A DNA stretch of 64,000 nucleotides from Trichosphaerium sp. ATCC 40318 (Eukaryota; Protista; Tubulinea), in contig JALMLS010000343.1 of NCBI GenBank assembly GCA_038496445.1, positions 62,001 to 126,000 of the forward strand, given 5' to 3'. The stretch's first letter is position 1, and every line of letters begins with the position of its first letter. The notes under the pieces are model-generated. The model had not been told where the DNA came from. It did not search any database and saw nothing but the letters and a program-made list of their open reading frames with translations. This document shows, in pieces, positions 1 to 64,000 of the stretch. The position numbers and the translations under genes were made by a program.

Positions 1-1064
1 TGTTGTTCATAACAATAATCATTTGTTGAATAAACATAACCCCAGCACCCATGAGAATCATTACAGCGAATATGCAATCTAAAAGAATACACATCCAGCT
101 GGTTATTGGGGTACTTTTCCACTGAAATGAGTCAGCAACAAAACCGAAAATGTCTCAACGAAATCAAAAGAAAATCACAATTACGCACATCTTTAAGATA
201 AAATACAGCGTTAATAAACTCGTAGCCATATATAATTAGCCCTTCTACACATAATGACGAGCAGTAAAATAAGAACTGCAAGAAATACTTGTGATTGTAA
301 AAGCCAACGCAATTGTCAACCCATATACCTTTAAAACGGTTTAACAACAAAGTCTAATAATTGCCAAGTTGGGATAGCCCGGCTATGCACGCACAGTGAT
401 GGTCCATGCGTAATACACACCTACACCGTGTAAGACAGTAATACACGCTTGGCATAAGCAAATAAACGTACACTTTGCAGACTGAACAATGATGGCATCT
501 TGGAGGTTTCCAAGCCTTGTGACGTTTCGATAAGTGTATATTTTAGCGTAGTAGAGCGTACTTTGCATGTTTTGCACCATCGGGCAGCATCACGGTAGTT
601 TGATCTGTGTAAGGATGATCTAGATTTCATTGCCTCCAATTCTTCGTCGTCAATGCCTTTTGGCACCTTGTAAAGTGAGAACGCAACGTTGATGTTTTTT
701 GTAAATTACCCATTCTTTCGGAGGAGTGCCTGGAGGAGTGCCGCACGCCAACTTATACGTCCACGCAACTGCGGAGAACGTTATTAAAAAGGGAGTTAGA
801 AAAGCCTAAAAACGTACCCATTAGCAACTGCACAGTCCAAACGATGGATATTAAGAGTGTGGTGGTGTTGCCTATCCAATTGCGTGATATACCAATTACC
901 CACCAATACGTAAAAGCCGAGTACGTGAGTATGGAGTACGTGATTATAATAAATACTGAAAGCTCTTGCTTCTGTTTGGGCTGCATTTTGTAATGTAAAC
1001 GCAATAAAAAGTTTTAGAAACCCAGGTTTTATGTTACAGGTGCTACTATAGCGTCGAAGTTCAT
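1..1064 (-). CDS. DHHC (zDHHC) palmitoyltransferase, multi-exon; 3' end runs off the window
   Basis: Spliced exons give RWCKTCK..KPPRCHHCSVCK..CVLRMDHHC|IWVDNCVGFYNHKYFLQFLFY (DHHC-CRD) plus TM helices; ATG at 1064. Confidence 0.92.
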
Positions 1065-1222
1065 TTACCAATCACGTGGTAAAAAAATTGTAACTCTTCA
1101 ATCGCTTTGGGCCTTGCGTTTCAAAAAAAAAAGATTTGACGAAAAAACAAAAAAGTCACCATAGATTCCTTTGAACATTTATTTCCGGAGCTTGGTTTCC
1201 CACAACAACCAAACAGTTTCGC

Positions 1223-2304
1223 ATGTCCGTACCTTCACAAAAAGATTCCCCTGGTCCACCACTAACGTAATTTTTTAAAACTATACCCATTATCACGCGT
1301 TTATGCAAATTTAGTGAACCAACAGACTTACTTGAGGAGCTGTCGGTGTTGGACGGTACGTACTTTGCTTTATTTTAACTACACAAAGTTTTTAATCGAT
1401 CTCTTCCCCTGATTTCCACTACAAAACTACTCGCCAAAAAACACGGCGTTGCCTTTCTCCTCACGGTATTTAATCGCCTATCACACCCTAAACAAAGCAC
1501 AGCCAGCAGAGGGAATACTCCACGCCCTAACAAGGCCACAACCTACTTCTTTGGTGGCATGCAACTTCTAAAGAATGGGAAATTAGATTCAGCGTTAGAC
1601 AAGCTGCGACAATCGGTCGGTCTTGCCCAACAAGTGAAAAATCCAGATGAGCAAGATATTGAAGCGCTTGGTAAGATTTTAAGCCCAACCAAAATACGAA
1701 TTTTTTTTTTACGCCGTTTTTTCATTACTCGTACGCGCCAATGCGAAGAGGGTGCAAAAATAAGGACAAATTTGTTTTACCATTTCAAAAATAAAAGATT
1801 CTATTTTTCTTTAATTTAATTAAAACCTTCCTTACTAAAACTAATCCCTTAGCTACTTGCTATTTGGGATACGGCTATGCCTGCGGCAAAAAAGGCGATT
1901 GGCCAAAATGTGAAACTGCATACTGTAATGCACTTAAAACGTGGTCTAGAATCCACACTGAAGAGCGTTATCGCTTATGTCAGCTACAACTCGAGATTGC
2001 TGCCATTTGTCAATTTAATAAGCACTTTCAAAAATCTTACGAGTTGCTGGAAGCCGGCCACAACTCCTTGGTAAAGAAATACGGCGAAGAATCAGCTAAC
2101 GTTGCTGGGTGCCTCTGCCAGATGGGTACAGTACAAGCAAAGCTAAGCAACGGCTCTCAGTCGGATAAGCATTTTGAGGCCGCTATTGCTATACTACAAA
2201 AGAATAAATCTCCTATGGTGGAGCGTGCAGCTCGGATGTTCATAGAAGAACTCAAAATACAAAATAGAAGCGACAAGATCAAAGAGGTTCAAGCTTTGCT
2301 CTAA
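1223..2304 (+). CDS. TPR-repeat protein (kinesin-light-chain-like TPRs), multi-exon
   Basis: ORFs 1559 and 1864 show TPR helices (LGYGYACGKKGDWPKCETAYCNAL; VAGCLCQMGTVQAKL..SDKHFEAAIAI). Confidence 0.7.
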
Positions 2305-3414
2305 ACGAACAGTAAGCCTTACGCGCTTACGCTTAAACATGTCATTATGTCCTTGTTTGGAGATTCGTGTCCAGACTGTACAATTAATTCAATACCCCCT
2401 TAACACATTTTTTTTTTTAATTATTTGCAATACAACTGCTTCTTACAATTGATTATTTTATAGTTCCTGTCTTGAGGTCTTCTTTTTATTTCGTCATTTT
2501 TCTTATTTCAGCTTTTTGTTGATTATTATTGGTTATATTGTACGAAGAGGTTCTTTGGGTGCAGTTACAGAGTCATTTTGGAGATTTTTAGTCGTTAAGA
2601 CTATTTTAACAAACCTCAAACCTCAATACTAATCCTAGATGATTCCTAACTATTATCTCCTTTTCTGTCATATTGTTTACGTTTTTACATCAATTTTTTT
2701 ATATAACCTGTATGTTTGTGGTAGCTTGTGCTTTTTGGATGTCTTCAGGTTTTCTAGACTTACTAACAAAGTGTTTTTTCAAAAACATGTACAAATGATT
2801 AGTAATAAGCCTTAGAACATCTTTTGATCCGTTTTGTTTTATTGAAGTGAGCGCACGTACCAAAATAGGACAATGTACGAAAACTACAGCGTAATGACAG
2901 ACTTGCTACTTGTTAACCTATCGTCTTAGTATTCTTTGATTTGGTTGCACATGTGTTTAAATACGCTAATTGCGCTAATTTAGTGGCTCTAAAACAGAAC
3001 ACAGAAATGCGTAGGGTAACAAAGAGAGCAAGAGTTATTACACTGGCATGCTTCTTCTATTAAGAACTGGTATCTGGAAGCAATACGAAGCTTCTGCCTT
3101 CCCACTAATTACCTATGGCGTGAATACGATTTACACTTCGAGATTTCGTTGCTGCGAACGCGAGATGGTTTGTAATTCAGTTTCTGCTTCTCTGGTGAGA
3201 GTTTACCGGCTTGGCCGCCAGATGTATTGCTGATGAATGTGTGTAGTGTGACAGTTTATGTAGGTACTGTTTCTCATTGCAATAGGTAACTGATTACTAC
3301 AACCGTTATTTTTTCTATTTGTCTACAACGAAGCTTGTTCTTAGTCTTTTTCTGATTAGGTTTTTTATTTACAATGTGGTTTAATGTGCTAGAAATATTT
3401 AAAAGTACAATGAT

Positions 3415-6400
3415 TTATCTAAAAATTGATACAAGGTAACGAAGAAACCTTTTACGGTATGGCATAGGTGGAACTGCAGAAATGTCTTGCTAATAATAAA
3501 AGAAAAATAAGTAACAAAAACACGTGAACTTGAGATGTGATGAATTATTTTCTTCTGTCAAAAAAAGCTGAAAAAAACTGGTTTCCAAAGTTGGAGCACT
3601 TGAGGCTTTCGTAAAATAAAAATCTTTTTAAACACAGGTTCAACGGGACTGGATATGTCTGTAGACTATTTAAAAGTGGAGTGTTGGACGTACCTTATTG
3701 TATACGATAGACTTTATAACATGTTCACCACGTTTTTTTAAGTCATATTGAGTTAAGCAGTCTATAATACCAACAAAACAAACTACTTTACCAGCATCAC
3801 TATCTCTTATACCTCCAAGGTGTTGTTTAAATATAGATTTCTTTGGTCGTAGCTTTGGGTACTCTCTTGGTTTATCAACAAAGTGGAATCCAACCAAAAG
3901 AGAATAATCACAAACATTCAGACTTTCAAGAAACTAATATTTTGTCAGTCATGTCCACTTAGGTAGTTTTAAATATTTGTAAAACGTACGTGACAGTCTA
4001 TTTCAGCTTGTTCAAGAAGCTGACTCTTTAATTTTTTGTCAATATCGAGCTTACGATGAAAGTTTAGGTCCTTCAATGCAACGCTTGAGTTATGCATTTC
4101 TAAGCTAACTTCCCTATTAACTTTTGATCCCTAACATGTTTTAAAATAGATGTATACATCATTATTAGGATATAAAGTTGTTTTAGTTTACCTTAAGGTC
4201 ATATTGCTCGTGAATATTCAAGCATGAATCGAAGACATTTTCAATTACTACAAAATACATGATTTTACCATCTGTTTTTCCTTTCATAGAAAACAACCCG
4301 TAAATTCGCATGAGTAGTGTGTTGGGATATGTCTTCATGTGCTACATAAAACTGTTATTACACCGCAAGTGCATATGAAAATTTTCCACAAATGCGGATT
4401 ATCACGTGCTCTGTAGAACTGAACAATATTTTTCTTCAAGAATGTGTATTCCTCAATTGGTAATGTTTTTACATAAAATTTGTTGTCCATTGATTTGAAA
4501 AAGAAACTACCACTTCTACCTGTTGACACAACCTTAAAGTAGCACAATAAGTAAAAGCGTGGTTGTTTTTAAAAAATAGTACTTCTTCAAGAGTGGATAG
4601 ACTACCAAGCAAGAGATTACCAACAAGACGGTCAAGTCCCAAAGAATACTAGCTTTTAGTTAGAAACCATATTCTCAACTTTGGACTATGTGTACCCTGA
4701 ACTGAGTAGAATCAACGCCAAATAAGTGCCTCATATTACCAAATACAGAAGGAGCAAGAGCAGTAAACGTCCATTCATCCGAACTTGTGCATTCAAATTA
4801 GTAAAGCAATTTGTAATTGAACTTCTTTCTTTTGAAAAACTCACTGAGGAAATTCGACTTCGTATTCTTCTGTAAAGTATGCCTCATTTCGAAGACTAGT
4901 TTGAAATGGCCTTTTTCGTTCCTGGTAATCAACCTAAGAACACTTTTAGAGGGCGAGAAAATGTCAACACGTGGAATAATTCGTACGACTTTTTGTATCC
5001 CTAATAGCATCGCCATTGTTACGTCCCATAATTCGTGTCCAAAGGATATAATAAATCCAGTCCTTCTTGGTCTTGTATTTATTGATTCTTCTTCTATCAG
5101 TTTACCAAGACTTCTTATGCAAAGAGAACTCATAGTCACACTTTCAAAGAATTCTTCAAAAGTCAGTCTTGTGCTAAGGAAAAAGGTGAGTTTCAATCCG
5201 TGCCATTCAAGAGTTTTTTCGAGTTTGAAGTACGTACTCGGGGTTGCCGATCACGTGATTATTGCTGGTGTTAATGGTATCGTTATTATTGTTATCGTTG
5301 CTTTTATAGTCGAATATAACGTTAACAATATTCTGTACAATCTCAGATGATGTGTTTACACTAAGACTTTTGAGCAGTATAACTGCATCAAAAAGAACTT
5401 TTGTAAATGATGAACGTGTTATATATCCTTTCCCTTCAGAGTCATACCGTTGAAAAGCAACTAATGTTATATAAGAGAAGTCCATTAAAAGATCTTTGGA
5501 GATTGTTTTAAGCGTACGGTAAACTTGTTCTTTCACGGATCCTTTTGTCAAAATACTCACTGTAGTATTGAACTCATGTTGCGTAAGTTTTCTAAATAGC
5601 TTGTAAGTTTCTTAGCTTTGTATGGTATCTGTTCAGTACCCATCACTTTCAATATCATGCAGTGAGAATATCCAATCTACAAATGCACCAGAGAAAGTTT
5701 TACCTAGTGATTCTCCAAAATCAGATAAGTCACAAGTTGGTTCAAGATCTCTCTTGTTTGGTTTACAGATATCAACGAACTGACGCTTTATCTTCTCATT
5801 TTGTGTTGTTGAAACTACAATCCATTAATTGACATTTATATTAGCTTTCAAAAAACTAAAAATTCGTGTGCACGTGTTGAGATTACAAACAGAAAAAGGT
5901 ACGTACAATAAGTAATATGTTTTTCTCGAAAGAATGAAATGTTATGTTTAACAAAATCTTCAAATGTTAATGAAGCTTTTTCCATAAGAAACGGTCCTAC
6001 ACATATTCAATAAGTACAAGAATCTATATTCACTATTTAAGGTAATAGTAAGTACCTATTGGTGAAGAAATACTTGGACCTTTGACGAGTTCAGTGAAAA
6101 TATCGAACTGCCTTGCTGTGAACCAAGCTCTCTTATCCTTGTCTGATTGTTCTAAGACGTGTCACATATCAAACCACTGAATTATAATACACTTACCTTC
6201 GCCTTCTTTTTGAGCGTTTTCTTCAGCTATTTCATTGAGAAGAGTATTCATTTGAGGCATTGTTATTGAGATGTAATCGATTTGAACTTTTGTAACTCTA
6301 GAAATTATTTCCGAAATATCTTCACAGGTCAAACAATCGTTCCCTGTTAGGTAGTAAACCTTTCCACAGTGATAATTATTTGGCTTAATATCAGCTAGAG

Positions 6401-9400
6401 CATAGCGTTAGTGGTCTATAGAAGAAGTGTTAATAGGTACCTGCAATATTAGTTACAACAGTAGCAACATCACGAAGATCTATCCATGGGTGTTTGATTG
6501 CTTGTAATGGTAACCTAAAGCACTCCTCCTTTTTTATCTGTACGAAATCTTCTAGGAATAATTGCATCATAGCAGCGTTTATATGAACGTAGGTAAATGG
6601 AATATCTGCATTGAAAATAAGGCTTCAAGAGAAACAGCAAACAAAGTTCGAGACAAAAAAATGTTTTTTGAAAAGTCGTACCACACTCTTGAACAAGTGT
6701 TTCTAAGTTCAAGTATATCTGGCCGGTTCGTGTACTACTACCAGATAATGTTGTTCCTACAAATATAATATGTCTAATACTTCCAAGAGTCCGCGTAAGT
6801 GCGTGCACGTGGGATAGTGTGTAAGGTGATAAAGTTGGTAATAAAATAATTAACTTATGCATTTGAGAAAAAGCGTTTCTAACATAACTTGTAAGAGCAA
6901 TGACAAATAAGACTTATACCGTACGATATTTCTCGTGGAGTTTCTTGTGTCATTTGGTCTATAGGTCCAAAATTGATTACTTCTGCACCACATGCCAGTT
7001 CATTCAAGTAATTTTCGTTCTCGGTTTGACCATCACTAAATTGTAAAAGTCTGATAAAAGCAGACTTGTCTTGAACCAAATTGTTTACAACATTACGGAA
7101 CAGTCCGTGAGACATTTTGCCACTAAATATATTAGAGTTTATAGCTTATTTTAGATACATACGTATCAGCGTAAATGCAAACTCGAGGATCCAAATCTGA
7201 TTCAAAAAATGTTCTATCAATAATATCGAAAATAGCATCACGTCTGGCAAGAACAAACGTGTGCTTTTTACAAATGTTAGAAACAATATGTAACTACAAA
7301 TATATGTGTATATGTTAACGTACTTGTTCTTCATCCTGGAGTTCAATAATAATTGTTTTATTCTTAGAAATAGAACCAATCATTGATTTTTTAATTGATT
7401 TTATCTTACGAAAGTCAATCTCAAGCTAAAGCAAATCAAAAATGTCAACAAACCGTTATGCTCGCGAAGGGAAAAATACTATCTACGTACAGATGTCTTG
7501 CTTAAAAAACTCAAACCTGACGTAGCAAAACAAATACGTTTTCGGGAAATATACAATCGGCCTGATACAGGGATACTAGTGCCAATACGGTATGTACAAG
7601 AAGCATCTAGTAACTGTTAACAACTCGTGATTTTGATGTTTTCAAAATTATAGACAAAACAAACGCACGTGATATTAGGCATTCATCAATAGATGCATTA
7701 AAATCTTTTTGAAAAACTTTGTTTTGTTTTGGATACTTTATAGCGCCTAACATAGTTGCGAAAGGAAGACCACTGATTGTGATTGGAGCCTGTATCATAA
7801 GGCGTTAGTACAAGGTTATTAAGTACTACTTCAAAACGCACAGTATCGTCCTTGTGATACACAAGTATCCGCAAAATATTTCGTACTGCTTCTGGCTCTT
7901 CAAGCTCCATAAAAGAGTACTATGAAGTACCACAGTTAAATTTTATATTAATATGCAACGGAATGACGCACGGTAACATTCTTGCATTTTATAACAAGCT
8001 TAGTGGCAAACAATATAGATTTTTGAACGCTTTTACTATTAATTTCCTTAACAGCCAATTTCTGTAGTAGCAGGTTAGAAAGAAGATTACACTGAAGTCG
8101 TACAATGTTAGGAATTGTTGATGGGTTATTTCCATTAGGTGTGAAACAAACAAATCCTTGCCATATAGACATAATACCAGCGATATCTCTGGTTTGGTAT
8201 GAACAGCAAAAAGCTAGATAAAAAACCAATATGTCAAAAAAAACACTATGTTCTGAAAAAATCACAAAACTTTTTGTTGCCTCGGTACGTGCCTGTGACA
8301 AACGATTTAATATTTATATCATGTATCTCAGAATGCATTTTTGCTATATCAACTGGAACTGTTTTTTTCTTCCTTTCGGATTCAGTTAATGCTTTGCAGC
8401 ACATTAGTTTACATAAGAAAAAATACTCAAAACTTTTGTACTTAATGATGCATTAAAGGTATACTCTTGGCTTAAATGAGTTTCAAAGCACTCATCGTGG
8501 TTACTTTCTTGTTCTTGAAGAGGTGCTGATCCTTAAAGAAGAGCGTGAGAGCCCCGAAGAGCAGATTTGCGAAGTATTTGATACGCACCATCTATCCTTC
8601 GGTACATGCGAAGCAATGTAATAATATCCTTCTGGTAAGGAGTTTTAACTACTTTTGCAACGTCCAAAGCTGTCCCCATTTTACCTAATAAACTAGTTAA
8701 ACATTCCAATTGTACGTAGCCTCATCCATACCTTCAATCGTCTTATCAAGCCCATGTACTAGCAGCATATTAACAAGTTGCAAATGTCCTTCTCTGGCTG
8801 CATAATGCAGAGCAGTTTCGCCACTCCTGAAGGTAAGAAATGTATTAACTTAGTGCAACTAACATCAACAATACGTGCTTTGCTGTAACATGTAACCCTG
8901 CACCGGCTTGAATAAGTGCATCAGCAGCAAAAAATCTGCCTCTAGCAGAAGCCTAACCCCAATGAGTCAGTAACAAAGGCGAAATGCAAAACAAATAAGT
9001 GTACCTCATGTAGTGCTGTATTACCATTAACGTTCTGTGCATCTATATCAAGACCCTTTCGTATTAATTCTTGTATCACAGGCGATAAATCAACACTCTG
9101 TTTCTCTGGAGTACGTACTAAAAGATGAAGAACAGTTGATCTATATTTTGTAAACATAAGATTTTTGAGAAGGACAGAAAAATTGATTTCTCTGTTTGTT
9201 TTGGATTTTTTGTTACCTATCACTAGTACAAGCTGTGACATCAATTTTTGGTACACTTAAAAGAAACTTTAAAATGTCAATTTTCCCATAGGACGCTGCA
9301 TAATGAAGTGGAACCCATCCGTTGTCTTTGGTTTTTACTGAAGCTATGCCGGCACTTATACCAACAATCTGACGGACCTACAGCGCAATTAATCGATTTA

Positions 9401-11294
9401 ATAATACTATCTAAAGAAGTACGTACCAGCTTCAAGTTACCACTTACAATAGCATCTCGCAATTCTATGAATTTGTAAGCAAAGAAAATTTTAAAACGTG
9501 TCTTTTCTGACTTTAATTACCATTCGACTGCAAGGCACTACTCAAGCGTCTTACTCTCTTTGAAGTCGTTTTTGACACGATTGATGTATTTTCACCTTCC
9601 TGGACTATACATAAAACAATGTTTGAGTAAAAAGAGTACGTAAGGTTGGATGTAATTATTAAAACAAATTTCTTTTGTACCTAAAAAGTGAAATGCTAAT
9701 ATTTCGAAGATGTCAGGATTTTGTTGCTTAGCAATAGCTATAGGAGTTCCATTTTTACCCTCCTGTAATAAATTCACATCATGTAATACCAATACATCTA
9801 CTACATCAACTCTTGATCCATGAACAGCGTAGTGTAATGCATTTTCACCAGCACTAGTTTACATATTTAAAAAAAAGCTCACTTCCAAAATTGTAGTACT
9901 TTGTGGTACGATTAGGATCAGCGCCGTGTTTTAACAGAAATTTTACTGTGGAAACCATGCCTCGCCAAGCGGCCTATATTTATTTTGTTACTAACTTTCG
10001 AACAACAAGAACATTTATACCTGATGTAAAGGTGATTCCCCAGTTAGAGTTTGAGCGTTTACATCAGCACCATTCTCAATTAGTGTGGTCAGTATTGAGT
10101 TAAACAAGGTAGCCTCACTATCCTTATACTTTAACCTACAAATACATTATCATCAACAAAGTCAAGAAACGCTTTTTTTAGTGATACCTAACAAGGTAGT
10201 GAAGCGGTGTGATAAAGTCTCTAGTGAGCGCTGAAACATGTACATTGGCTGAGAGCTGTTGAAGAAAGACAAGTTAATCGTAACTTATACATTCTGGTAA
10301 GGTACCAGGACTTGTATAATTTGCAGATAACCGTTTGCTGCAGCGCTATGGAGAGCTGTCCAACCATCTTTATCACGTGAGTTGACGTTTACAACGAATT
10401 CATCTAAGATAATTAAAACTAGGCCTCCTTAACTCTATTACCGATTGTAAACACGCCGTCAATCTTTTCACTTGCTTTTTCTGTGCCAAACTATATCGTA
10501 TCAGGAACAAGGATGCCAAATGGAACGTTTTGTTTTTAATTATAAAAGTAAACTTCTGAGAAATCCAAAAAATTATGATAGGAACTTTTGACGCACGCGA
10601 AGCATAGCAGACACAAAATCGTTTGTAATACTGTACTCTTGGGTCTTCCACGTATTCAGAATACACTGTATCAAATCCATGTAACCCTTTTCAACGCATG
10701 TGTGCAGTGGTGTCTCGTGCTTGTGCGACATAAGTTTAAAAAAAAAACCAGAAGTTACTACACGTACCCGGTCGTTAAACGTGAGTAAGCACGTGGGCGT
10801 TGACATTATCATAGACTTGGCTTCTTGAAGCCTACCGCGCATAATGAGACGTGTGAGCTTTCCCTTACTCTCCTTGGTAAAGTTGGAGCGAAAGAAGGCA
10901 AGGATGTCTTATAATTAAGGTAAAAAATAGCTTTTTACTTTAAAAATGTGACTGTAATGAAAAAGATTGTGGATACAAGCGTCAATATTAAACCCAGGCA
11001 TAGAAGAGAATTGTTCAAGGCAATCTTTCGCTTCTAAATCGAAAGCTTTCTGTAATTGTCTACAGTCCTTCTTTGCCTCGCTTATATCCTTTGCAAACGC
11101 GAGTTGGAGCGTGTCTCGCCAAACTACGCGAAAGGAGCCACCTGTAATATTTATTACAACTTTTACTGGTACGTTTTCGATTTTATCATACCAGCAACCA
11201 TTTCTACCTTTAGCACATTGTCGTTATTGTTTGATTTGTCTTCGTCGCCGTCATCCCGGGATGGCTTCAGTTCCACTGGGCTTATCAAAGGCAT
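3415..11294 (-). CDS. Large multidomain phosphatidylinositol-phosphate kinase: ~10-12 ankyrin repeats, helical region, NmrA-like Rossmann domain, NCS/calcineurin-B-like EF-hands, PIP5K
   Basis: PIPK motifs STGRSGSFFFKS, YDLKG, ALKDLNF, FVGIIDCLTQY, ISAVPP..YRKRF, stop at 3415; EF-hand AFQRYDSEGKGYI; NmrA-like WIDLRDVA..GKVYYLTG..CEDISEIISRV; ankyrin motifs GWTALHSAAANG, GNTALHE, GETALHYAAREGH. The junctions checked stay in frame. Start 11294 (alternative 11432). Confidence 0.75.
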
Positions 11295-11455
11295 TGGAGT
11301 ATATAAACGGACGACAAAGCCATAACTGACTAGCTTTGTTTGTTTTCTACGACTGTTGTGGACTTTTTGTGTCAAGGTGTCAATTTTGGGTGTAATTTCA
11401 TATTTTTTTTCTCTGCTATTTCCCGCAGCCATACGCCTTTTTTCTGAGTAGAAGA

Positions 11456-13773
11456 ATGTCTACAAATACGAGAAACAATAATGAGCCTAAAAAGAAGAGG
11501 AAAAGAAAGAGAAGAAGTGCGTATTTTGTTTTTTAGGCGCTTCTTACGCGTAATTAGAGAACAGCGAAAGCGAGGATGGTGCCTCGAAGCGTCAAAGACC
11601 AGATGGCTCAAAACAAAAACAAAAAGCTCCATTAGACCCTGAAATGCAAGAGCTATTGAAAAGGACCAATCAATTAGAGCAAAAAGAGAAAGGTACAAAA
11701 AATAAAAAATTAAGTTAAATTTACTAATTTACGCATAGTACGCATACCAACGGCATCAAGCGAGTATTTTAAAGACCTTGCAATATCTGACGCAACTCGT
11801 CGTGGTATTGCAGACATGGGCTTTGAGAAAATGTACCCTGTACAACAAAAAGCCATACCGCCAGCACTTAAAGGTAAAGCGCATTTGCAAGCACCTCTTA
11901 CCATTATTCCATAAAAAATATACTTAGCTCATTATTACTGTTAGGAATGAACGTACTCGGTTCTGCCAAGACTGGTTCTGGTAAAACACTTGCTTTCTTG
12001 ATACCTGTGATCGAGCGTATTTATGACTTGAAGTGGGATAGCGCAGAGCAAGGTAAGGCTCTTAACCACACTCCAAGATGTATATTAACTTAGCTTAGGC
12101 GTTGCTGCTATTATTGTAGCACCTGTAAGAGAACTAGCTATTCAAATATTCAACGACTTGAGAGAGTTGTTAGAGCACCACGATAACATTTCGTAAGGAC
12201 ATTCCATATTTCCAATGTGTCAAAATTGTTTTGACATTTTCCCTTAGTGGTACTTTGATTATCGGTGGAACAAATTATAACGAAGAGGTCAAGAAGCTTC
12301 GAAGGGGAACAAGCATTATCGTCGCAACACCTGGCCGCTTAGTTGATCACATGAAGGTCAGTTTTCATGATTGAATGAATTTTCTCTCTCCATAAAACCT
12401 TTTTATGAGAACCTTTGGATGTCATACTCACTTACCCTATAGCATACCAGCGGATGGATTTTTTCTAATCTTATTGCACTCATTTTTGATGAAGTTGACA
12501 GAATCATGGCTGACGGATTCGAAAAGGATTTATACCTTATTATTAAATTTACACCAAAAGGTATCTTAACAAAACATTTGTACTTGGTAAATACTTACGT
12601 ATATTCTAGACAGACAAACGCTATTATTTTCAGCAACACAGACTGAAAAAGTAAAAGATCTGGCTCGTTTGGCTATTGACAGTAAGTGTTGACATTTTTT
12701 TTATTTGGACCAACTTCGAATATTACAACCGTATTAATATTGTGTAGAACCTCCAGTCGAAATTCATGTCGCTGCTGATTCTTTGACATCTACTGCAGAT
12801 AACCTAGAACAAGGTTATGTTGTGGTAGACAGCGATAAGCGATTCTTACTTCTATTCACGTTCATATCGAAATTCAAAAAGAAAAAGATAATTGTATTTA
12901 TTTCCTCTGTCAAGGCTGTACAATTTTACAGTGATCTTCTCAACTATGTTGATGTACCAGTATTGGCATTGCATGTGCGTATTAAATCATGTTTTATCCG
13001 TAAATATTCACACAGTTTTGTTTAGGGTAAAAAGAAGCAAAAGCAAAGAACACAAATTTTCCTACAATTTTGTAATGCAAAATCTGGCGTACTATTGTGC
13101 ACAGATGTCGCAGCACGCGGTTTACATATTCCAGAAGTTGACTGGATCGTACAATTTGATCCTCCAGATGATACAAAAGACTATATCCACAGGTGAGCTA
13201 CATGATTCATGGTATAAATTATTGACGATATCTGTAGAGTTGGGCGTACTGCAAGAGCTGGAAGAAAGGGAAAAGCCATCCTATTCTTGTTACCGCTTGA
13301 ATTACCCTTCTTGGAGCTTCTAAAAGAACAAAAAGTACCATGCAAGAAGTATGAGTTCCCACAGAATAAGTTGGCGCAGGTTCAAGCTCAAGTACGTTAT
13401 AAAATAGTCACAGGCTGTCATATACACCTTTGATTCTACATTGAAACAATTCTTAACTCTGCGTAGCTGCAAAAAATAATATCAAAAAATTACTTCTTGC
13501 ACATGCAAGCTATTGAAGCTTACAAATCCTACATTATTTCTTATGCAGCACACTCTCTCACTGAACTATTCGATCCGTACAAGTTGGACTTGAAAAAAGT
13601 GTCTCGTTCCTTTGGGTTGGAAGTGCCACCGAAAGTAGACTTTAGCAGTATCCTTTTGTTACCTTTTATGTTCTCACTTGTTTTTTTTCCTTCATTGTAT
13701 TTTCTTCCATAACTCCTCAGGTTTACGTGCAACAGGAAAACCAAAGAAAACAAAGCGATGGAATAACAGATAA
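11456..13773 (+). CDS. HAS1: DEAD-box RNA helicase HAS1/DDX18
   Basis: Q motif (YPVQQKAIP), [80 protein letters not shown]. Confidence 0.93.
13648..13720 (+). other. Candidate U12-type (minor spliceosome) GT-AG intron in HAS1
   Basis: Donor GTATCCTTT; branch-like TTCCATAAC at 13705-13713, ending 7 nt before the end of the intron; removal gives an in-frame last exon. Confidence 0.65.
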
Positions 13774-14078
13774 ATCCTCATTGTACCAAAATAAAAGAAT
13801 CTGCTACATTAGTAGTATTATGAACAATAGCGTACTTGTTATGACGACTAGAGTTTAGATGTACCCCAAACGTAGCAGATAAGTGCAAACAATCTAAAAT
13901 CAATACTTCTAGTGTTTTCTAGCTCTTAGTGAACAAATTAGCTGATTATGCAAGAAACAACATTATCGTAAAACGCGCGTAAATGGTGGCAAGTAGCGGT
14001 TGCTTAAAACACGTGCAAGTTGGCGTGAAAATTGGTAATTTTTGTTTATTTTCTACTTTCATCATACACTTAACAAAC

Positions 14079-15536
14079 ATGACGTCGCTCCCACAACTAC
14101 CAGAACGTACTCAAGGAAAATGTGAAGTTCTTGTAGAAGAGTTAGCAACAGCGTAAACTACTCACGCACTCACGCGTAAATGCTGAACCCGCTATTAGAT
14201 CACCAGAGCTGTTGACACCCTTTCGCGAGCTCATTAGTACGTTTAGAAGCAACAATGTTGCTTTAGAGCTTTGGTGTAATGAGGTATGTAGACAAGTCCA
14301 GCTACTTGAGTTAACGCTACGTAGGTGTACGGTTTACTGGGTCCAAAGTACGTAGAACAAGCCTTGGATTACAAGTCATAAGTTTACAAGTTAACTTGCA
14401 GGCGGTTCAAAGAGCTACGGGATATCGTGGCCACCTCGTCCGAAGGTCCTGACCTCCCGTCTGCATTCACACTTCCAGAACCTGAGCTGCCTCCCCTCGT
14501 ACCAGCTCAACGTAACGATGCGATGCCACATCTCAAGCCCAGGTCTAGATTTCCTTCCCGACATGAACGCAAGGGAAGCCTCTTCATTCGCTTGGCAAAC
14601 ATTCTAACAGCTCCCTGCAGGTTGCACGGATTGAAAAATTTAAGAATGAAGTAACAACCGTCAAGCCAAAGATAAAGAAACGCAATACCAAGAGGCGGAA
14701 AACTACAGTTCGTAGCAGGTAAGTCTACCCCATCTACTATAAACCGACACTACTAGCCCCAACACATGGACCCCGAATGAGTCTACAAGACTCACACAAT
14801 TGGTTCTAGAGAGCGCAGAGAACGCTTCATGGATAGAGGTTTGCTAGTAGACAAGATTATGGCTAATTTTTCTTAGATAGCAGCACAGCTGGGAACTGGT
14901 AAAACTTCGGCCCAATGCAGCCAGCACTGGTACGCGTACATCCTATCAACTTTTATGAACAAGATAATAGGTCTCGTGTAAGCAATCCAAACATTAAAAA
15001 AGAAGCATGGGCGTATGGTACGGTTGCATCAACGATAACAATTCTATGCAAAATTAACTCTTACAATAGAAGAAGAACTACAACTCATGAATCTAAATGC
15101 ACTTCACGGAAACAAATGGGCTGCTATCTCTAGGTTCATAGACGGCAGAACAGGTATGCCAGCTAGAATTACACCTGAGCGATATAAGTCACTAATATAA
15201 ACAAGATATTCAATGTCGTCACCATTGCACAAAGATAATTAAAGGAAGACAAGTGCGTTTCTATAAACTATGTCTGCTTAGTGTTTATGATTGCTCATTT
15301 ATAGACTCCCTGGAGCGATGAAGAACATGATAATCTACGCATTCTTGTTGATTCAATGGGTACATATTAACAAGTAACTATGAATATACTAAGGCTTTTT
15401 ATTAGGTCAAGATTGGGACACTGTAGCTCAAAAATTTGCACAGTTGCACAGGAGACAGCGTACTGTAGTGCGCTGGCCTATCAACTTATGTAATCGATTT
15501 TCCGAGATGAGCGATGGTGATTCCGCAACGCTTTAG
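14079..15536 (+). CDS. Myb/SANT multi-repeat DNA-binding protein (about 3 repeats); 3' end uncertain
   Basis: TWTPNESTRL..WIEIAAQLGTGKTSAQCSQHW; KKEAW..EEELQLM..HGNKWAAISRFIDGRTDIQCR; PWSDEEHDNL..QDWDTVA. Confidence 0.8.
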
Positions 15537-15621
15537 TGGCATCAATTTGTACTTTTTAAGTGCAATAAACATTATGTAAAAATGAATTGAGTTTGCTTGG
15601 GTTTATGATTTTTTTGTTAAT

Positions 15622-16763
15622 TTATTCCTCTTTTTCTTTCTCTTTTTCTTCTTCTAAAATCCTGTGCTTCTTTGCCTTTTCTTCGATGGAATCCCAGTAC
15701 AGTTTTAAGTCTTTTTCATGTCTTGCTTTGTTCATTTGTCTCTCCTTTAATACCGCCTTTAGTCCCTTATCTAGTTCAACGTCTTCACTGTGTAGTTCAG
15801 GTACAACATGTACATGACGATAATCTATCATTTGTTGTACGAACGAAGGTTTAAAATCAAGATCTTCAAATTGTTCTCCCAGTTTAAATTCAAGTCCGTC
15901 TTTAGGCTCAACGATTATTTTTGATTGTCCCCTGCTTTGATATACGAGCTCTCTTCGTCTCCCATCCATGTTGTTGATAGTATGCCTTTGTACTTTATCC
16001 AGGAAGAGATATTTTATTAGTGCAAATGTATTCGGTGTTTCTTTAAAACCACTTAAATGTTCAATAGCTGATAATGACGGTAGCTGTGCGATTTCGTATT
16101 TCCCTTCTGCAATTCGTTTATTGTTGCTATCTAGGGGATTGAAATGCCACCTACAGGCAATGAACGAAAGAGCAAGATAAAGTAGTGTAAATGACAGGTG
16201 TCAACGATGGAATACGTACTCAGATTCTTTGGCGTGCAAGTAGTCGTTTGCTGAGTTCGTTACTTCAGCAGGGTAGTGAAGATGATCTTTGAAATACTCA
16301 GCGACTGATTCTGAATTAAAATACATCTAATACAGTTCACAGTTAGGCATAAGCGCAAATTACGCTTAGACTGTACCTGAAAAGGAACGAGGAACGTTTT
16401 ATTATTCATGTCTGCCTCAAGTACTGTCCGTGGGCACTCGTGAATCTCTGCGCTCGTGGGAACGTCTCCACCGTATGCAGACAATGAAAACTCACTGTGT
16501 GGTCCGTACGTGGATTGTATGTGATTGTAAGCGCGAAATATCACTATTGCGCGCCCAGTTTTTGTCTTTGTGAGCGAAACTGAGTTATCTGGTTTGTTTA
16601 CACGTTGTACAAGTTCTTGCACCCTTGCACCATCTGCAGATCCATAGACAGTGAACCCAGATGTTCGTTCGACATTATACGCCCTAGGCGCTTTTTGGCC
16701 TTTTGAAAGCGTTACTTCGCCAAAAGCAGGGTGCTTAGAAATAATTGATGCTCGTTGGCCCAT
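15622..16763 (-). CDS. Uncharacterised protein, possibly acetoacetate-decarboxylase-like fold; predicted N-myristoylation (MGQRAS)
   Basis: Three in-frame exons; GRAIVIFRAYNHIQSTYGPHSEFSLS resembles the ADC-family YGPYxE motif. Confidence 0.5.
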
Positions 16764-16854
16764 AAGCTCAGCGAGCAGTTCAAAAATACGCAATTTCAAA
16801 CTGTCCAAAGTCAAGTTCCTTAAACATTGATTGTTAACGTAACTTGATGACCTA

Positions 16855-19100
16855 ATGTCGTTCCCTTATTACACAAACCCTCCTCAACACAACACAATTC
16901 AGGCTGTCGTTGATAATTTAATATTTCATGTCGTAGCACGTTATATTGAACCTAATAGAGTGCGAACAGATGTCCTACACGCTCTGTCGCACCTGCAAGG
17001 GTATTTGAGACCGGAAGCTGGTAGTATACGTACGTTTAATGATTTAGCCATGTCAGCATTATCAAACCAACCTGCAATTTCTGTTTGGTGACTATTTTCA
17101 ACCAATGAAATACTTGCTGACAATAAACGCTCCTAGGTCTCGGTAACGCCACGTTTAACCTCGTTAAAATAGCTGGGACCATACCAGCCAATTTCAGAGG
17201 CAGTAATTATAATGTTCCAATAGCCATGTACCTACCTCTCGGTTATCCGCAACAACGCCCTATTGTATATGTAACACCAACGCCACGTACGTATTTAATT
17301 TCCGCGGTGAATCAAATATTTGGGAGGTGTCACCCAAATATGCGAACACAAAGCACTAAAGATGAATCTAACACTCCCCTAGAAATGAGAATAAAACAAA
17401 ACCATCCACATGTAGACAGCAGCGGTGTTGTATATCTTCCTTACTTGTCGTCGTGGCACAAGCAATGTAATATTATTGGTATCTCTAACGCGTTAAAGCG
17501 CGTTTTTAGCAAAGATCCAGCAGTTAGGTGAGTCAGCAAGAATTTTCTCTTGATTCCAAAAAAAAAGAAAAGATTTTTGTTGTTTACGCTTTTATGGCAT
17601 TGTCTTACTTCTTTGTTAGGGCTAAACCCGGTACTTCTGTTCCTTATCCTCTTGCAACATCAACTCAAACAAATGGTTATGCTCAGACAACGTACGTTAT
17701 TTTATGATATTTTTGAGAAAAATTACAAGTTACTCTTTTCACTGTGGTATCACGTGATAATTTCACGAGTGCAATGACAAATTGATTTTTTTAATATGCC
17801 GTAAAGCACGTTTGTATTGTTATTATAACAGTAAAACCTCAGCAACGCTAAAATGGGTTTTTTGCGATTTACTAAAAACACTGTAGGGCGAATTCAGCAG
17901 TACCTCATCCACGTTATAATAGTTTCCCAAACCATTCAACAAGCGCTCCTATGAGTACAGGCGTACCACAAAACACGTTCAATAGCGCTCAATATGCTCG
18001 TGGTGCTGTATCATCGCCTCAATTACCAGTGTATCCTTCTAGTCACCCTGGTCAAACACCAACTCAAAATCCAAATGTTCAAAACGCTACACATAACCAC
18101 ACACCTATCCGAACAATGCCAACACAACCACATATGCCAACACAACAAACCATACCACAACCAGCACCGCAACCCCAATTAGCGCCAACATTCTCTCAAC
18201 CAACACTAACGCCTCAGGTAATGATAGTAACAAAATTCAAATTGTATTGACCTTTGTTGTAGGTTGTTGAGGACCCTGCTAAGGCTAGAGAACGTACTTT
18301 ACGACATGCTCTTGATATGAAAATAGAAGAGCGACTTAAAGACTTCCAGAACAATATAGGTGACTCTGTTGAGAAAGGTTTTAGTGAATCGAAAGATTAT
18401 GAACACGCTCAGCAACTCTATGGTGAAGAAAAAAATAAGATTTTAAATTCAATTGTACGTTTTCAGTTTCCGGAAGATAATTTTCAATTTGTTTACCTTT
18501 CGTACCATAAAAATGCCGTGTATCCTATACCATGGATTTTTGATGGAAGTGTTTTCGTAGACAGCAAGAAAATGAAAAATATTTTTGAACTTTTTTTCTT
18601 CATTTAAAACAAGTGCTGATGATAAAAAAGGAAAATTTGGATTCCAAGATGGAGCAACTACAAAAACAGATTGTAGAATCTCGTGCTTGGATTGAACAGA
18701 ATGATAAAAATTTAGATGATGTAGACATAGATGAAGTAACAAACCCAGAACAACCATTAAAACGACAGTACGATCCGATTTGTGAAAAAAAAAAGTACAT
18801 TAACATTAATACTAGGTACTATGAGTTGATGGCCGAAGATCTTGCTATAGATGATACACAATACGAGCTAAAGGTAGCGTGGAAGGATGGTAATCTTAAA
18901 ACGGATACCTTTGTAAAGGTAAGACTGCAAACGATTTTTTTGTGGCTCATCTTGCTTTCAATTGTTTTTTTTTTTTGGTTTCTTTTGTGTCTTCTTAACC
19001 CTTTATCTGTGTATAGTTGTATTCTAAGTTGTCTCGTGATCAGTTTTATAAGCGAGCTCTCATACAAAAAATAAAAAGCCAGGCTGGACCGTTCTTGTGA
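16855..19100 (+). CDS. TSG101: ESCRT-I subunit TSG101/Vps23
   Basis: UEV domain (GTIPANFRGSNYNVPIAMYLPLGYPQQRPIVYVTPT, NHPHVDSSGVVYLPYL), Pro/Gln-rich linker, coiled coil, steadiness box (AEDLAIDDT..LSRDQFYKRALIQK). Confidence 0.93.
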
Positions 19101-19262
19101 AAAAACCATAAAATGTAAACATTGTAAAATAAATACAAAAAAAAACCACCACCTGCTGGATATCCTAGATCATCAAGGCGAGTAATATGAATTGCATGAG
19201 CGAACTCTGAGGCACAACAAAGCTACATAGTCTGGCTTTTACCTCAGAGGATAATGAGGTAC

Positions 19263-21839
19263 TCAATTAAAATGATTGTCATCAATAATCAGATTGGTCT
19301 CAACATTTTGATCGGGTGTGTTGCCAATAAAAGAGCTTCCTGAACTCCCTTCAAAAACTGAATCTGATATACTTGAAGTATTGGTGCCATACAGATGATT
19401 GTCCAAGCATCTATCAAAAACTCCACTATCGCAATGAATTTAGATTCAGAAACTGTTAATTTGTTCACATGAGCGACAAAGTATTGCGAGCCTTAAACAC
19501 GTAATCCTAGATCAGGTTTACAGAATCAGTTATTGTTAAACTTGTTGAGCCAGGGAACACAAATAGACCATATGCACAAAGCCCTATAGTCACATGAGAA
19601 ATGAAACCACAAAGAAAGTTGATTGTTTTGAAAAAAGCGAAACTTCATTTAAATGGACATTCTCCACACTGCCGTATCTTGTGAAAAAATATCCAACGAG
19701 AGATCAGGATTTGTTGTTCCTTTCAAAGTGAAGTTCGCTGTGTACCGATCGCGTAACTCTCAACAAGTTATTAGAAATCAGTAATGAGGTGTTAGACATT
19801 TTTACTTCATACAATATTTATTGATAGGTACGTTAGAACATGGATAAAAATTGGTCAAGAGGCTCTCTTCAGAAAATATTAAACATTTCACGCAACTCTT
19901 TTGCCTCCCCGGAAGTTGCTTCGCCACTTGTCTCAAGCTCTCTTATTATATCATCTATATCTACATTATCATCTTCACCTTCTCGACTATATACAACAGA
20001 TAAAGGGCTGACTTGGTCAGCATATTTACTATGATATGCTCCATTTGTGGGCATTGAATCTCTTCCATTTTCTTTAAGCGACATGCTGCTAAATCTACCG
20101 TTTAAACTCTCTATCACAGAGTCACCAGGCGCGCCATTGGGCGGCGATATCCCAGAGCTACTTGGTGGAGACCTGTACAGTAAAATGAGTAACGTTTACA
20201 GAAGCTCTGAAAAGAAAACAATCAAAGTTGCCACGCACCTTTTTAAATCCATAAACTTTTGTTTACCACCTTTCTTTAACAGATCAAGTGCATTCCTTGC
20301 AGCTGATTGCCTTGCTTTCTTCTTTGTGCTCTTCCAATCACCCATAAACTCTTTTGTTCTTACTGTTACCTTAAACTTGAATACTGGAGCATGTTCAGGT
20401 CCTGCACGACCTAGTTGTTGATATGTAAGTGGCACAAGTCGCCATTCTTGACAAAGTTCATTCAACTCCGAAACCGCAGTATGAGAAGAAGAAACTCTGT
20501 ACCCAGTTTCTCCTTGGCTAAGTGTCGGTGTATATGAGGGTGAAACAGGTATCGTAGAAGAGTTCATATGCGTTCTTGGCGATTGCGGAGGTGTTGTGTA
20601 ACCGATAGCTCTTTTGGGAGGCGAAGAAGCCTAAACGCAGTTAAAATAAAACCACACCGTTACTACAATGCGTGTTAATGCACTAACATACGTTTCCGTC
20701 CGACTTAATAGCATACTCTAAGATCTTCTTTGCAACATCCTAAAAACCATGTAAGCCTTACTGAGAGCATAGAAAAACATTAAAACAAAGAAAGTTCTCT
20801 GAGAGAAAAGTAGAAAAAAATAAATCAACAACATGTCTAAATTGTGTTTAAGTACCTGGTTAGCGGCCTTTCTCCTAGTAGAAGCGTATGATGAGAATGT
20901 TTGTCCATCGTACGTTGCAACAGCTCTATATTTCGGTGGTCCTCGAGTAACAGCTAGAAATCAATATAAGACATTGCGTTGTGTACGTTACAGTAGCATT
21001 AAAATGTCTTAAGCACAATTTTTGACCAAAGCAGTGCATCTCGTCAAAAAAAGACAAGGACGCTTTTTTTGTTGTTGATGATGATCGTATCGGATACTCA
21101 CGCGATGGTACAATCTCTATTCGTGGTATAGTTTTATCATAACGCTGGAAATACTCAGTCAGCATTGTCATTGGAGTTTTTTGACTTGGGCTGCGCGAGC
21201 CATTTGATCTTGAAGTGGATCTCGCTATTTTACCACCTTGTAGTGCCAAGGCTATTGTCTGATAAGCGCGCTTAGCTACTTGTTGCTCTGCAGCCTTTAA
21301 TTTGTAAGATGTTTGTCTAGTGTTGAGGATCTTTGAAGAGATTGATTTTTACAAAACAAGAGAAAGGAAAGAAGAAATAGGTGATGCCTGGCTAGCTTTT
21401 GATTTGTAAGTGTATCTCTGAGAGGTATTTTGGCGGTGTGTTTCTTTCAATAAATGAGAAAAAAGAGTGTCTCACAAAATTTGTGGTTTTTGTTGATCAA
21501 GCTTATACACTACGCGGTTTTTGATGTACCTTTTTCGTTTTTTCGCCTTGTTGGGAGTTGTAAACTGTATTATTACAATACACTGTTGCAAAGAACGTTT
21601 GGATGTGCGGAGGTCCTGTCGACGAGGTTTTATAGCTGGTGGTGTAATATTAGCACCAATAACACATTTATGCGAAGAACAGCGTGGCGCGCTTTTTAAA
21701 AGGCTCGACGGTTTTGTATAACGGCGTAAAAGCTCCATAAAAAGGCTACAGCATCATTTTTTTTCTGTAATTCGTACGTTGGCGGATCCCATCGCTTTTT
21801 CATGCATAATTCGTTCAGCCTGCCCTTCCACGATGTCAT
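19263..21839 (-). CDS. Triple double-stranded-RNA-binding-domain protein with a C-terminal NTF2/SnoaL-like region
   Basis: dsRBD1 WKGRLNELCMKKRWDPPTY..GPPHIQTF..KTKKAAEQQVA; dsRBD2 TPMTMLTEYFQ..TRRKAANQDVA; dsRBD3 AVSELNELCQ..GPEHAPVF..STKKKARQSAA. Confidence 0.85.
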
Positions 21840-22278
21840 TTGGCTAATGTACCCCTCCTCCGATATTGTTGAATGATAAATGTACGAAACGAGACCGCGT
21901 TTGATTTCTTGTACACATTTTCAATTGTTGGTGGCTGTTGTTGCCGTACGTTTGTACTTTAGTTATCATTTGACACGTCAACAAAGACAAAAAAAAAACC
22001 ACAATTCTTGTTCAGTGTATAAATTTTGATGAAAGCCAACTTCACTTTATCATCACCGCCTGTACCGCTGTAGAAGGTACTTAACAACGCTTCGAAACTA
22101 TCTCTCAGAGGTAATTGAATAATACCAAATTTGTTTGCAGCGTCAGGCGTCAGATTGAGACAAAATCATTTACTGGATATTTCGCTTATTAGTACTTTTT
22201 CTGTAACTTTATTCTGCAAGTCTATTCTAGTACAATTAATTTCTATGTATCAACAACGTATTTTTAAAACTACAGTGA

Positions 22279-24809
22279 TTAACTATCAAAAATAGATGTG
22301 TGAGGCAGGAACAACTCATCTGGTATGTTCAAAAAATCTTCATGGTACGTGTCATCACTGACGTCACCTCCCACATCCTTCGTTTGATCAAAATCTTCAT
22401 CTTGCATAAGAAATAGCTTCAATAAACTACTTTTATCATACTGCAATCCATGGAAATCAGCTGCATCCATCAACGACCTACCAATATGTCAAAACTTCCT
22501 CACTCGCCACCTTTGTAAAAAATTGAATATACAAACCTCAATAGTCTGCTGCAAGGCCCGAGAGGAAATTTATTGTACATGTACACCATCACCTAAAAAG
22601 TTCCCAGTAAGTTTCAACTACAATAAAATTTATAGAACATGTAAAACAAATTACCTCTTTCACGAATTGTGCATCTCCTCCATGTATTGAAATGAACGCA
22701 ATGTCGTGTACAACATGCATGTGTGCAGGGCATATCTGTGGATACACACAATAATCATAGAATAACTGCCTTGCGCGCTATAAAAATAATCAAAAAAACA
22801 TTTGGCGAACGTAAAAACAATGTTACTAACCTTTACCGCTTCATTTACATGGCCTCCTGCAAAGTATACAATAGCATATAAACTAGAAGAGACGGTGCTA
22901 TAGCTCAACCAGAACTCAGGGTGTAAACTTTGGTCAATACTTGATGTTAAATTCTTAACTAAAGCCAGATCATAAAGAAACTGCGCGCATTCATCTTGTG
23001 ACTTACAAAAAAAATCAAAAGAAATTTCTTTTTCTGATTTTCAACGTACAATCTTGTGGAGGCGAAACCCATTTTCAGTATCTTTCGAAATCGTCATCCA
23101 AATCTAAACAACACAATAAGTTAGTCACGTATTAACTAACTGGGCGTGAACAAAAAACTGAGAACGTGCCACCAAACAATGTTCTAGTCTTGGCAGGCGA
23201 CACCTACGCACCAAGGCCGTTACTTATTCTTAGAGCTCCCAAAATAATAATATCTACTTTGGTTACATCAAAAACCCACAACTACTAAGTCACACCTGCG
23301 AGATTACAAAAAACAGCAGCGAGGCGCTTTACTTGCCGTTTTTAGTGTTTTTCTTTGGTAAGGTCGAGTTGAAAATTACAAATTTAGATATTATTTTTGG
23401 GAGCTCTAAGAATAAGTAACGGCCTTGGTGCGTAGGTGTCGCTTGCCAAGACTAGGACATTGTTTGGTGGACACGTTCTTAGTCTTCCAGTCATTCTTAC
23501 CTTTCCTAAAGTGCACCACATGGCCTGCATCCTAATAGCCAAAGATGCTTTCATAGGATTCTCTAAAATAGATCTGAGCTCATCTTTTACCAACAACAGC
23601 TTCTGTAGCTCGCTCTCCCTAACCATTCATCAATTCTTTATTCCTTAATGTTAGTAACTCTTACCTGTTTGTAAAGATACGATATGTAAATAGCCTACAT
23701 TGTCGTTCTACAGTATGCAAATAGTCCAATGATTTATACAAGGGGTCTTTAACAAGTTCACAAAGCATGTCTAGTATGTATTAGTGTCATTGCATTAAAG
23801 AACCTTTAACAGTAATAAAACTACAGCCTCGTGATGTTAACGTACTACATCCTTTCTTAGTGTGATCAGAAATACTGTCTACTCCTTCAAAGAATCCAGA
23901 CGCTTTGCCCAAAAGAACTAAGCCGGCTTTCAAAATGTTAGCGGGACGGCTTTTTATAATAAAATACAAAGAACTTACTGGCGACACTAGGATGTGAGGT
24001 GTCTTCCAAGTTTTTAGCCAATTGTTCACACACTTCGTACAACTTCATTGATGCTTCTACGTGTGTATCTTGGGCACCAATTGCAAGTATAAGAAGAACT
24101 TCAAAGACTTGAGGTTCACCTGACCAGCCTGAAATTGTAAGGAGGCCACAGATTTCTACCGCGACGTACTAGGACAAGTTTCAAACAGCTCGCCAACAAT
24201 TGTTGAGTTCCAGTGACGTACAGGTACAGCCTAGATTATATCAGAATCGAAAAAAAACTGTTTGTGACTCAACAATAAATAGCAGGACAGTGCGTACATA
24301 GCGTGGGTAATATTTTCTCTGATACGCGCCCAGCCATATTGTAAGACAGGCTGTAACGTTTAAATCAGCGCACAGTTGTAGTAATTTTGTCTTGGATAGT
24401 GTCAGATAATAAAAAAAAGTTGGAAGAAAATAAAAACAACTAGTTGTTAGTTCTAAAAATTTTGACAACTTGATACCTGGTTGCTCTGGGTGCTCTTAGA
24501 ATACATTCTACGCCAATGAGCTAGTTCACGTGCTTGCAAAGCCAATTGCTCTTTTAATTTCTGTACCGTTGTTGGGCTCCCTTGGGTTGTAAATTTACGA
24601 AGAACAGGTTACGCACCTTTGGCTGGGCCTCTTTTCTTTTGTGTTGGGTAAACACACTCTATGTTCCTTTGCGAACAACGTGTACATGGTGATTCTTGAC
24701 TGCATTTCGTGTGACTATTACGACAAGCAATACAAGCGCGGCTGCTTCTTATTCGTTTTCTAGACGTGGTAGAAACGCGTCGTTTTTTGCAGGGTGGCGA
24801 CGAGGCCAT
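22279..24809 (-). CDS. Zn(II)2Cys6 (GAL4-type) binuclear cluster transcription factor
   Basis: RACIACRNSHTKCSQESPCTRCSQRNIECVYP..KKRGP followed by multiple helical exons. Confidence 0.85.
23157..23483. repeat. Long inverted repeat (~100-bp arms, 128-nt loop) inside intron 23104-23500
   Basis: 23157-23256 is the reverse complement of 23385-23483, with 3 transitions and 2 small indels; 48-bp perfect core. Confidence 0.95.
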
Positions 24810-24940
24810 AAGAGCGAACTATAAACCACTCAATGTTTTATCCGGACTTGCCCATCGAAATGGCAATTCATGAAAGAAACTCGCGTTGACTTTTTACAAA
24901 ACGAGTAGTTTCAGCCATTTACGCCTGATTACGCCAAACA

Positions 24941-26360
24941 ATGTCCAAAAAACCTCGACTAGCTCTTATAGGTACCGGTTGGGCAGTGCGGGTACGGAGC
25001 TGCATAATTGTACTCTAACGTCTTTCAGGTACAACTACCAAGTTTTAGAGCAGCTGGGTGGGATGTAACGGTGCTGTGGGCGAGAACAGAAGAAAAAGCA
25101 AAAGCTTACGCAGCTCAATACAACATACCTTTTGGTACCTCTAGCTACGATGAAGTACTAGCTAACAATACCTACGACCTCGTGAGCGGAGCTTTTTCAA
25201 AAAGCCTTTATCATTTTATCTACAAAGCGCACGTGTGGCTATTAATATCTTTTTAATAGATATCTATCGTTACTCCTCCAGTAACACACGCTGAGTGGGC
25301 AATAAAGGCACTCGAAAAAGGGAAGAACGTACTGTGCGACAAGCCAACCAGCTTAAACGCTCAAGAATCTCGTGAGATGCTCAAAGCTGCCAAAAAATAT
25401 CCTAACCAGCTGTCACTAATTGATCACGAACTCAGGTAGCGTGATAACTCATAGTTGTTCAATAACATTTGTAGATTCTTACCATCAATTCAACGCGCAC
25501 GTGAGTGGATTAAAACAGGTGCGATTGGTGATATACGTCTTCTTAGAGGCACCACTCAATCTCCACAATCTAGAAAGACACGACATGATTGGTGGTGCGT
25601 TTGGTTAGGTCCTAAAACTCTGCTAAGTGTTGTTTAGGTACAATAAAGACACAGCTGGAGGGATGCTCACCACTACTGGATGCCACGTTCTCGATATTTT
25701 GAGTTTTATGACAGGGTTTACAGAGGTAACATCTGTTAAAGGTTTAACAACACCAGTTTGGGATGATGTTCCTGCTTTCGAAGATAAACCAGCCATTCGC
25801 ATCTCTGCTGATTTATTTACATCAGTACACCTCACGTTTGGACCTCAAGGCGTACCAGGTAGGCAAACATTACGAAGTTTATGTTGATACGATAAAGGTG
25901 TAATTCAAATGTCTATTGAAAATTATGAAGAAAGAAAATTTGAATATAAAATCACGGGTACCAAAGGAGCCGTATATTGGAGTTATAAATCGGGAACATG
26001 TAAAGTTATACTATATAAGAGAAGTGGAGAAAAGATTGACGAATACACAGAAAGTCTTACCCATGACGGTACATAGATTGGGCGTAATCTTTGTTTTTAA
26101 TTTGAAAAAGGCATTACTTTTAATCGCACGTGGGATCTTGCTGCTTACCTGCTTGGCAAAAAAATCAAAGAAGGTACTCCCTCTGACGTATTTGATATTA
26201 TATCATACTCACTCTTCCAGTAATGGTTGATGGTAAGGCAAAAAATAGCGACATTCCTGATGCCGCCGATTTTGCTCAAGGTCACTTCATTCAAACTTTG
26301 TTGGATTCTGCACGCCATACTGGAGATACAAATAGCGTTTGGAAGGCACAAAACGTCTAG
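24941..26360 (+). CDS. Gfo/Idh/MocA family NAD(P)-dependent oxidoreductase
   Basis: LALIGTGWA, SIVTPPVTHAEW..GKNVLCDKP, IDHELRFLP, GGMLTTTGCHVLD. Confidence 0.9.
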
Positions 26361-27021
26361 ATACGATGAATAAAAAAATAAAATGCCTGTGAACGAAAAA
26401 AAAATAAAAATCGCTTACTGTAGCTTCTGTTTGGCCTATCGCAGTTTACAGCAGCCATGCGTATTCAAACTTACCTTCTTAGAGGTGGTACACTGCAATT
26501 GGTACTAGAAGTGCTCAATAGTGACCTAACCCGAATAAAGAAAAAAGGGAAGCAGTACTTGCTAATTTTAGTTTTTTTGTTTGTACGGTTGGTCAATTTT
26601 TATCTGAGTCGACCAAATAACTGTTTTAGCAAGCGTAATTAACGAATTGGCTACTAAAAATCCTAACCTGGTACATGTTGGACTAGTGGTGATAAGGGAG
26701 AACAAATAAGAATTGCGGTGTTGGATAGTTTAAAATTCCTCTACGCGTCTCATGAGTTCTATTCGCAAGAGGGTGCGTATTTATTGTACTAAAACTTTAT
26801 TTTAAAGGTTTTGGTTTTTTTTCGATTTACTTCATTATCTCGCGACATCATACTGCAATTATGCACTAATTCCGCTCTCATTGGTTTTAATATAAATTAT
26901 ACTTTTGGTTTCATTGCGCCTCAAAGTCCGAAAAACTAATATTGTGTAGTTGTCTCTAGGCAGTAGGGTACACGATGAGGTACGCACGAACATTATCAAA
27001 CAAACCTCTGACTTGCATTAG

Positions 27022-28955
27022 AACAAAAAAATAAAACTGCGTAATTCCAAGCGCTTCAAAAGCCAAGAGTTATCCCATCATGGTCAGTCGATAACCCCTA
27101 CTGGCGGATCAACAACCATTACAGCGAAAATGTCGCATAAACAAGCAAATGGTCCTAACAAACGAACAAAGGGATTAAAAAAGAGTGATAAACACGGTAG
27201 AAAGACGACCAAGAAAGACAAGGGCACAAAAGGCCACAGAACTAACGTGAAGAAGACTGCAGCATTCAACAAGCATCTCAACGATACACCTGGTGACGGT
27301 AGACCTATTTCTAGCAAGAAACGAAGGAAATTGATGAAGGAGAAGCGTGAAAAACGCAAACGCGCCAGGGAAAAAGCTGCGCGCCTTGATAAGCCTAAAC
27401 GCAAGCGCAAAAGCAAAAAATCAAAGAAATCATCAAAGAAGCTAAAAGTGGTTAACGCTGAAGTTACAGTTGAGGACCCTTCAAGTCCTACGGCAGCTGA
27501 TGTTCGCCTCACTGATACAGCGCGTAAACCTCCACCTCCTGCACCTAATTCGTTTGTGGTTATACCACCTCTGAAATTCTTTAAACAACAAGAGGAAAAG
27601 CGCATGAGAGGTTTAGACAAGGTACGTTAACTGCTACAATGTCAAAACACGAACAAAACTCTTTATGGCTTACTGTTTTTATAGCCACCTCAGCTCAAAA
27701 CTGGCATGGATGCTCATAGTATGTATGTAGTAGCTAAACCAGATATTGCTCCTAGACAAGCTATAATGCGTAAAAGCTTTTTTGACATGCCCGATCCAAC
27801 GAAGACACCAATGGTAAATGAGATAAAATGTTTTTTACAAAAAATGCTTTTCTATTTTGCTAGGTTCTGTTCTGTTCTGTTCGCTAATTGGTTTTTTTAG
27901 TTTGATGACGAGCCTGAACTTAACGAGTCGTTGTCTTTGTCCAGCGGTACTTTATCTATTTCGTTTGATTCTCAAGTACTCGAAGCAGAGCTTGCAAAAC
28001 CACCTGCTCCTTTGAGTAAGAGTACAAGCGATGAAGTAGATCGTATTCAAAGTATAGCCAAGTTTAACGCAAGACTAGCAGCGTTACAACAATCAGGTAC
28101 ATTTTTTTTCAACAATGTACAAATCGAGCGAATATTTGGTTTATAGACTTGTAGGTCGCGTGACAGAACCGAGTTCTCGAAGGCAAAAGGCATTCACGGT
28201 GACTGAGGGCATGTTTACTGATTTTAAGCTTGATCTACCTTCAAGCGCGTCAGGAAGTGCTAGTTATTCTCAAATGAGTCTACCAATAAGCCCAAGCAAA
28301 GCAATTTCTCGGCGAACGTACAACAGTCGGAGTCCACGTTCTGCAATCGATACAACTCGATCGCTGGCGCCTCCAAGATCGCCTATTGTTGCGTCTCCGC
28401 CTAGAATGCAAGGCGAGCCACTTTCTCCAGCCAGTGTACGTTTTTAGTACTTTTTTTTTGACAAAATTATTTTAAACTCACTTTGTACAACAGCAACGCA
28501 AACTAAACTACACACAACGTATTTCCAGACGAGTGTTGGGGTTTTTCAAGGGTAATAATAGCACTTCAAATTCGCACTCGTTTAAAAACGGTGCACCGGG
28601 CGATAAAAAGGGTTCCAAGCTCAGAAGACGCCCTACAATACAGAGTGTAGCAAGCGACGGCGAGTTGAGCTATCGCTCATCGCACAGAAGAGACTTGATG
28701 AACCATCATGGTCGCAGTGCCTCTGCGTCATCTTTTGAGCGTAAACGATACACAGAACACATGCAAGAGAAGTCGCAGAGTTCGTCTATTTTGGATGAAA
28801 TAAGAGGTTCACCAAAAAGGGGTGGCTTACAGCACCCTGGGTTGCATAGCCCTTCCACTATGCAATTTAGTCCTGGCCGGGACGGACCTGGTGGACACAG
28901 TGCCAGGCATGTTAAGCGTAGCCTCTCTTCAGGCCATCGCGTTCCAGTAATATAG
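27022..28955 (+). CDS. Hypothetical Lys-rich then Ser/Pro-rich low-complexity protein; start unresolved
   Basis: Consecutive in-frame exons (ORFs 27130, 27706, 27931, 28115, 28533) with GT-AG introns; no recognisable domain. Confidence 0.6.
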
Positions 28956-29088
28956 TACCCTTATAGGGTGCAATTTTCTGCGTGTACTTTAATAAACTTG
29001 AAAATTTTAGCTTAAACCAAGGCTACTTAAACGAGTTCCTAAGGAACTTACATATTGAAAATACAACTCGCGAGTGACGTTCGAACTT

Positions 29089-32000
29089 ATGGCCAACGCG
29101 GCTAACTTCACGAGTACTTCTATGCGTTATACTGTAATTTACTAATTCTCTCTAAGAGAGTATGTGGAATAAGCTCAAAGGAGTGATTCTAGGTTCAGGC
29201 ACCGATGATTTCAAGAAATTGGAAAGTTTGTTTTACGAAGAGAAAAAAGAAAAATCGTTTCTAGTGGATGAAAATGGCTTTAAGGTACGCAAATACAGAA
29301 ATTCGCGTTAACATACAAACAGGCCGCGCAAGATATCTTCGATTCGTTCGACAAGGCCAACAGTGCAAAAAACAGGCGCGATTACTTCGTAAAAGTAGTC
29401 AGTGAATGGACGGCGATGTTAGTATCGCTAACAACCGAAACTGGGTGGAAGCCGCTTATAACATGCGACTTTCCGTTCATATTTTGGCTTCTATTGCGTA
29501 TTCGACGGTACACTATTTGTTGATGCTTAAAATAACGTGTTGTTTAGGTACCAACGCTACCCTGGTATATCGATCGAAACTAGCAAAACTATGGACGTAT
29601 TTGCAGTGAAAGTTGTTGAAGGTTTTGTTACTGTATGTACATTTTTACAAAAGCTCGAAACGTTTCGCTTAACCTGTTGAAGGCGTGTGCTTCGATTTCT
29701 AGCGAAGGTCAAAAAATAAGGGGCGCGTGGTTTTTGCGCTGCCTGAATAGCAACAGTTCGTTATTTGTGGCTTTACACAAAGAAGTACTATTACACTTGC
29801 AACAAGATCCAAGAGATGGTCACAGTTATACTTTCCATAAGTAAGTATCCAAACGTAAATATGACTCATTATTATCTTAGTAAGGCAACTCCTACTGCGA
29901 TTGTTGTTTATTTTATTACACAAACCCTGGCTCACAATAAAACACTCAAATTTGAAAGCAAAATTAAGGAAGAAGACCGCCCTACATTTGATAAACCGAA
30001 AGTGAGTCCATGGAGGAGGTTCTTGGGGAGGTGTACAAGCAATGAAGAAGTACTAGAAGCTTTGGTGTTATGTGTGAGGATAAACCGCAAGCCATTGACC
30101 TCATACTTGAGTGATGTTCAATCTCAATATTTAAAAAAGGTACTTATTGTATTGTTTAATCCTAGTACTTATGGAAGAAGGCAACAGTGAAGCCAGCTCA
30201 TCTTCTTATGATTGTGTCCAATTATCCTAGGGGAGTACCTCTTCATTCGAAAACAAATATTATAAGTGTTATAAGAGGTACGGAACAAAGTCACAGTTTT
30301 GAACTTACCTAGCTTAGCTGTCCAACTTCAGTCTGCTTTCGAAGTCAGCCCTTGGCTTGATGGTCTTGAGCGCTTGGCGCTACTCATATTTAAAGGCAAA
30401 AAACGTGACAAGGAGGTACTAACCTTTAGTCCGTATTCTACATTCCAGTTGTTGACGTTATTCTTTGTTTAGATGTCTGCTGAGTTATTTAATGCGTTTG
30501 TTGAAAGTTTTACAAAGCGTGCCATATCGTTGTGCACGCAATCACGCTACTCCACGAGTAAAGTAGTTCTAGACTTTGATATGGTTATTTCATTAATGAT
30601 GTCAAAGTTGGAGGCATCACAGTTCAAAGGTAGCCTTCAAACTCTAATCGAATGCATACAACCACAATGGAATAAGTTAAGTTCATCAGGACTCAACCTT
30701 AGGAGGTACACCAACTTCAAAAGAAAGTACTGAACACCTCTATAGTATTGTACCTCATCTGTCAGTGAACGAGCAATTGAATTTCTTCTCACAAAACGTG
30801 GAACACCAAGAACTGACAGATAAGACAAAAGAGTTGTTCCTTGATCTATTTATGCCAATAAAGTCAGACACATTAATAGGAGAGCGTCTTGCCCCTGTTA
30901 AGACTTTTCTTGAAAGTGGTACAATTAAAATCATTGAGTATATTTTTAACTGTTGCTAGCGAAAATCACTACCCACAACCGAACAGTTAGTATCGCTAAA
31001 CTACTCGCATTTTTTCTAAAGATCGGTGATTATTCTTCAAAGTTTTCGGCTAGAGATGAAGATGAAGTGAATAGTACATTGAAGCAATACCTATGTACTG
31101 TAAGTAAAAGTGTTGTATAACAACCACCTAACCTTGATCAGAAAATATCTCCAAATCATAGGTGGCGGCAAAGTTTTCTGACATTGCCAGACGGGCTGTT
31201 TATTGACTTTCTCAACAAACAGGAAAAAAAATACTGTGCTGGCCCGTTCCCTTTACTTTACCGTAGTGCATGTGATATAGTAGTACAAGAGATATTTAGA
31301 GCTATAAAAGCTGATAACGTTATAAGTAATGGTATGTCATTTCTTTGACTTTGGGTTCCTTTTTTAACTGTTCTAGACTCATTTGTTACGCTAAAGTGGG
31401 TGAAAAGACAACTATCCACGCGAGGAAACATGCAATTCTCGTATTTCAAACTCATTGCGTGTTGTTATGCTTTAGCAGATGCAGTTAAAAGCTCAAACGC
31501 AATCTACAATCCTCCACAAGAGCTTGATGTGCTTGTTAGTATGGCAGCCTTATGTGATAAAGATACAAATCGTCACAAGGCGTACATGTATCATATAAAT
31601 TTATTCAACAAAGGGTTAGACAACTACAAAGTACAGATCCATGAATACATGAACAAGTTGGAAGACGGAGATGTTACAATGGTACATTCATTTTGACAAA
31701 GAAAATATTGTAACATGTCCTAGGCTGAACTAACAGACGTTATTAATAACAAACAAAACTTTATAAATTTATGTAAATCACTTAAGGTTGGATATATTGG
31801 CGTAACTAAGAGTGAAGACCTAAAGAAAGACTACGAGGAGACAATTAATGAGCGGCAGAAATCTATTCTTGTAGGAAAGTATCTTGTTGAGCTCCGAATT
31901 AATCAAGCAACTGGGTTGATATACTCGTGTAGAGGACTACATTCATCGGCAACCTACAACGACATCAAAAGTTCTTTATTCGAACTTCGTAAGAGGTTAC

Positions 32001-35000
32001 AGTGTATTCCTACTCAAGTGATAGGTACATACATTCACGTGTTATAGATAGACATCTAACTGTTTTCCAGACTCGCTCTATTTTTTCCTTGATAGAAAAT
32101 CTGCGCTTTTTACTTCTTGTATTCACGACAGTACCCAATATCAAAAACTTATGAGCGGAGAACTTGGTGTACGATTGCAGAAATAGGCATTTTTTTCTAA
32201 GTTGATTGTAGTCGCTATCAAATGAAGACATAGTAAAAATTGTAAATGAAGCTGTAGAGAAAATGAGGCTGTTGCTTGAAGACGAACGTCAGACATTGAG
32301 CACACTGAATAGGTATTAAAAAAAGTAAGATTGCTCTAACCTGATTCAGTTTCTCCCAACTAATTGCAAAGCAATCACGAAAGGGACTAGAGGCGGAATT
32401 AAAGAATTTATCATTGTTCTTTCATGATAAGCTTGCAAACGTTTCAGAGCAAGCTATAGAACAAAAAATGAAAAGATTTCGTGCAGCCTTGGAACTCGTT
32501 AGGTACAAAATTCTACCTTCTGAAAGCATCAGTGCTAACTTAAAGATTTCAGTTATGGTAACCAGTTGAATGAGCTTGTAGAAGCTGTTGAGCAATATGG
32601 GTTCCCTTTCCAAGAATTGAATGCCATTGCGACACAAAGAGATGCAATTGTGCAAAAATCAGCAGCTATAACGTTCGGTCAGGTTCCTACAATTGTCGCT
32701 GATATAAAGAAGATGCTATGCAACTTAAAGGTAACTTACCTGTATTGAGAAATGTGCTCAATCCTTTACTATAGCCTTATCATATGCAATACTTTAAAGC
32801 TGTAAGACCAGCTGCAGACCTAGTAATGTTCTTGAGAAAACAAAAAGATTTCGGAAACACTATTCAAGTACGAAACTATCAAGCTTTTGTAAGAATAACT
32901 ATTGTTAGTTTCTACAAGATCAACTTCAAGGTCAAGACTTTCCTGCCAAAGTGTTGAGCGATTTACATTTAGCTCATGTATTCTTGGATCCGTTCTTGCG
33001 CCCTGGACAGTTTACTATGGAAATGTTAGCCAAACATGTTATTAAGCATTTCGCTACTGAAGATAAACTTGATAAACTTGAAGTTATCACGTGCGTTTAT
33101 AAATATTACCTAAACACCTTCTTGACTTTTTTATAGTGCATCCATGCAGAATCTGAATCAATCTATGATTTGGTTTAATACGGGTGTGTGCTTAGCCTTG
33201 TTCGTTGCTGTACTTACAAGCGTTAGTTCTCAAAGGTTTATCTTCATCGGCGTCCATTGTGCCTCGTATCAATAAACTATTGGAATCAGGATGGTAAGAG
33301 TATTTTTACAAAGGCTTTTTTTATAATTTTAGTTTAGGTTTCAAAGTCGACTTCAAAGGCATCGTAAAGGCTCAATGTTTTCTGCTTGCTACAAAGAGGC
33401 GGATAGAATTGTGACACTTCGTCATGATGACTTGGATGATCTTGTTCGCGGGGCGATTTTCTGTAGAACTGATTCCAAGATATTGCCCGAGCAAAAGGAT
33501 AGTATGCAGCTATTTGTTGACGTTTTCCATCTTGCTAAAGAAGTTCACGAGTGTCGCCTTCAACTTGAAGAAAAAGGTAACTTTTGCAATCTTATATTAG
33601 TGCTCTGACATATCAACTAGCGAACCCGAACTACCAGGGATCTGATGATCGTGTGTCCAACGAATTGACGCTAACGGTTCTAAAGGAAACGCTTACCAAA
33701 ATCAGAGTATAATCCGCGTATTATTTAGAACTAGTTGCTAACTCTTTTTTAGCATGAGCTTCAAACATGGGAGGAAAGCCAAAAGCTTAGCTTGAGCAAT
33801 GTCCCTAGAATAGTTAGGTTGAACCCTTACCAACTATTATCTTTAATGAAACGTATACACTCATTACAAACAAACGATATGAGCGAGGGTGACTTCGATT
33901 ATGCCTCTAAACATGATATATTTGCCTATGTAGCTGCTTGCTTTCCTGATGTACCACAGCAAGCCATAGAAATTGTGCCTGCTATTAAGCAAGCGTTGGA
34001 GGTACTTGTAGTCAATACCTCAATTACTGTTGATATGCTGTTCAGGTAAAAGAACCGCTTGATGCTGTTGCAAAATTATTGTTGTCAGTTCAAACAATGA
34101 CTCATATTGGTACACCAATGAGAAGCGATGGTTCACTTCAATACAGCCTCGTGAAAGCTGAGAGTTCAGCAAATATTGATATGTTGGCATTAATGTTTTC
34201 GCTCATGGTACTTACTTACAGTAAACAGAAGTATTTATGTAATTTTTAGAATGCTACAGCACTTCCTCATCATAGCGAAATACTATGGTGTAGCGATCAG
34301 ATAACTCCAAGGGCGCTACATCTCTTTTTACAAAGTACAATTGAATTTGCGAACACAGGAAGTACTTTCTTCATTGTTGGTGTTGATAAGCTATCGCCTA
34401 TTATCAAAGAGGTACATCACTCCTTTGCTCATGTAATGATTACAGACACTCATAATTGACCACAGGAACTATTACAATTCGTGTCAGATATACTTCAAGA
34501 CAAAGTGCATCCCATGACAGCACAGACATACTTGATTTACACTGAGAGAACCCCAACAGAGATTGGATTTCTTCCAACAGAGGAGATACAACCTTTTGCT
34601 ACGATCAAGCTAGGGTCAGCCATTAAATCGCTTGGCGCGTGGACGGCTGATAGGAATATTGGTATATTTGATTTTATTACTGGAAATCCAAGAGATGGTA
34701 AGAGCACCTACATTCAAGATAGGATGAAGGAGCTTCAAAAAGCTGGACACAAAACTTTTACAATAAGGCACGTGCTTATAAAAAGAGCATAAATTGTATC
34801 GCATCTCACATTATTTCTTAGCATCAACGAAGACTTTTCAGTCAGGTCATTTTTAACAACTCTAAACCAACAACCTTCGGATAAAGGTGTTTTTGGCATT
34901 CACTTTAATGTATCTTGCTATGCACCTTTTGATGTCTTGTTTCGTTTCTTCTATAATTGGCTGATATGTGGCACTTTCTTGGACGAAACTAGCGGCGATA

Positions 35001-38000
35001 TAGAAGTACCAAGGTACAGCACAAAAGGTAGGAATACAAGAGTTGTTGACATACTCTGTTTTAGTTCAAACCTCAAGTGGCATATCTATGTTGAAGTCCC
35101 AAATCATCATGACCATCCTGATGACATTGGACATGTCCTTGAACGTCTTCCTATTGTTAAACTATTAGGTAGGAACAGACACGTGAGTGATTCCGCATTT
35201 ATAAGCAAATTTCCATTTAAGCTATCAAAAAACGTCGGATTGGTAGCCAAGTTCCTTCAACTGGAAGCTTCAAATGTATGTGCTTTCCAATGTTTGTGTT
35301 ATTGACGTCTATCGCCTAGGCGCTTAATACAACAAACTTTTCTACTGTAGAGCGGCTTGAAGATCCACAGACAATACATAAGCTTTTAGCAACTCTTTGG
35401 CAATGTACGCTACTCCTGATTTGTTTGACATGTGCTGAAGCTTACTTACTGAATTCTAAGCTTGTCCTGATATCTTAAGAATTCGTGAGCATCAAAAAAT
35501 TGCTTTGGAGTTTCTGTGGGAGCGGTGTCAGTTCATGATTGAGTGCTATAATCACGATATCCAAATATGTCAGAAGAATCCTGATACGCTACCAAGACAT
35601 CATCAAGAGAGTGATCCTCAATATTATAGCAAGCTATTTAAGCTTTTTAAAGATGAAGTAAATCAACTTTGCAATAAGAACTTGAAGGACAATTGGGCAT
35701 CATTTAATCATGGTTATGCTTGTTATGGTAACGCTAACATAAGTGTTATGAAGCTTTCTCACGTGCGTAGCTACGAGCTTTATTTCTTTGCTAATGAAAG
35801 GCTAGTCTATGCCTGTTCGAAAATACCGTGATAGACATGGTATAGAATGTGATAATAGCTGTGATTTCAAGGTGAATATATTTTTGTTGTAAAACTCTAA
35901 AAAACCGTTAGCATGATGCCGAAACAGGCCTTTACGTGCTTGATGGACCAACATCACGTTTGGCACCTAATTTACTGAGATCTTCTTTGGCAGCTACCCT
36001 TGGACTTGAAGGAAGGCAATTGGTTCGTTTATCATAGCTGGTGCAAAACTCTTATTAAATCTAGACTGCATTGCTTAAAGAACAAGGATACTATCTCACC
36101 CCTGATTTTGCTTTGAAGCTTTACATCCTTAACGAGCGTTCAAAGACTCATGCTGGTGTTCTTCTTGAAGGTAATAAGGGATTCTATGGATGGACGTTGG
36201 TTTACTTATATCTCTATAGGTGGTACTGGTGTTGGAAAGTCAGAGATGCTCCGATTTTATGCCACAGTTCTCAATTCCCGTAAGAAAGTGACACCAAACT
36301 TTAAATACGAGCTTGTGAGCCTTATCAAGTCATTTATTGACGGGTATAATCCTGACCCTGAGGAAGATATTGGCGTGGTATGCCACATTCTTATTTAAAC
36401 TTGGATGCTGATTTACATCTAGGACATGGCTGAGTTGAAGAGCATTGGAAGAAGACTTACTGTTTATGCAAAATTAGATGACTTAATAAGAGAGCTTACT
36501 ACTTATGGCAATGATAACCCAGCAATTGCAACACCTCTCTCGAATTACCTCATACAATCACTTCAAGTACTTGTATCTGAATATCCATTGATTCAGTGCG
36601 TGTAGCGCTCCAGTAGATCATTGAACTTACTCCTAATTACTAGACCTTCAGCGGAACCAATCATTAAGAGACAAGTTGCAGAAACAATGGAAGAAGTCAT
36701 TGTATTCATAAAAGATGTCATCAAACTGAAGCCAATCAAGTTTTTTGAGAAGATCCTCCTCCATGAGGGTATCACTGCAGCAGCGTTTAAGAAGCAAGTC
36801 AAGAGTATCATCTCACAAGTTAAGAAATACGCGGAAATCCTATCGGATATTAAGTTTGTTGTATTCGTTGATGAGCTTAACACTGCGCTGATTGGAGGTG
36901 TCGTTAAGGAGGTCTTCATTGATCACACTATTGACGGCGAGCCTATACCTCCTAACATATTCTGGGTCGGTGCTATCAATCCGTACATGGAAGATGGTAA
37001 GCATAGTTAATTCTTCTTGTATTATTTATTTAACACCTCTTCAGGATCGTACATCGTTTACCCAATATCGCCAAGTTATGATGAGATAAAACTATTGTGG
37101 ACACAATTGACCAAGGATCAAGAACGTGACTTCCTGGCGTCTGTACTTGCCGAATGGCGTTTCGAAGGCGTACGTTTTCTATGATCTATTCCTTGGGATT
37201 AACGTTTATCACAGACAGCGGCAAACCTTAAGAAGAAGTTAGAAAAATTTGTTTTAGAAGCGCAACAATTTGTTGGACGTTGCAAATTAGATCGTATGTG
37301 TGTCTCTATTCGAGACATTATGCGCGTTACAACATTATATCAGTTTTTCTTAAACGTAAGTTTACTCACCTTCTGAGAGAATCACGTTACCTAACACGTG
37401 TTTATTAGCGTAAATTTATAAACTACCAACTGCATGATGAACACAAGAGTTGGCGTGCTATAATGATGGCTGTAGCGATTGGGTATTACTTCCGCCTTCC
37501 AAGCCATCGTACGTTTTGAGTATTGTTATCATGCGCTCAAAATTGTTAGACCAAGTAGGTGAAGAGCAAGCAGACTTTGTAAACTACAGACAATTATTTG
37601 TTCATAACGTTGTGGACAAACTTAATGCACCTATCAACTTCGAAAGAGAAGTATCAACACAACTCAAGTACTTCTTTGATTTGATGAACAAAAACGGCGG
37701 TATTCCTAAAGGTATCGCTCCAACACGCGCTCTTTTGGAGAATATATACAGCACTGTTGTTTGTTTGGAAGCCAAACTACCATTGATTATTATTGGTCCA
37801 CCTGGATGTAGTAAGACACTATCTTTCAAGCTTGCTTGTGACAACATGAAAGGAAATGGTACTGTAGTCAACATGACATTTTCTTTGTCACTGACCGTCT
37901 GTACTAGCTTCTCAAGTAGAGTTCTTCCGTAATTTACATAACATCAACAGACACAACTACCAGGTACAGAGCTTTCAGAGTACTGCCTCATTCAAGAGTC

Positions 38001-41000
38001 TTACTGTTTTTTACAGGCAAACGAAAATTCTACTGCCAAGGAGATAGAATCCAAGTTTGTTATTGCTGAGAGGAAACAACAAAAGTTTGAGCAAGCTAAC
38101 ATGGACAAAGAAAGGTGTGTTGTATTCATTGATGAAGGTGGTCTACCAGAAGAAAAAGAAAATGCGATGAAAGTCATTCATTTCCATCTCGACCATCCCA
38201 AAGTACCTTGTGTCATCCTGTCAAACAAAATGCTCGATGCAGCAAAGTCCAACCGTGCTATTCAAGTACGCCTTTGGAGACACAACGAAAATACTTACTG
38301 GGTTACTTTTAGGTCCGCCAAGATTTCATAGGCGAACAGGATATGATCACTCTTGCTAAGGGTACGCACTCAGCACATCGATGGCACTAACGTTGACAAC
38401 AAGGATGTTTGGCTCTTGATTCAAGTGCAAGTATGAAAAATGACTCTGGAAGTATTGTAGGTCTTTGCAAGGCATTCAGTCAAGTCAACGATCATGTCGA
38501 TACACGTGCTCATCTCTTCCATCAACGTGATTTTGTATATTTTCTACGTTACTTGAGAAAACATGGTACACAAGACGCACACAAAAGTTATGTTACTTTC
38601 TCTCCTGAAATCGTGATAAAGGCTCTAAAGGTAAGAGTTCAAGACGTACTACCATATCTTTAACCCTTAATAGCGTAATTTTGGCGGTGTTTCAGCAGCT
38701 GCTTTTGAAAACATTTGTAGTTTGTTTATGACTGTAATCGCTGAAGAGACGAAACAAAGAAAATGGAGTCTTCCAAACGATTTTAAATATAATGTGATTG
38801 ATACCCTTAAAGAGAGCATAAAAGATACCCTATCACCTGGAGAAGATCCAAGTCAATCCGCAAGTAGATACATTATGATCATTGACCCAACTAATGTTCA
38901 GGTACTTAACAGTCTTTTGAGTTGAAAAAAAATTGCATGTGAAGATTCATCACATCGTAGGCCTCTATTTCGTACTTGATGTCAATGGGTTTACTTCACC
39001 ATGACAAGGAAAAACGTGAAAAAGGAGAAGGTCAGTTTACCTACATGTGTAATGTTTCTGATTTCAAGGGTACATAGCTATAGTCGAATAGTTTGGAAGC
39101 TGACATTTGCCAGGTGATGAAAATGATATTGCAAGAAGCTCGTTGATTTCTGAACTTAAGATGCATATGGAGACAGGTGACACTGTTGTATTGTTCAATA
39201 GTGGACCAATTCGTACCTCCTTCTACGATGTTGTCAACAAACATTTCTCAAAAGTTTTGGGTGGCACAGATCAGTATCAATACTATGCTAATGTAGCTGT
39301 TGGGTGAGTTTTTTTTCTTTGGTCGCTTTTATTCTTATTTCTTATCAGCTCGTATTCTCGTCCTTGTAAGGTCCACCCAAAGTTTAAAATGATCATCCAT
39401 CTACCAATTGACGAGATGAAAACCACTGCTCTTCCGTTCTTGAACAGGTTTGAAAAGTATCTGTTTAGCACAGGTATGATCACTTTAAAGGTTTTTCATT
39501 AATGCTGTTGCTTAGAGGAAGTCCTGAAACACGAGATTTCGCGCTTTGAATACTCATCACAGAAGCATGTAAGCTGGCAGCTTGACAACTTGCGTGCTGG
39601 AGTTAATGACTTTGTGGAACAAGTCAAACCAACCTCGTATGAAAAAACCTTTCAAAAGTATTTTTTCGTTTACCTCGGTAGGTTTTATGGCGTAGTCGCT
39701 GCAGTAAATAAAGATAACGATAAAGATAATTGTCTCAAGATCACATCTTGCGATACCATCGATTCTCTTCTTATTACAATCGCAAAGGAGAATAGGTAAG
39801 CAAGCTCACGTTGCCTTGTAAGTCTAACAAGTTCGAAACAACAGGGCTTTCAATGGAATTAATGCAATCCAACCTGCTTTTTTTGTTGAAGACAAACAAC
39901 ATAATACGCCCGTTGATTCTAGTATTGGTCATCTCGTGAGGCAAGCTAATTTCCGTCTACTTCAACTAGCCAGGCCTGAGGCTGTATATCTCGAACGAGG
40001 ATTCTTACCTAAGGCATACTTATTTGAATATCTAATACGCCAAGAACATTTCAGGTATATTCTCTTTACACAAAGGTTTATTAATCACTTCGTTTAGTGT
40101 GTTAAGATTCTTGCACGCCTTGTTTACAGCTGAGACTTATGCTGCCTGTACGAACAACTACATTATAATGTATGCAAGGCTAATACATTATTTAGCTAAC
40201 CAAGGGCAAAAGAGAAAGTGGGTTATCTTTACAAGAACCTCTCCAGAGATGTTTTGTTTACATACAAATTCGAGATTACAACAACTCATTGTTCGTCCAT
40301 TAGTAGAAGAAAACAAGGATAAGTCTATTGATGAGCATTTGCGAGTAATCAACGTATCTTCTATTCAATCTAGCGAAGATTGCAAGCAACATATTAAAGC
40401 ATTCTATGCTTCAAAGACACGTGTGCTACTAGCAGTTGCAGATATGAGCGTTGGACAAGTCAGCAGGAACCAATTGAGCCTTCTTCAACAACAAGTGGAT
40501 ATGTTCACAGCTTCTTTAGATCCTGAAGACAAACGCATTGTCATCATACTTGTTCACTTTCCTACCGAGCAAACTCAGGTATTTTAAACACTGCTTCTTG
40601 CTGTGAACTTGAACTAACACCATGATAGCTTATTCGTTCTTACTACGATGCTGTATTCCTTAAGGAATGGGATTTTACTTACATTGATTCTTTGGGTGTT
40701 ATTTCTACTACTGACACTTCATTGAGAGAAAATAATGAAGATATCGATATTGTGGAGAACGTCGATTTACGTGATTGGATCAAAGTAGCGTTTATGAGAA
40801 CAGATGATAACCTGAAGCCTGTTACAAATGGAGATAAACGTAAAAGCTCTCAAAAGCTTGGAAAACCTTTCAGCAAGCAACTAGATAAATCAATAAGTGT
40901 TTGCTTAAAACACATCACATACTCAGTACAAAGAGTACCTAAACTTGAGCATTCACTAAAGTTCTACAGAGCTCGAAGACCTGCTGATAAGACGGTACTA

Positions 41001-44000
41001 CACTCATGAGTGTAAATGATCATGCTAAGTGCTTTTCTTTTAGGCGGTAATCCAGCAAGTGTTTACAGAAAACAATTACCTCAAGGAAGCGATTGTTGAT
41101 GTTCTTGTTAATTTATGGGATAAAAGATACTTGGATAGTATTATACATAGTGCTTGCCAAGCTCTACAAACAGGAGAGTCTATCATGCCGCTCATGGACT
41201 TGATCAATATGTCGCTAGAGTTTATAATTAATAAGATTATTGGAACCTCAATATCTGGTAACCAAAACAGTTTTACTGTTAGACCTAACTAACAGAAAAT
41301 TAGAAATTACTCGCAATTTCGCTTTGGAGACTATTATGGCTATCCGCAGTGTTGAAAACGAATATCACCGCAAAGCTTTAGAGGAAGTTACTGTACTGGG
41401 TCTTTCAAACATTGACTGGAATTTACCTGTACGTTAACCTAAAGATCACAGTCTATTAACTATTTTACTTTAGAAGAACTTCCTTTCCTTGAATATTTTA
41501 CAACTGCCTCATGTATCTCACTCTCAAAAAGCTCCAGCTTCATTACCATTGTATCATGTGTTATCATCTAAATTAACAGACGCTCTTGATAAGGCAAGAC
41601 AATGCGTTGGTTTAAGCGGAGCACAAAACATAGCAACTACAGTACTTCAACAACTTAACCTTATGTTGAAGCTCGACAAACCGCTACAAGTGCGTACACA
41701 AGCTATCCTGAAAACAATAACACTTCAAAACTTACTTATATCTTACTAGAAATGGATTAACGCTATCATACAAGATCCTTTCCTTCTAAGAATGTTTAAA
41801 GAGGTACATTAGACTTAGCGCCAATCAAAAACCTAACAAGAATTAGGACTTTGTCAAACACACTCTTGGTCTACCAGATATTTCTCAAGAAGAACTAGAT
41901 GTGAGACTGTTTCGGTTTTCAAAACAACTACTAACTGTGTGTAGGTTTACGTAAAATGGCTTGGCGTCAATAGTCAAGAAGCCACAAATCCAATAACAGC
42001 TTGGTTCACATCTTTGAATGAAGATGCAACGGCTATTGGCTTCTTTCACGTTTGCTTAAAACCTCTTCTTCAGACAACAGGCACTTTAGATCTGAGAATT
42101 GATCAGGATATTACACCTCAAAACTTTGAATCTCTTGTCCATGAACACACCATTAGGTATACATCATTTATTCACAATTATAAGATTAACCATTATCAGA
42201 ACTTACTGGAAGCGTCTTCATGAACTTTATGATGCACCTGATGATGTTCTAACTAAATGGTTTGACGGATTCAGATTATTGAAGGTACGTAGCCATTGCT
42301 TGTTAGATTGTTTCGCTCACACTTTTACAGGCTCGATTACCAAGCCACTTTGAACGTAATACAATGTTACCAAGAGCTCTAAGACATCAATATGACGTAA
42401 TGTGTACATTATTTTCTTTCGTTATGAACTGCCATGTTAAACCACGTGACACTGTAACTTGGTTTTCAAAGCTTCAAGTTGAAGAAGAAGGAACAACAGC
42501 ATCACTCTTAACACTCCATATGGTACCTTCTGACAATCAATACTCAATGGTTAACCTTTCATAGAAACTTGTTGAGTTACTGCAACCACAAGTAGAAGAC
42601 AAGGAAGTGCTTCGTCAATGTCTTGAACACTTCTTCGAAGATTGGGCCATATCAACATTCATTCCTGCGAATACTAACTCAGCAATACTTCAAAAACCTC
42701 CAAGAGAAGACTTCAAGGAAGATCTTCGTCTTCTTTTTGAAATAATTGACGGACAATCCTTTGAGATCGTGAACGCGCACTTGCGTTTACCAATACAAGC
42801 ACGTGTTTTGAAGTCGCTTCTAAGAACAAAATGGAGAGATGATGTGTTGGATATACTTGGAGCCCAAATGGCTATGAGGGCTTCAGCTGATAGATACACA
42901 CCTCCAGAGCTTGTAGCTTGTCAAGGTGCGCATGATAATCACTTACCAAAAGTGCTTCAAGCTTTTTCTCACGTCTGCTCTAGAAGACGAAGAAGAACAT
43001 ACATCTCCTCTACAGTATCTATACTATGCCACATTATGTGAAGAGCTATCTCCTAAATCTATTGGGGCCATTGCCCAATACTTTGTAGATTGCACACCAG
43101 AAACTTTTGTGAAAAAGGCGTCAAGATGTATTCAAATAGTGAATAAGGAAGCATACAGACTAAGTGCAATAAAAGGTACGATTTGCACGTTTGAAAAGTA
43201 TTCTGCTAACAACCTTTTTACAGCTGCCGCAATCCAACTATCGTGCTCAAACAACTTCATAACGCTTGTTCAAAGTTGGACTCAATCCCAAGGAGGTGCT
43301 CAACCAGTTTGTGACACCTTGAAGAAGATATTTGAACAGCAAGACTACCAGGTACACATTATCTCCTTTTTTCAGCCTGCCCTCTTTGCTAAGTTTTTAC
43401 TAGTCTATATTCTTCTCGAGCTTTACTAATGATGGACAAGTCATCAAGTTACTTAAAGCGAAGGATACCATGGCGAGCTTAGGACTTGAGAATTGGGTAA
43501 TAGATGATAATGTTTCATCGCTCCCACTCCACAAATGGCCTTTCATGATTGATACTGAGCATTCTGACCATGCGTTTTACAAGACAATTGAAACTCATGT
43601 ATCAAGTAATGACCTTAAAGCATTCGAAGCGTGGATACAAGAAGAAGTAGGCAATCAACCTGCGTCGTGTCTAAAGATAAGAATGTTCTTGCTTGTAGCT
43701 ACCTATTACAATTACTTTGAACTCGGAAACTCCTGTGGATTCACTTCATCCGCTATACAGAACCAAACTGTCTCTCAACTCCTCAGGTTAACAGCAGATG
43801 AGAAGGTTGTTTTCGATTTCTTTTCTAAAGCTCCACCTGATGCTCCAGTTCATGATGACTTGCTATTCGAGTTTTCTATAACAGCCCTTCAAGATAATGA
43901 AAGAGATAACTCAATGCGTCATATTCTTTTCTTGCTGATTGCTGTTACTATCGGACTGGCTCCTAACAAGTCACACTTTTATCCTAGAACATTCGCACCA

Positions 44001-47000
44001 GGAGCTGTAAGTTATTTGCTTAAGTTAACATCTAAACAACTTGTGTAGGTTGGCAAACATAAAGGAAGAGCTCCTGGAAGCACCAGGCCTGGATCATATT
44101 CTGCTAATGATTGTGGGTACATACTCAACAACGGAAAGCTCCTTGGTTCGTTATAGTTAGCTTATTGTGTTCACTAACCTTGCACTTAAATAGGCAATAC
44201 AATGTTCAGCGGTTCTAGACTTTCAACTCTTGCCAACAACTCTCTCACATGGGGTTCATTTGCAATGTCACTACTAGTAAACTATGCCAAGTTTGCACCA
44301 CAAGTTACACCATATTGTTATCATGGAAAATACCACGACTTGCTACGTCAAGATAACGGCATAAACTTAGCTGATTACACTCAAGAACAACAACTAAAAC
44401 TCTACGTTATGACTCGGTACGACTACTTTTCTTTTGTTCCAATATACCGCCTAATACAAGCAATAGTGCTCGTGTGTTTTATACGTATGTGTGCTCTGAT
44501 GAGAACATCAAACAAGCTGGGATCGAACCATTATTCTTCATGACTTTATCATTATGGCAATTCTTTGTTGTAGTCAGTAACGTGCGTGGAAACAAATCTG
44601 AATACTCCAATTCAACTTATTGACACTTGTGTCAGGGAGATGCAGCTGCTCTAGACTACTTTGACAACCATCAACAAACACAAGCTTATGAAACAATGAT
44701 GAAAGTAAAAGTGTTCGACTTTGTACTATCTAAAGCAGGGTACAACATAGTATAAGTCCAAATGACAATTTAATGTTGATTTAGTGCCATAAAACAAAAG
44801 TACAAGCAAGCCTATTTGCAAAGCGAACGGCTTCAGCAAATAAACGAAAAATCTGAGATACTTCAACAGTTACCAATATTGTTCCCTTCATACGACTTAT
44901 TCGATAAAGTATGGCTTTTTAACAGCTCCCTATATTCGTATTTACAATTAACAACTGTGTTAGGCATTGGCAGACTCAACTGAAGACTTTTCTATACTTC
45001 GCACTTTTAAGAGCGAACGAGATAACTTGAGACTGCTTGTTCACTTGCCGTTCTTTGTTCATGCGTACAGGTAGGACATTTGTTTGGGTTAAGGCTGTTT
45101 TTCTTAACGTCTTTTTTTAACAAGGTGGATAAATGACACGTTTGCGTACAAGTTTACTGTAGAAGATGCACAACGTATTACGGTGCCTGAAGCTATTCAA
45201 AGGCTTCAAGTCAACACATCAAAGAAGAATGCACACTTTTTGCTGTGGCAAGACATCAAACAAAAATGGAAGTCAATCAAGGATGTGTACGACATTGCTC
45301 CACTATAACATTTTACCTTATGATCTCACGTGATTAAAAACCTTTCTAGATTACAGTATTTCAGAGTGTGCAATGACGCCATGGAGAATGGTGAAGGTGA
45401 TATTCCAGATATAACAGATGAAACTCTCTTTTCAAGTGAGTACTCAAAGTCCCATTTATTGAGAGTTCTGCTTGCTTATCCTTTCTACAGGTCTTGTATC
45501 AATTGGATCTGAAAGGACCAACACAGAGCTTTTATATATCATCGAAGAGCTTGGAAAGTTGCAGGCGAACGTAATTGGATCTGCTGCAGCTTTGACCGAA
45601 GAAGAAAATTCAGGCGACATTAACACACTAGGTGCTACGTTTAATCCATTCGGTCTGGCTTGTGATTCTCATTTCGAGGTACAATATTTTAACACAACAA
45701 TACTCATTCTATTAGGACTACTGTCTCGCATATTTACCATCACTTGTAAAGTCAGAGGTGCGCTGGCTCCTCTGCACAGGAGATATTGAAGGCGAATTTG
45801 AAGGTACCATATGACTCTACGGTATTGTGCATGCTTGCTAAGCAGTATTAGATCTTGTACGCAGTCATATCAATATTATTAGAGATGAGGAAGGATCACT
45901 ATCACTTAAAGTAGACCTTGGAAAGTACGTGTTTCTCAGCATGGATTATGTTCTTATAAACTTGTTTCAGGCTTCAACGTCAAGTTCTCGACAAGTACTT
46001 TTCCGGACGAGTATTCAAGTGGCTTGATGGAAGTCCTATATCTTTCAAGCGTGATTTCAAAACAGCTTCTCCAGGAATGGAAGCTACAACTTTACTAAAA
46101 GAAGATGACCTTCCACAAGAGTATAGTGAAAACATCATCTGACTTTTTCTTATTATTTTCTTAGTGATCGCTTCGCTCCAAAGAGACAGTTCCACCATCT
46201 CTTAAACCAACTCAATAAGCGTTATTGTGAAGAAGACACTTCCAATCAAGTAGTAGCTATATTGGCCGGTAAAAGTACAGAGCATAGGCTTATGACGCTA
46301 CTTCGTGAATTGACAAACGTTGCAAATTACTTGGTCGAAAAAGAAGATGAGCTATCAAAAGATGCTACTACACAAGACCAACCTATAAATTATCTCAAAC
46401 TAGACTATGTTTCCTCTGGAGAAAGATGGCTAGATCGTATATGGCGCCAAGTACATCTCAATCACTTACAAGTGTTCGGAAAAACAGTTCTTGAAAAACT
46501 GCTTTCAAAGGACTACCTCTTCAATAACTTGCATGAAAACTTGAGCCATCCTATTCCACAGCGTACTCTAGAAGTATTAGAAATAGAGTTTGCTCCTTTA
46601 AGAGACGACACAGCACCTGCAGTCGAGCAACAAGTAGCCCTTGAGAACATGCAAAAGATTGCTAATTTCTTCCTTCTTAAAGAAGAAGTTCAGGTATGAC
46701 TCTCGCTTTTTTTTGATGACAAACTTACTCTTTCCTTAAGCACCTTGCATCCAATTCATCATCTAAGACGCTGAGGAAGTTATTCGCTACTCAACTTGAA
46801 GGACTAGGCATTGATCAAGAACAACTTGACAAGTTCTTGCCACAAGAAATTCTTGCTAAACACTTCAGAAGTTATGTTTGTCTTGTACAGCAAACATGCG
46901 GGTTGATGTTATTTCACCTTCAATCATCAAAGAAAGCGTACGTTATTGACAATAACCACCCTATGCGCAGCTTTAAGTGGGGTTCTTCTAAGAGTGTTCT

Positions 47001-49363
47001 AGGAAGACTAATGTTTATGTTGAACTTGTACCAAACAGCTCAGATAATACCCCTCTTCCAGATGCCGAACCTCTTACCTTTGAACCCGTACAAGAAGAAC
47101 CTCAACCTCAATTTGTTATCCCATCTCTAAATGCAGCAGGTACTGTTTAAAAAAAGAAGAGTTAAAGCTGTTTCCGAAATATCTAACAAACTGCTAGCTC
47201 TTCCCGACCTTGCAAGCTTTAATATCAATATAAACGATTTCAACTTTCCAGAAAACATGCAATACCACGCATTCGACAACTTTGACGTAGATGAGCTTTT
47301 GAATGAAGGTATACAGTACTTACACTGCACACCAAACTAATAGTTTGGTGATAGGAGAAGCTGATGTTTCAGATGATGATGAAGACTTTGAGGACAACCA
47401 AGAAGATGACGATGAAGTTGAGGAAGACGACGATGATATCGCACAGGAAATGGAAGATATAGAGAAGGAAGATAAGCACTTGGAAGAAGATGAAGATGAA
47501 ATACAGGAAGACGATGATGATATCGCCAAAGAAATGGAAGCAATTGAAAACGAAGACAGACACCTTGTTGAAGACCCAACTGTTCAAGTGGATACAAGTG
47601 GTCGTACACCTGTACCAAAAGGTTCTTTCATTGCAGAAGATAGTATCAAGGGTATGTAGAGGTATTACAACGGTTTTTAACTAACTATAAAAGCAGAACC
47701 TTCGAAGAAACACGATACTGTAGATATAGATTTGACATTAGAAGTTGAAGATATTGTCTTTAGGAAAGACGTCAAGGACACTGACTCTGATGATGAAGTT
47801 GAAGATGGCATGATTATTATTAGCACAACGTATAAGGAAGAGGATTACAATATTGACCTTGCTACTGATGATACACTTGGCGATTTTTTGGAATGTCTAC
47901 AGGATGAGGTATGTTTTAAGAAACCACGTGTTTTTACCATTTTTTTAACTGCTTATGAATTAGATTGGAGATGATTTTCCTGTTTTGTATGAACTCTTTA
48001 ATAATGGGTCACTTATTTTTAGCAACAATGACATGCTAATCGAGCACCTATTCCCAAAACAGAAGAAAGTCAAGCTTGTTCTAAAGGGTAATAAAAAAAA
48101 CTACCATCAAAACGTGATGATACTTACTGACAAAAATCTTTCCAGAGAAAGATGAGTTTTATGATATAACAGTATCAATAAATGGAAAAGAACTTCAAAT
48201 AACCGTTGAAGATGGAGCAGAAGTAGAAGAGATTTTAGAGCTAATAAAAGACGAAGCAAAGGTAATCATCAAACAACATATTCTCCTCTCACTTTACATC
48301 TTTTGAAACAACCTCCTAACTGATTTCATTCCAGGATGTCCTTGGCATAGATGTAATGGAAGATTCTATTTTCAATGTAGTAGGACCAGACAACAAAGTA
48401 GAAGCTTTAAATGTACGACATCACCAAGCTCTACATGAACTTCTGTTTTTTAACATTCTGTTTTAGTCTCACCTGAAAGAGAGTATCGGCTCAGTACTTA
48501 TGGGAAGTAGATTGCTGACTATCAAGTCACCTAGTATTGGTTTGACAGTTAAATGCATAATCGATGGAAAGCCTGAAAAGATTCTTGTAGTCGAAGAGAA
48601 CCCATGCATCTATGATCTAAGAAACTCAATTGTGCGTACAAAAAATTCTTGAAGCAAGTTTTTTGCTTTCTTTTCCTTCGGTTTGGCATGTTCCAGCTGT
48701 CTTATGTTTGTCTTCTTTTATAGAGTAAGAAACTTGGTGTTAGTATCAACATAATATCACTTAAAACAGCTATTCAAAACTATGGAGAATTAACCCTTGC
48801 GTTATCTCTTGATAGTGCTCCGATTTCATTACCAGTTTTCAAAGGATTTACTTGTATAAGACTGAAAGATTCTACCAACACCATTGATCCAGAAAGACCA
48901 GCATTAAGGAACTTCGAAGATTGTACACGTACGTATTGGAATAGTAAAGTAGTGAAGAACAAAAAATCAACATTATGGGATCTGGCTGACTTGTTTTTTT
49001 TCTGCAGCTGTTAAATGTGTTATTGAAGACGAAAATGAGTTTTTGGTTCTTGTAAAACAGAACTCATTCTTGGAGTCAATCACTGAAGAGTTACTGCTGG
49101 TAAGTCAATCTATATTTTAGTATAGCATTTGGTAGGTTGTAATTAACAATGTATTAGAACACTGATGCTAAAGACGCAGCTGAACTTCATAAAAAGTATA
49201 AGTTTTACAAAGGCAAAGGTGAGTTTTTTTTTTAAGTACTTGAGTATTAATGATGTTCAAAAAAGGTTCTGGAACGCGTATATCTAGTCCAAAATTAATG
49301 AAGAAAATCCAATTATCAAAACTAAATGCACCTATTCTACGTTTGATGCGAAAAACAAGGTAG
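29089..49363 (+). CDS. Giant RNF213/mysterin-like dynein-type AAA+ ATPase with C-terminal acidic repeat and tandem ubiquitin-like domains
   Basis: Motifs colinear with RNF213: GNPRDGKST; YYLTPDFALK..LLEGGTGVGKS; VVFVDELNT..KEVFIDH..VGAINPY; ALLENIY..KLPLIIIGPPGCSKT; VVFIDEGGL; SNKMLDAAKSNRA; QRDFVYF; METGDTVVLFN..SFYDVVN..CKVHPKFKMI..PFLNRFEKY. Confidence 0.9.
47402..47570 (+). repeat. Two-copy 84-nt (28 aa) acidic coding tandem repeat
   Basis: EDDDEVEEDDDDIAQEMEDIEKEDKHLE / EDEDEIQEDDDDIAKEMEAIENEDRHLV. Confidence 0.85.
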
Positions 49364-49971
49364 ACTATTTGTAACATAAACGTAATAATAAAAAACAACG
49401 CTTGTACAATCACGTGACAACTAGATGGCAAAATACTTATTAGAGCTCGTTCCGAAAAAGCATAAAAAAGTGACTACGACTCTAGCGGGTGGTGCTGTGC
49501 TAGGATAATCACTGTATGGAAACTGACATTGCAAGCAATATCAATTCACCATTAGTTTTCCAAATAGTGGGGTTAGAAGGAAGTGACACGTGGTCACTTG
49601 CCTGGGGTTTAACCCAAGCTGAAGTTTTACTACACATGATCAAAGCCATTAGGCCGAGAAACACATGAGAAGGAAACGTCAATACCCTTTTATCATCAGC
49701 ATTGTGTAGAATTAAAAAATTGTGGTTTGTGTGATCAAAGTGCCAAAGATTTGAAACGGCAAAATTCACTGAATTTTCTTGTCTTGATTTTTGAGCTCTG
49801 CTACGTCCAATCGTTATTTTCTTGCACAAATCAGTTTGTACTGGCACTCATTATGTTTGAATGCAATCACTTTTAGTGGAGATATGTACTTGTGGGTTGA
49901 ATTCGAGTATGCAATTTCAAGTATTAATTTTAGTTTGTACACTCTGTAACATGCATACTAAAAGTATTTAC

Positions 49972-50043
49972 AGCCTCCTATGGGGATTGAACACATGACC
50001 AAACGGACAAGAACCGTTCGCTCTACCGCTGAGCTAAGAAGGC
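49972..50043 (-). tRNA. Atypical tRNA or pseudo-tRNA, nominal anticodon CTT (Lys)
   Basis: GCCTTCT-TA-GCTC/GAGC D arm; AACGG-TTCTTGT-CCGTT; ATGTG-TTCAATC-CCCAT; AGGAGGC-T. Has a T-stem mismatch and non-canonical G37/T38. Confidence 0.65.
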
Positions 50044-50951
50044 TTGCTGTTTAAGACATCAACAATACACAATTGAAATTCTCTGGCTTTTTTACATCGT
50101 CTAAGCTGCTCCCATTTGAGCTTTAACCAACACATAATGCACGTTATGTCAAACGAAGGCATAATCATACATATCAGCCACGGGCACAGAATTGCAACAA
50201 TGGCGTCTTCCCTTGTTAAACTTATCATATGAGTTAATTTTTTTAAATTTAGTTGTCTCACAATACGCGACGCCACACTAGTGGAACAAATACTAAAGGT
50301 GCTGTCCCTTTTGCCGCTATGTGTAGGTTATTTGAGCGGAAACTGACCGCTCTCGTTTTCAGGAGTTGATAGTTACGTAGGTAACACAGAATATAATAGG
50401 TATTTTTGTGACTTTACAGTATACGTGATTTTTCAATAGTGAGCTTTGCGATCATAGCAGCTGGCGAACGTAGAGCACGGGTTCACTTTTCATCGGAACT
50501 TTTTCGTTGGGAAAAGAACCCGACCTTCGCACATGTTGTTGTCAGCCATTGGTGGGTACGACACTGCAGTGAGAGAAAATTAGAACTAATTTCGAACAAG
50601 TTAAACTTTGGCTTCTCACGACTTACCTACCAATTTGCCTGTGCTAAACGCATGTATCTTTTTGTGTGCGTCAATAGGATTGAGTTACACCTAGTCCGAA
50701 ATGTACGACGTAATCTCAAGTTTAAAAGAGTGTCCACCAATATTTGTTCACAGTGCTTATAAAGCTGACTAGATCTGTGGTAAGATGCAATAAATCAAGG
50801 TTCAAAAGAGTTTTTTCTGTAATTAAGTTCGTGTCGCACAACTTTATTGACATACGCTCAAAGCACTCAATACCTTATAAGAACGTTGTATTATTATAGT
50901 ATTTCTACAATAACAGAAACGGGAGGTAAATACCCGTAATTCATAAAAGTA

Positions 50952-53900
50952 ATGGACGATGGATTCCCTACTTCGCCACAGTTTCTGGCAGCTCGTTTTT
51001 TAGTTGACGAGTACGTTTAAATGAGGAAAATAGGTTTTAATGACGTAATGCTATCATAGTGCTCAAAATGAAGGCTTTTATCCTGGTGTAGACGGTGACA
51101 AGTACAAAAACACCATCAACAACAAACATTAATTCTGTTGTAGTTTTTTAAAAACATCTCTAGACGGACCTGCAATGGCTGGGGAGTTTTTAAGCCCATA
51201 CCCGATGATGGATACAACCTTTCAGAGTAATTATGATACAGCGTACTGAATTGCTCACTTTTCTATCTGTAGACGATAACGAGACGCTCTCAACCGAGTT
51301 TCCACCTCTTGAAATTGCCCCACCTTTTGTTAACGCTCATGTACTTACATATAATCCCTCAAATGATCTATTGCCGTTATCAGACGCGTCACCTCAATCT
51401 ACAGGTACATAAACTGACAAAAAAAGAAGATCAATACTATTTCCGTTATTATACTTTTCTACTGACGCGTACCACGCAGAGTCTCTTGCTGATATGGATA
51501 TTGAAGCGAAGTTCAGAGATATTAAGAAAGAACAAATAAATGCTGAACCAAAGAACCCTTTTTCTCGTTTTAACGTGCAAGTAACAGGTGGTACGTATAC
51601 CCTTCATTCTTGAAAAACTTTCCCCAAAACATTCAATCACAAACCCCAAACGGTAACTTTTGTCAAAATTTTCTTTTGTTGTAATCTAAATCGTATTAGT
51701 TGCCGATAAATCGCGCGTTGAGACGCAAATAAAAATGTCTATGGAAGTACTTGATGATAGTGGAAACCCTGCAAAGTTTTGGCGTTATTTAGAGATAGAC
51801 CCTAGTATTATGGCTCCTAAAATATTTAGAAAGCCTGCTAAAGGTATTGAGACAATATTCACTACGTTCGCGGCTCGTAAAAACCGCTGTGAACCTTTTT
51901 TTCTTGAATGTTTTTTTTTGGGTATCTGTTTCTAACTTATTACTCTATTAGGAGCTCCTTCAGATGAGCAACTATCAGAAGATGCTTCTAATGGATCAGT
52001 ATTGTATCTACAGTTGAAAGTAGTGGCTCATGGGCACGCGACGTTTAGACCAATTTTTTTTCTTTTCCCCTTTTTCTCACGTTTGTACTGACTACCTGTG
52101 CGCTATAGAAATGATGAGAAATTGATTTCACGTTGTATGAGCTGTGTACAAAGAGAAAGAAAAACATACTTAAAAAAGCTTTATGGTAAAAAAGCCGCAA
52201 AAGATCTTAATGCTTCACAGCTGAATGGTGGTTCTGATGGTTATTGTCTTGAATCTGCACGTAATCGTATAGTTCAATGCTATGGACCTTCATATATTGA
52301 CTACCAAAACGGTGAGTACTTGTTTTTTTGTTGTTTTTTTGGGTTTTTTCAACTATTTTTTTCCTTGGCTTACTGTTGCGTAGGAAAGACTATTATCCCG
52401 TCAAGAATTACTTGCTATTGTAGGCATCATAAAGAACCAAGTGGATTTGATGTTTTGGTTTCAGTGTTCGATAAGCAAACAGGACAGCAGGTACATCATA
52501 TGATTTGATTACAAATCCGTTCTCACCGATAGTAGGTTGGTCAAACAGCCAGGGCAGGTCCAATTATTATCACTGATGACCACAAAACAAAGGGTAAGCG
52601 TGGTACAAAGAGACAACCGCGCACAGCTAAAGTGAAGCGCGCAAGAACAATGCCTGCGCCTACTGAAAGTACGAACCATCAAACTTTTTTCTTCAAGATT
52701 TACATTTTTGTAGAACAACCAACAATTGAGAAAGTGATTCCTACAGATGGTCCTCTTCCTGGTGGAGTTGAAATAACAGTTCTTGGAGTCGGATTTGTTC
52801 CTTGTACGTTATTATTCTCTACACCTTGAAAAGTTAGTTAGCGCTAACTTTTTTGTTTGTTCTACCAGCAATGAAATGTGTGTTTGGCCAAAACATAGCT
52901 CCAGTATCAAAACTATGGGGTGACCATGCGATGTCATGTATTTTACCACCGGGTATTGCACCAGGTACTAAAACAATGAGTAATATTTAAACGTTGCTGA
53001 CGTGTAACAAAAAAAGGTCCAGTTGAAGTTTACCTCACTACTGATGCTTGTGATAAAGTTTACAAGAGTACACCTTGTGTATTCTTTACATACTTGGATC
53101 AATGCGAAAAGTACGTACTAAGTACATTCCACAACGCGAAAAATTACATTTTTTTTTCACGTTTCTATGAATTTCTTGATTTGATCAGAAATTGGTTCTT
53201 TTTGATTGGGGTTTTTGAACCCCAAAAATCAACTATTTTTTACACTTTTTTCTTCAGTCTACTACATCTGCGTGTAAAATAGACTGACACTCATGGTAAA
53301 ACACTAGGAACTTAATGGAGCTTGCTCTACAAGTTATTGGTATGCGTTTAACGGGTCAAATGCAAGATGCAAAGAATATCGCTAGGCGTATCATAACAGA
53401 GAATAATAGTCGTATTTCTCAAGGTCTTCAGCCTATATCTACGTCACCACGTACTGTTGGTAAACAAATGATGGATGAAGGTATGTATTAATCGTTTTCG
53501 TTACTTGCACAATATTTTTTGGGTTTTTCCGTGTGTTTCTCAACCCCACCAACAAAATCAACACGAAGTCTCACTTGGTCGTCAGTAAAATATTTTCGGA
53601 AATTAGAGAACACGGTTTTCGCACCTTTTCCACTACCCACCTTACTGGCTATCGATCGCTAATGAAATATTTCTAGGGGAGAAATTACCTGTTGAGACTC
53701 TTGTTATTGGCGCAATAGAGTATTCTACTACATTAGAAACAGAACCTGTTCATGATATAAACTTGTCAATACAAAATAGTAGTGGACACACGCTGCTTCA
53801 CTATGCAGTTCTTAAAAATTTCCCATCTCTTGTGATTTATCTATTGAAACAACGTACTGTTGATGTTAACTTACAAGACCGAAATGGGTGCGTACTGAAC

Positions 53901-55465
53901 GAAGAAAATTGAACAAACTTCCAAAAAAAAAAGTTTTTTTTTGGTTCCCACAAAATACTTTCAGTTTCTTTCTTCTAGTCGACTTAATCTTAATCAATAT
54001 TGCTTAGATGGACACCTTTGCACTTTTCTGTATATTATAATCGCGAAGAAATGACCCGTCTATTACTTTTACGTGGTGCTTGCCCGCTTATTAACAACGA
54101 AAATGGAGACTTGCCTATTGATCTTACAACCTCTACTGTTATTCGCAATGCATTATTGAAGTACCACAAGGTTACTACAATCACAACTGCGGAAGAGAAG
54201 GGTAATTTATTGGACTATGAGAGTGACTCAGAACCGATCAGACGCGAGCTACTACAGGTACAAAACAAGTAGCATACTTTTTTTTGCTTCCATCTCAAAA
54301 TATTGTTGTTACACCAAGCGGCCAACGCTCCTTGCCTCAATTTTATTCAAACATAAAGTTACAAATGTACTATTACGTAGTAGTACTACGTAGTGATATA
54401 TTGGTTCTTTATGATGGAGAAACGAAATGAAATAGAAATACTAACAAACGAAAATAGGATGAAATTAGTGGTAGCTCTGATACAATTGTTATGCTTGATA
54501 TAGATGATGAAGAAAGTAATAACAATGCTGGCAATAATAACACAACTGAGAAGACACCTGCTTCTAAAACACCTGTATCATTGATAGTAACATATTGGTT
54601 CTGGATGCGACAAACTGCTTTAAACATTTGGAACAGACACAGGTACAAAACAAGCTTTTTTGTCACTTTGACACATAAAATACATTGCTTGAATGTTGTT
54701 TTTTACACCATATTATTGGTGTAGCATTTGTTTTGTAAGCGATGAACCAACACTTAACTTTTTCAATAAAACCAAAACCTATCAAATACTAACTTTTTGT
54801 TTCTTTTTAGAGTGTGGCTGTTCCTCTCATTAGTACTCGTTGTTGGAGCTATACTTATAGGCCAATTCGTACCATATCGTTTACGTCCTGGTGAAGTACC
54901 ACAAACTGCAAAACGTGGCGCAGCAAGCAACGCACCTTATGTACGTAGTTCTCTAATAAGAGCAGCTTTATACGCTTTTCTTACTTTTTTCTTAAAGGTG
55001 CTACCCGCTACTTGCCAGAAACCATACACAGCTGATTGTTTGAATACATTATGCACATATAATCCTATAGCACCTGAGTGTGAGGGTAGGTCTAAAGACA
55101 CAACACCACCTCAACGTTCTCATAAAGTAACACCACTTGATTTTTACTTTGTTATTCTATTTATCATTTGGATGTTGTTATGGGGATCTCTAACATACAC
55201 AGCAATGAAAGGGTATGTTAATATACAATTATTATTTTCAAAGGAACTATTGCACGCATCAACAGAAAAAACCACTAAAACCCAGCTCGCGAGCAATGCA
55301 TTGTTGTTAGGGCTCTTTTTTCTTGTTTCATTTTTTTATCTTGGTTCTGCTTCTTTCTCTAATTCCCCTTTTTTTAGAAGAGTTGCTAATTGGCTTATTG
55401 GATCTTTGGAGTTTATTATAACAGCTTTATGTATAACTGGTATACTCCTAATGTTGCTCCTATAA
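50952..55465 (+). CDS. MGA2: Spt23/Mga2-like membrane-tethered transcription factor (DBD, IPT/TIG, ankyrin, TM)
   Basis: KSRVETQIK, CMSCVQRERK, RITCYCRHHKE, PIIITDDHK, PTIEKVIPTDGPLPGGVEITVLG, LMELALQVIGMRLTGQMQDAKNIARRII, GHTLLHYA / WTPLHF ankyrins, hydrophobic C-terminus. Confidence 0.85.
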
Positions 55466-55559
55466 CAAAGAAAAAAAAAAATTGTAAATTATCATTAAAA
55501 CACTTAAGACTAAGACTTTGATTCGCATTTCTCGAAAACCTCCATCTTGCTATGTAACG

Positions 55560-55910
55560 TAATATCCAGTTTATTTTAAAGACAGACATAGTTTTTTTTA
55601 CAAACGTGCATTTCTTTTTATAGCGCACCACCAAAATAGATTTGTTTCTTTTTTCATTTCCATTTTCATCCCACTCACAGTGCTCTCCTTCTTTTCTACC
55701 TTTAACATACTTAACCTGCTCTCGTAATTTACCATTAAAATGCCAACTCTTTCTCTCCTTCCAGAAGCCCGTGTATAATAATAACCGTGCAATTTTATGT
55801 GCCACATTCATAATATTGTCTAAGTTCGCCATGTAGTAACCGTTTAAATAGGTAGGTTTGTTAGTACAAATCGTGTTTCGAGTTTCCTGCTTCAGAGAAA
55901 AACCCCTTCT
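55560..55910 (-). pseudogene. Frameshifted MORN-variant (MORN_2/YwqK-like) repeat remnant
   Basis: Repeat pieces lie in different frames: TYLNG / LLHGELRQYYECG* / IKLHGYYY / WHFNGKLREQVKYVKGRKEGEHCEWDENG. Confidence 0.65.
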
Positions 55911-55969
55911 CGTTAAGCTAGCATCAAAACCGCCCGGTTGAACTTGTAACTACGCCCAGAGATTATCCA

Positions 55970-57718
55970 ATGTCGTCTTATCCTAAACAAGGAAAAAGGA
56001 CTCTAGAACAAGCCGCTAATGCTGAGAAATATAAATATACCATCTCTTATCTTTATTTTCTGCCTAACGAGCTTCTTGTTAATATTCTTTCGCATGTAGA
56101 TGGTATTTCATCGTTTACATGCTTGGCACGAACCTGCAAAGCGTACACCACCTAACAAGCGATAAAAGCTTATAACTCTACTGTAGCTTCTTAACAGTTT
56201 GTTCTTCGGATCTGGCTCCATTCTACAGAAACTTATACGCAAAGAAATGGCATTTGGATGCTCGAGAGCTCAGCGCACATTTCCCTGAGGCTAATGGAAG
56301 GTAATAGGCGCTTGTGTTTATTCATAGACAAACTTTCTTATTAAACTTAGAAATTGGCTTGTCAAATACAAAACACGTGAAATAGATGAAGCAAATGAGT
56401 TTAAACATTATTTTTCAAAAAAATATAAGGTATGGTTGAAGGTTACTTTTTGTGTCTGTTCTTACAGTACAGACTAGCAGTGTCTACACAAGGCGCTATG
56501 CAAAAAAGCATGGCTTTTATGGCACTTACTTCGATATTAAGTCTTACACAAAATCTAATAGTGTACGACAATACTGCAACCAAAGCAATGATAATTTTGG
56601 TTTTTTAACTACCTAAACATGTCCACTTGTAGGGTTTTTTTTTTCTTTTTCTGACATATTATAGACATTTTTTGGTTCATTGTTAGGTACTAATGGTGTA
56701 TTCATGAACACAATGATATCATTGCTTGCTACATGTGATATACATAAAACAGAACAAGAGAAGGCTTATGCAGTGTTTATTAAACGCTACCTGGATAAAT
56801 TTGATGTCATTGGATTCTTTGGTGCTATAAAAAAGCGGCTAATGATAACAAAACAACCTAAAGTACTCAAAGCCAAGTAGCTTCTTTGTACTTAACATTA
56901 CTTTAGGTAATATTGGGGCTATTATTTAATTTCACACCTGAAGAAATGCAGAATCCAACAGAGCGTGTAAGATCTGTAGGCTTGGTTGAATTCCTCCTTG
57001 TAGAATATTCAAAAGCTAAAATTGATTTGATATCGTATTACATAGAAGCTATTTACACGGTACTTGCATGCGCTGAAAGTATGGAAAAAAACCAACCAAC
57101 AAAAAGCTTGTTTTCTAAGTTCTTTTGTTTCTCTAGACTTCAAAAATAAAGATCGTGAGGCTTATATACACGCATGGATCAAGGATATTGGACTATCTAA
57201 ATTTGTTGTAGATGCATGGACTAAGGTAGAAAAACTAGACAACGCTTTGTTGAAAAAGGGAATGAAGAGCCTCATATTGCACTTGGCAAGAATAATACCT
57301 GACTTGTGCATTCACCATAAAGAATTTTTACAGTAGCTAAGCGCATGGACAGTATTATAAATGAAACAACTAGTATGTACCCAGATGACAAACCTTGACA
57401 ATAGAACACCTTGCCATTAACCATTAACTTGCTGTAGCTAATGACGTAAGTGTTCAAGAACAAGAATTAGAGGCACATAAAGATTCATACAATTGCACCC
57501 GTATAATGTACAATGCACTGTACTGTTCATCATGTGATGGTAAATTTCCAGATGAAAAATTACAAACAGAGTTGACACTACAGTTTAAAGATACACTATT
57601 AACTCTTATATCTTTACAATGGAATGATAAAGTAATATTTGGGAGATTAATACTAACTTTTGCTTCATTTTCTTTCTTATCAAGTTGTTTGCTAAATAAA
57701 GAGATGCAAGTTTTGTGA
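55970..57718 (+). CDS. F-box protein with helical (ARM/HEAT-like) C-terminus, multi-exon
   Basis: LYFLPNELLVNILSHVD..TCLARTCK..W F-box motif followed by helical exons. Confidence 0.75.
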
Positions 57719-58006
57719 ATAAATGTTTAGACCAATGTTAGAAACATTTCTTGTGACACTACTGAGGAATGTGTTTTTTGACACAAGAAATGTAATAAAC
57801 ATTAACGTTTTGTCAAAGACAATTCTTGTAGTCAACGTAAGTACCAAAAGTGGGTTTTTTTGAAGTTAACAGCCACTCTATCTATAAAGCACCGAAAATG
57901 TTAATAACGCTAGTTCCCAAGGTGCAGTTGACATAATTCAATTATTATAGCTAATACTGATAAGCTATGGCTACTGGCACTTCCAGTAGAGTTACACCTC
58001 GAAATA

Positions 58007-58630
58007 ATGGAAACAGATTGTGAAGCGTATATTAAATGGCCTTTGCTTTCTAAACTATCAGCAGAAACATCTAGACGATTTGATAATGGTTTTAATAAGC
58101 ACGGATTGTGGGCAAGACACAGAAGTAACAATACAAAGATTGACACGTGTTACTTTGAAAGAGGACGAAAGCAAGGAGAAAGTAAGAAATTTCATGAAAA
58201 TGGTAAAGTGAGAGAACAGTGTTATTACGTCAATGGTGAAATGAAAGGAGAATATAAAGCATGGTACAACAATGGTCAACTTGCCATGCATTATTTTGTC
58301 GATGGTCAGTTGATAGCACAAGGGTTCTACTATTATAGTAAAAAGAAAGGAGAATACAAAGAGTGGCACATGAATGGTCAGTTGATGAAGAAGGTTAACT
58401 ATGTCAATGGCGAACGACAAGGCGAGTACAAGAAGTGGTATGATAACGGACAGCTTGATAAGGTAGTTAATTATGTTAATGGTCAAATGGAAGGAGCATG
58501 CCAAGAGTGGTATAAGAATGGTCAATTTTATACTGAGATAGAATATAAAAATGGTATCAAACAAAACGACCCTATGTTTTGGCACTCGAACGGTGACTAT
58601 GGAGGAATCTTAAACGTGTACAATTACTAA
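58007..58630 (+). CDS. MORN-variant (MORN_2) repeat protein; upstream in-frame F-box-like LLALPVELHLEIM; true start uncertain
   Basis: About 6 repeats of the GEYKxWYxNGQLxxxxNYVNG type in one uninterrupted exon. Confidence 0.8.
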   Translation: METDCEAYIKWPLLSKLSAETSRRFDNGFNKHGLWARHRSNNTKIDTCYFERGRKQGESKKFHENGKVREQCYYVNGEMKGEYKAWYNNGQLAMHYFVDGQLIAQGFYYYSKKKGEYKEWHMNGQLMKKVNYVNGERQGEYKKWYDNGQLDKVVNYVNGQMEGACQEWYKNGQFYTEIEYKNGIKQNDPMFWHSNGDYGGILNVYNY

Positions 58631-59171
58631 AGTGACAAGTAGCCTTTGTTGCAATAAAGCACGACGCTGTTTAAACCGTTGAGTCATAATAGGTAGAAAG
58701 ATTTGAAGACAGTAGTCGTTAAGCTTTTAACTGTACACTTTGGAAGCGTAGTTAGAATAAACGCACATTCTAGGGTAAGCAACTGTATGATAAATCGGTT
58801 AAGTTTAAATTGTTGCGACGATTCCTGTAGTACATTTTAAAGCGTATTACGCTATGAATATGCAAATGGAATAGAGGAGTATTTCTCCACAGAAAAACGT
58901 GATAGTAAGGGATACACAGCCGTTTCTAAGCGTTGGTAACGTACTATTTGCATCAGTAAACGGTGAAGAGTTTTTTAAAGCTACTCTAGCTAAACATACA
59001 CTTGTGACGCGTTGAGAGCGGAGTTCTTGCGGTTCTGTGACGCTTTGAAGCACAAAAGCTTTTCGTTTTCCTAACCTCGCTGGTTTCTCGTGTATAACTA
59101 CCCCATACTGTTATTACCAATAAACGCGTGTATTACTGCAAAATGAAGAGCTCTTAAGCGAAAAAACTACG

Positions 59172-59187
59172 AATCACACGTGTGATT
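59172..59187. promoter_or_regulatory. Perfect 16-bp palindrome containing an E-box (AATCACACGTGTGATT) upstream of actin
   Basis: Self-complementary sequence about 127 bp before the actin ATG. Confidence 0.4.
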
Positions 59188-59313
59188 AGGCAAAATTCAA
59201 CCAGAACAGAGTATTATTCAGAAATTTGAAAAATTCTTGATCAAATCACACTGACGTAAAACACAACTTTCTGCTCCCAGCAAAAGAAACAACACCACCA
59301 ACAAACAACAATC

Positions 59314-60745
<1,432 letters not shown>

Positions 60746-61190
60746 GTGCCCACCTTTTTGGTTGTATTTCTAAATACCCTAATAAAAAACTTAAAAACCA
60801 AATTTATTTGTTTGTTTCTTTTATTACTGTAAGCCTGTCCGTCTTTTTGCCTTTTTTATTTACTTGAGAATTGACCACACCTATAACAGGTCTAGAGAAT
60901 GCACAAGCAGAAAAGCATTATTTACCTATTCTTTGTCTAATACTCCAACAGTAAAAAACTTAAAAACCATTTCGTTTATTGTCTAATAGAGCATTTTTCT
61001 TGGCACAAAATTTACTGATGTTAGCTGACAATCTTTAACCATTCGTTAAGCGTTTGTACAAAGTGGCTGACACATGTTTTAATTTTATTTTATTGTTCAG
61101 TGAACTTTGGGCTGACATTGTTTCTTATCCGTTTAATATGACAGCTCCTGCGAGCGCGTTGAAGCGATGGTCTCCTTGCTTCAACAGCAA

Positions 61191-61262
61191 GCCTTCGTAG
61201 CTCAATGGCAGAGCAGTGGTTTACGAAACCAAAGGTTGTAGGTTCGACCCCTACCTGAGGCT
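61191..61262 (+). tRNA. Atypical tRNA or pseudo-tRNA, nominal anticodon ACG (Arg)
   Basis: GCCTTCG-TA-GCTC AATGGCA GAGC; GTGGT-TTACGAA-ACCAA; GTAGG-TTCGACC-CCTAC; CTGAGGC-T; T-run terminator near 61269-61275; mismatches in the acceptor and anticodon stems. Confidence 0.7.
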
Positions 61263-61344
61263 ACCTTCTTTTTTATGAACTGACCTCATCTGTTTCACTG
61301 CAAAAAGGTCTCGCGTTAATAGTATCTTATCACAAAACAATATT

Positions 61345-63335
61345 TTATTCAGTGGACTTTGGTACAATGTTATGGGTAGCGGAAAAGACATTGTTTGGAT
61401 CCCACTTTTCTTTGACTTCAACCAATTTTTGGTAATTTCCGCCATAAGACTTTAGTACACGTTCTGCTGTATCATTGTCTCTTTGTGATATAAAGTTGAC
61501 ATAATCACCACTACCATTGATGCCAAATTTACTAAGCCCTGCAGCAAACTTGCGCGCAAACTGAACCTCTCGTTCACCGTCCATGCCTTCCTATTAGACC
61601 AAACAAAGTTAAAACAAATACTTGACGAGACGTTTTCAAACACCGTTACCTCCCAAACAACAATGATGTGAATCTCAAACTTTGCTCCTCTGTAAAAGTA
61701 AGCTGTATCACCAGGAGCCTTTCTAGCGATTTCTCCACCTAATTACTCCATTTAGTATCAAATAACAATTTCTTACTTAATGTACCCAAGTGCATCACCT
61801 CCACAGATGTATGCCTTATCAATAATCTGTTAAACAAAAATAACTAACAGTTAAAACATACCTGTGATCACACCGCCAAGAGTTGTACGTTTTGCTAATA
61901 TAGTCAACAACGTCATTTGTCATATCCCTAAACAATCAACTTAATTTAACTGGTTGGAATAAAAATGTAATAAAACGAAGGAGCAATTAGTTAGTTTACC
62001 CTATAAAAGCTCCTTTCCAGTAAACACAATCATTACTGCCTGTGTTAGCTTTATCAAATCGTTGGTTTAAGTCTGCATATAGCGACAGGAAAACAAACTC
62101 GCGATCAGCATGAACTTGAATGCTTTCAAAGGCTGCTACACCTGCGTCATACAAATCTTGATGTTTATCATGGAGCTCCGGATCATAGTACACAGCTATT
62201 ATTTCTGCCTCTGTTGGTGTGATCCAAAGGTAACAAGTAAGACGATCATCGCTAATAGCTGATACAAACTTTTGATAGAACGATACGCATTGTCCAACCT
62301 TCATAAAGACAAATACACCAACCACTAATTTTTCTAGAAGAAAAAAACAACGTCAGATTTCTTTTTCCTTTGAAATAGTTTGCGCCACTGTGCTTTAGCA
62401 CTCCCGTCTTTTTTACGTACCTATTGGATGAACCTTAAATGTAAAATCTGTGACTACACCATAATTACCACCTCCACCACGTATGGCAAAGAACAAATCC
62501 GTATTCTCACTCTGACTTGCAGTAACCAATTTACAATCAGCTGTTACTACTTCAGCTGATATAATGTTATCACAGCTAAGTCCATGAAGCCTTGATAACT
62601 ACCTTGAATCAATACAATACAAAGAAAAAAAAGAACTTTACATACCCAACCAATACCTCCGCCAAGCGTCAACCCAGCAACACCAGTAGTCGATATTAAA
62701 CCTCCAGGAGCAGCTATTTACAAAGAAAAATAAAGGTAAGTATTTGATGTTTCCGTACTCATCACGTGATTTTGTCTTTCGCGTTTTTTACTTACCAAGC
62801 TTGTACAATGCTGCTGTGCCATCGAAATCATTCCATGTACATCCAGCTTGAACTTTTGCTGTACGTGCAACCTTGTCCACAGTGACGCCTCTCATTTTAG
62901 ACAAGTCAATTACAACGCCACTGTCAACTAAACAGAGCCCTGCAACGCTGTGCCCTGAACGCCTTAATATAAAAAGTCGGTAGAATAAGAAAATTCTCAT
63001 GTACCTCCGCTGCGTACAGCTATTTTTTGTTTGTTTGCTTTTGCGAAACGCATTGACATTAAAATGTCGTTTGTACTCTGTTTTACCGTTAAAAGGTTCA
63101 TTTTTGCGTTGATTGGGCGTACTTTGCAGTATATAATAGCGCTAGGCTTCTTTTTAATGTCTCTATTCCATACCCGACAAGACTTTGCGTATTTGGCATC
63201 TCCTGGTAGTACTACCTTACCACGTAGCGCCTCACGTAATGTTTTGATTTGGTGCTCTGAGAATACAGGTAGAGCAATGTTTTCTTTGCCTGACGAGGCA
63301 ACCCATGATTTAATACCTGCCAACAATGTGGCCAT
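61345..63335 (-). CDS. FAD-binding berberine-bridge-enzyme/VAO-type oxidoreductase
   Basis: AVRSG|GHS, GVVIDLSKM, TTGVAGLTLGGGIG, DLFFAIRGGGGNYGVVT, BBE tail YVNF..YGGNYQKLVEVKEKWDPNNVF. Confidence 0.92.
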
Positions 63336-63541
63336 GGTGGAATTGCGAACTTCACGTAGTGTATTTCAAAAAAAGGTAAAAAGTCAAACCCACTCCTTTC
63401 CAGCTGTTCAAGACGCGGTTGTACGTCAACAACTTTAGCTACTGGCTCTAACCGATCCTCATGACACTGTGAAACAACTTCCAATTATTTACACAACATG
63501 CAAGCCTTTAAAAAGACGATTTTTTTATAAAATTAATTAAA

Positions 63542-64000
63542 CTACAAGGAATACACTATCAAATAGGAAGGTAGGACTTGGTCACTGTTATAGACAACCA
63601 ACTCATCGTCTTGAAGTGTTTCACCAACTTGTCCAACAACAGAATGAAATCCTCTTGGAGGTTTTGTGATACCTGTCATCTCAAGATTTGTGCAATACGC
63701 TTTACCAGCAGCGACTTGACAAAGGAACATTTTTCGATAAGTTTTCCCATTGTGATTGAGCTCTGACCCTTTTGCATAGTCGTTTGATTTTGTAGGAGAA
63801 GAAGAGAAGTATAACCCTGGACCATATCTCAAATAACCACCAACAGCAGGTCTAGCACTTCCAGCCAAATTCAATTTAAAGCCATGTCTGCAAATATTAC
63901 AAACAGCACATCCTTGATCATTGCAAGGTCCTATGTTCTGTACAACGCCAGCGCTACATGTACAAGATGTGCCGTGAAATCGTCGAACAACGTTACCTAT
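63542..64000 (-). CDS. PARP-family ADP-ribosyltransferase catalytic domain (5' part outside the window)
   Basis: RRFHGT, YGPGLYFSSSPTKSNDY, MFLCQVAAG, DDELVVY..LPSYLIVY (H-Y-E triad). Confidence 0.88.
   Translation of the reverse strand: MGNVVRRFHGTSCTCSAGVVQNIGPCNDQGCAVCNICRHGFKLNLAGSARPAVGGYLRYGPGLYFSSSPTKSNDYAKGSELNHNGKTYRKMFLCQVAAGKAYCTNLEMTGITKPPRGFHSVVGQVGETLQDDELVVYNSDQVLPSYLIVYSL

Follow-up and report, generated by a model that had tools for sequence, protein, structure and literature searches.

An RNF213 (mysterin) family member of Trichosphaerium with a zinc-free loop and an invariant cysteine at about the RZ site

A gene in the stretch of Trichosphaerium sp. ATCC 40318 DNA that was analysed here (the window, 64,000 nucleotides of contig JALMLS010000343.1) specifies a genuine RNF213 (mysterin) family protein, in which an E3 module of the RNF213 type comes after a dynein-like AAA+ core and in which both the RING and the zinc ligands of the RZ finger are missing. 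At about the RZ site the protein carries a loop with a D-C-G motif that is invariant among its aligned protist homologs. The best explanation, which is given an even chance of being correct, is that the Cys of this motif (Cys4498) would correspond to the nucleophile of RNF213 (human C4516, mouse C4462) and that, for this reason, the protein would still transfer ubiquitin or a ubiquitin-like protein, Cys4498 accepting it from an E2 thioester and handing it to a substrate under the control of the ATPase core. The wider proposal that an ancient protist subfamily (Amoebozoa, a choanoflagellate and others) carries out RZ-type ubiquitin transthiolation with neither RING nor zinc, by means of D-C-G on a zinc-free hairpin, is tentative and may well prove wrong.

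The RZ type, which RNF213 and ZNFX1 define, is the newest class of cysteine-dependent ubiquitin ligases, and mechanistic work to date was all performed on mammalian proteins, in which zinc binding is essential. A natural zinc-free version that bears the nucleophile motif and is kept across distant protists provides a ready-made test of the purpose of the zinc knuckle as well as a simpler module for studying the chemistry. If the proposed reading is true, the RZ zinc knuckle would be an accessory brace with no part in the principle of catalysis, and the two human examples would understate both the age and the variety of RZ-type E3s. That all of the protist and fungal relatives retrieved lack a RING also hints at an original design without one. 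A literature search turned up no description of RNF213 homologs in protists or of RZ forms without zinc.

The features of the gene are listed in Table 1. The N-terminal start and the residue numbers of the model are approximate. Around the site, a single transcript contig (run X1) removes both introns and bears out the reading frame and splicing deduced in the first-pass annotation; the peptide joined across them is ...YPRTFAPGAVGKHKGRAPGSTRPGSYSANDCGYILNNGKLLGNTMFSGSRLSTLANNSLTWGSFAMSLL.... At the second intron the cut made by the aligner sits 3 nt leftward, which leaves the protein unchanged and fits a synonymous CTT/CTA difference. Because 17 of the 20 differences between the gene and the transcript contigs of related strains are synonymous and three non-synonymous, the sequence comparison indicates that purifying selection acts on this gene; both differences that fall in the loop exon are synonymous.

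Table 1. Features of the RNF213-like gene (positions in the window)
Feature	Position	Strand	Details
RNF213-like gene, whole	27097..49232	+	92 exons, ~5,761 aa; splice-aware model corrected by transcript joints
Exon with AAA4 Walker A motif GPPGCSKT (Lys at ~model residue 2778)	37550..37896	+	phmmer
E3-module-like region, model residues ~4238-4947, many exons	43239..46016	+	
Exon, helices N-terminal of the site and family motif LG.P...(N/S)H.Y	43404..44006	+	alignments
His codon (His4466) within the LG.P...(N/S)H.Y exon	43974-43976	+	His in most homologs
Intron, 42 nt, GT..AG	44007..44048	+	spliced out in run X1 transcript contig
Exon, 97 nt, encodes VGKHKGRAPGSTRPGSYSANDCGYILNNGKLL, the PGS...DCG[YF] loop and the beginning of the predicted hairpin	44049..44145	+	
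TGT codon, invariant Cys (model Cys4498) within N-D-C-G-Y	44112..44114	+	
Intron, 48 nt, phase 1	44146..44193	+	48 nt absent from the same X1 contig
Exon, helix C-terminal of the site (RLSTLANNSLTWGSFAMSLLV...), ~ family motif R.RLALN...W	44194..44416	+	alignments

The earlier assignment of the gene to the RNF213 family is upheld by both sequence and structure. Compared with PDB sequences by phmmer, the AAA4 exon (37552-37896) matched mouse and human RNF213 at 3e-11, midasin at 2e-5 and dynein at 0.01 or weaker, and the AAA+ core is dynein-like with an RNF213-type AAA4 Walker A region. The E3 module is assigned by a structural match that rests on P0042, the nearest long homolog, and not on the amoeba protein itself: an AlphaFold model of P0042 residues 2987-3737 (mean pLDDT 81.5), submitted to Foldseek against the PDB, retrieved RNF213 as all of its best nine matches (1.8e-6 to 1e-3), the next one being at 0.24, and thus shows the RNF213-type E3 fold, with no other PDB counterpart. 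The match to human RNF213 stops at human residue 4963; with regard to the C-terminal domain, which docks the E2 in this family, exon 46166-46693 alone gave no PDB match. In searches against PDB sequences, single exons of the E3-like region (43404-44006 included) gave no match, and the family profiles of the E3-like region (A1) and of the hinge and E3-back region (A3) gave none to RNF213; homology outside the AAA core is therefore not demonstrable by sequence. Single exons of the region, 43404-44006 among them, had no match in Pfam either, the ESM Atlas returned nothing by features or by shape, and protein homolog searches with a coarse word index yielded nothing for exon 43404-44006 and only P0094 itself for the C-terminal region of P0094.

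The absence of a RING and of the RZ zinc ligands, as claimed in the first-pass annotation, is real. Neither a RING pattern nor an RZ zinc-ligand pattern occurs in the six frames of 26.5-49.7 kb, no CxxC exists anywhere in the 5,761-residue model, and Pfam ZnF_RZ-type (PF20173) and RING domains have no match in these exons, nor does PF20173 in the 18 family segments searched. It is most improbable that the absence is an artefact, the RING or RZ finger being hidden by an overlooked exon, an incorrect gene model or a gap in the assembly. Speaking for such an error are the N-terminal exons, which lack RNA support, and 42.1-43.4 kb, where coverage by transcript contigs is only piecemeal, but introns beyond 38 kb reach at most 92 nt and are therefore too short to hide a RING or RZ exon, the sole canonical RZ finger found by a whole-genome scan lies on another contig (C256, in a ZNFX1-like gene; PF20173, 81.7 bits), and 15 independent homologs have the same zinc-free arrangement. 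The missed-exon reading, foreseen when the absence was first noticed, was dropped because the X1 contig spans both introns at the site and the six frames hold no such pattern. The absence was initially described for this protein; it is not peculiar to the amoeba but defines a whole protist subfamily.

The loop sits at about the RZ site, and the single Cys noticed there earlier is Cys4498. In a structure-guided alignment, 749 residues of the P0042 model align nearly one to one with 743 of human RNF213, leaving no net RZ-sized deletion where a deleted finger had been supposed. Similarly, the flanks of the RZ finger, thought to be joined by only about 10 residues, correspond to helices that are ~35 residues apart in the P0042 model and ~42 in the amoeba, separated by a zinc-free stretch that comprises P-G-S-x(6-9)-D-C-G-[YF] and then a short predicted hairpin; the second helix is predicted at residues 320-340 of the P0042 model, the place that matches the helix of exon 44194-44416. 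The loop Cys, residue 301 of this model, interpolates to human 4513-4519 (the RNF213 nucleophile being C4516). The Cys follows the AAA4 Walker A Lys by 1,720 residues in the amoeba, by 1,726 in mouse RNF213 and by 1,607-1,812 in those protist and fungal relatives that bear an RZ finger. The site could not be pinned at residue level: a 211-residue sub-model around the loop, searched against the PDB, retrieved no RNF213. The loop is modelled with a pLDDT of ~52. Residue-level alignments of the site are weak or disagree, and Cys4498 is a likely candidate for the equivalent of C4516.

Profile comparisons bear on the same point. When profiles are aligned to those of RZ-bearing relatives, the match as a whole is significant (94%, 1e-7) but has low confidence at the site, and the full-length run set the first zinc knuckle against the NH.Y motif upstream and did not pair D-C-G with the RZ nucleophile. 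An RZ-only profile had its best local match to the 776-column family profile on D-C-G-Y, over only 4-15 columns (E 0.09-0.3), and in one run the match fell on the other C-G-Y motif, that of a variant finger. An RZ-finger HMM matched best on D-C-G in 12 of 14 family sequences, with negative scores, and is not counted as evidence.

Conservation of the motif, proposed earlier as a check, was found to be complete: none of the residues D, C and G varies among the 14 aligned protist homologs, and of the four columns, no more, that are invariant in a region of 750 residues they make up three. By profile alignment the motif is also kept in a 15th homolog, the choanoflagellate P0094, and a second paralog has a Cys at the column of the D-C-G Cys. 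The loop thus spreads over Amoebozoa, one choanoflagellate and further protists, and a His is conserved in most members ~30 residues upstream; in the relatives P0010 and P0018 the middle of the region is missing altogether, loop included. In a tree of the AAA core, a branch supported at 100/99 separates the DCG-loop proteins from the RZ-bearing ones. From these alignments, DCG-loop proteins appear as an old protist subfamily, apart from the RZ-bearing relatives and with neither RING nor zinc-binding RZ finger. Proteins from Pelomyxa schiedti (KAH3761459.1, P0013) and from the transcriptomes of Mastigella, Endostelium and Mylnosiga belong to it, having the PGS...DCG[YF] loop without RING or RZ; in the E3-like region, identity among them and with the amoeba exons is ~20-30%, and they are annotated only as AAA+ ATPases or not at all.

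The amoeba protein resembles vertebrate RNF213 (PDB 6TAX, 7OIK, 8S24, 9JWG) in its giant size, the RNF213-type AAA4 motif, the close AAA4-to-Cys count and a Cys in a [D/E]-C-G motif near the RZ position. In contrast, it has no RING (which would be an insertion in the E3-back subdomain), none of the four zinc ligands (human C4505, H4509, C4525 and C4528), no sequence similarity that can be detected beyond the AAA core and no His at the general-base position (Cys+21), GYILNNGKLLGNTMFSGSRLST following Cys4498 without a His; in other subfamily members a His or Tyr near this position is only partly conserved. The RING is dispensable for RNF213 activity (PMC7311170), mutation of the zinc ligands abolishes activity in mouse RNF213 (10.1101/2021.05.10.443411), and the nucleophile is not itself a zinc ligand (10.1101/2021.05.10.443411; PMC11549300). 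The different chemistry suggested in the first-pass annotation is not required, and the simplest reading would be that a scaffold without zinc supports the transthiolation known from RNF213.

The invariance of D-C-G, with its retention in P0094 and the Cys of the second paralog, argues for a working residue and leaves the other early suggestion, a ligase-dead protein, unsupported. Counted against the best explanation is that this invariance could be purely structural. The E3-like module would then no longer be a ligase, the protein serving only as an AAA+ machine or scaffold with D-C-G kept as a tight turn or helix cap; this is quite unlikely, although zinc ligands, general-base His and RING are all missing, mouse RNF213 is inactive once zinc binding is lost (10.1101/2021.05.10.443411), P0010 and P0018 dispense with the loop and the loop itself is modelled with low confidence. 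Such a loop, probably exposed, would be an unlikely site for a Cys kept invariant by structure only. Moreover, purifying selection acts on the gene, and D-C-G supplies all but one of the invariant columns from Amoebozoa to the choanoflagellate and other protists.

It is fairly unlikely that Cys4498 is catalytic in a loop of other than RZ descent, which would have arisen independently on the same surface of the E3 module or would perform another cysteine chemistry (e.g., hydrolysis of ubiquitin-like conjugates). The pairing obtained in the full-length profile alignment, the 100/99 branch and the mostly conserved upstream His all point in this direction, and the nucleophile of Ulp1/SENP proteases also sits within D-C-G; however, the [D/E]-C-G motif, the AAA4 distance and the structural position agree with the RZ nucleophile, and no family member matches a Pfam peptidase family. 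An Ulp1/SENP (C48) protease was itself considered and rejected: none of the 18 family segments matched Pfam peptidase families, Peptidase_C48 included, and the region modelled in P0042 is helical with one small hairpin, unlike the alpha/beta fold and His-Asp-Gln-Cys set of these proteases.

The RZ nucleophile motif is [D/E/P]-C-G (GECG in mouse; IGDCG in P0130, P0143 and P0084), and the ZNFX1-like protein of the amoeba reads ...FIADCGG... where the RNF213-like loop has ...SANDCGY.... ZNFX1 differs in being an SF1 helicase whose finger binds zinc via C-x3-H...C-x2-C, and PF20173, clear in the ZNFX1-like gene, finds nothing in the RNF213-like one. Also close to the amoeba protein are the RING-less giant AAA+ proteins with RZ variants (Neocallimastix KAL6625950.1 and KAG4105136.1, P0143, P0084 and ~87 metagenome proteins), whose nucleophile motif (IGDCG or xPCGF) is equally far from AAA4 and which share a homologous C-terminal region with the DCG subfamily (hhalign 94%, 1e-7), whereas they lie across the 100/99 branch and keep the zinc knuckle, with C-x-C or C-x-x-C replacing C-x3-H plus a C-x-x-C pair. 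Some RZ variants have no His ligand (C-x-C-G-Y) and would be missed by patterns built on the human finger.

The RNF213-like gene of Trichosphaerium is very large, contains many introns of ~45 nt and includes the segment 43900-44290. Its residue numbers are approximate because the N-terminal exons of the model are approximate. Transcript contigs of public runs, compared with 41500-47400, show this region in spliced form, and their joints served to correct the model at three places. A contig from the public RNA run X1 covers 43632-44006, skips 42 nt, reads through the 97-nt exon 44049-44145 and then skips 48 nt; the aligner placed the second cut 3 nt leftward, which leaves the protein unchanged and fits a synonymous CTT/CTA difference. 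Since this contig splices both introns, the peptide that the first-pass annotation had read at the site (...NKSHFYPRTFAPGAVGKHKGRAPGSTRPGSYSANDCGYILNNGKLLGNTMFSGSRLSTLANNSLTWGSFAMSLLV...) is a real product. Among the 20 differences seen in related-strain transcripts 17 are synonymous, including both of those in exon 44049-44145. At two transcript joints, 41690-41752 and 45287-45351, the ends are non-canonical or a few letters remain unplaced (GT..AA with AAG between; AC between), which probably represents alignment ambiguity at ordinary GT..AG introns of a slightly different strain. Within 44467-44635, any of four in-frame GT sites (44567, 44570, 44573, and 44582) could be the donor of the intron ending at 44635; the resulting proteins differ by 1-5 residues, and the listed transcript pieces do not discriminate between the sites.

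Coordinates of the RNF213-like gene, its site Cys and related genes of the amoeba genome (G000)
Feature	Position	Strand	Remarks
RNF213-like window gene	27097-49232	+	92 exons, ~5,761 aa, splice-aware model
Cys codon (Cys4498, model numbering)	44112-44114	+	window gene exon 44049-44145
Second RNF213-like paralog	G000:C108:~107000-121000 (loci L006, L009, L007)		co-linear with window gene
ZNFX1-like gene	G000:C256:~14000-21500 (locus L008)		RZ finger at L008:8291-8428

Compared with PDB sequences, the AAA4 Walker A exon matches mouse and human RNF213 (~3e-11), midasin (2e-5) and dynein (0.01 or weaker); outside the AAA core, neither single exons nor family profiles gave a sequence match to vertebrate RNF213. 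For fold prediction the closest long homolog, P0042, stood in for the amoeba protein: its 751 equivalent residues were modeled with 16 related rows as input, the window's exons included (mean pLDDT 81.5, pTM 0.75). In a Foldseek search of the PDB with this model, RNF213 takes all of the first nine places (1.8e-6 to 1e-3) and the next match scores 0.24. A profile of the modeled region, built from 14 homologs with the amoeba left out, hits the amoeba protein at 7.7e-132. The window gene is an RNF213 homolog, as first called, a point settled by the predicted structure of P0042 together with the AAA4 sequence match. A literature search found no description of protist RNF213 homologs or of a zinc-free RZ form.

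The gene has neither a RING nor an RZ finger, in agreement with the first reading: there is no CxxC anywhere in the ~5,761-residue model, no RING or RZ pattern in six frames over 26.5-49.7 kb, and no RING or RZ domain detected by Pfam in the window-gene exons or family segments. No missed exon encoding either domain was seen in those frames, and no intron beyond 38 kb is longer than 92 nt. RING is likewise absent from all retrieved proteins. The C108 paralog also lacks RING and RZ finger at the site, which reads ...RLADCYLIGNQVIEPLSEGCLSYG... and whose EGC Cys is paired with D-C-G by the family profile. A PF20173 scan of the whole genome found a single RZ finger (81.7 bits), at the end of a ZNFX1-like gene on contig C256 that carries SF1 helicase motifs and NFX1-type Cys-rich fingers. 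This finger (YVCPNGHPYFIADCGGAMEESKCPDCGAKVGGTSHR) aligns to mouse RNF213 4447-4484, and the amoeba therefore retains a classical RZ-type E3 beside its zinc-free RNF213-like genes, the canonical finger occurring in neither the window gene nor its paralog.

What occupies the RZ place is a conserved loop. With the AAA4 exon as query, a full HMMER scan gave 150 representatives, of which 14 long homologs align over model residues ~4216-5235, and a choanoflagellate protein (Mylnosiga) was added through profile search. Named members with the loop are Mastigella, Endostelium, Pelomyxa (annotated "AAA+ ATPase") and Mylnosiga, and the common motif is LG.P...NH.Y..F....L.....PGS-x(6-9)-D-C-G-[YF]...IM.....R.RLALN...W. 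Only four columns of the 750-residue region are invariant in the 14 aligned homologs, and D-C-G accounts for three of them; within the DCGY singled out initially, DCG is conserved across these homologs, with Y or F in the fourth position. The P0042 model has D-C-G in a loop of lower confidence that leads directly into a small hairpin (strands 303-306 and 309-312), and the flanking helices stop at 284 and resume at 320. The flanks had been described as joined by only about 10 aa, which does not hold: the gap between helices is ~35 residues in the P0042 model and ~42 in the amoeba, and the stretch, as modeled, is RZ-finger-sized and not a 10-residue stump.

Another ~120 giant proteins came from a word-based search, most of them encoded by single genes on ~15-kb contigs. 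About 87 of these, from the range P0168-P0286, along with Neocallimastix P0130, P0154, and P0155 and with P0143 and P0084, carry His-less RZ variants at the same place (C-x-C-G-[YE]...[DP]-C-G...C-x-x-C or C-x-x-C-G-N...), in which C-S-C-G-[YE] or C-K-E-C-G-N replaces the canonical C-P-N-G-H. The carriers are RING-less giant AAA+ proteins, many encoded by single genes on ~15-kb metagenome contigs; PF20173 scores the variant fingers at 25 bits, just below the cut-off of 27, and that of P0143 can be aligned with the mouse RZ finger (1.2e-4). P0268 and P0252 keep the zinc-knuckle cysteines but have lost the nucleophile motif (...NKKDF... and ...AAPGF... versus ...DPCGF...), a degeneration that is the reverse of the amoeba's.

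A maximum-likelihood tree built on the AAA core (40 rows; the length filter dropped P0130 and P0011) separates all RZ-bearing rows from all DCG-loop rows by a branch with 100/99 support. The window gene lies on the DCG-loop side, as do its paralog and the choanoflagellate protein. The rows with neither motif on this side mostly come from proteins that apparently stop short of the site or from the deletion forms P0010 and P0018; P0086 and P0149 are long and show neither motif in the expected window. In this tree, which is unrooted and holds no metazoan RNF213, the zinc-free form marks a subfamily that is separate and apparently old, as opposed to a loss that happened recently in the amoeba; either state, zinc-free or RZ, may be the older. 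P0010 and P0018, sister to the Pelomyxa protein P0013, match both ends of the E3-like profile without its middle (positions ~115-472), the D-C-G loop included.

RNF213 binds zinc through C4505, H4509, C4525, and C4528, whereas its nucleophile C4516 (mouse C4462) is not zinc-binding and H4537 is the general base (bioRxiv 10.1101/2021.05.10.443411; PMC11549300). The amoeba protein resembles RNF213 in having a Cys in [D/E]-C-G (GECG in mouse; IGDCG in P0130, P0143, and P0084) at a near-equal distance from the AAA4 Lys (1,720 residues, 1,726 in mouse; 1,607-1,812 in RZ-bearing relatives and 1,648-1,940 in other DCG-subfamily members), but differs in lacking RING, the zinc ligands and a His at Cys+21. 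The structure-guided alignment proposed at first pass places the Cys near C4516, since the P0042 model aligns to human RNF213 almost 1:1 (749 versus 743 residues) and its residue 301 thereby interpolates to human 4513-4519; with a 211-residue sub-model no RNF213 was retrieved, so that the fine pin to a human residue failed.

What is shown is the anatomy and the conservation; for the chemistry we infer that Cys4498 may perform transthiolation. An E3 module of RNF213 type would be gated by the ATPase core, Cys4498 on a flexible zinc-free hairpin would attack the E2 thioester, and the cargo would then be handed to substrate. Alternatively, the protein may be a ligase-dead scaffold in which D-C-G is structural, or the Cys may be catalytic yet not of RZ-finger descent. 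The latter draws on a full-length profile-profile alignment with RZ-bearing relatives (94%, 1e-7, 607 columns), confident only downstream of the site, which pairs NH.Y, not D-C-G, with the first knuckle at low confidence. Equivalence is favored instead by the shared nucleophile motif, the AAA4-Cys distance and the structural interpolation. Also in its favor is an RZ-only profile, whose best local match within the 776-column family profile is D-C-G-Y, although over 4-15 columns and with E 0.09-0.3. The missing His at Cys+21 and the sub-model result stand on the other side, and we give residue-level correspondence of Cys4498 to the RNF213 nucleophile a somewhat better than even chance.

Follow-up and report, generated by a model that had tools for sequence, protein, structure and literature searches.

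A transcribed RNF213-like gene of an amoeba-like protist ends in an acidic tether and four ubiquitin-sized units

The locus and the body of the gene

The window analysed here is a stretch of DNA of 64 kb from a eukaryotic genome with ~38% G+C and very short introns. It holds an RNF213-like gene of roughly 20 kb from a marine, amoeba-like protist, lying on the plus strand. Further downstream, at 59382–60742 (plus strand), open segments broken by short introns translate to actin-like sequence. The assignment of the large gene starts from two segments of its AAA core, which were compared with chains in the Protein Data Bank (PDB):

36606–37007, plus strand: predicted AAA module matching RNF213 (human chain residues ~2407–2490; PDB E value 1.6e-3)
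37441–37929, plus strand: predicted P-loop AAA module, most like RNF213 (human chain residues ~2674–2755; PDB E value 7.5e-11)

For the first segment, RNF213 chains were the sole PDB matches with an E value below 0.02. For the second, the runner-up PDB matches were midasin (E value 2e-4) and dynein (~0.01), Pfam returned weak AAA_7 and AAA matches, and the nearest clusters in the ESM Atlas were dynein-type AAA. The two RNF213 matches are collinear with the human chain. Together, these matches support an RNF213-like AAA core, in agreement with an earlier note on this DNA that had named the gene an RNF213-like ATPase. Like RNF213 (mysterin), the product would be a giant single polypeptide, and for its dynein-like AAA modules RNF213 is the best PDB match and almost the only one.

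Unlike RNF213, the protein has no RING, RZ or CxxC pattern that we could detect, and its C-terminal body exons show no detectable similarity to the animal protein. In the plus-strand open segments between 29000 and 47300, neither a RING regular expression nor a loose CxxC...[CH]xx[CH] pattern found anything, both being searches that intron-split motifs would escape. An RZ-like pattern, C-x(2-5)-H-x(4-9)-C-x-C, had no match in the same segments. Lipid A ubiquitylation depends on the RZ finger, a C/H zinc site, and no alignment of the animal RZ region to the body could be obtained. PDB searches with four C-terminal body exons (40036–40584, 42565–43038, 43404–44045 and 46166–46690) returned no match, to animal RNF213 or otherwise, and a metagenome scan found no relatives of the last of these, an exon of 175 aa. 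Because the zinc-binding patterns are absent from these searches and the C-terminal body exons lack RNF213 similarity, it is doubtful that the protein is an E3 ligase. As a separate observation, this RNF213 relative may be no zinc-finger E3 at all.

By a crude gene model, ~2300 residues lie between the AAA match and an acidic exon that precedes the tail described below. The model comes from a dynamic-programming gene finder that recovered 6 of the 15 RNA-proven exons, and it was used for rough lengths only, never for exon borders. Human RNF213 has roughly 2450 residues after the equivalent AAA site. As the two lengths are close, the acidic exon and the tail look as if they had been added beyond the canonical end of the protein. 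Animal RNF213 ends with a C-terminal domain of its own and is not known to carry an acidic tether or an array of ubiquitin-like (UBL) modules.

A tail transcribed together with the body

Between 47300 and 49450, the plus-strand open segments are joined by GT..AG introns of 45–92 nt, and with three frames read the chain is unambiguous. Nine exons flanked by GT..AG (47697–49363, plus strand) encode a tail of 383 aa in frame with the acidic exon. Within the tail we distinguish four units, U1 to U4, distributed over the exons as follows; the joints of every exon listed are seen in the contigs described below:

47355–47651, plus strand: acidic exon, 99 aa with 47 D/E, predicted to be disordered; a tether ahead of the tail
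47697–47908, plus strand: tail exon B, a 37-aa acidic linker and the first half of U1, which starts at 47807; also placed by its reading frame
47964–48087, plus strand: tail exon C, the second half of U1, ending ...KVKLVLK, with a phase 1 intron at the U1/U2 boundary
48146–48261, plus strand: tail exon D, the start of U2, which covers 48160–48535 over exons D, E and F
48335–48412, plus strand: tail exon E, the middle of U2
48467–48631, plus strand: tail exon F, the end of U2 and the start of U3, which covers 48542–48873 over exons F and G
48724–48928, plus strand: tail exon G, the remainder of U3 and an 18-aa linker, with a phase 1 intron at the U3/U4 boundary
49008–49099, plus strand: tail exon H, the start of U4, whose opening 18 residues look like those of U3
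49158–49218, plus strand: tail exon I, the middle of U4
49266–49363, plus strand: tail exon J, U4's basic end (...ILRLMRKTR) with the TAG stop codon at 49361–49363
49387–49392, plus strand: AATAAA polyadenylation-type signal, 22 nt before the transcript contig ends at 49409

Contigs of four public runs (X1, X2, X4 and X5, from three studies) were aligned to 43800–49700. They are taken as transcripts because they lack introns, the runs themselves carrying no record as RNA. All nine joints of the tail appear as GT..AG skips in contigs of X1, X2, X4 and X5, and the same contigs confirm six more joints upstream of the tail, back to 45924/45971. Individual contigs span the distance between the body and the end of the gene: one of 2834 nt starts upstream of 45971 and ends at 49409, and two of 2210 and 2079 nt span 46423 to 49409 and 46513 to 49409, respectively. 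Since these contigs bridge the body to 49409, just beyond the AATAAA, the product of the upstream gene genuinely ends in this tail, which shares one transcript with the body and does not form a gene of its own. For so large a gene, the 3′ untranslated region (49364–49409) measures only ~46 nt, with the AATAAA 24 nt past the stop codon.

That the tail belongs to a distinct gene downstream, or was misjoined to the RNF213-like gene as an assembly chimera, is thus very improbable, a reading that these data have already largely refuted. Nothing was found in its favour; further upstream, the AAA core (at ~37 kb) is linked to 43800 by continuous plus-strand coding density and not by RNA. Against it, independent contigs from three studies connect 45971 or 46423 with 49409 across all the predicted joints, a single frame stays open over 856 codons from 45971 to the stop codon, and the intron between the acidic exon and exon B is only 45 nt long, with no start or promoter gap between the two exons. 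The earlier note had claimed in-frame splicing after the acidic repeat and a single transcript, proposing the joining of the exons as its own check. Both claims are borne out, and the outcome that the note named as a refutation, transcripts in which the tail is a gene by itself, did not occur: the frame stays open through to the TAG, and the exon joints and the bridging of body and tail are seen in contigs of three studies. The peptide strings that it quoted are all present in the spliced product.

Between 43800 and 49409, contigs of X2 and X4, each from a study of its own, depart from the window sequence at ~1–3% of positions, and most of these differences are synonymous. The same gene, with its tail, is therefore present and expressed in closely related strains or species. 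Within the tail, the strains differ by one conservative change (R to K, in a linker), three synonymous changes inside U1 and position 48412, read as a fourth synonymous change. One tail change in five is thus non-synonymous, with a binomial probability of ~0.016 if about three quarters were expected to be so (a hand estimate), a small but apparently real sign that the tail is under constraint.

Searches for more distant relatives were negative. Exon G found no true homolog by HMMER among 1.84 billion representative proteins and no usable match in the ESM Atlas, and another metagenome scan did not find the exon F/G junction. The HMMER search did match two bacterial low-complexity repeat proteins, which we judged spurious. 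The HMMER matches do not include the protein itself either, which shows that the spliced tail is absent from the stored proteins. With no homolog found in the libraries searched, the evidence for conservation comes from near-identical strains.

Four compact units and their possible likeness to ubiquitin

The acidic exon has a FoldIndex of −0.63 and a net charge of −40. With the 37-aa acidic linker of exon B, it forms an acidic tether of ~135 aa in total, probably disordered. A tandem repeat lies inside the exon:

47400–47556, plus strand: 84-bp (28-aa) tandem repeat, 1.9 copies, 82% matches, score 223

The repeat encodes EDDDDIA[QK]EME.IE.ED.HL.ED.

Beyond the tether, the four units, whose boundaries were set by eye, occupy tail residues 38–112 (U1), 118–200 (U2), 203–282 (U3) and 301–383 (U4). 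They measure 75–84 aa each, score as foldable and are separated by short polar linkers. FoldIndex is positive in all four (+0.02 to +0.31; U1 +0.08, U4 +0.02) and negative in the acidic exon and linkers. Hydrophobic residues make up 35–43% of the units versus 19–27% of the acidic exon and linkers, in a clean alternation, and net charge shifts along the tail from acidic (about −10 in U1 and U2) to basic (+7 in U4). Phase 1 introns fall exactly at two of the three unit boundaries, U1/U2 and U3/U4. Including the intron after the acidic exon, the phase 1 introns (47651/47697, 48087/48146 and 48928/49008) bracket three blocks, linker plus U1, U2 plus U3, and U4, as would be expected had modules been gained through duplication or exon shuffling.

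Pairwise comparison of U1 to U4 found a single significant similarity between units, in the opening 18 residues of U3 and U4 (VKC[IV]I...; z 4.4). No paralogous single-exon copy of a unit was found in the window by tblastn. U4 is the weakest unit, perhaps a degenerate, basic-ended copy derived from a U3-like one. The units end in ...VLKEKDE, ...LTIKSPS, ...IRLKDST and ...LMRKTR followed by the stop codon; none of the four ends in Gly-Gly, just as the earlier note had stated. From this we infer that the units cannot be conjugated and, if they are UBLs, would be built-in ones.

Likeness to ubiquitin was assessed by alignment, by a core pattern and by profiles. Local alignment of the units to ubiquitin is weak (best z 2.7), and the best alignments of U1, U2 and U3 are in register with the first two strands and the helix of ubiquitin. 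The core-pattern test scores rigid blocks of buried ubiquitin positions with loop lengths left free, and was made by hand from the structure 1UBQ. On this scale ubiquitin itself reaches 17 of 19. U2 scores 16 of 19, a value attained by none of 500 shuffles and by 0% of 80-aa windows of the body, and U1 scores 14.5 of 19 (6 of 500 shuffles, 1.6% of body windows). The scores of U3 (13 of 19; 54 of 500 shuffles, 3% of body windows) and U4 (11 of 19; 50 of 500 shuffles, 24% of body windows) are not significant. Scanned without bias over the final 856 residues, the same pattern singles out U1 and U2. By our reading of the sequences, U1 and U2 would follow the textbook order of two strands, an amphipathic helix, two more strands, a short helix and a last strand.

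A ubiquitin profile was built from the 95 domains found with a ubiquitin seed (76 aa, validated by matches of 100% identity that are named ubiquitin); it is narrow, containing only near-identical ubiquitins of at least 61% identity. This profile gives 5.9 bits to U2 (reached by 4 of 500 shuffles), 1.8 to U3 (22 of 500) and 0.7 to U1 (51 of 500); U4 has no ubiquitin signal by this profile or by local alignment. When a MAFFT profile of the four units was compared with the ubiquitin profile by hhalign, the score was 18.7 with an E value of 0.005 and an HH probability of only 6.9%, and the match pairs U1 residues 2–51 with ubiquitin residues 1–50, in register. Of 110 natural sets, drawn from windows of the gene body, one reached this score, as did no set among 60 shuffled ones.

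Searches of known families and structures returned no UBL. Pfam gave no family at E values up to 10 for the nine tail exon pieces or for whole U1, and a PDB sequence search with exons B and C yielded chance-level matches only. A single-sequence AlphaFold model of U1 (75 aa) is a long helix with no beta-grasp, at low confidence (pLDDT 53.6, pTM 0.35), and is too unreliable to count either way.

The ubiquitin pattern that the earlier note saw in the units thus stands out weakly from chance: U1 and U2 fit the core, and U3 and U4 do not beat shuffles. Its proposal of beta-grasp folds has a hydrophobic-pattern fit and a weak in-register profile match on the one side and the blank Pfam and PDB searches on the other. 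U3 is plausible as a ubiquitin-like unit. Overall, these comparisons tip us modestly towards a tail that is an array of three or four beta-grasp domains of the UBL type.

What the tail may be and do

The RNF213-like AAA ATPase gene carries a real, transcribed, lineage-specific C-terminal extension, consisting of the acidic tether and then four compact modules. The reading that we favour, with limited confidence, is that most or all of these modules are non-conjugatable, ubiquitin-like beta-grasp domains that have diverged past family-level detection. A rather unlikely but serious alternative is that the units are folded and not ubiquitin-like, being orphan lineage-specific alpha/beta domains, or domains of another fold with a hairpin followed by a helix, that serve as spacers or binding modules. 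The lack of matches in Pfam, the PDB, the ESM Atlas and the representative protein library fits such orphan domains, as do the restriction of the ubiquitin core pattern to U1 and U2, the low HH probability and the low-confidence U1 model with no beta-grasp. Their register with ubiquitin in U1 to U3 argues the other way, as does a four-unit profile that beats all 60 shuffled and 109 of 110 natural control sets, and 75–84 aa is the typical size of a UBL domain.

We consider it improbable that the tail is mostly a flexible or marginally structured extension of the acidic linker in which the ubiquitin pattern arose by chance. FoldIndex values as low as those of U4 and U1, the weakness of every similarity statistic and the low AlphaFold confidence would be expected of such a tail, but the units are set off from the acidic exon and linkers by their hydrophobic content and clean alternation, the differences between strains are mostly synonymous, and the shuffle and natural-set controls of the core-pattern and hhalign tests speak against chance.

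If the tail is an array of UBL modules on a flexible tether, as we favour, the modules may act as protein-binding handles, as built-in UBLs do elsewhere. By docking back on the ATPase or a putative E3 core, they could regulate it; alternatively, they could recruit ubiquitin-binding partners (the proteasome, autophagy receptors or p97 adaptors) to the place where the machine assembles. By analogy with known proteins, such regulation in cis or recruitment of ubiquitin-binding partners would be the most likely role. The UBL of parkin auto-inhibits, and the Rad23-type UBL docks on the proteasome. In USP7 (HAUSP), an enzyme of the ubiquitin system, the five tandem UBLs of the HUBL region fold back and activate the catalytic domain. 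USP7 resembles the present protein in carrying tandem, non-conjugatable modules of UBL size at the C-terminus of an enzyme, with scant similarity to ubiquitin or to each other and with a short C-terminal peptide after them. It differs in enzyme class, and the putative UBL array of the present protein comes after a long acidic tether; the likeness seen is one of architecture.

A parallel for the tether is midasin (Rea1), the second-best PDB match of the P-loop module. Midasin is likewise a giant dynein-like AAA protein with a C-terminal binding domain on a long acidic linker, and its D/E-rich linker lets the C-terminal docking domain reach back to the AAA ring. The terminal MIDAS domain of midasin binds UBLs of its substrates, whereas here the terminal modules would be UBL-like themselves. 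Polyubiquitin, ISG15 and FAT10 also place ubiquitin-sized units head-to-tail. In these proteins the units resemble one another closely, carry Gly-Gly at their ends and undergo cleavage or conjugation; those described here have no Gly-Gly, are unlike one another and sit within a giant enzyme.

A polyubiquitin mimic or a decoy, as the earlier note had suggested, is possible. The nearest precedent for a mimic is OASL, an innate-immunity protein whose two C-terminal UBLs have been proposed to mimic polyubiquitin for RIG-I, and which, if the present units are UBLs, would share with this tail built-in tandem UBLs that are not conjugated. The UBLs of OASL are recognisable as members of the ubiquitin family, unlike the units here, for which Pfam is blank. 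An immune role would be borrowed from the animal protein; nothing in the window supports it, and we regard it as speculation. One further idea is a long shot: an RNF213 relative that has lost its RING and RZ fingers might bear a genetically encoded poly-UBL tag on its acidic tether, assemble on a target (a pathogen, an organelle or a lipid droplet), coat it with ubiquitin-like surfaces without ubiquitylation chemistry and directly recruit autophagy or proteasome adaptors that bind ubiquitin.

In animals, RNF213 is a central factor of cell-autonomous immunity that is still poorly understood, as well as the main moyamoya disease gene, and the literature that we searched says very little about its deep evolutionary history. 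Should the modules prove not to be UBLs, the tail would be an ordinary lineage-specific extension of a giant protein; should they be confirmed as UBLs, it would define a new architectural variant within the known RNF213 family. A transcribed amoebozoan relative with an extra ubiquitin-sized array, apparently without zinc fingers, would reveal which parts belong to the ancestral machine and would be a natural experiment on how the output of a coat-forming ATPase is wired.
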